DNA of 58,417 bases, from positions 1 to 58,417 of the IMG/VR virus record IMGVR_UViG_3300037408_000637; one strand, given 5' to 3'. The notes beneath the pieces are model-generated. The model was given only the letters and a program-made list of their open reading frames with translations, was not told where the DNA came from and did no database searches. Positions 1 through 58,417 of the stretch are shown here, in pieces. The first letter of the stretch is position 1; each line of letters opens with the position of its first letter. The stretch is from a virus. Lineage: Duplodnaviria > Caudoviricetes. The translations under genes were made by a program, and so were the position numbers.

Positions 1-1
1 T

Positions 2-307
2 CTCGCTGTCGAAGTAGATCGCCACCATGTCCATGCCGTCCGGCGCCCCGCTCACCACGGCGAGGCGCAGATCCTCGGCGTAGGACCGCTCCTTGCCATG
101 CAACATCACGTCCGGCGCCCGCTGGCGCAGGCGGTCCCGCAGGAAGCCCGCCATCGTCACCAAGAAGAGGTAGCGCCCGCGCTCCACGCGCGCTGGCAAC
201 TTCGCCACCACCTCGTTGTAGGTCTCCACGGTATTGGCCAGGTTGAAACACGTCGGGGTCGGCGACATCGTCGAGAGGCGCGGACGCTGGAAGCGCAGCT
301 TCTTCAT
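2..307 (-). CDS. hypothetical protein, partial (runs off window start)
   Basis: Translated by hand from ATG at 307: MKKLRFQRPRLSTMSPTPTCFNLANTVETYNEVV...; open to position 2; same strand as neighbours. Confidence 0.6.
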   Translation of the reverse strand, partial: MKKLRFQRPRLSTMSPTPTCFNLANTVETYNEVVAKLPARVERGRYLFLVTMAGFLRDRLRQRAPDVMLHGKERSYAEDLRLAVVSGAPDGMDMVAIYFDSE

Positions 308-323
308 GTCACCCGCACGCGAA

Positions 324-701
324 TCACGATTCGCTCGCCGGGCGCACCACCTGGACGAGGTGCTCCTTCACGACGATGGGATCGCCGCTGCGACTGAGCA
401 TCCGACGCATCAAGGACTGGTGCGCGTCACAGCACCCCACGGTGCCCTTGCCCCCGATGCCCACCGCCATGTCGGCCTCGACCCCGCAGATGTAGCAGTA
501 CGACGCCAGGTGCGGACGCGGGCCCTTGTACAGCGGGAACGCCCGATCCTTCATGGGCCCCCCGCACTCCGTCTGCTGGCACCCCGGCGTCGCACCCTCG
601 CGCAACGTGACCCAGTGATGCTCGCACCACGCGCACACCGCGCTCAACCCATGATCGATCTCGCGCTGGATCAACTTCTCACTCAGCATGTCAACCTCCA
701 C
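324..701 (-). CDS. Cys-rich putative Zn-binding protein
   Basis: CAWC, CQQTEC, CYIC, CCDAH clusters; lies within the operon. Confidence 0.65.
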   Translation of the reverse strand: MEVDMLSEKLIQREIDHGLSAVCAWCEHHWVTLREGATPGCQQTECGGPMKDRAFPLYKGPRPHLASYCYICGVEADMAVGIGGKGTVGCCDAHQSLMRRMLSRSGDPIVVKEHLVQVVRPASES

Positions 702-712
702 CCGGACTATGG

Positions 713-1222
713 CTAGGACTTGCGTAGCTTCGCCACCACGGCCTTGGCAAATGCCTCGACCCGACTGGGGAACAACCGCACCTCATCCGCCACGCTGTCC
801 CCGAGGTAGATCCAAACGTAGGGCCACTCATGCCTGCCCTTGACGCTCACGTCCACCTTGGTCCCCTTGCCATCGAAGATGCCACTGGCCGCCTTGGTCG
901 CCTTGAACAGTTCTGGCCCCAGCTCTTCCCATGCGTCAGATCGCGAGATCGGCGATTGGAACTCCACGTGCATCTGCACGCCCTTGGGGAGATTCTGCAC
1001 GCCAATCATAGCCGGGATGCGCATCCCCTGTATGGTGATCGTCGCCGATGAGATGCCCCAGCCGTCGCTCGAAAACACATCCGTCTTGAAGCCCGCCTGG
1101 TCGAACTGACGCGCCAGCGCCTTCACCGCCTCGTTGCTCGCCGCGACCGCCTGCCTGTCCGTGATCGGCGACGCTTCCTCGCCCTCAACCAAGGACTCAA
1201 AGATCTGTCTCATCGTCGTCAT
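713..1222 (-). CDS. hypothetical protein (late region)
   Basis: Start re-called to MTTMRQIFESLVEGEE, 3 nt after the upstream stop. Confidence 0.65.
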   Translation of the reverse strand: MTTMRQIFESLVEGEEASPITDRQAVAASNEAVKALARQFDQAGFKTDVFSSDGWGISSATITIQGMRIPAMIGVQNLPKGVQMHVEFQSPISRSDAWEELGPELFKATKAASGIFDGKGTKVDVSVKGRHEWPYVWIYLGDSVADEVRLFPSRVEAFAKAVVAKLRKS

Positions 1223-1224
1223 GA

Positions 1225-1788
1225 TCAGCCCACCTTTCGTTCCGGTACGAACTTCGACCGGCGCTTGAGCATCAGCTTGAACCCCACGAATTGCGCCGAC
1301 CCCAGGATGTTCCCCGCCGACCCCGCGTTCACCACGTCCCACCACAGGTTGAACACGTAAATCACGTCCCCCTCCTTGGGGAGGCGCCCCGCAAAGGATC
1401 GCCCCTTCAAGGCCCCCTCCCAGTGGTCCACCGCGATGCAGCAGGTCGCATCATACTCGGCGACCTTGCCCTCCTCGCGCACGGACGGCTGGCGCCCCTC
1501 CGCCTCCTGGTACTCCACCGCACACGGGAACATCACCGGCGCTTCCCCCCGCGACACCTGGGGCGAGAAGTTCCACGACGTCGGGTGGTGCTGGTCCGCC
1601 CCGCGCGGATCGTGCCCCCCGTACAGCGGGTCGTTGTCCGGCTCGCCGTACAGCGGGTCCACGTTGCGGCCCCGATTGAGGGAGTAGTATTCGCAGGTCG
1701 GCCCCGACAGCGCGATGCGCTCTGCCTCCAGGGATCGGAAGTACGCTACCTCAGCGGGGCAGCAGGTGGGACCGTAGAGAGCGGTCAT
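1225..1788 (-). CDS. neck / head completion protein, T4 gp14-like
   Basis: YYSL...VDPLYGE and PKEGDVIY motifs typical of gp14-like proteins; near a gp13-like gene. Confidence 0.7.
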   Translation of the reverse strand: MTALYGPTCCPAEVAYFRSLEAERIALSGPTCEYYSLNRGRNVDPLYGEPDNDPLYGGHDPRGADQHHPTSWNFSPQVSRGEAPVMFPCAVEYQEAEGRQPSVREEGKVAEYDATCCIAVDHWEGALKGRSFAGRLPKEGDVIYVFNLWWDVVNAGSAGNILGSAQFVGFKLMLKRRSKFVPERKVG

Positions 1789-1791
1789 CGT

Positions 1792-2727
1792 CTACCTTCC
1801 GCGCAACCATCCCTCAGACAGGCGCGTCGTGATGCCGTACAGCGCCCGGCACTCATTGATGGTGATCAGGTCCGCGCGACTGAGCCCCTCTTTGACGCCC
1901 GGCATGAGGCGATCTCCGCCACGCTTCATCTGCTTCTGGATTGCCGAGAGCTTGCCTGCCACGGTGCGCCCGTCCCAACAGCGGATGTCCTTGCCCACAT
2001 GGCGAGCGGACCGGCCACACGGTAGCTTGGTGGCCACGAAGTGCAACTTCTTGCCCTTCTTCGAGGCCGCCAACTTCTTGCTGCCAGCCTCGGCGCCGTC
2101 CGACCACGACCCGCCGCCCTTGGTGCCTTCGCGTGTCGTGAAGTTGCCCTCTTTGTCATGGAACGGGTTGAACTTCACCCGGTTCGTCCGGGGCTCCGCA
2201 CTGCCGCGACTGCTCGCCGCCTTCTCCATGATCGCGTTCACGTCTTCCACGAGATCCGCCATGTCCGCGATGCTCTCCTCGGTGGCCTGCTCGTGATAGG
2301 ACAGCAATGCCATCTGGATGATCTCGGGCTTCTGCACCAGGACGCTCGGGGCGAAATGCACGCTGGTCTGGTGCTCGCTCATGTGGAGCTTCACCTCGCC
2401 CGGCGTGAGTAGCCCGGTCTCCAGCACGAAGTCGTACAAGTCCTGGGCATCCATGGCGGACTCGAAGTTGAACATGAGTTCGCCATCGCTCTCCTTGCCC
2501 TGCCACGCCCGCAGATCCTTGCGATCCGTCGACCGCGTCTTGGACAGCGGCACATGCTGCTGCGACACTGTCATCGCGTCCTCGGCGATGGCCCGCGCGG
2601 CCCCATGACGCAGCACCGCGTCCTGGCTCGTGTTCGGACGGATGCCCAGCATCCGCTGCTCGCTCTCCGAAAGGCACCCGGCGATCTCGGCCAACGACTC
2701 GTTCAACTGCCCTACGTGCTTGATCAT
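1792..2727 (-). CDS. hypothetical virion-associated protein
   Basis: Long ORF between neck genes; contains NPFHDKEGNFTT motif; start re-called to MIKHVG after GAGG RBS. Confidence 0.6.
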   Translation of the reverse strand: MIKHVGQLNESLAEIAGCLSESEQRMLGIRPNTSQDAVLRHGAARAIAEDAMTVSQQHVPLSKTRSTDRKDLRAWQGKESDGELMFNFESAMDAQDLYDFVLETGLLTPGEVKLHMSEHQTSVHFAPSVLVQKPEIIQMALLSYHEQATEESIADMADLVEDVNAIMEKAASSRGSAEPRTNRVKFNPFHDKEGNFTTREGTKGGGSWSDGAEAGSKKLAASKKGKKLHFVATKLPCGRSARHVGKDIRCWDGRTVAGKLSAIQKQMKRGGDRLMPGVKEGLSRADLITINECRALYGITTRLSEGWLRGR

Positions 2728-2738
2728 GCGGACCTCCT

Positions 2739-3467
2739 CTACGCAGTCCAAAACCCGACGGGCGACTGCAACTGACGGATTTTCTCTTCCAGTTCCTTCT
2801 CGCGCACATCGGCGTTCGCATACAACGAGTCGCCGTCCATGGAAAACGATCCGGTCGCGCTCGGCTTATCCGAATACTTCATGCGAATCATACCCAACGT
2901 CTTCATCGCCTGCACCATGGCATACTCGCGAAAAAGCCAGTATTCCGAGTTGCTCATGTAGGCCAGATCGACCCCCGTGGAAACGTACACCACGCCCACC
3001 CGGCTGCCGTTCAGGTTCGTGTTCAGCGGCGGGGTCACCATGAGGATGCGCCGGGCGCGATCCCACTCCCAGTCCAGGTCCGCACTCACTACGCGGTTGC
3101 CCATCTCCCGGTACTGCATCAACTGCACGAGCGCCGAATAGCCCCCGTACCCCGCGTAGACCCAGGTGTACGGATTCACCTCGACGTCGGCCCAGGAGAA
3201 CAGCCGCGTCAGGTCGTCATGCACCGGGAAGGTCACCTCGACCACGCAGTCCACGTCCGGCCCGATGCTCGCCTCGGGATACTCCGCCACGCCGGTCATC
3301 GGCAGGTAGATCATCTTCGCCTGCCCCACCCACGCGCGCCAGAAATCCTTCGCCATCTGGATGTTGACGTCCAACTGCTCGTCGGTGAGTTCCACGCAGA
3401 TCACGCCGTCGCCCAGGCGGCGCTTGATCCATACGCGCAGCTCCGCATCAGTCTGGACGTTCTGCAT
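2739..3467 (-). CDS. neck protein, T4 gp13-like
   Basis: N-terminal IKRRLGDGVICVELTDEQLD and C-terminal LGMIRMKY...MDGDSL match the gp13 pattern. Confidence 0.8.
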   Translation of the reverse strand: MQNVQTDAELRVWIKRRLGDGVICVELTDEQLDVNIQMAKDFWRAWVGQAKMIYLPMTGVAEYPEASIGPDVDCVVEVTFPVHDDLTRLFSWADVEVNPYTWVYAGYGGYSALVQLMQYREMGNRVVSADLDWEWDRARRILMVTPPLNTNLNGSRVGVVYVSTGVDLAYMSNSEYWLFREYAMVQAMKTLGMIRMKYSDKPSATGSFSMDGDSLYANADVREKELEEKIRQLQSPVGFWTA

Positions 3468-3471
3468 GGTG

Positions 3472-4149
3472 CTACTCTCCCGCCGCCTTCTTCCACTCCC
3501 GCGCGGACTTGCCCGTCAGGATGCGGTACACGGCGTTCTGCGCCTTCTGCACGACCCCGTGCAACTCGGCCTCGTTCACCCCGTTGCGCCGCAGCGCGCT
3601 CATCAGCGCCTGCCCCGTCTGCGCCAGGATGTAATTCATCTGGTCGTTGTCCAGTTTCTTGACGACCTTGATGGCCTTCTGGATATCCTGGGGCAACTTC
3701 TCCATGTCCACGGCTTCCCGGTCGTTCGCGACGGACTTCTCCGCCTCTGGATCCGGCGTGGCCTCGCCCTCTTCCCCGCCCTCGTCCTCCTCCGCTTCCT
3801 CGTCGTCCACCGGCTGCGCCCCCGCCGTCTGCTTGGACGTCCCCTGCTCCGCCACCAGGCCCAACCGAGCGCGCACCCGCGCGTCCGGATGCGCATCGGC
3901 CAGCAGGTTCACCATCACGGTGGGGGCCTCCGGCTCCTCCGGGAAGAATAGGAAGTACTCGGCCACGTAGAACTTGTGGCTCGTGCCGTCCTCGCGAATC
4001 GTCACGCCGAACGGCGTCATCGCACACACGTCGCCCCGCGCCACCAGTTGCCCCATGCGCGTGCGCACTTCGACCGTCTCCCCAATGCCAAGGCTGCCCG
4101 ACGGCACCGCCCCGTCCAGTCGTCGCTCGTGCGTGGCCATCGGACTCAC
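3472..4149 (-). CDS. hypothetical protein with acidic linker
   Basis: 225-aa ORF in the late operon, overlapping the upstream stop. Confidence 0.65.
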   Translation of the reverse strand: MSPMATHERRLDGAVPSGSLGIGETVEVRTRMGQLVARGDVCAMTPFGVTIREDGTSHKFYVAEYFLFFPEEPEAPTVMVNLLADAHPDARVRARLGLVAEQGTSKQTAGAQPVDDEEAEEDEGGEEGEATPDPEAEKSVANDREAVDMEKLPQDIQKAIKVVKKLDNDQMNYILAQTGQALMSALRRNGVNEAELHGVVQKAQNAVYRILTGKSAREWKKAAGE

Positions 4150-4523
4150 CGGCGTCCCCGGCGTGGGGGCCGCGCATCGGACTCCCCAGCCTCGGCCGCT
4201 GGCTCGGTCGCCGGTTCGGCCGCGCCCGGTTCCACCACCACCTCAGCCTGTACGAAAGCAGGCATGGGAGTCAGGATCTGTTGCTTTGGCGTCTCGACTG
4301 GCTCGGGTTTCGGGGGGCGCGGCGGATCCCCGGCCTCACGAATGCGCACCACCGTCCCGTCCTCGATCCAGGGGCCGAAGTCGAGATCGGTGTCCACCAC
4401 CTCGCCCGCCACGAACATGACGGTTTCGCCCTGGGGCAGCGGGGGCAGGCCCTCGCGCGGGATGAGCCGCACGCCGTCGATGGGTAAGCGGCTGATGCCG
4501 CGCTTCAATAGGTACTTCGCCAT
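4146..4523 (-). CDS. hypothetical protein, Pro/Ala/Glu-rich C-terminus
   Basis: GGAGG RBS before MAKYLL; promoter upstream. Confidence 0.65.
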   Translation of the reverse strand: MAKYLLKRGISRLPIDGVRLIPREGLPPLPQGETVMFVAGEVVDTDLDFGPWIEDGTVVRIREAGDPPRPPKPEPVETPKQQILTPMPAFVQAEVVVEPGAAEPATEPAAEAGESDARPPRRGRR

Positions 4524-4554
4524 GTCGTCACCTCCCAAAAGTGTCCTCCAGGAC

Positions 4555-4583
4555 ATCCTAGCTGGTTAAGGAACGCAGGTCAA
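4555..4583 (-). promoter_or_regulatory. sigma70-like promoter
   Basis: TTGACC-N17-TAGGAT upstream of the 4523 start. Confidence 0.6.
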
Positions 4584-4599
4584 AGGTGTTCGCATAGAC

Positions 4600-4680
4600 C
4601 TCCCGCCCGCAGGCGGGAGCGGAGACCAAACGGACTGGAGGGAGTACAGCCAACCGGGGGTCTCACCAATGGCAGGACTC
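4600..4680 (-). ncRNA. candidate small structured RNA (~80 nt)
   Basis: Lies between the promoter at 4685-4713 and a GC hairpin CTCCCGCC-N4-GGCGGGAG (4600-4619); internal GAGACC/GGTCTC stem; no ORF. Confidence 0.35.
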
Positions 4681-4684
4681 ACGG

Positions 4685-4713
4685 AGTATACCGCGTCCGC
4701 CCCGTCCCGTCAA
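4685..4713 (-). promoter_or_regulatory. strong sigma70-like promoter
   Basis: TTGACG-N17-TATACT. Confidence 0.7.
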
Positions 4714-4728
4714 AACTCTTCCCCCGTG

Positions 4729-5040
4729 TCAACTGGCGGCAGCCGCCTCGCACGCGCGCTTGAAGATCTCCAGCACCGTGGCCAGCGAGATCGCCCCGTT
4801 GTCCGGCACCACCCGCAGGAGGCTGATCGGCTGGGGCGACCGACCGTAGAGGCGCCCCTCCATCTGCCACTGCATGCCGGTCGGATCGTGGGACATGCGG
4901 AATTCGACGTGCCCCGCCCCCTGCCCCCACGAGGCGACGTAGTCCCCCTGGTCCGTCCGGCTCCAGTCAAGTCGCACGCGCCGGTCCGTCCGGGCGAACC
5001 CAGGTTCGCGTGCGTGACGCATGGTCAGGGTGTTTCCCAT
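4729..5040 (-). CDS. hypothetical protein (paralog of 40407-40676)
   Basis: Shares RL(D/E)W...HDP..MQW.M.GR..G...VPD...F.R.CE with 40407-40676; own promoter TTGACA-N18-TAGTTT at 5047-5076. Confidence 0.65.
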   Translation of the reverse strand: MGNTLTMRHAREPGFARTDRRVRLDWSRTDQGDYVASWGQGAGHVEFRMSHDPTGMQWQMEGRLYGRSPQPISLLRVVPDNGAISLATVLEIFKRACEAAAAS

Positions 5041-5126
5041 GCCGGAAAACTAGAACCAAGATCGCGCCCCTGTCAAACGGAATTCAACGCGCAGGATAGG
5101 GAGTCGCGCCCACTCCCCTTGATCCG

Positions 5127-6791
5127 TCAGACGCCAAGCGAATCGCACGCGATCTCCTCGCCGGGCGAACCCAGGTTCGCCTGCTTGCGCCGATACCGAG
5201 CAGCATCATAGACCCGCAGGCACGGCTTGCACGCCGCGCTCAGCCCATCCCATGACGCCTTCCGCTTCTGGAACTGAACCACGTCCAGAATCTGATCGCA
5301 CATGCTACACAGCTTCCGCCCCTCCGCCGCGTAGGGATTGCTCACCTTGAGGTGATCCTTGGGCTTGCTCCCCCCAATGTGCCCCGCCAGGGCCTCGCAC
5401 ACGTAGGCCCCGTCGTGCTTCGCCACGTTCCTGGCATAAGTGCGCGGTAGCACCGTGTGGTCCTTCTGGCAGTAGTCACAGTGGACGACCACCGAGGCTG
5501 CCTGCTCCTTCTGGTAGTGCCGCTCCCGGATCGCCTTGCGAGTACGCTGTTCGCGCTCCACATAAGTGGTATCCCCCTGCTGGCGCGATAAGTACTCGCG
5601 CGCCCATCCAATGATCCGTCCGTCCTCTCCCAGCATGCTATCCCGCTCCGTCCACACGCGAAAACCAACGCCAATGCTCACCGCATACATCGCCGTATCC
5701 GCAATCTGTGCGCGCGCTCGTGGCATATCCACCATGACCGATGGCTTGACCTCCCAGATCTCTTTGCGCCCGTCCCTCCGCTCGATCCACAGGTCTGGAG
5801 CACGCCACCGTCCCCTTGGTGTCTGAAATGCCTCGCAACGTCGGAAGGTTCGCACGTCTGGATCGCCCTCCAACTCGAACAGACACCGCAACTCGTAAGA
5901 CGATCCGAAGTACACCTCCCCGCCCGCCTTCTGCGAAGGAAAGTACCCCCGCATGTGGACGCCCCCACCGCTAATACCCGCCGCATTGGACCGCGCGGCC
6001 TGCTCCGAATTGTCCTGCCGTTGTGTCGGATGCGATGATGGTCGCAACGACAACACCCACCGCACCTTGCCCGCATCGTAACAACGCACCAACCCACGCG
6101 CCTGCGCCCAGGATCGCTCCGTCATCCCATCCGGACACCCGCTGGCCCGCTTCCGTTGGCTCTGCTTCGAGATACGCCGCCCATCCTGCACGTAAAAGTA
6201 GTCCGGTCGACACTGGGCATCGGCCACAAACCCCAAACGGTCGTATACCACCCCCGGCGTCAGACGGTTGTCGCTGAAGCTCAGGATCTCATCATAGCCA
6301 TGTGCCTCCGCCCAGGCACGCGCCCGATCCAACATCCGCGATGACCCACCGATCACCTGTACCCCATCTCGGAAGCACAACCGATCCAGCACGACCCGCC
6401 GCTCCTGGCCCTGTCGATGGTGCCGCCCCAGCGACAACACCCCGACCAACTCCGCCTCAACAAATAGGCCGAACACGACAAGGGCAAGATGATTCGCCCC
6501 CTGGATATGGAAGGCGTCCAGGAAGACCCGTGCCTCCCTCTTCTCCACCTCGCGCACCACACACTGACGCGCGCCCACCCGACGCTCAAACCGCCCCGCT
6601 CGCGCTCGCACAAACGCTTCACATGCCCCCCGCCGATCTGCCCACTCATCCGAGAACACATAGACACATCCCGGATCCACCATGATCCCGCTGGCCAGTC
6701 GCTCCACCACCTCGGGCTGCGCCAGATCCAGCACGACCAGACGCACGCCACGCCCAGTCAAGTCATTCCGTTTTGCAAGGGTGTTTTCCAT
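5127..6791 (-). CDS. putative homing endonuclease: Hef-like domain + TnsA-like PD-(D/E)xK nuclease + C-terminal Zn fingers
   Basis: ARQCVVREV...FLDAFHIQG...VIGGSSRML...SFSDNR...YDAGK (Hef-like); RGYFPSQK..SSYE...PDLWIE...EVKP (TnsA-N-like); CxxC pairs; start re-called to MENTLAK; codon style differs from the capsid gene. Confidence 0.7.
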   Translation of the reverse strand: MENTLAKRNDLTGRGVRLVVLDLAQPEVVERLASGIMVDPGCVYVFSDEWADRRGACEAFVRARAGRFERRVGARQCVVREVEKREARVFLDAFHIQGANHLALVVFGLFVEAELVGVLSLGRHHRQGQERRVVLDRLCFRDGVQVIGGSSRMLDRARAWAEAHGYDEILSFSDNRLTPGVVYDRLGFVADAQCRPDYFYVQDGRRISKQSQRKRASGCPDGMTERSWAQARGLVRCYDAGKVRWVLSLRPSSHPTQRQDNSEQAARSNAAGISGGGVHMRGYFPSQKAGGEVYFGSSYELRCLFELEGDPDVRTFRRCEAFQTPRGRWRAPDLWIERRDGRKEIWEVKPSVMVDMPRARAQIADTAMYAVSIGVGFRVWTERDSMLGEDGRIIGWAREYLSRQQGDTTYVEREQRTRKAIRERHYQKEQAASVVVHCDYCQKDHTVLPRTYARNVAKHDGAYVCEALAGHIGGSKPKDHLKVSNPYAAEGRKLCSMCDQILDVVQFQKRKASWDGLSAACKPCLRVYDAARYRRKQANLGSPGEEIACDSLGV

Positions 6792-6797
6792 TTTGCA

Positions 6798-6827
6798 AGG
6801 GTAGGATGGAATTGCAACCCATGTCAA
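6798..6827 (-). promoter_or_regulatory. promoter of the endonuclease gene, overlapped by a 12-bp direct repeat
   Basis: TTGACA-N18-TACCCT; TTTTGCAAGGGT at 6771-6782 and 6791-6802. Confidence 0.55.
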
Positions 6828-6907
6828 ATGGAATGGTGTGCCCAGGACGAAAGGGCGTGCCCACTGTCCGCAGGCACGCAAATGGCTGGAATGTCAGATG
6901 TTTACAA

Positions 6908-8518
6908 TCAGACGGTGGTCACGGCGGGGAGGCCGGAGCAGGTGATGACGCCGTAGTACTCCGGACGGAGCATCTTGGATGCATACCTGGTGCGGACGCC
7001 CTTGCGGAACGTGAAGTCGTTGGGATCCATGAAGGTCGGGGTGACCTGGAGCGGGATGTACGGGGCGTACACGAACCCGGCGTCCAGGAAGTTGTTGCCC
7101 TTGAGGCCGACGAGCACCTTGTTGGCGACCATGTAGGGGTCTTGGTAGACCGCAAAGCGCTTGAGCAGGGTGCCGACGCGGGCGATGCCGAAGTCCGAGG
7201 TGATCGGCCCGTAGGTCGGGGACTGGACGTTCTGCTCGATGCTGGCGTAGTCGCCGTGGGTCGAGAGCTGGTCGAGCAGGGCGCCGACGCTCGGGGACAC
7301 CACGATGAAGTTGGCCGGAGCGCGACCGGACGCGGTGTGGATGGAGGCCGCCACGGCGCTGATCTTGGTCATCAGGTTGCGGATGGTCTCGATCTCGCCC
7401 TGGGAACCGGCCGAGTACGAGTAGGTGTAGGTCGCGGCGAACTTGGCCTGGGTCACGAGGGCGTCCACGATCTCGCGGTCCGTCTCCAGCATGACCTCGT
7501 TGGCGAAGGTGCCGACCAGTTCGGTCTCGGCGTCCATGCCGTGCAGGGCACGCATGTCGTCGACGGCTTCCACGGACCAGCGGGCCTTCAGCTTGCGGCT
7601 CTCGGCCTTCACGGTGTGGAGGGCGATGTCCAGGCTGATGCTCGGGATCTCGGCGCCGCTGGTGTAGCCCACCTGCTCGAAGTTCACGAAGTACTGGGCG
7701 TAGATCACGGTGCTGGCGACGAAGGTCGACGCGACGCCGGTCTCGTCCTTGGCGTTGAGGGTCCAGGCTCCGGTGCCCACGACGAGCGTGCCCACGGTGG
7801 CCCCGTAGTTGTCCACGAGGTTGCTGGTCACGCCGGTCGGGTCGAGGGTGGCCACGATGTCGAGAGGAGCCGCACCGGCGTGGTCGAGCACGCGGTAGTA
7901 CAGCTTGGTGTAGAACGTGCGCTGGCCGTCCACGCCCGGGGCGCGCATGGGCTTCCACTCCGGCAGACGGCAGTTGGCGCCCACGTTCGAAAGAGAGGCC
8001 ACGGCGGTCGCCTGGGTGCAGATGACGTCGTAGTCCACGTACTCCGAGGAGTACATGCGGGCGAAGTTCTGGTTGATGTTGTCGCCTGCCGCCAACTGGC
8101 CGTCATAGGCCATGTTGTACGGGGCGTTGGTGACGCCGTACTGCGGGATCTTGGTGCCCTTGCGGTCGTCGTACTTCTTCTCGTAGTAGAAGATGCCGCC
8201 CACGGGGGAGGTCATCGGCTGCACCGAGACAAGCTGGTTCGCGATCAGGTTCGGGAACACGCGCCGGAGGACCGGGAACACGTACTTCGTGAACGCGCCC
8301 GCGTTGGTGCTGAGGGTGTCTTCCTGGAGAGACTTGATGTGATCCATCTCGTTCTCCATGATGATCGCCGTGCAGCGCCGGATGTAGTGGTCGTTGATCG
8401 GGTCGCGCCCGGTCATGGGCTGGAGGATCTTCGACCAGCGGGCTTCGCAGACCTTGCCGTAGGACTCGTCGAACACGGTCCGCTTGCCATTCTCTTCCAT
8501 CATGTTTCGAGCTTCCAT
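6908..8518 (-). CDS. major capsid protein, T4 gp23-like
   Basis: LRRVFPNLIANQLVSVQPMTSPVGGIFY, AESRKLKARWSVEA, ETDREIV, GFVYAPYIPL, F..RKGVRTRYA. Confidence 0.95.
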   Translation of the reverse strand: MEARNMMEENGKRTVFDESYGKVCEARWSKILQPMTGRDPINDHYIRRCTAIIMENEMDHIKSLQEDTLSTNAGAFTKYVFPVLRRVFPNLIANQLVSVQPMTSPVGGIFYYEKKYDDRKGTKIPQYGVTNAPYNMAYDGQLAAGDNINQNFARMYSSEYVDYDVICTQATAVASLSNVGANCRLPEWKPMRAPGVDGQRTFYTKLYYRVLDHAGAAPLDIVATLDPTGVTSNLVDNYGATVGTLVVGTGAWTLNAKDETGVASTFVASTVIYAQYFVNFEQVGYTSGAEIPSISLDIALHTVKAESRKLKARWSVEAVDDMRALHGMDAETELVGTFANEVMLETDREIVDALVTQAKFAATYTYSYSAGSQGEIETIRNLMTKISAVAASIHTASGRAPANFIVVSPSVGALLDQLSTHGDYASIEQNVQSPTYGPITSDFGIARVGTLLKRFAVYQDPYMVANKVLVGLKGNNFLDAGFVYAPYIPLQVTPTFMDPNDFTFRKGVRTRYASKMLRPEYYGVITCSGLPAVTTV

Positions 8519-8538
8519 TTGTTGTCTCCTTGGATCTG

Positions 8539-10161
8539 TCAGTTGTTGTACCCGGACAGCTTCCGCATGATGTCAAACGAGTTGCCGAGGTCATCGGCCC
8601 CCCGCACGACACCCTCGGGGCGCCGGTCCTCGGACAGCTCGCGCGTGTCGCCCTGGCCCCGCTGGAGCCGACGGCGCATCTCGCGCAAGTCTGGGTCCGA
8701 GATCTCCATCGAACCGTGTTTCGCCACGACCTTGTCCACATCGGCCCGGGAGGCCACGTCCTCCAGGAGACCCAACACACTCGCGCTGTTCACCAATCCG
8801 ACAACCTTTTTGGCCTTGTAGGCGTCCAGCTCTGCCTGGGCGGCGCGTTCCTCCGCCTCCTCCCGCAGGGCCTCGGCCTTCTCGACCCGGGCATCGGCCT
8901 CCGCAAGGCGGTCGTCTGCCCGTTTGGTCAACTCTACAACCCGTCGCAACTTCTCGTCCAACGACTCCGCCTTTGCCTGCACCAGCTTGATCTCGCCGCG
9001 CAGGGTCGCGTTCTCTTCCCGTAGCTGGATCTCGTCCTCCGAGGGCCCGGTCGGGGTCACATCCACCGCCGGTCGCTCGGGTAGGTTCTCCATGATGGCC
9101 GCCAACTTCGCGTCAACGTCCATGATCGACGTGACCTGTACGCCGTGCATCAGCGCCCGCACGGCCTCGGCCATCGGGTGCCCGCTGATCTTGCGCTCCA
9201 CATGCAGCAGCACCGCTGCCCGCGTGCCCAGGTCAATCGCCTCGTCCCGCTCCTGCTCGCGCTCGGCCACCTCTAGATCCTTGGCCCGCAGCGCATCCCG
9301 TACCGCCGCCTCATCGGGGTGCTGGCGGTACGATCCCACCATCTCCGCGATCTGCGCCAGGACCGCCTTCGCCGCCCCAACGGCGGGGTCGGCTGCGTAC
9401 TCCTCGCGGAGCTGGCTGCCGAGATCCTCGCGCACCTCGATCAGCGACTGCGCCAGGTTCTTCTCGAAGGCTTCCGTCATCTCGACGCGCACGCGCTTCT
9501 CAGCCGCCTGTACCGCCGCCTCCAACCCCGAGGTCACCTTGTCCTTGGCCCGGGCCAGCGCATCCTGCGCCGCCGCCTCCTGGATCTGCGTCGCCACGTC
9601 CGGGAACTCCGCCAGGAACATCTGCGCCGCCGTGGGATCGTCCACGGACTCCATGGTGATATTGGGGATGGCCGTCTTCACCGCCGGGTCCGCCACGAAG
9701 TCGTAGGTCTTGAGCAGGAAGTCGTCCTGCACATCCTCCGCCTCGTCTGCCGCTGGCTTGGTGCTGCCGAACCCCCGCGACGACACGCCGATGGGGATCT
9801 GCGCCTCGATCAGCGCCTTCAAGGTCTTCCCCTCCGGCGTGTTCAGGATCTCGGCCTCGCCCATGACCAGGCCCTTCTCGATCCACAGATCTGTGATGAC
9901 GTGACTGACCCGCTTCAACGAGGTCTTGCCGTCGCTGGGGTGGTCGAGTTCGCCGAGCACCCGCCGCGACTTGAGATCCTCGTTGAGGCGCTTGATCTCG
10001 CGCGTCATCAGCGACTCGGAGTAGCGGCGCCCGTTTTGCGTCGGGACGCCGACCCGACCGAATTCGCCGCGCGCCACGAGCTTCCCAGACCCCTTGGCCG
10101 CCCGGGCCTCGGTCATCTGGAACGCCGTGGGCTTGCTGGTTTCGATCAGTAACTGCGGCAT
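8539..10161 (-). CDS. prohead protease (gp21-like) fused to a scaffold-like coiled coil
   Basis: NGRRYS, LGELDHP, VSHVI, GVSSRGFGS, YDFVADPA motifs, then ~350 aa acidic helical region; start re-called to MPQLLIE after GGAGG. Confidence 0.9.
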   Translation of the reverse strand: MPQLLIETSKPTAFQMTEARAAKGSGKLVARGEFGRVGVPTQNGRRYSESLMTREIKRLNEDLKSRRVLGELDHPSDGKTSLKRVSHVITDLWIEKGLVMGEAEILNTPEGKTLKALIEAQIPIGVSSRGFGSTKPAADEAEDVQDDFLLKTYDFVADPAVKTAIPNITMESVDDPTAAQMFLAEFPDVATQIQEAAAQDALARAKDKVTSGLEAAVQAAEKRVRVEMTEAFEKNLAQSLIEVREDLGSQLREEYAADPAVGAAKAVLAQIAEMVGSYRQHPDEAAVRDALRAKDLEVAEREQERDEAIDLGTRAAVLLHVERKISGHPMAEAVRALMHGVQVTSIMDVDAKLAAIMENLPERPAVDVTPTGPSEDEIQLREENATLRGEIKLVQAKAESLDEKLRRVVELTKRADDRLAEADARVEKAEALREEAEERAAQAELDAYKAKKVVGLVNSASVLGLLEDVASRADVDKVVAKHGSMEISDPDLREMRRRLQRGQGDTRELSEDRRPEGVVRGADDLGNSFDIMRKLSGYNN

Positions 10162-10174
10162 CGTATTACCCTCC

Positions 10175-10384
10175 TCAGCGCTTCCGCTGAAGTCCTGTTC
10201 GCGCCAAGGGGTTCCGCTCCGATTTCCGCCGAGCCTCTGGTGATACCCGGCGATCCGTCTTGTTCCCACTCAATCGCGCGGCCTTCTTCACCGACTCGTA
10301 ACCCATCAGCTCCAGCCGCCCGGAGGTCGTCCCCGTCCGGCGCCTCTGGCCACCCTCGCCGAGGTGGCCCCTTAGCAGTTTCCC
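10175..10384 (-). other. predicted -1 programmed ribosomal frameshift and extension ORF
   Basis: G GGA AAC (10378-10384) in correct phase two codons before TAA; 8-nt spacer; stem GGCCACC/GGTGGCC (10348-10369); -1 frame open to TGA at 10175. Confidence 0.7.
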
Positions 10385-11271
10385 GATCCGACCGTATCCA
10401 ATCGGTCCAGCGACTTCGAGATCAGCGCCATCACCGGGCGCAGCTCCGCCAGGAAGGCGTCCGCATCCATGACGTCCTCGTCCAGGCGACCGGCTGCATA
10501 GGAAGCAGACAGCGACTCCACGGCCTCGTCGAACACTTCCACCACGGCCTCGTCGTTGAACTCTTCGGCAACGAGGTCGATAATGCTGTCGATGCGAGTC
10601 AGGATCTCATCGCGCACGCCCATGCCACGCTCCTCGTGCTCGTGCAGGATGTGCTCCAGCTCGACGGCGAAGGACTGGCTGTCGCCCATGCGTTGGTGCG
10701 CCATCGCGGTCTTGAGAGCGGCCCGCTTGCCCGGGGCCTTCCGTGCGGTGATCCTGGCCCGACGATTGATCTTGGTCTTCTTCTTCTTGTAGGTCAGGCG
10801 ACGCTCACGACGGAGCTTCTTGGCCTCCGGCGAGTTGCTGATGTTGATGCGCGCCCGCTTGCCTGCCTTGACGATGGTCTTCACGCGCTCCAACAGGTCC
10901 GATGCCACCTCTTCCGCACGCTCCTGGATGCCCGGGATGTTGCGCGGGATGCGCTTGGTCTTGAGGCCGTCGATCACGCGATTGATGTCCTCTTCGTCCA
11001 GATGCTCGAACGGCAGGGCCATGATGCGGTCGAACAGGGTGTGCGTGACGAACGGGCCGTCCATGGGGTCGTGCTTCGACTCCTCGTAGTCCTCGCCCTC
11101 CTCGTCCTCTTCGTCGTCCATCTCCTCCTCGTCACCCATGTCCCGAGCGCAGGCTTTCTCCGCCAGAGGGACGCCCAACGCCACGGAAGCCATGACGTCC
11201 TCGTTCAGGTTGGGGATGCCGAGGGCATCCAGATCCTGTTGCAGGGTGTTCGGCATCAACTTGGTCTTCAT
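10372..11271 (-). CDS. putative prohead core protein (acidic and very basic segments)
   Basis: Position between portal and protease; poly-E/D tract and K/R-rich helix resemble T4-like core proteins; start MKTKLMP. Confidence 0.6.
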   Translation of the reverse strand: MKTKLMPNTLQQDLDALGIPNLNEDVMASVALGVPLAEKACARDMGDEEEMDDEEDEEGEDYEESKHDPMDGPFVTHTLFDRIMALPFEHLDEEDINRVIDGLKTKRIPRNIPGIQERAEEVASDLLERVKTIVKAGKRARINISNSPEAKKLRRERRLTYKKKKTKINRRARITARKAPGKRAALKTAMAHQRMGDSQSFAVELEHILHEHEERGMGVRDEILTRIDSIIDLVAEEFNDEAVVEVFDEAVESLSASYAAGRLDEDVMDADAFLAELRPVMALISKSLDRLDTVGSGNC

Positions 11272-12128
11272 TTCGTCTCCTCCGCGCCTTTCTTGGACCG
11301 CCCCGTTAGGTATGCGGCCACAACCTCCATGGTTTTCGCTCGTCCGCACAGTCGATCATGAGCCGCTGCCATCCGGTCTAGGTCTTCCGCTCGCATCAAC
11401 TGTTCGGCCCTCGCGATCAGCCCACAGAGGAGCTGCGCTTCAGCAATTAGCGACTTGCGGATGGCACCATAAAACCCATCTTGCTCATCAAACACCAAGC
11501 CAGAGATTTCGTCAACAATCTCCCTCAGTCGGGTAGAGACGATGCCCACGGACTCCCGCAGCTCCTCGGTGAACTCGGGCAGCCGCGCTCGGGGCAGCTT
11601 GGCGTAGGCCGTCTTGGGCAAGCGCGCCTCCAGCTCCCGGATGGACCCCCACATCGCCGTGCGGATCTTCTCCTGGTTCGCCTGGTAGGCCGTATGCCAA
11701 TGGTCGGCATCCTCCGCCAACATGGCCTGGTCCATGCGGGCGACCACGTCGCCCAGCCAGTAGTCCTCGTCGGCACGCAGGAGTCCGGCCAGCACGCGAA
11801 CCTGGGTTCGCGTCATCGGCTGCCCCTGCAACAGCCCCTCGGTGAGCCCCCGCAGTTCGTCCGCCACCAGCCGAGGGAGCTGCGCCGCCTCGTACATCGG
11901 CACCGGATCACGCCGGATCTCCACGCCCTCCACCGCGCCCTTCTGCATGGTGAACACCGCCTCGGCAATCCGGCCGGACGGGTCGCGGAACAGGGCGCAA
12001 TCGTCCCGCGTGGCGAGCAAGTCCACAGCAGTCCCCACGGCGCCCTTGATGGCCTCGGCCACCACGTCCATGCGGTCTTCCATGCTGCCGTCACACCACT
12101 TCTGAATATCCTGGGACTTCACGTACAT
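11268..12128 (-). CDS. hypothetical head morphogenesis protein
   Basis: 286-aa ORF directly downstream of the portal; GAGG RBS. Confidence 0.7.
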   Translation of the reverse strand: MYVKSQDIQKWCDGSMEDRMDVVAEAIKGAVGTAVDLLATRDDCALFRDPSGRIAEAVFTMQKGAVEGVEIRRDPVPMYEAAQLPRLVADELRGLTEGLLQGQPMTRTQVRVLAGLLRADEDYWLGDVVARMDQAMLAEDADHWHTAYQANQEKIRTAMWGSIRELEARLPKTAYAKLPRARLPEFTEELRESVGIVSTRLREIVDEISGLVFDEQDGFYGAIRKSLIAEAQLLCGLIARAEQLMRAEDLDRMAAAHDRLCGRAKTMEVVAAYLTGRSKKGAEETK

Positions 12129-12142
12129 GGCTCACCTCGCAA

Positions 12143-13825
12143 TTATGACCCCGTGCGACCGCCGCGCACGCGCCGCTCTACGCGGGAAAGGGCGGGCTCG
12201 ATCCGACCCAAGAGGCGCAGTACCTCGCTGGTGCCCCCCGTAGTCTCGGCCAACACGCGCCGGATCTCCCGCCGCACGTCCTCATACGCCCCCTCCTGCC
12301 CCGGTCCCCCCTCGGGCTCCTGGCCCATGGCCCCCATGGCGCCCATCGGCCCCAGCTCGGGGAACTTCTGCATGATGTCGGCCTGGGTCTGCGCCTGCGC
12401 CATGGCGTTCGCATCGTCCTCGTTCTTCTTGGCCTCGTTGGCGAACAGCGCGTCCTCGTCCGACATGTGAAAGATGTTCGCGATGATCCAGGGGACCGTA
12501 AAGAAGTCGCGCAGGCCCGCCGCCAGCGCCACCCGCGCGTTCCACACCTCGATCTGCTGCATCTCGAAGATGCTGCTGGGCGTCGGCATGCGCAGATCCC
12601 ACTGCACGGAATCCGGGTCGATGTTCAACGCGGCCAGATGCACGCGCACCACCTGCGACAGGCCGCCCACGAACTCGTGCTGGAGACGCAGCTCCAACCG
12701 CGCAAACTGCACGTCCTCCTGGGTGAGCGCCGCCCGATTCGTCACCTCGGTGCCGCCCAGGTACTGCGGCGGGATGCGGATCGCCGCGTAGAGCTTCTTC
12801 AGGAAGTAGCTCATCACGTTGGTGTCGTCGTACTCCGGCCCCGCCAACACCTCGATCCGCGAGGCGTCCTTGCCCGCGCGGGTCGGGATGAAGAAGTCCT
12901 CGTCCTGCGCCATGGGGTTGATGCGGAAGTCCAACTTGCCAGTCGACGGATCGACGATCCGCTTCTTCTTGTAGCGGCGCCGCACGTCGTCGACCATGGC
13001 CCGCGCCTCGCGCGGCGGCATCTCCCCGGTGTCCACGTAGAACGCAAAGCGCGCCGGGGCCTTGGTGAGCTTGCAGACCAGGCTGGCGTCCTCCAGCATG
13101 ATCAGCCGCTTCCAGATCCAGCGCGCCGAGTCTAACAGGGAGTAGCCGTACAGCGCCCGCATCTGCTTGCCCCGCAGGCGCCAATGCACCACCTCCCAGG
13201 GGTAGAAGAAGGTCGCCGTGCTCCCGTCCCGCTTCTCGCGCAGCTTCTCCAAGTCCTCGCGCGTCGACAGGTTGAACGAGAACATGCCGGACGGATCCTG
13301 TACGAAGCCCACCACCGAGCCGCGCAGGTCCACGATGCGCCGCATGGTCGGCGGGGGGAGCCAGTTCAGGCCCAGTACCCCCGTCTGATTCATGATGACT
13401 TCGGCGAACAGATTGCCGTACTTGGGCAGCGTGCGCATCGCGGCCCAGACGTCCTCCTCGATGCGAATGCGCCGGTGCAGGAGGTCGTTGATGATGTCCC
13501 GGACGACCTTGTCCTTCGACGTGCCCCAGATCACCCGCCCATGCACCGCGTCCGTGATCGTCGCGTCGTCGGCGTAGATGTCCAGCGCCGCGCTGATCTC
13601 CGGGTAGTCGTCCATGTTTTCGTAGTCGGCGTAGCGGATCATGAGGTCCGCGTCGACCGAGAGCATGGAGGCGAGCTGCTGGTACGCCCCGCCCATGCCG
13701 GAGTCCGGCGCATGCGGCACCATGTTCGGCATGATCGACTCGCCCGAGGAACCGCGTGCCAGCTCGGACACTTTCCCGGTCGTGTCGCGGCTGAAGAACT
13801 TCTTGACGGTGTCCATCCAGCCCAT
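12143..13825 (-). CDS. portal protein, T4 gp20-like
   Basis: YENMDDYPEISAALDIYADD, LEDASLV..LTKAPARFAFYVDTGEMP, EDFFIP, YFLKKLYAAIRIP. Confidence 0.95.
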   Translation of the reverse strand: MGWMDTVKKFFSRDTTGKVSELARGSSGESIMPNMVPHAPDSGMGGAYQQLASMLSVDADLMIRYADYENMDDYPEISAALDIYADDATITDAVHGRVIWGTSKDKVVRDIINDLLHRRIRIEEDVWAAMRTLPKYGNLFAEVIMNQTGVLGLNWLPPPTMRRIVDLRGSVVGFVQDPSGMFSFNLSTREDLEKLREKRDGSTATFFYPWEVVHWRLRGKQMRALYGYSLLDSARWIWKRLIMLEDASLVCKLTKAPARFAFYVDTGEMPPREARAMVDDVRRRYKKKRIVDPSTGKLDFRINPMAQDEDFFIPTRAGKDASRIEVLAGPEYDDTNVMSYFLKKLYAAIRIPPQYLGGTEVTNRAALTQEDVQFARLELRLQHEFVGGLSQVVRVHLAALNIDPDSVQWDLRMPTPSSIFEMQQIEVWNARVALAAGLRDFFTVPWIIANIFHMSDEDALFANEAKKNEDDANAMAQAQTQADIMQKFPELGPMGAMGAMGQEPEGGPGQEGAYEDVRREIRRVLAETTGGTSEVLRLLGRIEPALSRVERRVRGGRTGS

Positions 13826-13827
13826 AA

Positions 13828-15885
13828 TCAGTCGTCTCCTATGAAGAAGGGGGGCATGACACCCGATGCGTAGGCCGCCCCTCGGGTCGCCCGCACATCG
13901 TCGAGGTCCACGTCCTCCGCTGGGATCATGTCGCTCACCCAGCCATGCTCATGACCGACCGCTCTCCTTGGTGTATCAGCATCCGCCGCCCACGGCAAGC
14001 GAGCGGCATGTTGGCGCAGGCCCCAGACCACGCCAGCCAATGCGTCCGCGCAATCTTTACTGGAATGTCGAGGATGGTCAATTTTCCCCTTCACCCGGTC
14101 GTACTCCAGGGATCGCAGCTCCTGGAGCAAGACCTCATAATCGTACAGGTCGATGCGCTTCTCATAGATGGCCGACTTCAACTCCTCGTAGGCGTCCGTA
14201 CTGCGATCCATCGAGATCAGCTCGGTGTGGATGCCGTGCCGCCGAATCTGCTGGTGCATTTCCACGGACTGGAAGGCGTCGCTGGAGAACCCGTGGATGG
14301 GGTAGCCGTGGGCCTGCAACTCGTACACGATCCGCCGCAGGTCCGGCATGTAGATCTGCTCGCCGACCGGGGGGCGCACGCACAGGATCAACTCAATGAT
14401 GTAGTAGGGCGCCGTGTCGGTGTAGGCGTTCCCCTCGCCGTCCCGGCGCACCACCTCGACCCAGCGGTCGATCCGCCCCATCACGATCCCCGTCGAGTCC
14501 CCCGAGACCGAGGTGTCGATGTGAATCCAGCGCGGGGTGGACGGATCCTCGCGCGGTGCCCAGGCCGTCTCCGTGAACCCGCCGGGCAACCGTCGCTCGA
14601 CCTCCAGACACATGCCCTTCCAGTCAAACGTCCCCGGCGACCCCGCCACCCAGACCTCCTCCGAGAACGGGTGCGGGCGCTTGGTGATGCAGGCGTCGAT
14701 GGCGTCGATCCGCTGGAAGAAGGCCGAGATCGCCTGCGTGGACACGCCCGCGATGTCCCGCAGCGAGTCCTCCATGTTGGACTCGAAGTCCTCCCGGTAC
14801 TCCACCGGCACGTCGATCAGCCACGCCTCGTTCTCCTCCAAGTACGCCGTCGACAGGTCGTCCAGCTCGTCGTCGTCAAGGATGCGCGACCGCAGACTCG
14901 ACTTGGAGCACAGCACCCAGAACTTCTTCCCGCAGAACTGGTCGGCGGGCTTCGAGGTCCACGCCGTGTGGTCCCGCACGAAGATCGTCGGGTCCGTGCG
15001 CGCATCCCGCAACTTGCGCTCGGTGAAGCTGTCCAGGGTCGCGGCCGACGACACCATGATGACCATGCCCGGGAAGTCGCCGCCCGCCGTCTGGAAGCGC
15101 GACTTGATGCGCCGCACCATGGATCGGTACACCTTCTCCACGATGTCGAAGTTGGCCGCCGTCAGCTTGCGCCCGAACGTCTGGTGGATCTGCTGGGCGT
15201 TCCGCTTGGGCGGGAAGTTAGTTTCGTCCAGCATGGACGAGAACACGTTGGCGCCCAAGGCCCGCTCGGCCCCGTAGCTCCCGATGGTCATGCGGATGTT
15301 GTTGGGGAACAGCGTGTAGTCGGTCGAGAACTTGGGCGCGAAGTGCTCCATGAAGTACGGGCTCAACTTGATCTTGTCGTCGATACTCGTCTTCATCACC
15401 TCGCGGGCCAGGATGAGGTTCTTGGAGATCAGCATGATCACCATCTCGGTCCCCGACGACAGGCCAAACGTCCGCTGGGGATCCTTCAGGCAGGACAGCT
15501 CGTACAGGATGCGGCAGATCGCCACCGAGGCCACGAAGGTCTTACCGGCGCCGATGGAGCCAGTCAGCACGACTTCTCTATATGGTGCGGCGAAGAGGTC
15601 GATCAGATCCTGCTTGAGCGCCGGGTACAACGTCGTCAGGGAGTCCCCCAGGTAATAGGGATCTTCGATGAATTGGTGCATGGTCACGACAGGCCGCGCG
15701 TACAGCGACTCGTCCAGCCGCTGGCTCAGCAGGCACAGCGCCTCGGGATCCTCCTCGTTGAGCAGCGCCTTGAACAGCGCCCGCTCCTCCGGCGTACACA
15801 GCGCAAACCCGTCCTCGACGGACAGCACGTCCTCCCGGGGGGTCCGCACGCTCCGCCGTCGGCCGCTACTGCCGGTGACGATCAC
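13828..15885 (-). CDS. terL: terminase large subunit
   Basis: Walker A GSIGAGKT, Walker B MLDE, nuclease motifs HIDTSVSGDSTG and KDCADA; directly upstream of the portal. Confidence 0.9.
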   Translation of the reverse strand: MIVTGSSGRRRSVRTPREDVLSVEDGFALCTPEERALFKALLNEEDPEALCLLSQRLDESLYARPVVTMHQFIEDPYYLGDSLTTLYPALKQDLIDLFAAPYREVVLTGSIGAGKTFVASVAICRILYELSCLKDPQRTFGLSSGTEMVIMLISKNLILAREVMKTSIDDKIKLSPYFMEHFAPKFSTDYTLFPNNIRMTIGSYGAERALGANVFSSMLDETNFPPKRNAQQIHQTFGRKLTAANFDIVEKVYRSMVRRIKSRFQTAGGDFPGMVIMVSSAATLDSFTERKLRDARTDPTIFVRDHTAWTSKPADQFCGKKFWVLCSKSSLRSRILDDDELDDLSTAYLEENEAWLIDVPVEYREDFESNMEDSLRDIAGVSTQAISAFFQRIDAIDACITKRPHPFSEEVWVAGSPGTFDWKGMCLEVERRLPGGFTETAWAPREDPSTPRWIHIDTSVSGDSTGIVMGRIDRWVEVVRRDGEGNAYTDTAPYYIIELILCVRPPVGEQIYMPDLRRIVYELQAHGYPIHGFSSDAFQSVEMHQQIRRHGIHTELISMDRSTDAYEELKSAIYEKRIDLYDYEVLLQELRSLEYDRVKGKIDHPRHSSKDCADALAGVVWGLRQHAARLPWAADADTPRRAVGHEHGWVSDMIPAEDVDLDDVRATRGAAYASGVMPPFFIGDD

Positions 15886-16703
15886 GGGATCTCCGAATCT
15901 TCTTCGGCATCCTCGCTAAGCAAATTTCGGGGGGTCGCCTGCGAATATTCGGACACGGGGGTTGGATCGTCGGAATTTAGTTCGGATTCGCGAGACGAAC
16001 CTGGGTTCGCGTCCTCCGCGACGATGTCGATCACGTCCTCGCGCTCCGACAGTCGCATCACCCGCTTCAGCAGGCCCAGCACCTTGGCGCGGGACACCGG
16101 ATCGGCAAACGCCTGCGCCGCCCCGGCCCCGTACTTGTCCCGGATCTCCGCCAGCCGCTCCGCACTCACCGTCAGCGTGCCCAGGTCGCGGGAGCCCGTG
16201 AGCCCCAGGTCCATCTTGATGTCGTGCATTCGAGAGATGTAGTCCATCAAGACCTTGGCCTGCCGATCCACGTCGGGGTTCACCTTGCCGTTGCGCCGCT
16301 CCTCCCCATGGGACAGGTCGAAGCGGTACAACAACGCCTCGTAGGCCCGCTCCAGGCGCCGGAGATCCTCCATGCGGTCCCCGAACTCCTTCTGGGCCTT
16401 CACCACCAGGTGCGGGAGGCGCGGGGCGATCAGGTCCACGCCGACGATCTCGCGCTCGGCGTACTGGCGCAGGATCTCGGACAGCGACCGCCGCACCATG
16501 TCGAGGCACTCGCCCTCGTCCTCCTGGATGTAGCGGGCCACCTCGGGGCAGGGGTAGCCCGCGCACAGGCGCTCGTAGACCTCGCGGTGGCAGCGCAGCT
16601 TCTTGATGCGTTCGAAGGGGATCTCGCGACTCATCGGGGGGCCTCCCCGGGGGAGGCGGGACATTGCACTCGCAAGTGCATCGGCATGCGGGTCATCAGG
16701 CAA
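15882..16703 (-). CDS. putative terminase small subunit (start uncertain, possibly 16634)
   Basis: Helical protein with an N-terminal HTH-like segment directly upstream of terL. Confidence 0.55.
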   Translation of the reverse strand: MPDDPHADALASAMSRLPRGGPPMSREIPFERIKKLRCHREVYERLCAGYPCPEVARYIQEDEGECLDMVRRSLSEILRQYAEREIVGVDLIAPRLPHLVVKAQKEFGDRMEDLRRLERAYEALLYRFDLSHGEERRNGKVNPDVDRQAKVLMDYISRMHDIKMDLGLTGSRDLGTLTVSAERLAEIRDKYGAGAAQAFADPVSRAKVLGLLKRVMRLSEREDVIDIVAEDANPGSSRESELNSDDPTPVSEYSQATPRNLLSEDAEEDSEIP

Positions 16704-16753
16704 CCTTTGTCATCTAGTGGATCTCTTTAGGGGAGATCACGGCAACAGGCTCC

Positions 16754-16783
16754 AGGGTAGGCGGGGCAGACGGTGTTTGTCAA
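16754..16783 (-). promoter_or_regulatory. promoter for the packaging/head operon
   Basis: TTGACAAAC...-N18-TACCCT. Confidence 0.5.
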
Positions 16784-16802
16784 GCAAAGGGATGAGCGGG
16801 TA

Positions 16803-16831
16803 GGGGGATCCCCGAGGGGCAGGGATCCCCC
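16803..16831 (-). terminator. 10-bp GC hairpin closing the pentamer array
   Basis: GGGGGATCCC-N9-GGGATCCCCC perfect inverted repeat; no strong U-tract. Confidence 0.55.
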
Positions 16832-16848
16832 CACGCGCCGTTGTTCCG

Positions 16849-17460
16849 CCTACCGGCCGAGCCCTAGCCAGCCCCGCGATGCACCGGCATGCCCCGCCAT
16901 GCCTGCCGATCCATGCCGCTTCAGGCCAGACGCTGCCGCTCCACACCTCACCTGCCGATCCAGGCCCAACCCATTCCCACCGTGGCCCACCTGGCCTCGC
17001 CAGCCCGCCCTCTCCAAGCCAAGGCATCCCACTCCCAGCCTGCCAGTCCCGTCCCCGTCCTACCTTTCCGTGCCGGTCCCCGCCTGCCGGTCCCAGCCTC
17101 GTCGTGCCTTTCCCCGCGCAGCCCCGCCGCACCTATCCAGCCGATCCAGTCCGGCCCCTGCGGTACCAAGACAGCCCTTGCCAATCCAGCCCTGGCGCAA
17201 CCAGCCTCACCGAACCAGACCGCTCCATGATCCTCCTCGCCTGCCGTAATCGGCCGCGCCGTTCCGAGCCGACCTTGCCCTTCCTGCCAATCCCTTCCAA
17301 ACCTCGCCTATCCCCTCCAGACCTATCCCCGCCTGCCTCACGTTGCCAACCCTGGCCTAGCAGCGCCACACCAGAACCGACCTAGCCCCGCCATTCCTGC
17401 CGTTCCTCCACCCGCCAGATCTCGCCTCCACTCTCCAGTACCCGCCATTCCAATCCTGCC
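16849..17460 (-). ncRNA. non-coding GGNNN pentamer array punctuated by GGCAGG; candidate guide-RNA array
   Basis: Minus strand reads e.g. GGCA GGCGG GGATA GGTCT GGAGG GGATA GGCGA GGTTT GGAAG GGATT GGCA GG; about 12 units with spacings mostly 5n+4; no credible ORF. Confidence 0.8.
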
Positions 17461-17513
17461 ATGCCTGGCTCTGGGGCAGAACCCCGCGCCGATCCCGTGA
17501 GGACGTGCGCGCC

Positions 17514-18347
17514 TCACTCGCTGTCCGACGCATCATCCGTGTCCACCTCCGTCTCGTCTGTCTTCTTGCCCTTTTTTTTGCCCTTCTTGATCACCGCTGC
17601 CCCAGCTACGGCCTTCTGGCTCCGCAGCGCCTCCAGGATCGACTTGATGTCCATCTCGCCCTTGCGCAGGTACCCAGTGGCCTTCACCCACTGAGGACGC
17701 CCTGGAAGATCCTCCGCCTCCACCACCTCGAAACGACCATACGTTCCGCCCTTCTCCGGACGCCACTCGAAGATGCCCACGCCGTACCCAGCTACGTTGA
17801 GCAGGTTTAGGATCTGCTCCTTCGAGATCCCCAGCGCGTTGTACTCCACCACGACGTCAATCGCCCATTCCGCATACTCCGGTCGGAAGCGGATGTCCGC
17901 CGACTTCGCTCCCCGCTGGCCACGCACGCTGATCATATCGGCGCGCATCGTCCCTTCCTGGCCATTTTTCCCGTCCAGATACAGGATCGCCGCGCGCTCC
18001 TTGTCCTCCGTGCCCCAGACGAAAAACGCCTGACTCATGTGCGTCTTCTTCATGTCGCTCACGGAACTGATCGCCGAAATCATCGCCTTCTTGACCGCCG
18101 TGGCCAGGATGGCCTCGTTCCCGTTGCGGTCGTAGTACTTGGCATCCGCCACATCGCCCTCTGGATCTCGCTCCGGCCGTCCCCCCTTGGGCACCTTCAT
18201 CTCCTTGCCCAACAGCTCCATGACCGCCTTCTTCGACCAGGCATGGACGATCAGCGGATCGTCCCCCTGGATGCGCACCCGCATGAAGCGGATGTCCATG
18301 AACGGTTTGTGCTTCATCGTCGCGCCCGATTTCTCTTCCTTCGCCAT
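17514..18347 (-). CDS. stand-alone Cas7/RAMP-like RNA-binding protein
   Basis: N-terminal VRIQGDDPLIVH strand, TAVKKAMISA helix, IRFRPEY..W, and Gly-rich C-terminal loop AGYGVGIFEWRPEKGGTYGRFEV; start re-called to MAKEEK after GAGGAG. Confidence 0.65.
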   Translation of the reverse strand: MAKEEKSGATMKHKPFMDIRFMRVRIQGDDPLIVHAWSKKAVMELLGKEMKVPKGGRPERDPEGDVADAKYYDRNGNEAILATAVKKAMISAISSVSDMKKTHMSQAFFVWGTEDKERAAILYLDGKNGQEGTMRADMISVRGQRGAKSADIRFRPEYAEWAIDVVVEYNALGISKEQILNLLNVAGYGVGIFEWRPEKGGTYGRFEVVEAEDLPGRPQWVKATGYLRKGEMDIKSILEALRSQKAVAGAAVIKKGKKKGKKTDETEVDTDDASDSE

Positions 18348-18417
18348 GTCGTTCTCCTCGACGCGAACCCAGGTTCGCGTGTGCAATGCGGCAATCTGCT
18401 GCCGCGATCCATGCTCG

Positions 18418-18446
18418 CCATTACAATAATCAACCGCGTTTGTCAA
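18418..18446 (-). promoter_or_regulatory. promoter of the RAMP-like gene/array, followed by a palindromic site at 18361-18380
   Basis: TTGACAAAC...-N17-TAATGG; same class as the promoters at 20887, 27364, 32586, 54402 and 57384. Confidence 0.6.
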
Positions 18447-20842
18447 TCGGCGGTCTTGCGCGCCGCCAAGCGCTCGAACCAGGCCACGACGTCGGTCTGG
18501 GCGACCACCTCGCCGCCGCTGACCGCCGCATGCGCGACCGCCCGCTTGTCCTCGATCAGCGCGACCATGTCCTCGTCGAACGTGTCCTCCCCGACCAGCC
18601 AGTAGGCCGTGACCGCCCCCTGTACCCCGATGCGATGGCAGCGCGCCTCCGCCTGATCCATGTCGCCCGCGTGCCAGCCGAACTCGAAGAAGGCCACGTT
18701 GCTCGCCGCCTGGAGGTTCAACCCGACGCTCGCCGCCTTGAGGCTGCATACGATCACGCGGCAGGTCGGGTCCGCCCAGAACCGCTGGACCGCCGCGTCC
18801 CGCGCTGCGTCCGCGTCCCCGCCGCTGATCGACACCGCGCCGTAGGCCGCCAGATCCGCCAGCAGCCGCTCCTGGATGTCCCGATGATGCGCGAAGAGGA
18901 CCAGCTTCTGCCCCTCCGCCGCCTCCAGCCACTCCTGCACCCAGGCCACCCCGTTCGCGTACTTGCCCCGGACCGCGAGTTGCCGCAGCCCCTCGACCCG
19001 GACCAGCATCTCCGCGCGATAGGCCGCCTCGGACGGGAGCGAGCCCCGGTTCGCCGCCATCCAGGCCACGATGTCGTCCATGGCCCGCTGGTAGGCGCGC
19101 GGGTCATCGACCTCGACCGGGACCACGGTCCGCCGCAGGGCGGGCAGCTCGGCCAGCACGTCCGCCTTCTCCCGCCGGATCATGCAGCGCTCCCGCAAGA
19201 GCCGGTTCAACTCGTCCAGGTTGGACGATCCGGTCATGTCCCAGCCGTATTTCGTCTCGTGTGCGGCGCAGTAGCGCTTGGCAAACGACATGAACCCGCC
19301 GAACGCGGCGAGCTGCCCCAGGATGTCCAACTGGCTCACGAGTTCGATGGGCCGGTTCAGGACGGGCGTGCCGGTCAGCAGCAGCGTGCATTTCAGCCCC
19401 GCCATCTTCGCCAGCGCCTTGACCCGCTGGGTCCGATCCGCCTTGGCCTGCTTGACCAGGTGCGACTCGTCCACGACCAGCGACCGGAAGCCATGCGCCT
19501 GGATCTCGGGCGCCAACGGCCACTCATATTTCTTCTTTTTGTCGCCGGGCTTCGTCACGTCCACCTTGCCGACCAGCTTGGAGAGTTGGTCGTAGTTGAT
19601 GACCACGACGTCCCCGCCCATGCCCGCGACCAGCCCGTGTTTGGCCAGCCGCTTCGCCGTCCCCTTGAGCCCGACGAGGCTCGCCGTGCGCCCGGCCAGG
19701 AACTTGGTCGTCTCCCGCGCCCATTGCCGCAAGACCGCCTTCGGAACCACGACCAGGCAGGGCCAGGCGTCCAACTGCGCGACCGTGATCAGCGCCTGGG
19801 GTGTCTTGCCCAGGCCCATTTCGTCCGCGATCAGCACCTGTCGCTTCTCCTGCGCGTAGGCCACCCCCGCCTTCTGATACGCATAGGGCACCGCCCCAGG
19901 GGCCAGGCCCGTCAACGCCACGTCCGCGTCCGCCGCCTGGCTCGCCGCCCGGAAGCGATCCGCCTCCACCCGCAGCGCCCAGAGGGGCTTCGCGCTGGCC
20001 CCCAGCCGCCACCCAAACCGCGCCGCCAACGCCTCGACCGCCTTGGCCGCCTCCGCCGTGGCAGGCGCCGTCCAGACCTTGTCCTGCGCGTTCCAGCGCC
20101 GCCCGGGCAGCGCCTCCTTGAGCGCCGCCGTCGCCTCGGGATGATAGGGGGTCCGCAGGACGATCTGGTCTTTCTCGATGAGGACGTGGTCCGGGGCAGG
20201 GGCCGCCGCGACTGGGGTCGCGTGCGCAGCGCCCTGGATCGTCTCCAGATCCGCGTTGCTCACGACGAAGTCAAACTGCGCGAAGATCGCCGGGAGCGCC
20301 CGTGCGTTCTCCGCCGACAGCTCCGCCTCCCATTGCCGGGCCTCGCCGTTCCAGCGCCGCCGCCCCGGCAGGGCCTTGATCGCCGCGATCAGGGCGTCGT
20401 TCTTCGGGCTGATGAAGCAGACCGCGCGACGGTCCACCCAGGCCAGGTAGTCCGCGACCTCGCGCACCCGCATGCGACTCGCCGCCCCCGTCGCGTAGGC
20501 CGCACGCACCCGTGTTCGCTCCGCCGCCGCCGCCCGCGTCTTGAAGGATTCGTAGTTGGCGTGCCGGTCGACCGGCACGGTCCTGATCACGCGCGGCAGG
20601 GAATCGCAGTCCACCCCGTAGGCCGCCAACTGGCCCCGGTAGTGGCCCAGCATGTCGCTCACCGCGACCAGATCCGCCTCGGTCCATTGATCCGCCGGGG
20701 TGGCCGCGATGGCCCGCCCATAGGAGGTATCCGACGCGCTAAAGCCGACCTGATCCTGTTTGCGCGCGCCGTCGCAGACGCTCGCCAAGGCCGCCGCCGC
20801 AAAGCGCAACCGTTCCGCGATTTCGATCTTTTCGTTGTCCAT
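18443..20842 (-). CDS. SNF2-family (SMARCAL1/HARP-like) helicase
   Basis: LIADEMGLGKT, VVDESH, LLTGTP..NR, GLNLQAA, QAEARCHRIG; two N-terminal repeats (LPGRRW...W). Confidence 0.9.
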   Translation of the reverse strand: MDNEKIEIAERLRFAAAALASVCDGARKQDQVGFSASDTSYGRAIAATPADQWTEADLVAVSDMLGHYRGQLAAYGVDCDSLPRVIRTVPVDRHANYESFKTRAAAAERTRVRAAYATGAASRMRVREVADYLAWVDRRAVCFISPKNDALIAAIKALPGRRRWNGEARQWEAELSAENARALPAIFAQFDFVVSNADLETIQGAAHATPVAAAPAPDHVLIEKDQIVLRTPYHPEATAALKEALPGRRWNAQDKVWTAPATAEAAKAVEALAARFGWRLGASAKPLWALRVEADRFRAASQAADADVALTGLAPGAVPYAYQKAGVAYAQEKRQVLIADEMGLGKTPQALITVAQLDAWPCLVVVPKAVLRQWARETTKFLAGRTASLVGLKGTAKRLAKHGLVAGMGGDVVVINYDQLSKLVGKVDVTKPGDKKKKYEWPLAPEIQAHGFRSLVVDESHLVKQAKADRTQRVKALAKMAGLKCTLLLTGTPVLNRPIELVSQLDILGQLAAFGGFMSFAKRYCAAHETKYGWDMTGSSNLDELNRLLRERCMIRREKADVLAELPALRRTVVPVEVDDPRAYQRAMDDIVAWMAANRGSLPSEAAYRAEMLVRVEGLRQLAVRGKYANGVAWVQEWLEAAEGQKLVLFAHHRDIQERLLADLAAYGAVSISGGDADAARDAAVQRFWADPTCRVIVCSLKAASVGLNLQAASNVAFFEFGWHAGDMDQAEARCHRIGVQGAVTAYWLVGEDTFDEDMVALIEDKRAVAHAAVSGGEVVAQTDVVAWFERLAARKTAD

Positions 20843-20886
20843 GAGCCCTCCGGTCCGCGCGACGATCAGCCGCCGCGATCCCTATT

Positions 20887-20915
20887 AATTTACCGCGTCG
20901 CCTTGGGTTTGTCAA
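20887..20915 (-). promoter_or_regulatory. TTGACAAAC-class promoter
   Basis: TTGACA-N17-TAAATT. Confidence 0.7.
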
Positions 20916-20930
20916 CCGGGGAGGTGCGGG

Positions 20931-21953
20931 TCAGAATACGAGCTTGCCATCCGCCCGGACGATCAGCGTCCGCAGGTGGTCCCAGGTGGTCTGGAAGCCC
21001 GCCGCGCCCCGGTGCCCACCCCCGGTTCCGACCGGCCCCTCGCTCCCGATCCGCTGGCACAACACGCCGCAGTCCAGGGTCGGATCCTCCGAGTACAGGC
21101 TCACCGACCAGACGCCCGTGTTCTCATACCCACACCAGACCATGACCCGGTGTCGCGCCCGATCATACACGCTCGCAAACCGCCCGCTGCCCCGCTGGCC
21201 GCCGTTGGCGATGATCGCGGGCACGCCGTCGAACGTCCCCTCGAATGCCCGCGCCCGCATCAACTCCGCGTCCTGCGCCCGCTCGTAACGCCCAAAGAGC
21301 CGCCCCACGTCGACCATCTGCGTGACCGCCCGCTCGTCCGCTGCTTGGAAGACAAGGACTTGACTGTCCACGAGCACCGTCTTGTTCACCAGCGCCTCCA
21401 GTTGCTCGCGCATCTCGTCGATGCCGAACTGGTCGAAGTACCGCTTCACGTCGGGCGCCACGCTGCCCAGATCCTTGGCATACCGCCAGGTGTCCCAGTC
21501 GCCAATCAGGGTCAGCCACCGAGGCCACGCCAACGTCTCACGTATCTGCGGAGTCCAGCAATAGATCCACGCCAGCTCGCACGCGGCCAACGGACGGCCA
21601 TCGGCCTCGGACATCCTCACGCCGTTGATCAGGCCGCCCAATCCCCCGTCACTGGCGCGATAGCCCTGGATCGCCGCCGCATGGTGATCGATCCACACCA
21701 GCCGCGATCCCAGTCGCTCATACAACGCCTCGATGGCCCCCGCCCCCTGGGGGGACCAGTCCACCAGGAACACCCGGTCAAACTCGTCCCCCATGGCATC
21801 CAACACCGCCTGCACGTTCTCCCCGTACCGGATCGGACGCGCCACCACGTCCCCGCCCCTGCGCCAGTGGGCATGGTGCATCACGATAGCCGCGCTCGCC
21901 GCCCCGTCCAGATCGTCATGGTGCAAGATCAACTCTCGATTCAACATTTGCAA
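20931..21953 (-). CDS. DHH-family phosphoesterase
   Basis: HHDDLDG, LVDWS, WIDHH, GGGHRGAAGF motifs. Confidence 0.9.
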   Translation of the reverse strand: MQMLNRELILHHDDLDGAASAAIVMHHAHWRRGGDVVARPIRYGENVQAVLDAMGDEFDRVFLVDWSPQGAGAIEALYERLGSRLVWIDHHAAAIQGYRASDGGLGGLINGVRMSEADGRPLAACELAWIYCWTPQIRETLAWPRWLTLIGDWDTWRYAKDLGSVAPDVKRYFDQFGIDEMREQLEALVNKTVLVDSQVLVFQAADERAVTQMVDVGRLFGRYERAQDAELMRARAFEGTFDGVPAIIANGGQRGSGRFASVYDRARHRVMVWCGYENTGVWSVSLYSEDPTLDCGVLCQRIGSEGPVGTGGGHRGAAGFQTTWDHLRTLIVRADGKLVF

Positions 21954-21960
21954 CCTCCTG

Positions 21961-22758
21961 TTAGAACGTCACCGCACACGGCTCGCACCCCTTAAACAGC
22001 GGCCACGCCGCCTGCATGATCTGCTCGGTGACCGCCGCCACCGGCTGGTTCCCGTCCACCACCACGTACCGGGAGTCACCGCTCTCCTTCTGCAACCACG
22101 CCCACAGGGCCCGATACGTCTTCACCACATCCTCTTGGAAGGCCAAGCCGTCGAACACCTCAACTACTCCCGACCGCGCCGCCCGCCGCCGGGCTGCCTC
22201 CTCGGGATCGACGTCCAGCAGCACCGCCAGGTCCGGCTCCCGCCAGCCGTGTGCCTCCCGCATCTGGCGCATCAACCCTTTTACCCAGTCGGACTGGAGC
22301 ACTCCCCGCCAGGCCGGGGTATACGACCCATTTTGGTACACCTGCACCGCCGCCTGGAGGCCCTGGTACACCGCCGTCGAGTACCCATAGCGGTCCAGGA
22401 GCACGCCCGCTGGCTGCGCCCACGCCTTGGGGCCGATCCCCAGCGCGGGGTCCACCACCTCCGTCACATGCAGGCAGCGATCCGCGCAGAAGAGGTGCGT
22501 CTGCACCTGCCACCCCCACGTCGGGCGCTCGCCCCGCAACATCGCCCGCAGCAACCGCCCGAACTCGCCATCGGTCGGCAACCGCGTGGACACCGCACGA
22601 ACACCGGCCAGCCCCGCCCTGCCGATCTGACGCCCCATGGCCTGCACCTGCGTCGTGGTCCCCGCCCCGTCCGCACCCTCAATCACTACGAACGGGCGCT
22701 GCCGCCCATCCGCAATCAACCCCGTTGTCTGCCTCGCCATCTGCCGCCCTCCTGTCAT
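21961..22758 (-). CDS. tmk: thymidylate kinase
   Basis: VVIEGADGAGTTTQ, LFCADR, LDRY..STAVYQG, PDLAVLLDVDP. Confidence 0.85.
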   Translation of the reverse strand: MTGGRQMARQTTGLIADGRQRPFVVIEGADGAGTTTQVQAMGRQIGRAGLAGVRAVSTRLPTDGEFGRLLRAMLRGERPTWGWQVQTHLFCADRCLHVTEVVDPALGIGPKAWAQPAGVLLDRYGYSTAVYQGLQAAVQVYQNGSYTPAWRGVLQSDWVKGLMRQMREAHGWREPDLAVLLDVDPEEAARRRAARSGVVEVFDGLAFQEDVVKTYRALWAWLQKESGDSRYVVVDGNQPVAAVTEQIMQAAWPLFKGCEPCAVTF

Positions 22759-24404
22759 TCAGCCCCGCCCGGTCCCACCTCGATCTCAGTCAGCATCAGC
22801 CGCCGCTGTGCGATCTCCACGTAGGCCCGTTCTCGCTCGATCCCCACGAACCGCATGCCCTCTGCCCCACACGCCACCCCCGTACTCCCGCTGCCGCAGA
22901 ACGGGTCTAGCACCAGGCCGCCCTTGCGAGTCACAAGTCTGACAAGCCAGCGCATCAAATCCACCGGCTTCACCGTCGGATGCGTGTTGCCGTAGGCCCG
23001 CTCCGCGCCGCCCGCCTTGGACGTGTAGTAGAAGCAAGCGTCCGCTGGTGTGATCGGGAACGCCGGGAAGAAGCGGGCCGCACTGCCGCTGTCGTTTCGT
23101 CCTATAACCTGCGCTTGAGCACCTCTATCACTGTAACAATTTAATTGTGGCTTCCCTTTTCTTCCGTTGCTAGATGCGCCATCACAATTCGGGAACCCCG
23201 CCACCACGGCGTCACTGCCGTCCGTCAGCACATTGGGCGGCCAGCGGCCATCTTGTTGCTTGTACTCTCCAATACCCTGGCGAAATCCACTCCCCTTGCC
23301 ATCGCTACGATCTGCGTTCTGCCATTCAGTCGTTTTCTCTCGATGTTCTCCGCAATACGCCCCGCCATTCAAGTCATCCTTTGTCTCAACGCGGCACCCG
23401 TCGATATTCAAGGCCCCGGTCCCCTGCGCGAGGACGTTCCGCGCCACCGTCCCCTGGAGCGGCTTCCGCGCCAGCACAAAAAACTCCACCGCAGGTTTCA
23501 ACGCCGTCCCTAACCCATGTTGGACTTTGAACTTACCACATGTCGGACAGAGTGGTATATTCGAGTAACGCAACCGGAGGTCACTAAATGAAACCGAATC
23601 GCCGACCAAATCAGGTATGTCACGAATGTGGAACTCCGTTTTATGGGGCACCGTCAGTGAAACGTGTGACGTGTTCTCTGGCGTGTCGGACGATTTACTA
23701 TCGCTCACTTGGAAATCTTCTGACAGGATCTCCATCTCGCACAAACAATCCCCGCTGGAAAGGAGGTCGCTATCTTCATCAAGGGAAGTATTGGCTTGTG
23801 CTTCTCCCGGAACACCCACGATCTGACCGACACGGCTATGTACGGCAGAGCCATCTCGTAATGGAGAAGGAACTAGGACGACCTCTGCTCCCAGGTGAGG
23901 TGGTACACCATCGGAACCATAAGACGACGGATGACCGTCCAGAGAATCTTGAATTATTTGCGTCACAACGGGATCACAAGCGCACTGAGCATCAGCGGGG
24001 AGAAAACCCTTTAACTTCTTTGAAACGTCAAGGCTTTTCGGAAAACCAGAACCTGTGATCCAGCAAATGGTATCACGAATTTCAAACCCAGAGTCCTCCA
24101 CCGCACATGCCAGCCGATGGTAGGTCCGCGTCGCGCCCGCCGCCACGAGGTGCCCGCCCGGCTTCAGCACCCGCAGCGCCTCGACCGCCCACGCCTGGTG
24201 CCACGCCTGCTGCCCCGGCCCGTCCCCTAACTTATCGAAATCCTTCCCCATAAATTCTAATCCGTAGGGCGGGTCGCAGACCACCGCGTCCACGCTGGCC
24301 TCCTCCATCCCCCGCATGACCGCCACGCAATCTCCCCAGATCAACCGCGTCCCTGTCGCACTCAACCCCAACAAGGGCTGCTGTCCGCTGTTCTTCTTGG
24401 CCAT
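22755..24404 (-). CDS. N6A/N4C DNA methyltransferase (beta class) containing an antisense HNH insertion
   Basis: VCDPPYG, GSGFPKS, GTALKPA, HPTVKP, DPFCGSGSTG. Confidence 0.9.
   Translation of the reverse strand: MAKKNSGQQPLLGLSATGTRLIWGDCVAVMRGMEEASVDAVVCDPPYGLEFMGKDFDKLGDGPGQQAWHQAWAVEALRVLKPGGHLVAAGATRTYHRLACAVEDSGFEIRDTICWITGSGFPKSLDVSKKLKGFLPADAQCACDPVVTQIIQDSLDGHPSSYGSDGVPPHLGAEVVLVPSPLRDGSAVHSRVGQIVGVPGEAQANTSLDEDSDLLSSGDCLCEMEILSEDFQVSDSKSSDTPENTSHVSLTVPHKTEFHIRDIPDLVGDSVSFSDLRLRYSNIPLCPTCGKFKVQHGLGTALKPAVEFFVLARKPLQGTVARNVLAQGTGALNIDGCRVETKDDLNGGAYCGEHREKTTEWQNADRSDGKGSGFRQGIGEYKQQDGRWPPNVLTDGSDAVVAGFPNCDGASSNGRKGKPQLNCYSDRGAQAQVIGRNDSGSAARFFPAFPITPADACFYYTSKAGGAERAYGNTHPTVKPVDLMRWLVRLVTRKGGLVLDPFCGSGSTGVACGAEGMRFVGIERERAYVEIAQRRLMLTEIEVGPGGAE
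23588..24058 (+). mobile_element. HNH homing endonuclease nested antisense in the methyltransferase gene
   Basis: CHEC/CSLAC Zn finger, NNPRWKGG, HLVMEKELGR.L..GEVVHHRN...DDRPENL; GGAGG RBS; promoter TTACCA-N17-TATATT at 23533-23561; lower GC. Confidence 0.85.
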
Positions 24405-24419
24405 CCGCCACCCTCTTTT

Positions 24420-24812
24420 TCAGTAGCCGCCCTGCCGCCGATGGTGACGGCTGGACGGCGCGTCATGCTTGCGCCGCTGGGACCACCCCCGATACACCGA
24501 GGACGCCACCCGGCACCCGCTGGCGACCAGGCAGGACACGTCCAGCGCGACCGCACACGCCGCGCACGGATACTCCGCATGCGACGTGGGGGCCACCCCG
24601 CACACCGGACACGGCGGCAACGCGAAGAAGCAGTCCTCGCAGTACACCCCCTCGGCCGTATCCCGCACCGCCACGTCGCGCATCCGCGCCCGCAACAGGA
24701 GCCGCCCCACCCGCCGCGCCGCCGCCGACGCCTCGCACTGGCGGCACAAAGCGGTGCTGTCCGCCCCCGGACAACCCGCCCAATGCCGCGCCCACGCCTG
24801 CTCGTCTTCCAT
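24420..24812 (-). CDS. Zn-finger protein (paralog of 42179-42562)
   Basis: YCEDCFFALPPCPVCG..TSHAEYPCAAC...YRGWS. Confidence 0.7.
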   Translation of the reverse strand: MEDEQAWARHWAGCPGADSTALCRQCEASAAARRVGRLLLRARMRDVAVRDTAEGVYCEDCFFALPPCPVCGVAPTSHAEYPCAACAVALDVSCLVASGCRVASSVYRGWSQRRKHDAPSSRHHRRQGGY

Positions 24813-24819
24813 CTCGAAC

Positions 24820-25287
24820 CTACCCCTCGTCCGGCGACGGGATCACGTCGCTCACTACGATGTCCACTTCGCTGAACATGAACGGGACATCGGACGGCGG
24901 CAATTTGCGACGCACGACGAGCGGATCGGTCAGCAGGTAGTGCGTCAACTGCGATGGATCATGATCGATCCACTGTCCCAAAATGTCCCGATGCCGCCAC
25001 ACCTGTGCGCAAATGGCCATGAGGCGCCCGCCCCAGATCGCATCGAACTCGACGCCGGACATGAACTTTTCCAATGTCTCCGACACCCAATCGCGGTGGT
25101 CCCCGTCGATCACGCCCTGTATATCTACCAGGAACGATCCGTTCGTGGCCTGGCGCCAACTGGCGTTACGAATGGGCACCCATCGCCACGCTTCCCAGCC
25201 CCGCCACGCCGTCGTGCCCGGCGGGGCAAACCCCCACGCCAGCACCGACGTCCGCCTGGCCTCGCTACTTTTGTTCTGCTCGGTCAT
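24820..25287 (-). CDS. hypothetical protein
   Basis: Start re-called to MTEQNK; coupled to the upstream gene. Confidence 0.55.
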   Translation of the reverse strand: MTEQNKSSEARRTSVLAWGFAPPGTTAWRGWEAWRWVPIRNASWRQATNGSFLVDIQGVIDGDHRDWVSETLEKFMSGVEFDAIWGGRLMAICAQVWRHRDILGQWIDHDPSQLTHYLLTDPLVVRRKLPPSDVPFMFSEVDIVVSDVIPSPDEG

Positions 25288-25675
25288 CCCCGCCGATCTC
25301 CTTCTCACCGTATGGCGTCCCCCAGATGTGGAAGATGCGCGGCTGATCGCCCCACAGGGCTCGCGCCCGTTCGATCTCCGCCTGTTGCCCCGGCGAGCAC
25401 CGGAAGTCGTACCAGGCATTCTTCGGGTAGATCACGTACATCTCATCGCAATGCCCGATCAGCGCCAGGCAGTGCGCCATGGCCACGTCCCGTTGATGCT
25501 GCTCGTCGATGTACTGCGGGATGAATAACGGTGGAGCCAGCGGCACCGCCCCGTGCATCGCGATCCACTGGCACCACTGTTTGATGCTCTCGACATTGCC
25601 CGCCGGATCGTCCGCGTAGGGATGGCACACGTAGGCCACCCGCGAACCCGGGTTCGTCTTGGGAATGACCTTCAT
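25265..25675 (-). CDS. nucleoside 2-deoxyribosyltransferase-like / DUF4406-like protein
   Basis: AYVCHPY, CLALIGHCDEMYV, SPGQQAEIERA. Confidence 0.65.
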   Translation of the reverse strand: MKVIPKTNPGSRVAYVCHPYADDPAGNVESIKQWCQWIAMHGAVPLAPPLFIPQYIDEQHQRDVAMAHCLALIGHCDEMYVIYPKNAWYDFRCSPGQQAEIERARALWGDQPRIFHIWGTPYGEKEIGGDDRAEQK

Positions 25676-26058
25676 GCGTCAACCAACTTCGTCCGCTTCG
25701 ACACCGCGCGCAGCTTCCGCTTCGGCTCCGAGGAGGCCGCGACCGGCGCCGGGCTCCCCTCCGGGATGAGATTCAACTGGGGCGGGGGCGGCAGGGGCGG
25801 CACCATGTTCGGCCGCGCCCCCGTCTGCACCTGCATCAGCCGCTCCGCCCACTTGTCCCCGACCAGTCGCCCCTCGTAGATCACCACGCCCGGCAACCAC
25901 TGGGCCGCCAGCGAGTTGCGCCCCCCCGCCGTGCGCGCCTCGATCTGCACCAGCACGCCCGCCCCCGGCACCAGCATCGCCCGCGTCTCGACCGTGCCCT
26001 GCGACAATTCCTGCGTGCCCAACGAGTACCACTCCGCAAAAATCTTCTTCTCGTCCAT
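25672..26058 (-). CDS. hypothetical protein
   Basis: GGAGG RBS before MDEKKIF. Confidence 0.6.
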   Translation of the reverse strand: MDEKKIFAEWYSLGTQELSQGTVETRAMLVPGAGVLVQIEARTAGGRNSLAAQWLPGVVIYEGRLVGDKWAERLMQVQTGARPNMVPPLPPPPQLNLIPEGSPAPVAASSEPKRKLRAVSKRTKLVDA

Positions 26059-26146
26059 GTCGTCCCTCCAACCCTGTGTCATCTCTGCGCACCCATTTCG
26101 GGCCCGCAGGCTATCACCTTCTGCCCCTGTGTCTCCAGCCCGGTCC

Positions 26147-26524
26147 CTACTTGAGCTGCTGCGCCAGCCACTCCTGCAATCGAATCGCATCTGACGGATC
26201 GATGAGGATCGTCTGCCTGGTCCCACTCGCGGGCCGCACGGTCAGCCGTACCATGAACTGGCCCAGACGGCTGAGGTCGAATCCAAACTCCACGCGCCCG
26301 CCATCCAACGCGAAGGTCTGCTGCTGCATCTGCGCGTACATCGCCCGGCGCTGGTCCTCGCAATCCAGGACACGCTGCTTCAGCGTGATCTCCTCGGTCC
26401 ACCGCGCCGCCATGGACGCGGCCAGACCCATGGCATTTGCTGGCTCCCCTTCCACCGCCGCCGTCGTCACGCGCACTGCCCGCAGCCGCTGCTGCCCCTT
26501 CTTGCTCGTCGCCATCATCGTCAC
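26147..26524 (-). CDS. hypothetical protein
   Basis: ORF with phage-like codon usage. Confidence 0.55.
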   Translation of the reverse strand: MTMMATSKKGQQRLRAVRVTTAAVEGEPANAMGLAASMAARWTEEITLKQRVLDCEDQRRAMYAQMQQQTFALDGGRVEFGFDLSRLGQFMVRLTVRPASGTRQTILIDPSDAIRLQEWLAQQLK

Positions 26525-26596
26525 CGCCTTTTCTGCGTTGCCACCATGACCATGCGAACCGTCACATGATCGCCCGCGACCCGTCCCGACATCCTG

Positions 26597-27310
26597 CTAG
26601 ATCGCAGGCAAACCCTGCAACCGCTGGATCATCTCGTTCCGCCAGCGCAACAGCGCGTCCCGCTCCGCCGTCATCGCCTCCAACCGCGCCGTGATCGCAT
26701 CGTGCTCCTGCATGACTCGCATCGCCGCCTCCATCCCCCGTCGCAAGTCGGCCAACGCGCCATCCATGCCCACGGGCGGGTCCGGCAACCGAAGCTGGAT
26801 ACCCCACTGGCTCGGATCCTCCGAATCGACCGCCGCCTCGACCCCCTCGTCACACGCCGAATCGTCCAGGCGCGGCACGGGCACCACGCCCAACTCCTGC
26901 GCGATGACATCGATCCACTCCTGCGTCCACCGAATCCGCTCGCCCAGGAGCATACTGACCCGCGAATTGGGCATATTCAGCGCGACCGCCAGCGAGTCTG
27001 TCGTATGCCCGCTGCGATGGTACGCTGCCCGCAACACCTGGGTGACGTGATGGTATCGGGGATAGTCGGCATCCTGCTGGATGGCCTCGATGTCCCGCGC
27101 GTAGCGACACCGCCCCACCCAGACCTCCGCCGTATCCGATAGGCCAAACCGCTCGTTCAGAACCCCCACCAGCGGCCGAATCGTCCCCACCTTGACCCCC
27201 TCCACGACCACCTGGTGATCCCGTAGCGCCGCCAAGAGCACCGGCCCGCTGTGCTCATAGTCAAAGCGCACCCCGCGTTGCACGCGATTCCTCTTGACCC
27301 TCTCCTCCAT
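26597..27310 (-). CDS. XRE-like HTH DNA-binding protein with coiled-coil tail
   Basis: TTDSLAVALNMPNSRVSMLLGE...IAQELGV; promoter TTGACA-N17-TAATTT at 27364-27392. Confidence 0.6.
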   Translation of the reverse strand: MEERVKRNRVQRGVRFDYEHSGPVLLAALRDHQVVVEGVKVGTIRPLVGVLNERFGLSDTAEVWVGRCRYARDIEAIQQDADYPRYHHVTQVLRAAYHRSGHTTDSLAVALNMPNSRVSMLLGERIRWTQEWIDVIAQELGVVPVPRLDDSACDEGVEAAVDSEDPSQWGIQLRLPDPPVGMDGALADLRRGMEAAMRVMQEHDAITARLEAMTAERDALLRWRNEMIQRLQGLPAI

Positions 27311-27435
27311 GGACGCCTCCTCTGAAACGCTGAATCGACCATCCTGGCCGCGATCTTGCCGCAAAATTACCAAGGCACTCGGGGTTTGTCAACGAGGGAA
27401 ACGGTGGTATTTACGCGAGGAATACGGATCATTCC

Positions 27436-27472
27436 CTGGCGTCCTCTGGCGTCCTCTGGCGTCCTCTGGCGT
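27436..27472. repeat. 10-bp tandem repeat CTGGCGTCCT x3.7
   Basis: Intergenic; read directly from the sequence. Confidence 0.85.
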
Positions 27473-27502
27473 GCGTTGATGCCCCTTGAATGATCCTGAA
27501 CG

Positions 27503-27841
27503 CTACGGGACGTCCTGGGACGTCACGAGACGCGAACCTGGGTTCGCCTCGCCGCCCAGCTCCTCCTCCCACCGTCGCAGGAAGGAATCCTCGCCGTCAT
27601 CCGAGGACACCAGCCAGTCCACTCGTTGCACCATGATCGCCGCCCGCCGACAGGTGGCTGCCGCCTCCCGGAACCGCGCAATCACCTCGGGGAGGAATCC
27701 ATACCCGCGCGGTTCGTCGGGATCGTAGCGGTAGCGCTCCTCGTCCGAGAGGAGCTTGTCGTTGTCCCGCACCAGGCGCTCGATCTCCTCGGCCACGTCG
27801 TCGAAAAGGTGTTGCTTGTATTGAAAATGCCCGCCGCTCAT
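27503..27841 (-). CDS. hypothetical phage protein
   Basis: MSGGHFQY...RVDWLVSSDDGEDSF; ATGA overlap with the upstream gene. Confidence 0.7.
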   Translation of the reverse strand: MSGGHFQYKQHLFDDVAEEIERLVRDNDKLLSDEERYRYDPDEPRGYGFLPEVIARFREAAATCRRAAIMVQRVDWLVSSDDGEDSFLRRWEEELGGEANPGSRLVTSQDVP

Positions 27842-28080
27842 GGCTCCTCCGCCAATCCCAGATCGATCATCTCATCCGCTATCCAGCTCCGCAGATCCTC
27901 CAGCTCGCGCTCGGCCTCGTCCCCCAGATTGCCATGCTTGAGCCGCTTGCGGATCCACTCCCCCGTAATGTCGGCCAACAGACCCCGCATCCCCCGCGCC
28001 TTGAGACACAGGGCCATGGTCTCCATCTCTTCGACGCCCGTCTCGGGATTGCTGAGATCGAACTCCAAGGTGCCGCGCAT
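27838..28080 (-). CDS. hypothetical protein
   Basis: GGAGG RBS before MRGTLEFDL. Confidence 0.65.
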   Translation of the reverse strand: MRGTLEFDLSNPETGVEEMETMALCLKARGMRGLLADITGEWIRKRLKHGNLGDEAERELEDLRSWIADEMIDLGLAEEP

Positions 28081-28088
28081 GGACCCTC

Positions 28089-28451
28089 CTATTTCGGAAT
28101 GCACGAGCGGCGCGTGTCAATCCACGACCGCGTGCCGTCATCGTTGGCCAACAGAACACGTACCGTACAGTGCTGCCCAGGGCGTGGCGGTTGTCGCACG
28201 GGACGGATCTCCGCCAAGAAGATCGATAGCCCCTGCGTCGTCGTCGGGGCGACCGGCAAATCCTCACCGTCACACTGGCACACGTCATTGACCACCGCCC
28301 GGCTCATGATCCACGGGCACCCGTAGACGTTCATGCCGAAGATGAACCCCACGCCGATCCCGATGCACAGCGTGCAGATCGTCGCCACGGTCAGCGCCGC
28401 CCCCACCCCGCCGACGTCCACCTGGACCCGTCCGCCCGGCCCCGTCGTCAT
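28089..28451 (-). CDS. hypothetical membrane protein
   Basis: Hydrophobic N-terminal helix. Confidence 0.55.
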   Translation of the reverse strand: MTTGPGGRVQVDVGGVGAALTVATICTLCIGIGVGFIFGMNVYGCPWIMSRAVVNDVCQCDGEDLPVAPTTTQGLSIFLAEIRPVRQPPRPGQHCTVRVLLANDDGTRSWIDTRRSCIPK

Positions 28452-28678
28452 GCTCCCTGCGTTCCCTTCTCCCCGTAGCCGGTCGGATTCCTGTCCGGAT
28501 CGGCCCCCTGCGTCCCCGGCTCCGGCGGATCGATCCCCCGCGTGGGCGTCAACGCCTTCATGGGCGTCATCCGGCGACGGCTCGCCACCAGCCGCTGCTT
28601 CCTGGCCACCTTCGACGCCACCGACCGCTGGGCCCGCCTCGCTTCCCGCTCCTGCTCCGTCTTCCTGCGTCCCATCAC
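28448..28678 (-). CDS. small basic protein
   Basis: Coupled ORF, R/K-rich. Confidence 0.5.
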   Translation of the reverse strand: MMGRRKTEQEREARRAQRSVASKVARKQRLVASRRRMTPMKALTPTRGIDPPEPGTQGADPDRNPTGYGEKGTQGA

Positions 28679-28860
28679 AACTCCTTGTTCGTGGCGCCCT
28701 CGCAGAGAATCACGAAGGCGCCGTTATCGTTCATCAACTCCAGGATCTCGCCAAAGGCCCGCAACTGCCAGTCGTGCTCCCCGCGCGAGATGTCCACAGA
28801 CACGGACACGTTCCACTCGGGATGCTCCATCAGCATTTCTGCTAGATCCTTCGCCCGCAT
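28675..28860 (-). CDS. hypothetical protein
   Basis: GGAGG RBS before MRAKDLAE. Confidence 0.55.
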   Translation of the reverse strand: MRAKDLAEMLMEHPEWNVSVSVDISRGEHDWQLRAFGEILELMNDNGAFVILCEGATNKEL

Positions 28861-28879
28861 TCCGCGCCTCCTTGCCCCG

Positions 28880-29236
28880 TCAGTCGGACGGGCCCTGGCA
28901 ACGCACCCCCGCCCCACTGCCGCCGATCACCTGGACCATGGCCACGCCCCGTGGGCTGTCATAGGTCACGAATTCATACCCCGCCACGCACCGCAACCAG
29001 ATCGAGGTCTTGTACTCTGGCTCCGTGTAATACCGCGTAAAATCGAGCATGTTGCCCTCCGTCTCCGTGTCCACATCGCTAGACTTAGCGAACGGCGAGG
29101 AGAACTCGCACCCCCGCACAAACCGCACCAGGCCCAGGACCAACAGGCCGCAGATGCACATGACGGTGAACAGGAGCCAGGCGCTGCCGAATGGCGACGA
29201 CGGCTTCTTGGCACTCCCCATGGATATGGTGCTCAT
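28880..29236 (-). CDS. hypothetical membrane protein
   Basis: Single N-terminal transmembrane segment. Confidence 0.55.
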   Translation of the reverse strand: MSTISMGSAKKPSSPFGSAWLLFTVMCICGLLVLGLVRFVRGCEFSSPFAKSSDVDTETEGNMLDFTRYYTEPEYKTSIWLRCVAGYEFVTYDSPRGVAMVQVIGGSGAGVRCQGPSD

Positions 29237-29241
29237 GTCCT

Positions 29242-29439
29242 CTACTCCTCAAATTCCGGGCACACGTTCGCAGGCGACCGCCACTCGTGCAGTTCGCGAT
29301 ACACCCCCGGCCCATGTTCCACATACGAGTTGACCACGCAGATCCCAAAGCCCCGCCGCTGTCCACTGAGCCGACGCGGCTCCGGCAGATCCAGCGGCTT
29401 CGTCCACCATCGACAGACCTCGCAACGCCTTTCCTTCAT
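29242..29439 (-). CDS. small Cys-rich protein
   Basis: MKERRCEVCRWW...GIC...CPEFEE; ATGA overlap. Confidence 0.55.
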   Translation of the reverse strand: MKERRCEVCRWWTKPLDLPEPRRLSGQRRGFGICVVNSYVEHGPGVYRELHEWRSPANVCPEFEE

Positions 29440-30191
29440 GGTCCAACCATCTGCTCCACCTGCGGGTACAGCCGCAGCGACTGCCCGTCCCGCGCCAACC
29501 GCACGCCCGGCACCTTGCCCGCCTCCAGCCAGTGCTTCAGCGAGCTGTTCGCGGTACTGTCCGTGCTGTAATGGTGCGTGATGCCGGGCCAGAGCTGCGC
29601 CCCGTCCGGCCCCTTGGCCCCGACAATCGCCTCGCGCAACGTACACCCCGGATGGTCGATCACGACCCTCTCCAGCGCCCTGCACGTCGCCTTGTACGGG
29701 CTCCAGCCGCCTCCACACGGGCTCCCCGCCGCCAGGTAGGTCCGCTGCTCCTCGCACAGCGCCAGCCGCAGGAACTTGGCCAGTCCCTGTCGGTTCAAGG
29801 ACGGCTTCACGCAGTTCGTCACCAGCTTGGCCCGGTCCTCGTCCGTCGCCGCCGGGCGATACAGCACGGTCGGATTGTGGACGCCGAACACGCCGATCCC
29901 CCAGGTGCCCACGGCCAGATTGATCACCGCATTGCCCGGCCAGCTCCGATAGGGCACCGCCACCGAGGCGTAGTGCGCGTACTGGCGCCACCACCGCGCC
30001 TGCTCAACGACCTCAGCATTCAAACGCACCTTGGCCTCCACCACCCACAATAGCGGCCCCCGCGTCGCCACGATGTCACAGGATCGCCCATCCCCGGCCT
30101 TCACCTCCTGGTACACGTCCCAGCCCGCCGCCTGCAACCAGGCCACGACCGGCTCCGCCACTTCCGTCTCATGGGTCGGCCACTTCGCCAT
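29436..30191 (-). CDS. PD-(D/E)xK endonuclease-like protein
   Basis: E...GWDVYQEV...CDIVA...VVEAK; start re-called to MAKWPTHE. Confidence 0.7.
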   Translation of the reverse strand: MAKWPTHETEVAEPVVAWLQAAGWDVYQEVKAGDGRSCDIVATRGPLLWVVEAKVRLNAEVVEQARWWRQYAHYASVAVPYRSWPGNAVINLAVGTWGIGVFGVHNPTVLYRPAATDEDRAKLVTNCVKPSLNRQGLAKFLRLALCEEQRTYLAAGSPCGGGWSPYKATCRALERVVIDHPGCTLREAIVGAKGPDGAQLWPGITHHYSTDSTANSSLKHWLEAGKVPGVRLARDGQSLRLYPQVEQMVGP

Positions 30192-30199
30192 GTCCACTC

Positions 30200-31399
30200 C
30201 TACAGCAACGCCAACTGGATCCCTGCCGCCGCGATCCGCCGCGCCGCCATCGCCGCGTACTCCGGGTTCAACTCGCACCCCACGAAGCGCCGATCCTGCC
30301 GCAAGGCCACGATCCCCGTCGTGCCGCTCCCCGTGAACGGATCGAACACGGTGCTCGGCACCGTCCCCGCATTGGCACACGCGCACGACTGCTTATACCC
30401 CGTGACCACCCGTCCCGCGAACGGTGCATCATGCCCCTTCCCTGCCATGCGTGCTGCCCGCGCCCGCGCCAACAGCCGTCGCCCGCTCGACTGCTGATCT
30501 TCCTCGTCCCACTTCCCATCGTAATCCACTAGCCCATCGCTCTCTCGTTCCTGGAATTCAGCGACATAGGGCGTTCCGCACGCCGCACAACACCCATGCA
30601 CGGGCGTCCCCGCCCGGATGCACAGCTCCGCCAGCGCGGATGGCATCGTCGCAAAGTGCGCCTCCGCACAGGGCTCCGACGCGAGCGTCCACACCGACCG
30701 CCTGTTGCGAAAGCCATCTGATTCCCTTCTCGCCAAACCACTGTTTCCATTCGTGTCCGCACAGGGATGCAAAGCTGGTCCGCGAATACGGTCACACGTC
30801 GAACCCTCCTTGACCGCATCCGCATCGAAAAAGTACCGCGCCCGCTTCGTCAGCAGGAACACGTACTCGTGCGCCTTCGTGCAGCGGTCATTCACGCTCT
30901 CCGGCATACAGTTGCGCTTGGCCCAGATGATGTCCTGCCGCAGATACCAGCCGTCCGCCCGCAGCGCAAAGGCCACCATCCACGGGATGCCGATCAAATC
31001 TTTTGGCTTGAGCCATGCTGGATCCTGCGGACGATAGTTCTCGTTCATCCGCCCGCTCTTGCTATCCTTTGCGTCTGGCGCCCGAGAAGTACGACCTCCG
31101 CTCGCGTAACTATCCCCCAAATTGACCCAGCAGGTGCCATCGTCCCGCAACACGCGGCGCACCTCGCGGAAGACCGCCACGAGCTTGGCCACATAGTCGT
31201 CCGGCGTCTCCTCTGCCCCCACCTCTAACGCCTTGTCCGCGTGTCCCGCTGGCAGATACGCCCGCAGCCCATAGTACGGCGGGCTCGTCACGCAGCACTG
31301 CACGCTCGCGTCCGGCAACGTCTGCAACCCCGCCAGCGCATCCCCCGTCCACAGCCGCGCCTCCGGGCGCACCTCGTTCCAACTGTCACGCACCATCAA
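30200..31399 (-). CDS. N4C/N6A DNA methyltransferase (beta class)
   Basis: VTSPPYY, DIIWAK.NCMPES, HFATMP, DPFTGSGTTG, GCELNPEY. Confidence 0.92.
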   Translation of the reverse strand: MMVRDSWNEVRPEARLWTGDALAGLQTLPDASVQCCVTSPPYYGLRAYLPAGHADKALEVGAEETPDDYVAKLVAVFREVRRVLRDDGTCWVNLGDSYASGGRTSRAPDAKDSKSGRMNENYRPQDPAWLKPKDLIGIPWMVAFALRADGWYLRQDIIWAKRNCMPESVNDRCTKAHEYVFLLTKRARYFFDADAVKEGSTCDRIRGPALHPCADTNGNSGLARRESDGFRNRRSVWTLASEPCAEAHFATMPSALAELCIRAGTPVHGCCAACGTPYVAEFQERESDGLVDYDGKWDEEDQQSSGRRLLARARAARMAGKGHDAPFAGRVVTGYKQSCACANAGTVPSTVFDPFTGSGTTGIVALRQDRRFVGCELNPEYAAMAARRIAAAGIQLALL

Positions 31400-31433
31400 G
31401 ACCTCCCGACGCCATCACTCATTGGCCCCTTCG

Positions 31434-31619
31434 TCACGACGGACGCCTCCTCGCGGGCTCGTACCGGTCGCACGCCTGGCTATTCGCATGGGCAGGCACC
31501 TCGAACGACGCTGCCGGATGTGCGCACCGCCCGTGCTTCGGCGGCCAGTCCACCTGCGTCCCCCGCCCCCGCTGGAAATGCAGACACGTCCGACAAGTGC
31601 TCTGATCCTCCGTCACCAT
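31434..31619 (-). CDS. small Cys-rich protein
   Basis: TCRTCLHF...GRC...ACDRY. Confidence 0.5.
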   Translation of the reverse strand: MVTEDQSTCRTCLHFQRGRGTQVDWPPKHGRCAHPAASFEVPAHANSQACDRYEPARRRPS

Positions 31620-31635
31620 CCCTGCGGCCCTTCCT

Positions 31636-32376
31636 CTACACGTTCAAACCCATCTGCGTGCCCGGCTGGAACGCGCTCGCGCACCCGCCCTCCGCCAACG
31701 GGCAGCGTCCGCACTCTGTGCGTCGAGGCTGGCATAGGGTCGCCCCGATGTCCAGCACCGCACAGACCGCCTCGTAGCCCGCCCACCACCGTTCCGGCGG
31801 ATGCACGTTCAGCGCGTTGGCCGCCCCGATCACCCGCGCGATCCACCGCGCCGCGTCCCCGTCCCGGTCGCACCGTCCCCCCACCCGCGCCACGTTGACG
31901 TCCACCGGCGCCGCATCCTGGCCATACAGGGTGGCCACCATGCCCGCCGTGTAGGGGCCGATCCCCTTGTGCGCCTGCAAGGCGATCCAGGAACACTGCC
32001 TCCCAGGTTCGATCATGAACGCCCCGACCAGCCGCGCCAGGCTGTCCATCGCCCAGAACTTCAACTGGGGATAGCCCAGGGGCGCCAGCCGCCGCCAGCG
32101 CTCCTGCATGTCGAGATCGATCCAGTCCGCCCCCTTCTGCACCCCCGCGAAGACCCGCTGGTAGTGCGCCGCCACCGTCGCCGCCGTGGTCTGCGCCAAC
32201 AGGCCCTCGACCATCACCACGCGCGCCCAGGGCTCCGCCGGATCCCGCCACGGCAACCGCCGGTCGCCCGCCCGCTCTCGATACCAACTCACCAGCCGGA
32301 TCGCCTGGTCCTGCGCCGCCTGCTGCTCGTCCCGCGCGACCGCCTCCCACAACGCCTGATCGCTAATCCGACGCAT
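31636..32376 (-). CDS. MutY-like HhH-GPD DNA glycosylase with 4Fe-4S motif
   Basis: RRLPWR, EGLLAQT, LGY, KGIGPYTA, PVDVNVARV, C-X6-C-X2-C-X6-C. Confidence 0.8.
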   Translation of the reverse strand: MRRISDQALWEAVARDEQQAAQDQAIRLVSWYRERAGDRRLPWRDPAEPWARVVMVEGLLAQTTAATVAAHYQRVFAGVQKGADWIDLDMQERWRRLAPLGYPQLKFWAMDSLARLVGAFMIEPGRQCSWIALQAHKGIGPYTAGMVATLYGQDAAPVDVNVARVGGRCDRDGDAARWIARVIGAANALNVHPPERWWAGYEAVCAVLDIGATLCQPRRTECGRCPLAEGGCASAFQPGTQMGLNV

Positions 32377-32585
32377 CGCCTACCTCGCCGCGAAAAGCGG
32401 GCCGGATACGGGCCTCAGCACGGCAGGACCAAACTCGAACCCGCCGCACCGCTTCGAACAACCCGCTGAATGCACCCACCGCTGCCACCCGCGCCATTGC
32501 AAGCCCGCAACGCCAAGTGCCGCCCGTCTCCGGTCCCAGAATACTTGCGCCCATGGCCACCACGGCCATGATCTCTACCGCCCCG

Positions 32586-32615
32586 TTTTTACCGCAATGC
32601 CCCCGCGTTTGTCAA
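32586..32615 (-). promoter_or_regulatory. TTGACAAAC-class promoter
   Basis: TTGACA-N18-TAAAAA. Confidence 0.5.
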
Positions 32616-32636
32616 CCCGCCTGGCGACTGCCCCCG

Positions 32637-33083
32637 CTACCGATTGCGCCCTTCGCGCTGGTCCGATATCCGCACGCCGATCCGCTCCCCAATCGCCGAC
32701 AACTGCGACTTCTGCTCGTTCAGCTTGTCGTCGATGACCTCGACCTTGGTCACGATCCGGTCCTGCTGGATCGATATCGCCTGGATGGTCGACTGCATGA
32801 TGCGCTGCTCGGATTCCAACTTGGTGCTGCGCTCCACCTCCGCCCGCAACGCCGCATCCTGGTCGTCCTGCCGCTGGGTCATGGTCTTCACGCTCACGAA
32901 CAGCGCCCCCGCCGTGAAGATGATCGGGATGACCCACATGATGATCCGCACCCAGGAGTCCTTGCTGATCATCGGCTCCGGCTGCCACTGCTGGTAGGTC
33001 GGCTGGTACGCAGGCATCTGCGGCAACGCCCGCACACCCGAGTAGTCATCCATCGGATTCAATGGCGTATGATCTCCCGGCAT
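32637..33083 (-). CDS. membrane protein with coiled coil (holin/antiholin-like topology, unproven)
   Basis: One transmembrane segment (WVRIIMWVIPIIFTAGALFV) followed by a heptad coiled coil. Confidence 0.55.
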   Translation of the reverse strand: MPGDHTPLNPMDDYSGVRALPQMPAYQPTYQQWQPEPMISKDSWVRIIMWVIPIIFTAGALFVSVKTMTQRQDDQDAALRAEVERSTKLESEQRIMQSTIQAISIQQDRIVTKVEVIDDKLNEQKSQLSAIGERIGVRISDQREGRNR

Positions 33084-33216
33084 GACCGCCTCCTCTATCG
33101 CAATGTTGATGGTCAACGGGGCATCTGGCAACCACGGTCACGCCGTGTTCATCCCCTTGGTTGTATCGGCAATCAGCCCCTAACGCAATAATGATCGGGG
33201 CATACGACGGGATCGG

Positions 33217-34062
33217 TCAGTGCGCGACGGCGCTCGGCGACGGGGCCTGGGCCACCGCCTCGTCCGCCTGGGCCACGTCCGCGAAGTGGTCCAGCGTGTC
33301 CGCCCCGTAGACCACCGTGAGGTGATCCCGCTCGTCGATGGCGATCAATTTCAGGCCCAGCGACGTCTCGATCTTGGCCAGGTACTCCTGCACCGTGCGG
33401 ATGCCGCTGTTGAGGGCGAGGTACTCCGTGGCCACGAGGTCCAACAGGTAGCCCTTCCGCTCCTCGGTCGTGTCGCAATCGGCCACCTTGGCCGCGCGCT
33501 CCAGCGCGTGCTCGATGTTCTGGCGCTGGGCCGGGTTGACCTTGAACTTGAGCGGCGGCTGCCGGGCACTGGTCGCGTCCGCGCCCTTGCCGTCGGGATC
33601 TTCGGCCGCCTCCAGGGCGTCCTGATGCAGCATCTCGTCCAGCCGCGCCGTCGTGCATTCCGTCCCGATCCGGGCCTTCCACTCCGCCGCGTTCTCCGCC
33701 GTGACGACCCCGACCAGCATGCGGGCCTTGCGCCACCCCAGCTTGCGGATCCAGGTCTGCACGTTCTTCGGGAGCTTGTAGAGCCACTCCTGGGTACGGA
33801 TCAGGAACTGCGCCTTGCGGATCGAGAAGTCCAGCTCCTTGGTCACGTAGTCCGTCCAGCCGACGAACCCCCACGCCTTGTAGTAGGCGCCGTTGAACAC
33901 CTGGATCAGCGTGTCCGCCAACGCCCAGGCATCGTCGTCGCTGCGATCACGTAAATCCAAAACTTGTTTGCGGATCTCGGCGTGATCGCACGCGCCCTCC
34001 TCTGCCGGTTGATCCTTTCCGAGCACGACGAGCCCTTGGTTTTCTTTCGCTACTCCCGTCAT
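33217..34062 (-). CDS. hypothetical DNA-binding-type protein
   Basis: YKAWGFVGWTDYV..ELDFSIRKAQFLI helical segment; strong codon bias. Confidence 0.65.
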   Translation of the reverse strand: MTGVAKENQGLVVLGKDQPAEEGACDHAEIRKQVLDLRDRSDDDAWALADTLIQVFNGAYYKAWGFVGWTDYVTKELDFSIRKAQFLIRTQEWLYKLPKNVQTWIRKLGWRKARMLVGVVTAENAAEWKARIGTECTTARLDEMLHQDALEAAEDPDGKGADATSARQPPLKFKVNPAQRQNIEHALERAAKVADCDTTEERKGYLLDLVATEYLALNSGIRTVQEYLAKIETSLGLKLIAIDERDHLTVVYGADTLDHFADVAQADEAVAQAPSPSAVAH

Positions 34063-34546
34063 CGTCACACCTCCGGCGCAACGCCTCCGCAATCACGTAG
34101 GCGTCCGCTATGTTATGGTCCTCGAAGACCAGCCCGCGCGTTCGCAGCAACGGGATGATCTGGTCCTTCTTAATGTTGCCCTTGCCCGTGACAAGCTTCC
34201 GCGCACTCGATACCACCACGACCCGGGGCACAATGCCGTGCGCCAACCAGAGCTGGGTCTTCACCACCCCGTTGATCTCGCCCAGGTCGGCCACCGCCCC
34301 ATGCTGGCGAAACGCATAGTGCTCCACGCCCGCCTCCCACTCGATCTCGCCCGTCCCGTTCACCTCGCCCACGAGGCCGATCACCCGCGAGGCGATGAAG
34401 AGGATGCGCTCGATCTTGTCGCGGGGGGTCGCCTTGCGGTCCAGTTCGTACCCGAACACCGCCTGCCGCACCACCGCGCCCGCCTCGTCCAGCACCACGA
34501 CGCCCGCCCCCGTCAGGGACAGGTCCAGGCCCATGTAGTACTTCAT
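33947..34546 (-). CDS. ruvC: RuvC-like Holliday junction resolvase
   Basis: MGLDLSLTGAG, VEHYAF, LGEINGVVK, HNIADAY; start re-called to 34546. Confidence 0.8.
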   Translation of the reverse strand: MKYYMGLDLSLTGAGVVVLDEAGAVVRQAVFGYELDRKATPRDKIERILFIASRVIGLVGEVNGTGEIEWEAGVEHYAFRQHGAVADLGEINGVVKTQLWLAHGIVPRVVVVSSARKLVTGKGNIKKDQIIPLLRTRGLVFEDHNIADAYVIAEALRRRCDDDGSSERKPRARRARKGSTGRGGRVRSRRDPQTSFGFT

Positions 34547-35436
34547 GCTCCCGCCTTCGCCAATGCGAAACAGACGTCCTTGCACGCGCACTTGCGCGCC
34601 CGGGGATCGCTCTTGATGCGGCACGTCGCCGACGGCTTCTCCGGCAACACCCCGCGCGCCCCGTTGACCGCCGCCAGGCACGCCTCCAGGCTCGCCCGCA
34701 GCCCGCCGATGACCTCTTCGCTCCGCTCCACGACGTGCTCCGCCATGCTCTCCCGCAGCGACCCGGCGCCCTTGCGCACGTAGACGATCCGCGCCCGGCT
34801 CAACCCGCTCATCCACATGTACGCCTGCACCTGCAAGATGTGCGCGGCCAGCGGCTTCCCGCCCGCCTGCGGAATCACGCCGCCGAACATCTCGTCCCGG
34901 ATCGACTTCAGCTCCAGCACCTCGTGCGGCGCGTCCGGCCACGCCAGCACCCCGTCCCACTTGCCGACCAGGCGCACCTCGGGAATCCGCCCCTTGGGCT
35001 CCCAGAACTCCCAGTAGTCGCCCTCGGGCTGCGGCCCCCAGCCGCGCTCCGTATACGGTCCCCGGGTGGCCCCCGCGACCGTCTCCAACACCCCGTTCAC
35101 CTCGCGCTTCCAACTGCCCTGGAAGACGCCTGCCAGCCCCGCTGGCAACATCTCGCCCTGGAAGGCATTGTGGTAGGCCGTGCCGACCGCGAAATTGAAC
35201 AGGGTCTCCGCATCCACGGCCTCCCGCAACCCCACATGGTTGTCCATGGCCATGGCGTACAGCCGGGGGCACAAGTTGTGGACATCCGACGCCGAGAACC
35301 AGACGTCCGCCTTGGCGGCATCGGCGATGTACGGTCGCCCCGGTCGCCGCGCCTGCGACACGAGGGCGTCCACCACGCGCGTCGAAATCTCACCCAGGAG
35401 CGGCTGCACAGCCGCCTGCATGACGTTGCCGATCAT
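34543..35436 (-). CDS. Cas4-like / PD-(D/E)xK exonuclease
   Basis: LCPR, GTAYH, GKWDG, ELKS, QVQAY and C-terminal Cys cluster. Confidence 0.8.
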   Translation of the reverse strand: MIGNVMQAAVQPLLGEISTRVVDALVSQARRPGRPYIADAAKADVWFSASDVHNLCPRLYAMAMDNHVGLREAVDAETLFNFAVGTAYHNAFQGEMLPAGLAGVFQGSWKREVNGVLETVAGATRGPYTERGWGPQPEGDYWEFWEPKGRIPEVRLVGKWDGVLAWPDAPHEVLELKSIRDEMFGGVIPQAGGKPLAAHILQVQAYMWMSGLSRARIVYVRKGAGSLRESMAEHVVERSEEVIGGLRASLEACLAAVNGARGVLPEKPSATCRIKSDPRARKCACKDVCFALAKAGA

Positions 35437-35480
35437 TGGTCACCTCCTGCCGCGTTCTTTACAACGACCGGACGTGTTCG

Positions 35481-35888
35481 TCAACCGACTTCGACGCGCT
35501 CGGTTTCAGGCTCCTGGCGCGGAGCCAGGGCCGAAATGTCCCGCTCCATCTCATCTAGTCGGAACTGTAGGCGGTACATCTTGGCTTCGGCGCTGAGGCC
35601 CGGATAGAGCACATTGCGGAAGTGCTGCTCCCAGGCGTGCGCGTTGGGGAATCCATCCATCTGGGCGTACTGATCCGTATGGATCATCTGATCCATGGTG
35701 ATCGGGCGGATCGACACGAGCACGCCCACCGCGAAGGGCACCTCCCCATCCTGGGGGGCCAGGTACTTCGAGGTGAACACGATCTGGCCGCCGACCTCGT
35801 GGGGACACCCGCTGGGGTATACCCGCGTCACGCTCATCGCCAGGCCCTCTTGGATCTGCTTGGTTTCATACCGAGTGCAACTGAACAT
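35481..35888 (-). CDS. ASCH/PUA-like domain protein
   Basis: T.R..., YAQMDGF...F...Y...YRLQF pattern; GGAGG RBS; palindrome directly upstream. Confidence 0.55.
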   Translation of the reverse strand: MFSCTRYETKQIQEGLAMSVTRVYPSGCPHEVGGQIVFTSKYLAPQDGEVPFAVGVLVSIRPITMDQMIHTDQYAQMDGFPNAHAWEQHFRNVLYPGLSAEAKMYRLQFRLDEMERDISALAPRQEPETERVEVG

Positions 35889-36018
35889 CTTGTCCCTCCG
35901 TTCAACACGCGAACCTGGGTTCGCGTCGCAACAACGGCCCATCCTACCCCGTCGCCGGGGCAAACGCCAGATCAACGTCGCAGATCCCAACCGAACACGC
36001 CGGATCGCGACCTCTCCG

Positions 36019-36279
36019 TCAGTCTTCCTCACCCAGCATCGCGTGCAGCATGTGGACGACATCGTTGTCGAGCCCGTAGTTGTCCTCGCACATGCCCCGA
36101 ATCGCCCGCAGCCGCTCTACGACATGCCCGGCGGTCTCTGCCGCATTCTCCGCCGCGTCGTTCTCGAACGCCTCCATGGCCGCCTCGTTCCGCATCACCG
36201 CCGCAGGCGGGTCGCCGTAGGCCGCCATGAATTCCCGGGCGAACACCGCCGCCCAGACCATCTTCTCGCCAGCCGTCAT
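36019..36279 (-). CDS. hypothetical protein
   Basis: GGAGG RBS before MTAGEKMVW. Confidence 0.55.
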   Translation of the reverse strand: MTAGEKMVWAAVFAREFMAAYGDPPAAVMRNEAAMEAFENDAAENAAETAGHVVERLRAIRGMCEDNYGLDNDVVHMLHAMLGEED

Positions 36280-36835
36280 CTCGCCTCCGAGTAACCGTCG
36301 AAAAGCACCCAACGCGGATCTCCCTCCTGCAAACGCACCACGCGCAGGTCCGTGTCCGACAGGTCACTGTCCTCACACGTCACCACCTCGTACACGAACC
36401 CCGGAATCAACGGCGTCGAGTCCCCCACGGTCAGCTCATCACGCTTCACCTGGATCTTCGCCCCGCCACGCATCACATCGAGTCGGTCGCTGCTGCACGT
36501 CATCACCAGGCTCCTTTCGGTTGGAACGCCTGCGCGTTGACCGCGTCGTCGCTGTGCTCCATGTCCCAGTGCGACCCGACCACCCAACACCCGTGCCGAT
36601 CCACCACGAACTCGGCCAGCTCCCGCACCGCCCTCCACGACAACCCGATGAACACGCCTGACATGATGATGACCGATCCGTGCCGCCCTCGCAATGTTCG
36701 TGACACAACCGCGTCCCCGTGCCACGACGCCGACGCCTCGAACGCCCGGATCGTCGCGGCGATCTCCCGCACCCGCACATCCCGCCCGCCCACGACCAAT
36801 GAGACGACAGCTCGGCAACACATGGCGCAGACCCG

Positions 36836-37447
36836 TCACAGATCCACACGCGGCCAGATGTCGTCCGGCCGCACCCCACGCTGACGCAAGAACTGCAACG
36901 CCTGATACACGACGGGATTGGTGATGTTCCCGAGGCGCAGCTCCGCCCGCTCCGCCTCGAACATGCGATAGGCCAGCGCCACCCCCGCCTCCCCGCACCC
37001 GTGGTTCGTGCCCAACTTCGCCGCCAGATCCTTGATGTCCAGCCAGTCCCCCGCGTACCAGTACCGCAACGCGATGTTGGTGCGGTACGCCTGCGCCTCG
37101 TACAGCGCCCGCCACATCGGACTCATCGCATAGCGCCACATGAACCGCAGGCTCCACACCCGCACATGGTCATGCTCATGGACGCACGTCGCCGCCTCCC
37201 ACAGCAGGTTGCGCACGCCCGGCACCGGGTCGGGCAAGTAGATCGTGCGGCCCACCGTCGTGGCAAAGCGATCCAGGAAACGCTCGCGCGGCATGACCCG
37301 CGCCCAGGCCAGGGCCCGCGCCACGATCCGCATCAGGACCGACCGCCGCTTCCGCCGCCGCCGGGTCCGGTAGGTGTTCGCCATCTCGACCCAGAGCATG
37401 TCCACCAGCGCTGCGTCGATCCGTCGCCCCCCATCCCCGTCGTCCAT
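36836..37447 (-). CDS. putative zincin-like metalloprotein
   Basis: ATTVGRTIY...HEHDHV...YEAQAY (HExxH plus downstream E). Confidence 0.55.
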   Translation of the reverse strand: MDDGDGGRRIDAALVDMLWVEMANTYRTRRRRKRRSVLMRIVARALAWARVMPRERFLDRFATTVGRTIYLPDPVPGVRNLLWEAATCVHEHDHVRVWSLRFMWRYAMSPMWRALYEAQAYRTNIALRYWYAGDWLDIKDLAAKLGTNHGCGEAGVALAYRMFEAERAELRLGNITNPVVYQALQFLRQRGVRPDDIWPRVDL

Positions 37448-37660
37448 GGAGCCTCCTACGTGATCACCGACGCCTTCGGCAGCGAGACATGGATCTGCGG
37501 ATCGGCGTCGACAACGGTCACAACCACGACGCCATTCTCTACCGCTACGCTGCCACCTTCAACCCGCTTCGGCACCGCCATGCCATGTTTCACCGCGAAA
37601 TCGAGCACCGCCTCCAGCGCCTCCTGGGGCGTCAACCGATACATCAATGCCGACCTCGAA

Positions 37661-38215
37661 TCAGCCATCTGTCTCACCGCCTTCAACTATCGCCATGATC
37701 GCGTTCAACGCTTCCACCAAATCGCACAGCACCTGCCGCGCCACCTGACTCTCCGCCGGGGTCGCCGGGCGCCCCATCCTCGGCACCTCCACCGAGCGCG
37801 CATGCGCTGCCAGTATCCCCACGCCAAAGAACAGCTCATGCCGCAACATGCTCAACAAGTCGTCCGGGTCAAACCGGCAGTCCACGCGCAGCGCCTCCGC
37901 CACCGCCTGGCTCGTCGTCACCGGCACCTGGCGCATCACATCGAACCCCGTCTCCCAGTCCTCCCCATGGGCCCCCGACACCGACCGCCGCGTCCACAGC
38001 TTCCCCTCGAAGACCCAGTACCCCGTGCCCAGGGGCGTCGCCGCATCCACCCCCAGCAAGGGGGCCAGGCCCTCGGTGCTCACCACGTGACGGAACCACT
38101 CCGCCATGGATATGCGCCCGCCCTCGCCGGACGTCTGATCCGCCCAGGTCGACAGGAGGCGCAGCCCGCCCGCCCCGTCAGACAACACGAGGAATCGCAC
38201 GATCTCCCGAGTCAT
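37661..38215 (-). CDS. hypothetical protein (paralog of 40689-41192)
   Basis: EWF..V.T.GLA.LL...GYW..G..W shared motif. Confidence 0.6.
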   Translation of the reverse strand: MTREIVRFLVLSDGAGGLRLLSTWADQTSGEGGRISMAEWFRHVVSTEGLAPLLGVDAATPLGTGYWVFEGKLWTRRSVSGAHGEDWETGFDVMRQVPVTTSQAVAEALRVDCRFDPDDLLSMLRHELFFGVGILAAHARSVEVPRMGRPATPAESQVARQVLCDLVEALNAIMAIVEGGETDG

Positions 38216-38487
38216 CGATCTCCTCCGTTCCCGCGCGCCTTGGACGTTCGCGGCGTTACCCGCTTCCCACTCGTGCCCCGCAACTGCTCATACGCCATCA
38301 CCAAATCGTCCAGGGGCACCCCCTGCGCCCACTGCTGTCGGATGAACGCCTCATCCGGCATCGGCTTCTTGTTGTAATCGCAATAGTACCGCACATTCTC
38401 AATGAAATTGCCTAATCGCCGTTCGTCCAATTCCTCTTGTGACATGCCTCGATTTTATCACAAAAGATCGCATCCCCACAGATCGTT

Positions 38488-38805
38488 TCAGCCTTCCAGC
38501 ACCTGGAATCCCCACGCGCAGTAGCCCGGCGCCAGCCCCGGCACGTCCCGCAACACGTAGGTGATCACCACGATCACTTTTCGCCCCGTGTAGTGCGAAT
38601 CGTCCTGCCCCAACAGGCCCTCGGCACACCGCGCAACCGCAGGCACCCACTCCCGTAGCCAGTACACCTTGCCCACCTGATAGTCCCGGTCGTCCAGCCG
38701 CACCTCGAACCGCTTGGTCCCGTCCAGCACCGCCGCGTAATACTCCGGCCAGATCCTCAGCTCCACATGCTCCATCGTGGGCATCCAATCAAGAGGGGGC
38801 GTCAT
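38488..38805 (-). CDS. ASCH/DUF3850-family protein
   Basis: ELRIWPEYYAAVLDGTKRFEVRLDDRDYQVG..LREW...YTGR. Confidence 0.8.
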   Translation of the reverse strand: MTPPLDWMPTMEHVELRIWPEYYAAVLDGTKRFEVRLDDRDYQVGKVYWLREWVPAVARCAEGLLGQDDSHYTGRKVIVVITYVLRDVPGLAPGYCAWGFQVLEG

Positions 38806-39263
38806 GGCGTCCCCCGATCCGCGCTCCCACGCTCCAGGTCCAGTTGCCGCCGCCAACGGTCCCCATCCGTGCCCGGTCGCCGCGCCCACAACCCCCAGAG
38901 CCAGAAGCCCGCGTCCACCGCCGGACAGACCAGCAACGGCACCATGTAGAGGCCCGACGCCCCCTCGCCATAAGCAATCAGCGCCCAGAGGCCCCCGAGG
39001 CCCACGGCGATCTGTACGGCCGCCCACCGGATCGGCGCACTGTGCCGCCGTCGCGGCGACCCGTTCTCCGTCGCCAGGCCGCTCTCGTACCGCGCAAAGT
39101 AAAACCGCCCCTCGTATCGGTGCATCCAGGGCACGAACTTGACCGGCTTGCGCCCCTCCCAGATCCAGCCATTCCAGAGGTGCGACAGCTCATGCACCAC
39201 GTTCTGCCAGCCCCAGGCGACCAGCCAGAGCCCGGCCCATATCCACCAGTTGATCTCGCTCAT
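38802..39263 (-). CDS. membrane metalloprotease-like protein (M50-like)
   Basis: Transmembrane helices with VHELSH, later SAP and TDG motifs. Confidence 0.55.
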   Translation of the reverse strand: MSEINWWIWAGLWLVAWGWQNVVHELSHLWNGWIWEGRKPVKFVPWMHRYEGRFYFARYESGLATENGSPRRRHSAPIRWAAVQIAVGLGGLWALIAYGEGASGLYMVPLLVCPAVDAGFWLWGLWARRPGTDGDRWRRQLDLERGSADRGTP

Positions 39264-39265
39264 GG

Positions 39266-42200
39266 TCACTTCGCTCCGTACTCCAAGATGACATCGCACG
39301 ACATGCGGCCATCCTCCTCGGTTCGCCCGTTTAGGGGCGACAGCTCCCGACAGGGATTCGAGACACACCACCCGGTCTCCAGCCAGACCTGGGTCGGCTC
39401 CCCATTGGGCCGCTCGTCCGGCACATCTGCCAACCACGCCTTCAGCTCGCGCACCGTCACGCCATTCGAGTTTTCAAAGATCTTGATCATCTCTCCCTCA
39501 TCCCCGCCTGGTAGAAGTCCTCGAACGCCCGCCCCAGGTACATCCGATCCGCAGGACTGAGCGCCGTCATCTGCTCTATCAACGTCTCATGCACGTACCC
39601 GTTTCTTCGCAAATTGCAGTAGGCCCGGTACACGCCCAGACACGGCCCATGCGTCACCACGTCCCGGTACAGGTTCCGCAACTGCTCCCGCTCCCGCGCC
39701 AAGACCAGGCCCTCGGCCTGTACCATGACCTCCTGCACGCGCTGGACCGCCAGCAACTGATCATGATCCTCGGCGGCCCGCTGCGCCGCCGCAAGGTCAG
39801 GAAACGTCCCTAAAGACTCCCAGGCCCCCTTGGTGCGTGCCACGCGCAGCGTCCCGTCCGCGTAGACGTAGGTCGCGCCCGTTTGCGCCGAGAGCGCCTC
39901 GCGCCGCCCCTTCTTCCCGCGTGTCCACGTTAACGCTGGCATCGACATCATGGCCGCCCCTTCTCGTTCTGCCTGGCCCTTGCATTGTGAAGATGCAGTT
40001 CATCCAAGGTGGCCTGATCCAATATGATCGGCTCTGCCGGAGCGCTGACCTCCACCGTGAAGGGCTCGCCGCGATCATCGATCAAGTGGATCTTCATCGA
40101 CCGTGGCCCACATGGCTTCGGTATCTCATTGGGGTCCATCTGACACCTCCGTCACGAACATGGCCTCGAACACCTCGGGCGACAAAACGAACCCATGCCG
40201 CCGCCCCTCGACCAACGCGAACCGCACGATCCACTGCCCCACGTTGGCATCATGCTCCTCATGATCGCGATTCAAAAACCGCACCGCCTGATCCGCTGGC
40301 GGCAACCGCACGCCGACCACCGTGCCCTCCATCCATTCTGCCACCTCAGTGAGGTTGTCGACCGTGACCTGCCGCGCCTCGATGGCACATCGCACCTGCA
40401 CTCGCGTCATGACCGCGCCTCTGCCGCGTAGACAAGCACATCGTACTCGCACGTCCGTCGGAATACATCCAACGCACTCTCGACCGGGTCCGTGTCCGGC
40501 ACGGCCTGTCGAATCACAATCGCGCTCTTGCCCAGGCCCGTGATGCGCCCCCGCATGTGCCACTGCATGGTCACCGGGTCATGGGTCGCCCGCATGGACA
40601 CGGTCCCGCGCACGCCGTCCAAATCGAAAGCGGCCGTGTGAATGCCGTCCTCCCCTTTCGTCCACTCCAATCGCATGGCTCGTCCCTCCTAGCCGCACGC
40701 GCGTGCGTCCTCCATGTCCGTCAGCACCGTCAGCAGCCCCAGCAGGTTGCCCAGGCGCGTCTGGCCGTCCTGCCGTATGAACCCCGGGATGCACAACCCG
40801 CGCAGCAGATCCTCGACCACGACGAGATCGGCGCCGTCTACGCCCACAGCCGCGTACACCAGGCGCACGGCCTCCACGGGATCGGCGGGCAGCAGGTCAA
40901 ATCGTGCGATCTTGAACCCTCCGTCGCTATACCCCCCGTCGACCGTGTTGATGTCCTCGCCCCAGCAACGTCCCTGGAGTAGCCAGTACCCCGGCGCCGT
41001 CGGACTATCGTGATCATCGAGGTCCAACAGGGCCGCCAGCCCTATCGTGTTCACGTCCTCCTCGAACCACTCCGCATCGCTCAACACGTTTGACGCGGCG
41101 CGTTCCCGATTTCCAAATATCGCAACCACCGCCGCCTCGTCCGCGCAATCGCCGATGTGGATCACCGCCGTAACCGTGCCGCTGGTGCTCATGGCTCCTC
41201 CTCGGGAATCACGGGGTCCGCATCCACCATGATTCGTAATTCCCCCTCCTTGCCCCCGTTACGCCTCCCCTCGAAGGCGTCCCGTGCCGCCCGAAACACC
41301 GTGACCTGCATGCCCGCCCCGCACTCCATCACCACCGGCACCCAGTCGGGCGGATCCCACATACGGAACACGTCGCCCGCTCGAATGTCCGCCAATCGGC
41401 ACGTCTGCCACGTCCCGTCCGCCTGCTGTCGATCCACGCGCCGCAACGCCTCGCTCATATGTCCTCCTCCCGATCCTCGTACTTCGCCATGTGCCAAACG
41501 CCACACGCGGGGCAGCACTGGTCATCGTCCGGGCCAGAGCCCCCGCACGCGCACCACTCGTTGACCGCCAGGCGCAACCGCCGGTCCCACACCTTCGCAT
41601 GCTGCTCCGCCGTGGCCCCAGCCAACTTGTCAACGCCCCGCAAGGGCAGCAAGGGCAATCTGAAGCACCTGATCCGTACCTGCTCTCCCTCTACCACGGC
41701 ATCCGTGCTCGGCGGCGTGCTCGGCGGGCCCGCCATGATGAAAACGCAACAACCGTCGGGTTCGCCATGCCACCGAATCGGCCTGCCCTCTGACTCGAAC
41801 ACGCGCACGACCTGCCACTGCTTCAGATCATCAAACTGCACCGACTCCCAGATCCCCTCATCGTTCAACACCTCAATCCGCCACGATTCATCCATTTAGT
41901 CCTCCGCGTGATCCCACGCCCTGACGCGGCATTCTTCCGCGAACTCCACAAATCCCGGGCAGCACTCCAGCTCCCGCATCGACACCTGATCCGCCAGGCA
42001 CTCCTCCTGCAACCGCAGCAGATCCCGTCGACACGCCAAATTCCGCGCCTCACAATGCAGCGTGCCTGTGCGCTGGAACTCCGACGCCTCCGCTGGACGC
42101 TCCGGCAGCACCGCCTCGCATATCAGCGCCACCGCCACAAACCCCACCATGCCCATTGTCGCTACAAAGAATTTCATCCTACCCGTGTTTCCTCCGGCTC

Positions 42201-42989
42201 GAATGCCCCCGATCCGACCCCTTCTCGTTGTAGATGATCGACCAGCCCCGGTACGTCGGCGACGCCGTCCGGCCCCCGCTCTCCCGCTGTGTCTCCGCCT
42301 CCCTCTCCAGCTCGCAATCCACGCAGGGATACTCCGCATGCGACGTCACTCGCGCCCCGCACACCGTGCAAATCGGCAGCGACAGGTAGCAGGCAAAGCA
42401 GTACGCGCCCGCCTCCGTCTCGCGCACCTCGTTCTTCAGCGCGTTCAACCGCACCATCGCATGCAGATGCCCCGTGCGATGCACATGCGACAGCGATAGG
42501 CACCCGCGACACGGCTCCCCCGGCGCCACCGCCGCCGATCTCCACTGCGCCACTAAATTCATCCAAACCTCATCTCGACTGGTTGTTCTTGATCTTCAAA
42601 ACCTTCTGCACGTCCTCCACCGACAGCACCTTCGGATCGTCCGCCCCGGTCAGGGTTTTTTGCACGTCGGCCACCAGGTCAAAGCACTCCTGGCACTTCG
42701 TCGGGCACCCACCCAGGGGACGACGGGGCCTGCGCACCTCCCCGTCCTCTCGATGCGTGCAGAACTCGGCCGACCGCTGCCAGACATCCACCTCTTCCTG
42801 CGCAACGGCCAATTCGGCGTGGCACGTCGCCAGGTCCATCTCGCAGGCATTCACGCCCTGGACCTCCCGCTCCTTGGGAACGGGCAGCACGGGCGCTATC
42901 AACGGGAACGTCACTACCCCGACGATGGTTCCGACTACCCCCATGCCCAGGGCAATGAAGACCATCGCTTCCGGGGAAACGCTTCTCAT
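39266..42989 (-). other. cluster of small coupled hypothetical genes (39266-39490, 39487-39951, 39948-40139, 40126-40410, 40407-40676, 40689-41192, 41189-41458, 41455-41895, 41896-42177, 42179-42562, 42570-42989)
   Basis: Head-to-tail tiling with ATGA overlaps and GGAGG-type RBS. Confidence 0.6.
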
Positions 42990-43219
42990 GGCTCCTCCAT
43001 CGACTGGATTTTAAGCAGCGCGCTGCCTAGATCTAGCTGGCAATTCACCAGGTCTCGCTCCAGGTCGGACTGTGTTTCTTTTAACTCAATGACCTCTCTC
43101 GACGGGCAAAACACGATAAAAGACAAGACGATACTGAACCCAACCGTAAACAGTATTAAGGAAACCCAGAATACCAAACGCAAATCCTTCTCGACAGCAG
43201 CGCGTATCCAATCGCTCAT
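42986..43219 (-). CDS. small membrane protein, low GC
   Basis: Transmembrane helix LVFWVSLILFTVGFSIVLSFIVF. Confidence 0.55.
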   Translation of the reverse strand: MSDWIRAAVEKDLRLVFWVSLILFTVGFSIVLSFIVFCPSREVIELKETQSDLERDLVNCQLDLGSALLKIQSMEEP

Positions 43220-43404
43220 GGCTCCTCCCCGGCCCGCGTGTTCCATTTTTTGGAGACTATCTCAGGAGATTCCTCCTCGATATTCGCACCGCAGGCTTGG
43301 CACCGAACTACATAAAATTCGACGTACTGGAGAATGGTATCTACCTCTCGCAACTTAATATCGGCACAACCACAGAAGGGACAGGGCTTTAATTGGGTTC
43401 TCAT
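43216..43404 (-). CDS. Lar-family restriction alleviation-like Zn-ribbon protein
   Basis: LKPCPFCG...VRCQACGA...KWNTR. Confidence 0.75.
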   Translation of the reverse strand: MRTQLKPCPFCGCADIKLREVDTILQYVEFYVVRCQACGANIEEESPEIVSKKWNTRAGEEP

Positions 43405-43500
43405 GGCTTCTCCTCCACAGCATTCAACGTAGCCCTGCATTTCTCCAATTCAGCCTGTGCCTCTTCGCACCCCGCGCTCAAGACCAACTGACCAGCATGT

Positions 43501-45675
43501 TTACCCACGGTCGTTCACCCCGATCACTTCCATGACCTCCGCATCTTCCAAGTCCAACTGCTTCCGCAAAGCCGCGCACTCTTTCCGCGCCTCTCCCAAG
43601 CGAATCCGATACTCTCCCAACTCCGCCAAGACGTTCAACATCCGCTCGGCCAACGAATACCGATACGGCGGCAACACGGCGATCTCCTCCCCGGTGAGCC
43701 CCTCGGTCTCCTGGGCAGACATCGGCCGGGATTCCCTGCACCCCGCCGCACTCAAAATGCGATGCAACTCCCCCAACTCCATCCGTGGATCTCCCCCCTG
43801 TCCCCCCCGGGATGAATCCTGACTCCGGGCTTCCGCCTCGCGGTCCAAGGTCCGCTCCTGCCCCTGCCAAATCGACGGCAGGCCGTTCCAGTGCTTGGCG
43901 TCCAGGATGTCCAAAGGGGCCTTATCTGCCGAGATCGGTCGCGCCGTCGGCAGGGCATCCCAGTCGCGCGTGTCCGTCGCGGCCGGAACGGATCTCCGCA
44001 AAATCGCCCGTGCATCCCCTGGCCGAATGGCCGCACCAGAATCGCAACCAATCCCGTAAGACTGCTCCTCTCGCGCCTCCTTCGCCCGCGTCACCTTCTC
44101 CGCGACCTCCTCAATCGCGGTGCGTGCCTCGTCCAGCTTGGCCGTAAGATCGTCCCGATCCGCCACAAGCTCCCAGAGCTGCTCGGACGTCGACAGGACG
44201 CGCCAGGAAGGGGCGCCCGTCGTCGCGTACACGCCCGCCTTCTCCAAGATCGCGCGGACGCGATCCACCTCTTTCCAGCCCCAATCTTCCTTCATCTCGT
44301 CCAGTTTAGCCTGGAGATCATCGCGCTCGGCCTGTAGCGCCGACATCGTGGCATCCTTTTTCCCGCACACCGCCATCCACCCGTCCCGCTGCGCGGTCAG
44401 CATCCGCACCCGATCCGCCAACGAAACGGTGTCTACTTCCTGGCCACCCGGCACCCCTACCCCATCGAGCGCCATTTGCGCCTCCGCCCACGCCTTCCTC
44501 TCTTTATCCCGCTGCGCGACCAGCATTGCCACTCGCTCGGACATCGGGATCATCACCCCGGCATCCGTCGTCACCCCATCTGCCGACGCGGTCGCCGCCC
44601 GCTCCCCGGGCGTGTACGGTCGCCAGTCCGGCACCCCGGCCTTATCCAATTCCAAGCGCGCCGCTGTCCACCGCTGGTCCCAGCGCTCGAACTCGCTGCG
44701 ATCCCTCGATATGGTATTCCGTAGCGCCGTCAACTCTCGCTGCAACCGCTCCACCACCCCTTCGTGGTGGCACGCGCCCGCATGGCTGTCCCATTCCCGC
44801 TTCCGCGCCAGCCGCTCGCCTGCCAGTAGCGTCTCCAGATCGCGAATCTTCTGCCACTCCTGCGTCCCGTCCGGCACCGCTACCACCGGCCCGAGAGGCA
44901 CCCAGCCCGCGAACTCCTGCACCTTGACGCCCCCGTGGGGGTGGCACACCCAGATATTCTGCGACCCGTCCCGCACGACCGGGTACACCGCCCGCTCCGC
45001 CTCACCCGTCACGCTCGGGCGCGTAAACCACCACCACCAGGGACGGCCCGGCTGTACCGCGTCAAACTGCGGCAAATACAACGTCCGACAGCCGTTATTC
45101 ATGCCAGGCATCTCACCCGATCTTGTCGTCATCGTAGGCAACACAAATGGCACGAACCCAGGTTCGCCTCTAACCGGAGGCTGCGGCACCGCTGGCCCGC
45201 TCCCGTCCGGCACGTACTGCACCCGCTTCAACTGATCGGCCAACCACGCCTCCTGCGCCAACGTCTCCGCCATCTTGCCAGTCAAACCATCGAGCGGCGG
45301 CGGATAGAACTGCGACACCTCCATCGGCACGCGCGGCAACGCATCCCCGTTCGCATTGGGCACCAGGGGCTGCGCCGCCACAATGTCCTCCGAGGCGGGC
45401 ACCCCCTGCCCATCGAGGACGATGGGGATCAGATTCCCCTCCTGCCCAGGTTCGGGCCGCAGGACCAAGCCGATCCCGCCAGACCCCCCGCCCGACTCGA
45501 TCCCGATCACCCAGTAGAGGCCATGGCTCCAATACACGCGGTCGCCAATCGCCACCCCGGGCATCTGCATCGCAAGCGACGCGGGCACATTCAAAATGAG
45601 GCCCCGGCCCTTGACCACATGCTCCTGACATCCCGGTTGATCGTCCAGGTGCCAGGCGTGCGCTTGCTTGATCAT
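43501..45675 (-). CDS. large coiled-coil hypothetical protein
   Basis: 724-aa ORF with repeated L..AGVP...S(L/M).(E/D)RV..L.A.RD segments. Confidence 0.65.
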   Translation of the reverse strand: MIKQAHAWHLDDQPGCQEHVVKGRGLILNVPASLAMQMPGVAIGDRVYWSHGLYWVIGIESGGGSGGIGLVLRPEPGQEGNLIPIVLDGQGVPASEDIVAAQPLVPNANGDALPRVPMEVSQFYPPPLDGLTGKMAETLAQEAWLADQLKRVQYVPDGSGPAVPQPPVRGEPGFVPFVLPTMTTRSGEMPGMNNGCRTLYLPQFDAVQPGRPWWWWFTRPSVTGEAERAVYPVVRDGSQNIWVCHPHGGVKVQEFAGWVPLGPVVAVPDGTQEWQKIRDLETLLAGERLARKREWDSHAGACHHEGVVERLQRELTALRNTISRDRSEFERWDQRWTAARLELDKAGVPDWRPYTPGERAATASADGVTTDAGVMIPMSERVAMLVAQRDKERKAWAEAQMALDGVGVPGGQEVDTVSLADRVRMLTAQRDGWMAVCGKKDATMSALQAERDDLQAKLDEMKEDWGWKEVDRVRAILEKAGVYATTGAPSWRVLSTSEQLWELVADRDDLTAKLDEARTAIEEVAEKVTRAKEAREEQSYGIGCDSGAAIRPGDARAILRRSVPAATDTRDWDALPTARPISADKAPLDILDAKHWNGLPSIWQGQERTLDREAEARSQDSSRGGQGGDPRMELGELHRILSAAGCRESRPMSAQETEGLTGEEIAVLPPYRYSLAERMLNVLAELGEYRIRLGEARKECAALRKQLDLEDAEVMEVIGVNDRG

Positions 45676-46382
45676 GTCGTCTCCCCTTCCGTAAACGTGT
45701 ACCGCCAGCGCCCCACCCGCCGCAGCACCGCCGGGCCATGGTCGCCTGGCAACCTGTTATTGCTCACGCCAACGTGGCCCTCCAGCAGCCGCCGGAAGGC
45801 CCCCTCGTGCTGGACGTCCCCGCTCACCCGCATGTAGGATTTCCGGCCCGCGTCCAGGCGCGCAGCGAGGTCGCCCACGCTGAAGTCGCCCATGCCCTGG
45901 TTGCGCCACCAGCGATGCACGCCCCGCAGCGTGAGGAAGCTCTTCGGCGCGCTCCAGAAGACGTGATGCTGCCAGACGTCCGACCGATGCCCGCTGCCCG
46001 CCGCATCCGCGTCCCAGGACACGATGATGCCCACCTCGGGGCCGCGACAGCCCAGCCCGCTCGGCGGGGACTCGATGTGGCTCGGCAACTGCCAGTGGAT
46101 CTGCTGCCGCCCGAGGGCGCGAATGAACCCCGGCCCCGTCTTGCGCCCGAACGGATCAAGCCCGCTGACATGGATCGCGCTGTCCCCCCGCGTCACCATG
46201 TCGAAGCCAAAGATGTCCTGAACACTTGGATCGCAGTCGTCGACCCGGCGGCACTCGATGTCGCAGGGGTAGCCCAGGATGCGCTGGGAGCGAAACAGCC
46301 CGTAGATGCGCGCCTCGCCCACCGCGTCCTCGGGCACCGTGTAGATCGACCCTTGTTCGCGCCCGTGCTCATCTCTGGCCAT
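45672..46382 (-). CDS. hypothetical protein
   Basis: GGAGGAG RBS; ATGA overlap downstream. Confidence 0.6.
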   Translation of the reverse strand: MARDEHGREQGSIYTVPEDAVGEARIYGLFRSQRILGYPCDIECRRVDDCDPSVQDIFGFDMVTRGDSAIHVSGLDPFGRKTGPGFIRALGRQQIHWQLPSHIESPPSGLGCRGPEVGIIVSWDADAAGSGHRSDVWQHHVFWSAPKSFLTLRGVHRWWRNQGMGDFSVGDLAARLDAGRKSYMRVSGDVQHEGAFRRLLEGHVGVSNNRLPGDHGPAVLRRVGRWRYTFTEGETT

Positions 46383-46460
46383 GATCTCCTCCGGGGCCTC
46401 GGCATCCCGCCGGGCATCTCAAGGGACTGGCTTAGCGCCTTTCGCGGCGTTCGTCAACCG

Positions 46461-47608
46461 CTATCCCGCCACCTCGTTGTACTGGAACGACCCGTCCCGA
46501 AACCGCACCAAACGAAAGCTCGCCGTGCGGATCGACGGACGGGCCGTCGCCGCCTCCGTCGCACACGGCGGCCCGAAGGGCAACGGGATCACGCGCCGGT
46601 ACACCGGCAGCAACGGCACCATGACCTCGCACTGATCCCGCATCCCATCCCGCCAGAGAAATAACGCCTTCATCCGTCACCGTCCTCGTCGTCGATCTTC
46701 CCCGTCTGCCGCAGCGCTCGGCACGCCTCGAAGTGCGTGTTCAATGTATCCTTTGGGCCGTCGCCCATCCAGAAAATACTCTGGTAGCGCTCCCGCGTCT
46801 TCGGGTCGCATCCCCAGACCATCGTCTCCGCGTACCGGAGAGCCCCCGCATAGGGCGCCGAGCTGTCCCGGTTGATCGTGCTCACGAAAAAGAGCTGCTC
46901 CCCGTACCACACGTAGCTCTGAATGACATACTCGCTCATGACTCCTCCTCGAACGGATCGGCCAACGTGACTGCCTCGGAAAGGTTCAGGATCTCGCCGT
47001 CGTCGTAGATGGCCAGCAGCCCCGCGATCTCGCCGCCCAGGTCCGCCGCCATCTCCCGCTGCTCTGGCGTCGTCAAGGCGCCCACGAGCCGGTTGTAGCT
47101 CGCCGCAATGTGGCGCCGTAGCCCGTTGAAATCGACATTCATGGCCCCTCCTCCCGTGGCGTTTCCGCCACTTTCTGGTGGTACTTCTCGACCACCCGCT
47201 TGATGAGATCCCCCGTCCAGAACTGCTTCTCACCAAAGGCTCGCGCCAGATCCGCTGGATAGTGCGGCGACAGCTCGATCTCCCGCACCGGATCGCCCTC
47301 CATCGCGACCACATACCCGGCGACCTCCAGGTAGTACCGCCCGCAGGCAAACCCCCAATCGACGATCCGCTGGGTCGTGCTCATTTCGCCCCCTTCGCCT
47401 GCTCTTCCAGGAGCCACACCACCCACCCATACAGCTTGAGTTGCAAGTCCACGTCCGCCGCCTCGTACCAGTCCGCCAACTCGTCGTCGTGCGCCTTGAG
47501 CGCCTTCTCGAACCCGGCCAGCACGGCATAGACCCCGTGCTGCTCGCCCTGCTCGGCCTGCCACCGCTCGATCAGCGTCCGATACCGCTTCTGTCCCTCT
47601 TGCGTCAT
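46461..47608 (-). other. small coupled hypothetical genes (46461-46673, 46670-46939, 46936-47142, 47139-47384, 47381-47608)
   Basis: Tiling ORFs with start/stop overlaps. Confidence 0.55.
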
Positions 47609-47901
47609 CGTCGTTTCCTCAGTTCTTCGACCTCATCCGGGGTGGGCACCCGCCCCTCCCGCTGAAAGGTATTCATCCCACAGCAGCACCCGTCGCCCGC
47701 GTAAAGCGAATCCGCATACAATGGGCTCATCGCAATCAGGTGGCACCGCCACCGCTGCCCATCCCAGAACAGGTGCTTGCAGTCCTGGCCCGGATCGCAC
47801 GTCCCGTAAACGCACGGCGCTTTTCTGCAACAGAATCCACACCCTATGCAGTTCCGCACCGGAATGTCGGCCCATGCCGTCATGGGTGGCTCCGCTGGCA
47901 C
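47605..47901 (-). CDS. YkgJ-like Cys-cluster (Fe-S/Zn) protein
   Basis: CIGCGFCC...C...C..L...C. Confidence 0.6.
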   Translation of the reverse strand: MPAEPPMTAWADIPVRNCIGCGFCCRKAPCVYGTCDPGQDCKHLFWDGQRWRCHLIAMSPLYADSLYAGDGCCCGMNTFQREGRVPTPDEVEELRKRR

Positions 47902-48317
47902 GGGCCGCTATTCACCGGGTAATGGCAGATCGGACACAGCCCCTCCCGCTCCAGTCGCAACCATTCCCGCAACTTATCCATCGCCCGCTTTCGATTCTCA
48001 TGAAACGACACGCGCTCACTGCTCTCCACCACGACCCGCGACGGCAGATGCAGGATGCGCACGGCATTGTCTGGATCGGCCACGCTGTCCGTCGACCGCC
48101 ACCGTTCGATGCGCAGGTCTTCAACCCGAATCCCCTCCTCGTCCTGGAGATCCCGCTTCGCCAGGTACACGCGCACCAGGGCATGCAACACCGCCTCGAT
48201 CTTCTGCCGTGCCCAGCGCTGTGCGCTCTCCCGTGACGCCACCGCCGCGTCGCCCAGATCATGCGCTATCGCCCGCTGCTCGTCCTCGGACAGGTCCAGC
48301 GTAAACATCACCTTCAT
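47880..48317 (-). CDS. protein with a degenerate class-1 release factor (RF-1) domain lacking GGQ
   Basis: DLRIERWRS...NAVRILHLPSRVVVES.E..S.HENRKRAM..L. Confidence 0.6.
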   Translation of the reverse strand: MKVMFTLDLSEDEQRAIAHDLGDAAVASRESAQRWARQKIEAVLHALVRVYLAKRDLQDEEGIRVEDLRIERWRSTDSVADPDNAVRILHLPSRVVVESSERVSFHENRKRAMDKLREWLRLEREGLCPICHYPVNSGPCQRSHP

Positions 48318-51200
48318 GGCTTCTCCTCCACATGCGCCTGCGCCTTCAACGCATCCTCTAACTCCGCCAACGTGTCCATGTGCATGCCATCCCGTATCGC
48401 CAGGACATCCACATCCCGCCTGACGAACGCCCGTATCGCCTCCTGCATCTCAACTGGCAACTTGGAGACCCGCACATAGGACTCGATCTCCTTCACTATC
48501 GTGACCTGTGTTCCTCCATCCGCTGTCATATCCACCCGCTCCCAGCGCTCCCGTCGTGGATCTTGCCCCATCACAAAGACGCACGTCGGCGGCGTCTCGC
48601 GGCGTTCCACACTGATCACCCCATGTAGGGATTCGATCTTGCGCATCCACTCACCTCGCGCTATCGGGCTCCACGCGAACCTGGGTTCGCCGGTTAAAAG
48701 TCATAGCTGATGTAGTTCCCAGCATGCGCTTTCGGGCGCTCGTCCTCCCAAAGGGATACGGATACGCGACTCCACCACCCCCGCTGCCCCGCGTGACACG
48801 TCCCCGGATCGTCCGTCCCCGGATCGTCCTCCAGCAACTCCGCGTACACCTGCTCTCCCCGACAGAATAGCAACCGCGCCGCCACGAACCGCGCGTGCCC
48901 CGCCCCGGCATGGCGAAACATGGACCCCCGGCGCAGCCAGAACTTCGTCCCAAATCTCATCGGATCGCCCCATAGCCCAGGCGGATCGCGAACGCATCGC
49001 CCCGCTGTGCCCGCTCCCGCATCCACCGCTCGTAGGCCACGTCCCAGGCCCGCCCGATCTCGCTGTCCGCCCGCCAGATCGACTGCGCGGTGCCCGCCGC
49101 CAACAGCGCCTGCCGCCAGATGGCCTCTAGGCTCCCCTCAATCATCGTCGTTCTCCTATCTGTACCAAGGGCACCAGCTCCAAGGCGTCCAAGTCCGAGA
49201 TGCACAGGTCCAAGGCGTCCAGGTCCAAGGGACCGGGAGCGCGCAAGACAAAATGCAAATCCGGGGCCTCCTGCGCGATCATCGCCATGACCCGATCCCG
49301 CTCATTCCTCGTGTTAGGAAAGGGCACAAACTCTTGGGCCTTGTCGTGAGCCCGCTTCGCCTGTTGCACGAGTTCAGCCAACGGAATCAACGGCATGGCT
49401 TTCTCCTTGATAGTATCCGCTTTCCTTCAGGAATCTCACGAAGCCCTCGTATACCTCTCGATCCTGCGTGACCTCCCGCCCATACACGAAGAACTTGCCA
49501 TCCGCGCAAATCCGCATTGCCTCTTGGCTTGATTCCCCAACGCAAAACGTAATGGAACGGTCCAGTTTGTCTTGACTCATGATTTCCTCCTCCTGCCATT
49601 GGCCCTGTACGACTTCATCATACCCTCCGCGCGAACGTCGGCGTGAACTTGTCACACCCCGTCGCCCGCACCTCATCCCTCGCCACGAACCGCGCCTCCC
49701 GCTGCATGCCCCCGGCCTCATCCACCCAGAACGGCACGTCCGCCGTACACTCGCCACCCACCGGATTCGCCGCCACCTGCCAGTGCCCGCACGCCCCGCA
49801 CCGCCGCGCCCACGGGATACTCTCGCTCATGGCGTGCCCTCGGCAATCTCCCCAATGGGCTGCCCCTTGCAGGTGACGACCTCCCGATCCGGCACCCCCA
49901 ACGCCCCCCGGGTCATCTCCACGTCGAACCAGGCGCACCACTCCCCGCAGTAGTCCACATCCACAGGGGAGTTGGACAAGGGGCAACTCAACCGCTTCCA
50001 TACCTTCTTCCTGTCCACGGTCATCTCGGCCTCGACGCAGGTCACCGCCATGTCCGATACCCACACCCGTCGCAACTTCTTCATGGTTCCTCCATCTCAT
50101 CATCCGGCGGACAGATGCAGTACGAGTCCCGGAACACCCCGACCGGCCACCGATCCCGACACGCAGGACACTGACGCTCTTTCGGCCAGCCCACCTTGCA
50201 GAAACACGTCGGCGACCCCTTGTTGCAATAGGCCCCCGACGCCAAGACCCCTTCATCAACCTTGTCGTTGTCCATGCCTCACCGGCCCATCTCGACACAC
50301 GACCGCGTCTCCCAACTATCCTCACCTGGCTCGCCCGTGGGCGCGTCCATATGATCGGACCCCGGATCGATGCCCCGTCTGAACCCTTCCCGCTTCACAT
50401 AGAAGTCCACCTCAAGCGCCTTCGCCGCTGCCTTCACGAAACACGGCTTGCAGTAGTAGGTGGACCCCGTCATGCCGCCCAGCAACCCGCCACTGATCCC
50501 CTCCAGCAGACCGCCCCACAACCGCGCGAAAGTCTTGCCACTCGCGTCATGCAGGGTGCCGCACACGATGCACTTCACCGACTGGATGATCCCGTCCACC
50601 TCGCCCGCCTTCTCGTTCAACTCGCTCATGTCTTCCCTCCGTATGGTATTCCGCACCCGATACCGCCGCCCCGCCTGCCCGCATCGCCGGGCCTCGCAGG
50701 CCCGACACAACGCCCGCGCCGTCCCCGGCACCCGCACCGTGATCGTGTCGCCACTCTCGGGGTGCAGCCCCCGCAGCTCGCTGACCTCGCACGTCACCAC
50801 GTCCGCCGGGGCGCCGCAGTCCTCGCACGCCTCATTCTCCGCCATGGCCGTCACCTCCCGCCGCGCACGCCATCATCTCAGCGATCACCTCTTTGTCGAT
50901 CTCCCGCGCTATCCGTTCAGTGAGGCCCACGTACTTGCTCGCCTCCAACCTTTCCTCGACCGGGTAGGCCATCTGCACGAGCGCCTCCACGATGGCCTCG
51001 TTCGTCATCCCCGCAGGCGGCCCATGCCCCGTGGCCCGCTCGTACAGGTAGCTGGCCCGGCCCTGCCGCAACCACGGCGGCGCGGGATTCGTGAACCGCC
51101 CTGCCCCGGTGTGCATGTTGATCTCCTGCCGCAACTGCTCCCGGTAGCACCGCGCCCCAAACAGCGCGTCCGATTCACCCGCTCGTCGTTTCACTGGCAT
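48314..51200 (-). other. cluster of small hypothetical genes (48314-48646, 48694-48960, 49142-49396, 49374-49580, 49618-49830, 49827-50084, 50081-50275, 50279-50854, 50832-51200)
   Basis: Tiling ORFs, many Cys-rich. Confidence 0.55.
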
Positions 51201-51211
51201 GCCGCACCCCT

Positions 51212-51388
51212 CTAGTCGATCTCCAGCCCGTTGTTCGGATCGGGATCGGGCACATACTCCGGGCGCGTCCCTCGGCAGTCCGGGTACTGCACGCACCCCC
51301 AGAAGACATGCTGATCCCGGTTTCGCGTCCGCAGCACCATGTTCTTGCCGCACAACGGACACGCGGGACGATCCTGGAGACTATTCAT
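51212..51388 (-). CDS. stand-alone topoisomerase-type C4 zinc ribbon
   Basis: CPLCGKNMVLR...FWGCVQYPDCRGT. Confidence 0.75.
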   Translation of the reverse strand: MNSLQDRPACPLCGKNMVLRTRNRDQHVFWGCVQYPDCRGTRPEYVPDPDPNNGLEID

Positions 51389-53699
51389 GGTCACCTCCCT
51401 GGTCACGCGGCTCCTCACGCGCCGCCAACCGATCAAGGTCGCGATGCGCGGCCCAGCCCACATGCCCGCAGTCCTGGCACCGATACTCCCGCGCCACCGC
51501 CGAGCTGCGATGTCCACCCGTCCGCCGACGCTTCCGCGTCCGTCCCGTCAACGTCACCTGGTTCGCCATGCCCGTGTTCGCCTGCGACAGATCCGCTGAC
51601 CGAAAGCGCCGAGCATGGCGATGCCGACAGGCCGAGCACCGAAACACGATGGGCGTGGCCCCCATCAGGACGCCTCCAGACACGAGGCAAACCCCTGCCA
51701 ATCCACCCCGCTAAACAGCTCCATGGTCAGCCGCATGATCCGCAAGCGTACCGGGCCCACGCCCGTGACGGCCCCCATGCGCCCCGAGGCCCGCCGTAGC
51801 GCGTTCTCCACGGGTTCATACGCGGGCCGCTTCGACAGCTCCTCCCAGGCCAAATCCAAGTACGCCTGCCAGGCGTAGTGCATCTCCCATAAACTGATGA
51901 GATCCCACGCCAACTTCGTCGCATTACTATCGCACTCTTTCAACAACGCCGCGTGCAGCACCTCGCCCAATGTCTCTCGCGTCACCATGCTCGCCTCCTC
52001 AGATGCCCGCGCCGTCTTCCTGCGCCCGCCGCCGGGCCACGTCCCGCGCCCGGTTCCGCTCGCAGGGGCGACACCGCCACCGCCCGTCCATCTCCGGCGC
52101 GTCCGGGTATCGCCCATGCCAGGCGTCGATGTCCGCCAGCACGGACGGGACCACCCGCTGCATGCCGCACCGGCTCAGCGCCGCCCAGAACCCCGTGCCG
52201 TCCGAGCGTTCCACGTACTCGTGCCAGTGCGCGGGCCGGTCGCCCCGCACGCCGTACCAGCGGCCCTTCATTCCTGCTCCTCCATCATTCGACAAAACCT
52301 GATCGCTAGGTTCCATCCCTCCTCAGTCGGACGGAACCGGGCAAGCGGAGTCTGCGAGCCGGGCCGATCTGTGAAATGCGGGTCCAGCCGATCTGCCTTC
52401 CTGATCTCGTCGTATGTGACCCCGACATAGACCAGGATCTTGCTGCCCTCGAAGTTCGTGCAATTCGGATACTGCACCAACAGGACCAGGCAGTGCCTTC
52501 CGATCTCCGCATGCTGCCGAATAAAAAAACGCTGCGGATCAGGATTAGGCCATGCGCCGTCCGCACCGTCGACGCATGAACGCAAACTACTCGGAGGCAT
52601 TCCCATCTTTTGCTCCCTCTTTCCGCTGGTCCAGCGCACACAGCGGGTCCGGCGGGTCGCTGACCAACGAGGTCTCCCAGTAGGTCACCTGCCCCTTGAC
52701 CAACTCCTGGACCCGCTCCACGAGGCCGCGATTCGGCTCGTAGGGCGGATTGCCCAAGACCTCCCAGATCCGCGCGCAACAGCAATCCCTACAGTGGGTC
52801 TCCTCGCCTCCTCGCAACGCCCTGTCATCCCCAAAGACCGTGTCCAGCGCAGGTTCCTCCGGGTTCATGCCGCGCACATAGGTTTCGAGCCGCTGTAAGG
52901 TTCCCCCGTCGATGGGCAACCTGTGCCGATAGGCCATCATGCACGCCACAACATCCGCCCGCGCCTCGTTCCGCTCCGCCTTCATCTTCACGAGCGCGTC
53001 CTGCGCCTCCCGCCACTTGGCCTGCCACCGCTGGTCCAAGTCCTGCGTCCGCTGGATCTGCTCCTCGTACCGCTCCCGCCAGGCCCGCGCCGCCTCGTGC
53101 TCCGCATCCCGCTGCGTAATCAACTGCGCCAACGTCGCCGCCTGGACGCGATCTGCGTGCGCCGTGCGAGCCGCCAACACCGCCTCGTCCCAGCCGCTCT
53201 CCCACGCAATCGTGGCCAAGACCCGCGCGAATTCCTCATCGCTATCGTCACGATGGCCCCACCGACTTGTATTGCCCGGATCGATCCGATCCAGGCACTG
53301 TTTCTTCACCGCCCCATGCCGCGCCTCCGCTGCCTCATGATCGCTCGCGAACTCTATCGGAAAGTCCATGCTTGCCTCCTATTTCTCGCCCCGGCGCTTG
53401 CCCAGCCGATCATGCGGCAACTCCCGGCCCAGCGCCCTCGCCGCCGCCTGGAGCGGATCAAACTCGTGCATGTTGGCTGACCGCTCCCACAGGTCCAGCA
53501 GCCGCGCATAGATCACGTCGTCCGCTTCCTCGACGGGCTCCACCGTGACGCGCCAGCGCCACACATGGACCTGCCCGTTGAACACGTCATAGGCTTCCTG
53601 CTCCAACCCGCGCAACAGGAAGTAGCCGGGCTGCCGGAAGGTCTCGAACACCAGACGCTTCGGCTCCTGTGGCTGCCCCTGTCGCTTACCGCGTGCCAT
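51381..53699 (-). other. small/medium hypothetical genes (approx. 51381-51665, 51665-51988, 51999-52271, 52268-52606, 52587-53369, 53379-53699)
   Basis: Tiling ORFs with RBS; some starts uncertain. Confidence 0.55.
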
Positions 53700-53708
53700 G
53701 CTGCCTCC

Positions 53709-54359
53709 TCATCCGTTCGCTTGACGCACACGCTTCCAAAACGCCATCTGCCGCGCTGCCTTCCGATCCTCCCGATTCACCTTCCGTACAGACTCCTCCC
53801 GCCAGCACCGCTGCCAGTCCGCCCGACGCGCGTAGCGCCGCTTCAACGTCGTCATGCTCGCCTGGTTGTCCGCGCAGATGTGCAGCCAGATGTCATGCCA
53901 GACGACGCTGTAGCGTACCCCCCGTGGGGGGCGCCACGTCAGGGCGTCCGCCTGCACGATCTCCAGCCGGTCGCCCCAGCGCTCCCGCAACGTCGGCCCC
54001 ACCAGCGCGATCACGTCCGGCTCCCGCTCGATCACCGTCACCCGCGTCACGGATTGGATCGCCAACAGCGCCTCCGTGACCAGGCCAAGCCCGAGACCAG
54101 TCACCAGGCAATGCCCGCCAACCGCCCCCGCCTGCCGAATGGGCGCGGAGTTGTCACTCAATTCGCTCGGCGTATCGCTCATCCAGATCCCGCCAGGCCC
54201 GACCAGCCGGACATACGTCCCCGGACGCACCGGCAACTGCCGCACTCTGGAGAACGCACTCCGCATGTTCTCGATCCGAGCTTCGTCCTCGCTCACGACG
54301 CAACGCTCGACGCGCCACGCGCCCGACTGCCCGTCAGGAATCGTACACGGTAGAAACAT
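53709..54359 (-). CDS. class I SAM-dependent transferase, spermidine-synthase-like
   Basis: WMSDTPSE, CLVTGLGLG, VTVIEREPDVI, IVQADA, WHDIW; promoter TTGACA-N17-TAAAAA at 54402-54430. Confidence 0.75.
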   Translation of the reverse strand: MFLPCTIPDGQSGAWRVERCVVSEDEARIENMRSAFSRVRQLPVRPGTYVRLVGPGGIWMSDTPSELSDNSAPIRQAGAVGGHCLVTGLGLGLVTEALLAIQSVTRVTVIEREPDVIALVGPTLRERWGDRLEIVQADALTWRPPRGVRYSVVWHDIWLHICADNQASMTTLKRRYARRADWQRCWREESVRKVNREDRKAARQMAFWKRVRQANG

Positions 54360-54433
54360 GCTGCAACTCCTTCCCTGGCATCGCGCCAGGCATCAACCCT
54401 ATTTTTAACGGCCTGCTACCCGTTTGTCAACAA

Positions 54434-54882
54434 TTATCTGTCGCCATCCTGCGCCTCCAAGGTCAAGCGCGCCATGAGGCACCCCCACTGGATGTCGATC
54501 TCCGTGCCGACCCGCAGCGCCATGTCGAGGCCCTTCATGCGCATCTCCGCGACCTTGTGCGCCGTGCTCAGCGCGACGGCAGGCGCATCGGCCGGGGACA
54601 CCCGCGCCTCCTGCGCCTGACTCTGCGCCTGCACCTCCGCAATGACGTGGCCCAGCTCCCGCAGCACCTCCGCATACGCCTCCTGCGCCTGGGGCGTCTT
54701 GAACCTCATTGCCCGTCTCCCGGAATCCGCGACCGCAACCACGAGAGGTCGTCCCGCAGCTTCCGGTTCTCCCGCTTCAGCCGCTCGTTCTCCAGCCGCA
54801 CGGCGTCCAGATCCTGCTCGATCTTGGCAAACCGCGCCTCGCGACAATCGCACGCATGGTGATGAGTCTCACACGTCGTCAT
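54434..54882 (-). other. two small hypothetical genes (54434-54709, 54706-54882)
   Basis: Coupled ORFs; the second has HHACDCRE and a coiled coil. Confidence 0.55.
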
Positions 54883-55244
54883 TCCGCACCTCCTATCATC
54901 TGCCGGAACACTCGCAAAGGGACCATGATCCACTCCCGCTCACCATGCGCGTCATCGGGACCGCCCGCAATCTCAATGGCCAGCGCTGGCTCCTTGCTCG
55001 CCGCCGCCGCCTCCCGCGCGATCTTATCCAGCCACGCCTTCTTCACGCCCAGGCTGGCATGCACGGTGCGCTTGCACTCGATCAAAAAATGGTCTGAGGA
55101 AACGTCCCCCTTGGCATACATCGACGCGCCGCTGCCCCGCTGCCGGTGCCCACGGACCACTCGCGCCACACGCTCCTCCTGCTCGGTTGGCGTGCGCCCG
55201 CCCTGCTCAAAGACCCGTGGTCGAATCCGCGCCATCGGCACCAC
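54879..55244 (-). CDS. PD-(D/E)xK Holliday-junction-resolvase-like nuclease
   Basis: E..VAR...GSGA...KGDV...LIECK. Confidence 0.7.
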   Translation of the reverse strand: MVPMARIRPRVFEQGGRTPTEQEERVARVVRGHRQRGSGASMYAKGDVSSDHFLIECKRTVHASLGVKKAWLDKIAREAAAASKEPALAIEIAGGPDDAHGEREWIMVPLRVFRQMIGGAE

Positions 55245-55505
55245 CTACTTCCCCTTGTTCACGCAATCCGTGGCCAACTTCGACAGATAGGTCGCCACCA
55301 TCGCAGGCATCGTCCCATCGGACAAAATCGCCCCCATGTCCATCAGCCCGCGTGACAGATCCCGCACGCGCCGCTGTGGTATGTCGACCATGCGAGCCCA
55401 GACCCGCAGATCCAAGTCGCCCGCGTCATCCCGTGGCACCCGAGGCAGCACCGAAAGCAACTTGATGTGCTCATGATGCAGCGCGAGAATCCCGAAGTCG
55501 GACAT
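55245..55505 (-). CDS. small winged-HTH-like hypothetical protein
   Basis: Start re-called to MSDFGIL. Confidence 0.5.
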   Translation of the reverse strand: MSDFGILALHHEHIKLLSVLPRVPRDDAGDLDLRVWARMVDIPQRRVRDLSRGLMDMGAILSDGTMPAMVATYLSKLATDCVNKGK

Positions 55506-55555
55506 GGCGCCATCCCCCACGGACGGATCCGGCGCGGACGCGAACCCAGGTTCGC

Positions 55556-56803
55556 CTACGCCCGCGCAATCATCCGCTTCACCAGGACCGCCCGCAGGGC
55601 GTCCCGCACCGCTGGCTCCCGAATCCGATCTATCGCCTCCACCTTCGTCCGGTATGTTTCGTCGCCGAGTTGCCATTCCTTGCCCTCTTTCCGAAACAGG
55701 CCAAACTTCTCCGCCTGCGCCACCATGTAGTCGATGTCCAAGACCTGGGCCGCCTCGTCCCCAAACACCCCCATGCGGAACCCGCCCTGCCCCATGGCCG
55801 GGCCGGTCTTGTTCTTTACGACCTTGTAGTTCATGTGGACCTCGGACCCGATCTCCGTCTGCCACTCCTTCTTCAGATCCTCGTCCAGCTTGTCCTTCTC
55901 CCACTTGCTCGCCCACATCTTCACGATCACGCTGGCCGCGAATCGCTGGGCCTTGCCGCAGGGGAGCACGGTCGGATCACCAAAGGAAACCCCGATCTTC
56001 TCGCGCTCCTGGTTGATCCAGATGTCCGTGATCGGGCGATTGAAGTCGGACCGCACCGCATGGCGTGACGCGCCCGTCTTGCGCGCGAACTTGTTGATGA
56101 GCCGCGCGGCCAACCCCTGCTGCCATTCTTTGGCACTGGCCGTGATCTCATCACTCGGCGTCATGGCCGCGATGCTGTCCAGCACGATGAAGTCCACCGC
56201 GCCCGTGCGCACCAGCGCGTCATGCAGGTCGATGCCCTCTTCCGCCGTCTGCGGATTGGCCAGCAGCACCAGGTCGGGATTGCAGCCCAGCTTGCGCGCC
56301 CAGACGTTGTCAAACGTGCCCTCCACGTCGATGTAGGCGACGCGCGGCTCCTCGTAGGAGTTCACCGCATACCGCTTCATCCGCGCCTTGAACTCCGGCT
56401 CCGGCTCTCCCTCGAACTTCGTCGGGACATGCAGGCCGAGCTTCACGCAATCGCAGTGCCCCCGCTGGACGACCGACACCTCGCCCGTCTCCGTATCCGT
56501 CTCCTCGTCCAGCTCCAGGCCGCCCTGTACCGGCCGATAGCAGTTGGCGCACACCCGCTGGACGTTCCCGGCGGTACGCACGGCCTGCGTGGTCTTCCCG
56601 CTGCTCTCGCCGCCATGGTAGATGACGATGTGCCCCACCGGGATGCCCCCGCCGAGCACATAGTCGAAGCTCAGACTGCCCGTCGTCACACGCGGACAAT
56701 TCAACGGCTTCATGCGACTGGCGATGTCCATCGTCCGGTCGCCATATTGCTTATTGACCGTGTTGCGCAGGCTGATGAGACTGCGCCCCCGAATGCCGCT
56801 CAT
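55556..56803 (-). CDS. recA: RecA recombinase with a Cys-rich insertion
   Basis: TGSLSFDYVLGGGIPVG, GGESSGKTT, YIDVEG, IVLDSIAAM, INQ.REKIGV.FGDP, VVKNK. Confidence 0.92.
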   Translation of the reverse strand: MSGIRGRSLISLRNTVNKQYGDRTMDIASRMKPLNCPRVTTGSLSFDYVLGGGIPVGHIVIYHGGESSGKTTQAVRTAGNVQRVCANCYRPVQGGLELDEETDTETGEVSVVQRGHCDCVKLGLHVPTKFEGEPEPEFKARMKRYAVNSYEEPRVAYIDVEGTFDNVWARKLGCNPDLVLLANPQTAEEGIDLHDALVRTGAVDFIVLDSIAAMTPSDEITASAKEWQQGLAARLINKFARKTGASRHAVRSDFNRPITDIWINQEREKIGVSFGDPTVLPCGKAQRFAASVIVKMWASKWEKDKLDEDLKKEWQTEIGSEVHMNYKVVKNKTGPAMGQGGFRMGVFGDEAAQVLDIDYMVAQAEKFGLFRKEGKEWQLGDETYRTKVEAIDRIREPAVRDALRAVLVKRMIARA

Positions 56804-57336
56804 GCGTTAGTCCCTCGCAGCCGATCCCGCTCGGCTCCCACCCGCTGGGATAGGTACGCTTCCAGTTCCGCCATCGCCCCCTCCGCCTCTTCCCCGTCCC
56901 CGAGCGGACGCGACAGCCCCAGGTCGACCTTGTAGCTCTCGTACTTGACCCCAGCGTTCAGGGTCATCCCGTACTCCACCCAGATCTCGCGCCGCACCCC
57001 GTCCAGGGGCGGCAAGGCCCCGCTCCCCACGGGCTGCTTGCGCACCAGCGCCTCCTCGCGTCCCAGCACCTCACCCACGAACTGCTGCACGCCCGTAAAG
57101 GCCGCGTCGACCGACGAGAGGTCCGCGATCCGTACTCGGGCGCCGATCAGGATGCGCACGAACTCGAAGTTGCCGAGCGATATCGTGCGCCCCGCCGCGT
57201 AGCTCACGTCGACCATCTGCCCCTCGACCTGATCCACCACGGGCCCATAGGGCCGAATGGCGTTCGTGATCGGCTTCTCGGGCTCTCCCACCACGTTATG
57301 GGTCTGCGTCATGCGTTCGTTACCTTGCGTCTTCAT
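56800..57336 (-). CDS. hypothetical protein with an internal two-domain repeat
   Basis: VSY..GRTISLGNFEFVRI versus VEYGMTLNAGVKYESYKV; promoter TTGACA-N17-TAAACA at 57384-57412. Confidence 0.6.
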   Translation of the reverse strand: MKTQGNERMTQTHNVVGEPEKPITNAIRPYGPVVDQVEGQMVDVSYAAGRTISLGNFEFVRILIGARVRIADLSSVDAAFTGVQQFVGEVLGREEALVRKQPVGSGALPPLDGVRREIWVEYGMTLNAGVKYESYKVDLGLSRPLGDGEEAEGAMAELEAYLSQRVGAERDRLRGTNA

Positions 57337-57386
57337 TGGACACCTCCGATGCGGCATCCGCGCCGCACTTCATTGATTCGTTCTGT

Positions 57387-57950
57387 TTACCGAGCTATGC
57401 CGCGTTTGTCAACGGGAATGGTCACGCCGAGCCCCTCCCACCCCAGGCGAATATCGCGCGTGAAGGAGCTGTCCCCCGCCGACACCCGCCCGCGCTTCCC
57501 AATGGCGATCTTGACCACGATGGTCATGCTCTCGGTGTAGAGCCGGTCCCCGCGTGGCGAACGAAAGGGGGTCGGCGGCAGCAGCCCAATCCGCGTCCAG
57601 TAGTTGATCACGTCCTTGGAGCGGTTCAGCTCCACAGCCATGCGACCCACCGTGTACGCAATGGTGCTAACGCCGTTCACGACCACCTTGAGCGGGGCGC
57701 GCGGCCCGCGCGGATGCGATGGCGGGAGCTTCCCCGCCGCCCGCAACGCGGCCCGCTCGTCCCGACGATTGGTGCGGTAATCGTTGACCCGATCCAGGAT
57801 CGCCTCGCGGTACGCGGGATCTTCACGATAGCGCCGCTTCCGCTCCTGGGAGAGCACCTCCCGCTTATCCCGGTAGTATTGCTTCTGGTACTCGCTCCGA
57901 TCCCGACCTGCGGACGCCTCACGAGTAACCTCGGCTTTGACACGCGACAT
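57387..57950 (-). CDS. MerR-like HTH DNA-binding protein
   Basis: YTVGRMAVELNRSKDVINYWTRIGLLP...GDRLYT; start re-called to MSRVKAE. Confidence 0.7.
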   Translation of the reverse strand: MSRVKAEVTREASAGRDRSEYQKQYYRDKREVLSQERKRRYREDPAYREAILDRVNDYRTNRRDERAALRAAGKLPPSHPRGPRAPLKVVVNGVSTIAYTVGRMAVELNRSKDVINYWTRIGLLPPTPFRSPRGDRLYTESMTIVVKIAIGKRGRVSAGDSSFTRDIRLGWEGLGVTIPVDKRGIAR

Positions 57951-57973
57951 GACAAACACCTCCTGCACGTACA

Positions 57974-58417
57974 TTACATGGTGCAGCAGGTTTTGTAAAA
58001 TTTCTCGCGTCGGGCCGCCATCCCCCGTAAGCGCGGAATCCGCTCGTCCACCACATCCACGATGATCGGGATGGGCTTGCCCTTGCATTTGCCCGCCCGC
58101 CAGGGGCAATAGTGCGCGCATTGCCCCCCCGGCACGCACCAGCGCCGCACCCGTCCGGCCGCCTGTTCCACGTCGCTGATCGGCGTGGCCAAGAGGAGCA
58201 CGTCCAGCGCTGGGATGTCGAGCCCCTCCAAGACCATCTGCTGCGTGGCGAACAGCAGGTTGGCCCGCTCCGCCCGGTCCAGGTCGACCTGCGTGCGCGA
58301 AACCATCTTCAGATCGCCCCGCCGATGCGCCTTCGTCGTCGTCTCCCAGACCTCCCCGTTGAACCACTCCCCGGTATAAAAGTCCATGATCGGCACGAAC
58401 GGCAGGTTCAGGTTGAA
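57974..58417 (-). CDS. SF2 (UvsW/SSL2-like) helicase, C-terminal part
   Basis: EGLDIPALDVLLLATP...EQAAGRVRR (motifs V-VI); truncated by window end. Confidence 0.8.
   Translation of the reverse strand, partial: FNLNLPFVPIMDFYTGEWFNGEVWETTTKAHRRGDLKMVSRTQVDLDRAERANLLFATQQMVLEGLDIPALDVLLLATPISDVEQAAGRVRRWCVPGGQCAHYCPWRAGKCKGKPIPIIVDVVDERIPRLRGMAARREKFYKTCCTM

What the first reader, a model, noticed from the sequence alone, without database searches (positions are those of the whole stretch)
16849..17460. Variable dinucleotides of the array read as codon positions 1-2 (wobble-skipping guide code)
Seen: taking the last two bases of each pentamer and inserting one skipped base gives protein-like strings. 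Unit 16956-16902 (GGTGA GGTGT GGAGC GGCAG CGTCT GGCCT GAAGC GGCAT GGATC) gives GA GT GC AG CT CT GC AT TC = (E/D)VA(R/S)LLA(I/M)S, close to the EVARLLGIS helix of excisionase-type HTH proteins. Unit 17401-17332 gives AT GG TA CG CT GT GC TA CA TT AA GA = (M/I)GYRLVAY(Q/H)(L/F)(K/N)(E/D). Unit 17337-17283 gives GYLGY(D/E)(F/L)(R/S)(F/L). Unit 17460-17396 gives (F/L)(I/M)GL(D/E)(D/E)(D/E)LG(D/E)T. Inference: each unit may specify a gapped NNx target in coding DNA of competing phages, mobile elements or the host, which would make it insensitive to synonymous escape. Short ambiguous strings can look protein-like by chance, so this is a hypothesis.
Basis: inference. Interest (0 to 1): 0.85.

Follow-up and report, generated by a model that had tools for sequence, protein, structure and literature searches.

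The report
Phage VIPR guide-RNA array

Summary
On the minus strand, 16849-17471 is a non-coding array of about 127 short units. There are 115 pentamers and 12 tetramers, with GG at positions 1-2, and the array is unique in the record. The four quoted units and their dinucleotide strings are exact.

The gene directly upstream (17514-18347, minus strand) is a Vipr RAMP protein. A profile of it and 58 relatives hits the solved SUSP1 Vipr at E 4.4e-30, and the RNA-binding residues are kept. The locus is therefore a VIPR (Viral Interference Programmable Repeat) system.

In that family, preprints show by experiment that Vipr holds each GGY. The NN dinucleotides pair with DNA while skipping every third target base, which usually falls on the codon wobble position.

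Support from this locus itself is limited:
- GGCA tetramers cut the array into 9-12-repeat units (spacing 49 nt twice here, modal 49 in relatives), like the published 'staggered' arrays.
- In homologous guides, position 3 changes about twice as often as either NN base.

No natural target was found. Seven window guides scanned by exact match (nine scans) gave only chance-level hits, and shuffled controls did as well.

This is a new, somewhat deviant member of a known kind: position 3 is a pyrimidine in only 60% of repeats.

The parts
17514..18347 (-). vipr gene, 277 aa: RAMP protein of the VIPR family (phrog_4652). It carries a C-terminal extension of about 70 residues with a lysine-rich stretch and an acidic tail.
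   Evidence: ATG at 18347 preceded by GAGGAG. Profile A1 hits PDB 36pp_D 'SUSP1 Vipr protein' at E 4.4e-30. The single sequence hits it at E 1e-4, with R155, E193, W194 and R195 aligned to SUSP1 R138, D177, W178 and R179. The profile consensus His aligns to H17. phrog_4652 matches at E 5.6e-21. An AlphaFold2 model of an N-truncated 243-aa version has pLDDT 82.7. Its best Foldseek rows are CRISPR Cas7/Csm RAMPs, none at E <= 0.001.
17472..17513 (-). Short leader between the vipr stop codon and the first repeats. It contains a GC-rich inverted repeat. Relatives share the ...CCAGGCATGGCAGG entry into the array.
   Evidence: Read directly. Function not tested.
16849..17471 (-). vrRNA array: about 127 repeat units (GG + H + NN). 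Tetramers, mostly GGCA, cut it into about 10 guide units of 9-12 repeats plus short irregular pieces.
17402..17456 (-). NN = TT AT GG CT GA GA GA CT GG GA AC. Four repeats have a decayed GG.
   Evidence: Exact 1-nt-skip scan of viral contigs: 0 hits.
17338..17397 (-).
   Evidence: Exact scans: viral contigs 0, genome contigs 0. The homologous unit in L002 differs at 5 positions, 2 of them in NN.
17289..17333 (-). The sequence is identical in L009. The homologous L002 unit has the same NN string and differs at three position-3 bases only.
   Evidence: Exact scan of viral contigs: 0.
17256..17284 (-). Irregular stretch: 2 + 3 pentamers separated by GGTC and followed by GGCC.
17207..17251 (-). 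Guide unit, 9 repeats, three decayed. It contains an internal GGCAGG.
17143..17202 (-). Guide unit, 12 repeats, followed by GGCT.
   Evidence: Exact scan of genome contigs: 0.
17089..17138 (-). Guide unit, 10 repeats.
   Evidence: Exact scan of viral contigs: 0.
17011..17084 (-). Short piece of 4 repeats (17084-17065), a GGTA tetramer, then a 10-repeat unit (17060-17011).
16957..17006 (-). Guide unit, 10 repeats, conserved in all five relatives' arrays.
   Evidence: Metagenome scan: 2 hits that are one identical sequence, with the skip base on codon position 2.
16908..16952 (-). NN = GA GT GC AG CT CT GC AT TC.
   Evidence: Three exact hits in viral contigs, all with the skip base on the third position of an open frame. 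One lies in a 92-aa Sigma70_r4-like protein. No other clade guide converges on those records.
16849..16903 (-). Last unit, 11 repeats, strongly decayed.
16803..16831 (-). Perfect 10-bp inverted repeat (GGGGGATCCC ... GGGATCCCCC) with a 9-nt loop, just after the array. It may be a 3' end or terminator hairpin, but it has no T run.
   Evidence: Read directly. The consensus terminator scan found nothing.
15882..16703 (-). Downstream 273-aa gene of no known family, in the position of a small terminase ahead of the large terminase (13828-15885). This is context and not shown to be part of the system.

Best explanation
The locus is a phage-encoded VIPR system. The vipr gene (17514-18347, - strand) makes a minimal RAMP protein. 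The array just downstream (17471-16849) is transcribed with it and yields about ten guide RNAs (vrRNAs) of 9-12 pentamer repeats.

By analogy with the solved SUSP1 system, one Vipr protomer binds each repeat. It flips out GG and the third base and presents the two variable bases. These pair with two bases of a DNA target, the next target base is skipped, and so on. Five RNA bases therefore read three DNA bases.

The filament holds the target as an R-loop and silences transcription of a competing phage, satellite or prophage gene. Because the skipped base usually lies on the wobble position, synonymous changes do not free the target.

Shown here: family membership, repeat anatomy, unit structure, and relative constraint on NN.

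Inferred from the family: expression and processing of the guides, the 1-nt skip rule at this locus, silencing, and the kind of target.

The units abut through a GGCA tetramer (GGCAG and the next GGNNN share one G). They lack the 40-nt structured tail of SUSP1. This fits the 'staggered arrays' named in the preprint.
For: (1) Protein. Profile of the window protein plus 58 relatives hits PDB 36pp_D, SUSP1 Vipr, at E 4.4e-30 over chain residues 2-193 of 202. The residues the cryo-EM preprint names as GG and Y contacts are kept: H17 (consensus His, PLIVHAW in the window), R138, D177 as Glu, W178, R179. The weak structural matches are nearly all CRISPR RAMPs.

(2) Gene-array linkage across phages. 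A pattern with no protein information, (GGNNN)x9 + GGCAGG, found at least 120 viral contigs. Of those 120 loci, 95 hold a Vipr-profile ORF. In 45 the array starts within 150 nt of the vipr stop, and in 34 it starts 150-800 nt after it.

(3) Anatomy matches the published vrRNA. GG is fixed and NN is near uniform. Units have 9-12 repeats. GGCAGG spacings in the window are 59, 64, 49, 43, 157, 44, 88 and 49 nt. In the five relatives' arrays the modal spacing is 49 nt, which is GGCA + 9 pentamers. The published range is 9-16 repeats.

(4) Homologous guides in the six related arrays: 227 pentamer comparisons gave 6, 12, 45, 22 and 25 substitutions at positions 1-5. Unit 3 has the same NN string in the window, L009 and L002, and the L002 copy differs at three position-3 bases only.

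(5) NN composition fits codon positions 1-2 much better than the two phases that contain the GC-rich third position.

(6) No guide matches the phage's own genome beyond controls, except one 15/18 match. This accords with the published lack of self-targeting.

(7) The array is non-coding and has no Rfam match.
Against: No natural target was found.

Exact 1-nt-skip scans of seven window guides gave the following. Unit 2: viral contigs 0, genome contigs 0. Unit 1: viral 0. Unit 3: viral 0. The 17138 unit: viral 0. The 17202 unit: genome contigs 0. The 17006 unit: metagenome contigs, one sequence found twice, out of codon phase. The 16952 unit: viral 3, which by my rough estimate is about the number expected by chance for 18 fixed bases. 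One guide of a relative gave 0.

Mismatch-tolerant tests gave no excess over shuffled guides, and skip 1 was no better than skips 0, 2 or 3. These ran against 1 Mb of fetched loci, the three hit records, and 330 kb of the clade's own genomes.

Position 3 is a pyrimidine in only 60% of the window's GG repeats, against a median of 0.91 over 102 loci. In SUSP1 the pocket is said to exclude purines. The pairing rule could therefore differ here.

About a quarter of the repeats have a decayed GG.

No accessory gene was recognised. phrog_15946, present in 50 of 129 fetched loci, is absent from the window.

Expression is not shown. Contigs from two RNA libraries cover 17165-17355 and part of vipr, but such libraries can hold DNA.
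Confidence: 0.88

Rival explanations
1. It is a VIPR-type system, but this clade reads its targets by another rule. The skip length could differ, or position 3 could take part in pairing. Position 3 is not held to a pyrimidine and the units have no structured tail.
For: Pyrimidine fraction at position 3 is 0.60 in the window and 0.46-0.64 in the clade, against a median of 0.91. The preprint itself lists NNNGG, YNNNG and NNNNG variants whose rule was not tested. No target was found under the 1-nt rule.
Against: In homologous guides position 3 changes about twice as often as positions 4 or 5. That is the opposite of what a pairing base should do. Position 3 is A in 28% of repeats, unlike the third codon position of GC-rich genes. 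Skips 0, 2 and 3 did no better than skip 1 in every local test. The thumb and G-loop residues are conserved.
Confidence: 0.08
2. The array binds Vipr but no longer guides it, or never did. It could be a decayed remnant, or a decoy or sponge that titrates a competitor's Vipr.
For: In the parse 29 of 127 units lack GG, and the last unit is heavily decayed. No targets were found. The October 2026 preprint's abstract reports standalone vrRNAs that redirect a rival's VIPR.
Against: An intact vipr gene lies directly upstream with its key residues kept. Five relatives have arrays of about 870-1100 nt with shared and unshared units. NN strings are preserved where position 3 drifts.
Confidence: 0.03
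3. It is a structural DNA or RNA element unrelated to guiding. Candidates are a packaging or end-protection site beside the terminase genes, an R-loop-prone G-rich tract, or a protein sponge.
For: The array lies just upstream of the packaging genes and is G-rich on the transcribed strand.
Against: In other phages the array follows vipr, not the terminase. Only the close relatives have this terminase neighbourhood. The 46%-identical relatives of the downstream gene lack an array. None of these models explains a fixed GG every 5 nt with free bases between.
Confidence: 0.01

Closest known systems
Type II VIPR of Escherichia phage SUSP1 and the Pseudomonas fulva prophage (bioRxiv 10.64898/2026.04.26.720920 and .720927; PDB 36pp)
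   Same: Homologous Vipr RAMP protein with the GG and third-base contact residues kept. Phage-borne. Guides are built of 5-nt repeats with fixed GG and free NN, 9-16 per guide. The array lies next to vipr on the same strand.
   Different: The window protein is under about 30% identical to it (single-sequence E only 1e-4) and carries a C-terminal extension of about 70 residues. Position 3 is C, A or T rather than a pyrimidine. There is no 40-nt structured tail between guides. The window has about ten abutting guides, where SUSP1 has four of about 100 nt. No vap1-like gene was recognised.
'Staggered' VIPR arrays with vrRNAs overlapping by 1 nt (legend of fig. S18 of the same preprint, read as text; the figure and supplementary data were not visible)
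   Same: Guides follow one another without spacers. The GGCA tetramer means that GGCAG and the next GGNNN share one G, which is a 1-nt overlap.
   Different: I could not see the figure or the type tables. Whether this clade is among the 667 classified loci, and which of the seven types it is, remains open.
Class 1 CRISPR backbone (Cas7/Csm3 filaments on crRNA)
   Same: RAMP fold, with one protomer per fixed RNA step and a thumb that flips bases out at regular intervals. The weak structural matches of the model are almost all Cas7/Csm proteins.
   Different: There are no CRISPR repeats or spacers, no cas genes, and no adaptation module. The step is 5 nt with 3 bases withheld, against 6 nt with 1 withheld. 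The guide is noncontiguous.

Membership tests
VIPR system | A Vipr protein (minimal RAMP) encoded at the locus | tested here: met
   Profile A1 vs PDB 36pp_D at E 4.4e-30. Single sequence at E 1e-4. phrog_4652 at E 5.6e-21.
VIPR system | Residues that hold G1, G2 and base 3 in SUSP1 Vipr (H17, R138, D177, W178, R179; named) | tested here: met
   R155, E193, W194 and R195 align to R138, D177, W178 and R179. The profile consensus His aligns to H17, and the window has PLIVHAW there. D177 is Glu. The His equivalence for the window itself is by motif, because the window row of A1 lacked its first 34 residues.
VIPR system | Tandem 5-nt repeats with invariant GG and hypervariable NN | tested here: met
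   G is 0.89 and 0.85 at positions 1-2, and positions 4-5 are near uniform. Lag-5 and lag-10 excess of 1.9-2.1x.
VIPR system | Pyrimidine at repeat position 3 (GGY) | tested here: not met
   Y is 0.60, A 0.29 and G 0.11 in the window's 70 GG repeats. The median Y over 102 loci is 0.91. The preprint admits 'a related consensus', naming NNNGG, YNNNG and NNNNG repeats, so this lowers fit to the type II form, not to the family.
VIPR system | 9-16 repeats per vrRNA | tested here: met
Units of 9, 9, 9, 10, 10, 10, 11, 11, 12 and 12 repeats between tetramers. GGCAGG spacing is modal 49 nt in the relatives' arrays.
VIPR system | Conserved structured 3' tail after each repeat tract (type II) | tested here: not met
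   Units abut through a 4-nt GGCA. This is consistent with the tail-less 'staggered' architecture named in the preprint.
VIPR system | An accessory vap gene beside vipr | tested here: inconclusive
   phrog_15946 lies beside vipr or the array in 50 of 129 fetched loci but has no match in the window at E <= 10. An SNF2 helicase lies upstream. Strong SNF2 matches come only from the close relatives. Weak ones (E 1e-6 to 4e-4) occur in 4 other loci. The vap families are defined in supplements I could not see.
VIPR system | Array expressed as discrete small RNAs that bind Vipr | not testable with these tools
   Only assembled contigs of two RNA libraries were available. One 191-nt contig covers 17165-17355 and another covers 17994-18161. 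These show neither strand, nor ends, nor that the material is RNA.
VIPR system | Natural targets under the 1-nt skip rule, mostly in coding DNA with the skip on the third codon position | tested here: inconclusive
   Seven window guides were scanned by exact match in nine scans. Only chance-level hits came back. There was no excess over shuffles locally. The scans took exact matches only, so power was low.
CRISPR-Cas | Repeat-spacer array with cas genes for adaptation and interference | tested here: not met
   There are no direct repeats of CRISPR type. The only RAMP is Vipr, and neighbours are a helicase, a DHH phosphoesterase and terminase.

The most novel reading that the evidence does not exclude
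This wetland phage clade carries a distinct VIPR form. Its guides are tail-less and abutting, with a modal 49-nt unit in the clade, set apart only by a GGCA frame slip. Its Vipr pocket accepts adenine at repeat position 3. A lysine-rich and acidic C-terminal extension of Vipr stands in for the usual accessory gene. If so, guide processing and perhaps target handling differ from the characterised type II systems.
Probability: 0.3. Interest if true: 0.5.

Novelty: new member of a known kind. Interest (0 to 1): 0.3.

Why it matters
That code was published in 2026 as the working principle of VIPR systems, so the idea is right but not new.

The locus still adds some things:
- A distant Vipr, at most about 31% identical to homologs in deposited phage genomes, in an uncultured wetland phage that is probably about 170-185 kb.
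- A long staggered array.
- A relaxed third repeat position, which bears on how strictly the protein pocket defines the repeat.
- A simple pattern search that recovered at least 120 viral contigs with such arrays. Of the 120 loci fetched, 95 hold a Vipr gene. This gives a protein-free way to find these systems.

Tried and rejected
Models considered before the protein was identified. I weighed a TRAP-like ring-binding RNA, a Chi-like or telomere-like end-protection tract, an R-loop tract like immunoglobulin switch regions, a CsrA sponge, and a small-terminase site. All were dropped once the array proved to travel with vipr and not with the terminase.

Sequence-level searches that found nothing. 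Tandem Repeats Finder saw only fragments, with periods of 10, 14, 15, 20 and 44. A Fourier measure over 200-nt windows missed the array because of the frame slips. Rfam gave no match. blastn of the array against deposited phages gave no match.

Skip-rule tests.
- 60 clade guides against 1.05 Mb of fetched loci: mean best match was 0.77 for every skip and for shuffles.
- 710 guides from all loci: no difference between skips or from shuffles.
- 61 clade guides against the three records hit by the 16952 unit: like the shuffles apart from the ascertained hit.
- 61 clade guides against 330 kb of the clade's own records: no excess.

Other points.
- The exact-match collection scans are listed in the Against line.
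- RNA evidence: two metatranscriptome libraries hold short contigs over 16317-16742, 17165-17355 and 17994-18161. The rest of the array has no cover. These are assembled contigs at low depth and may be DNA carry-over.
- Consensus promoter and terminator scans of 16600-18500 found nothing.
- My first coordinates for vipr (17514-18245) cut off 34 N-terminal residues. Searches used that truncated form. Searches used the full 277 aa.
Full report
WHAT IS THERE

The window is the whole record, 58,417 bases in one contig. Between two minus-strand genes lies a 0.6-kb non-coding stretch that is very C-rich on the plus strand: C 302 and G 117 of 612 bases.

On the plus strand, CC recurs at lags 5 and 10 about twice as often as expected (71 against 37.0, and 76 against 36.6). 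At lags 2, 3, 7 and 8 it recurs at a third to a half of expectation. No other part of the record behaves like this. Windows starting 16801-17301 score 23-46.5, against a 99th percentile of 13.4.

There are 115 pentamers and 12 tetramers, and 98 units begin with GG. Positions 1-2 are G in 0.89 and 0.85 of pentamers. Position 3 is C 0.41, A 0.28, T 0.18 and G 0.13. Positions 4-5 are near uniform.

Six of the twelve tetramers are GGCA, giving GGCAGG. GGCAGG recurs at spacings of 59, 64, 49, 43, 157, 44, 88 and 49 nt. They are exact in place, sequence and dinucleotide reading.

RELATIVES

A search with the downstream 273-aa protein found nine viral contigs.
- Five of them (74-77% identity) carry the same kind of array, about 870-1100 nt long, on the gene strand between homologs of the two flanking genes.
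- One is cut off 121 nt upstream of the gene.
- Three distant ones (46% identity) have no array.

In the five arrays GGCAGG recurs at a modal 49 nt, which is GGCA plus nine pentamers. Spacings of 44, 54, 39 and 59 nt are also frequent. Some units are shared between phages and others are not.

Their G+C content is 0.36-0.76, and their arrays are 150-1690 nt long.

THE PROTEIN

In low-GC examples the array begins right after the stop codon of a gene ending ...GIGEWRPEK..G.FG.F.V. That gene is homologous to the window's upstream gene.

I first took this gene as 17514-18245, which cut off 34 residues. The real start is the ATG at 18347, behind GAGGAG, giving 277 aa.

Evidence on what the protein is:
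- Pfam has no family for it. PHROGs places it in phrog_4652, of unknown function.
- A profile of the window protein and 58 homologs from the fetched loci hits one solved structure, 36pp chain D, 'SUSP1 Vipr protein'. The E-value is 4.4e-30 over residues 2-193 of 202.
- The window protein alone hits the same chain at E 1e-4.
- An AlphaFold2 model of the truncated form (pLDDT 82.7) finds only weak Foldseek matches, none at E <= 0.001. Nearly all are CRISPR RAMP proteins, namely Cas7 of a type I-B Cascade and Csm subunits. That Foldseek library ends in April 2026, and no Vipr entry was among its listed matches.

WHAT IS KNOWN OF THAT FAMILY

Three bioRxiv preprints of 2026 describe VIPR, Viral Interference Programmable Repeat systems (listings).

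From 10.64898/2026.04.26.720920 I read the Results, Methods sections 20, 26 and 27, and passages of the Discussion and figure legends. It reports:
- Vipr is a minimal RAMP found mainly in phages and proviruses.
- Next to it lie RNAs of 9-16 YNNGG repeats, in which GGY is conserved and NN is hypervariable.
- The NN dinucleotides specify a double-stranded DNA target under a '1-nt skip rule'. This was shown by pangenome matches, competitive binding and GFP repression.
- The skipped base overwhelmingly falls on the third codon position. The authors argue that this defeats escape by synonymous change.
- Natural targets are satellites, prophages and other VIPR systems.
- There are seven types. Variants include NNNGG-type repeats and 'staggered arrays' whose vrRNAs overlap by 1 nt.

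From 10.64898/2026.04.26.720927 I read the first part of the Results. One protomer binds each repeat. H17 and D177 hold G1. R138 and W178 hold G2. R179 and a narrow pocket hold Y3 and exclude purines. Five RNA bases span three target bases in an R-loop triplex.

From 10.64898/2026.10.15.759431 I saw only the abstract and outline. [quoted passage not shown]

I therefore could not see the type tables or figure S18 itself.

MEMBERSHIP

In the pairwise alignment, R155, E193, W194 and R195 of the window protein stand at R138, D177, W178 and R179 of SUSP1 Vipr. The family consensus has His at H17, where the window reads PLIVHAW.

Of the 120 loci found by the DNA pattern alone:
- 95 hold a Vipr-profile ORF.
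- In 45 the array starts within 150 nt after the vipr stop.
- In 34 it starts 150-800 nt after the stop.
- In 9 it lies only upstream of vipr.
- 25 have no Vipr ORF in the stretch held, which is often cut by a contig end.

The array's fixed GG, free NN and 9-12 repeats per unit fit the published vrRNA. Two features of the type II form are not met:
- Position 3 is a pyrimidine in only 0.60 of the window's GG repeats. The clade range is 0.46-0.64, and the median over 102 loci is 0.91.
- There is no 40-nt tail between units.

The GGCA tetramer makes GGCAG and the next GGNNN share one G. This is what the legend of figure S18 describes, so I read the array as a staggered one. That is an inference from the legend text.

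EVIDENCE FROM THIS CLADE THAT NN CARRIES THE INFORMATION

Among homologous guide pairs of the six arrays (at most 20% mismatch), 227 distinct pentamer comparisons gave 6, 12, 45, 22 and 25 substitutions at positions 1-5. Position 3 therefore drifts about twice as fast as either NN base. The pairs are not phylogenetically independent, so this is indicative only.

The clearest case is unit 17333-17289. It is identical in L009. The homologous unit of L002 has the same nine NN dinucleotides and differs only in three C/A changes at position 3.

NN composition fits codon positions 1-2 of the phage's own genes far better than the other two phases or bulk DNA. It fits no better than a uniform model. 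The strings are thus compatible with coding targets but not demonstrably 'protein-like'.

Exact scans under the 1-nt skip rule:

| Guide (window unit) | Collection | Exact hits |
|---|---|---|
| Unit 2 (24 fixed bases) | viral contigs | 0 |
| Unit 2 | genome contigs | 0 |
| Unit 1 | viral contigs | 0 |
| Unit 3 | viral contigs | 0 |
| 17138 unit | viral contigs | 0 |
| 17202 unit | genome contigs | 0 |
| 17006 unit | metagenome contigs | 2 |
| 16952 unit | viral contigs | 3 |
| One perfect 10-repeat guide of L003 | viral contigs | 0 |

The two metagenome hits for the 17006 unit are one identical sequence, with the skip base on codon position 2.

For the 16952 unit, all three hits have the skip base on the third position of an open frame. 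One lies in the helix-turn-helix of a 92-aa protein of a complete 61.9-kb phage. That protein matches Sigma70_r4 at E 3.1e-5 with 23.9 bits, against a cut-off of 24.1. Three hits for 18 fixed bases is about what I estimate chance to give in a collection of this size. That estimate is rough, because the collection's size is not stated. G-first dinucleotides also favour in-frame matches. None of the other 60 clade guides matched those three records better than shuffled guides did.

Mismatch-tolerant tests showed no excess over shuffles, and skip 1 had no advantage over skips 0, 2 or 3:
- 1 Mb of fetched loci.
- 330 kb of the clade's own records.

Within its own genome, the best match of any guide is 15 of 18 for the 16952 unit, at 47031-47006 and in frame. 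Twenty shuffles reached at most 0.78. Over ten guides this is not significant.

Their power was low, however. The collection scans took exact matches only, and the host and its resident elements are unknown. The published systems needed host pangenomes to find their targets.

VERDICT

Confidence in membership is high. Confidence that the 1-nt skip rule and coding targets hold at this very locus is moderate. It rests on homology, conserved contact residues and the substitution pattern.

The finding is a new member of a known kind, with some deviations worth a specialist's look: relaxed position 3, staggered tail-less units, an extended Vipr, and no recognised accessory gene.

Noticed in passing
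window, e.g. 4990-5016, 5161-5187, 11784-11814, 15989-16013, 18357-18381, 27520-27550, 35897-35927, 45153-45178, 48663-48693, 55528-55558: A 16-bp palindrome, GCGAACCYRGGTTCGC, occurs about ten times across the record. One copy lies just upstream of the vipr start. It may be an operator or a hairpin signal of this phage.
   Followed up: no
window 20887-20922, 27364-27399 and 16778-16783 (minus strand): TTGACAAAC recurs on the gene strand. At two sites a TAAATT or TAATTT lies 17 nt downstream, which looks like a promoter. The copy just after the array has only a poor second hexamer, and the consensus scan did not call it.
   Followed up: partly
whole window; relative G006 (record of L009): The closest long relative is 168,688 bases and is rated 91% complete. 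A 58-kb relative is rated 31% complete. The window is therefore probably about a third of a 170-185-kb phage genome, and targets or accessory genes could lie outside it.
   Followed up: partly
loci L010-L129, e.g. L019:1868-2332: A second conserved gene (phrog_15946, function unknown, motif ...HPxFEWDDxxAA...) lies between vipr and the array or just after the array in 50 of 129 fetched loci. It is a candidate accessory (vap) gene. The window has no copy.
   Followed up: partly
L109 (array at 5711-6040): In this array, position 3 of the repeat is adenine in 91% of 33 GG repeats (GGA rather than GGY). This is the extreme of the relaxed third position.
   Followed up: no
L078, L022, L011, L017, L035, L052, L079: These loci show two arrays spaced roughly 0.5-1 kb apart on one strand. 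In L078 and L022 the vipr ORF lies between them, recalling the upstream plus downstream vrRNAs reported for SUSP1.
   Followed up: no
window 47006-47031 (minus strand, inside ORF 46670-47350): This is the best own-genome match of any guide: 15 of 18 bases for unit 16952-16908, in codon phase, reading EIAGLLAIY. It is not significant over ten guides.
   Followed up: yes
window 16057-17711 in run X4: A DNA run from another wetland sample holds a near-identical strain, with 32 differing letters and one deletion over 1.65 kb. Four of the changes lie in the array. One turns GGAGA into GTTGA, the form the relatives have, leaving NN unchanged.
   Followed up: partly
phage collection, e.g. Gordonia phage Ecliptus 10395-10952, Mycobacterium phage Quico 37731-38276: tblastn finds Vipr homologs in 122 deposited phage genomes (Escherichia 58, Mycobacterium 27, Salmonella 10, Shigella 8, Gordonia 5 and others). 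All 25 listed rows are annotated 'hypothetical protein', at about 30-31% identity to the window protein.
   Followed up: no
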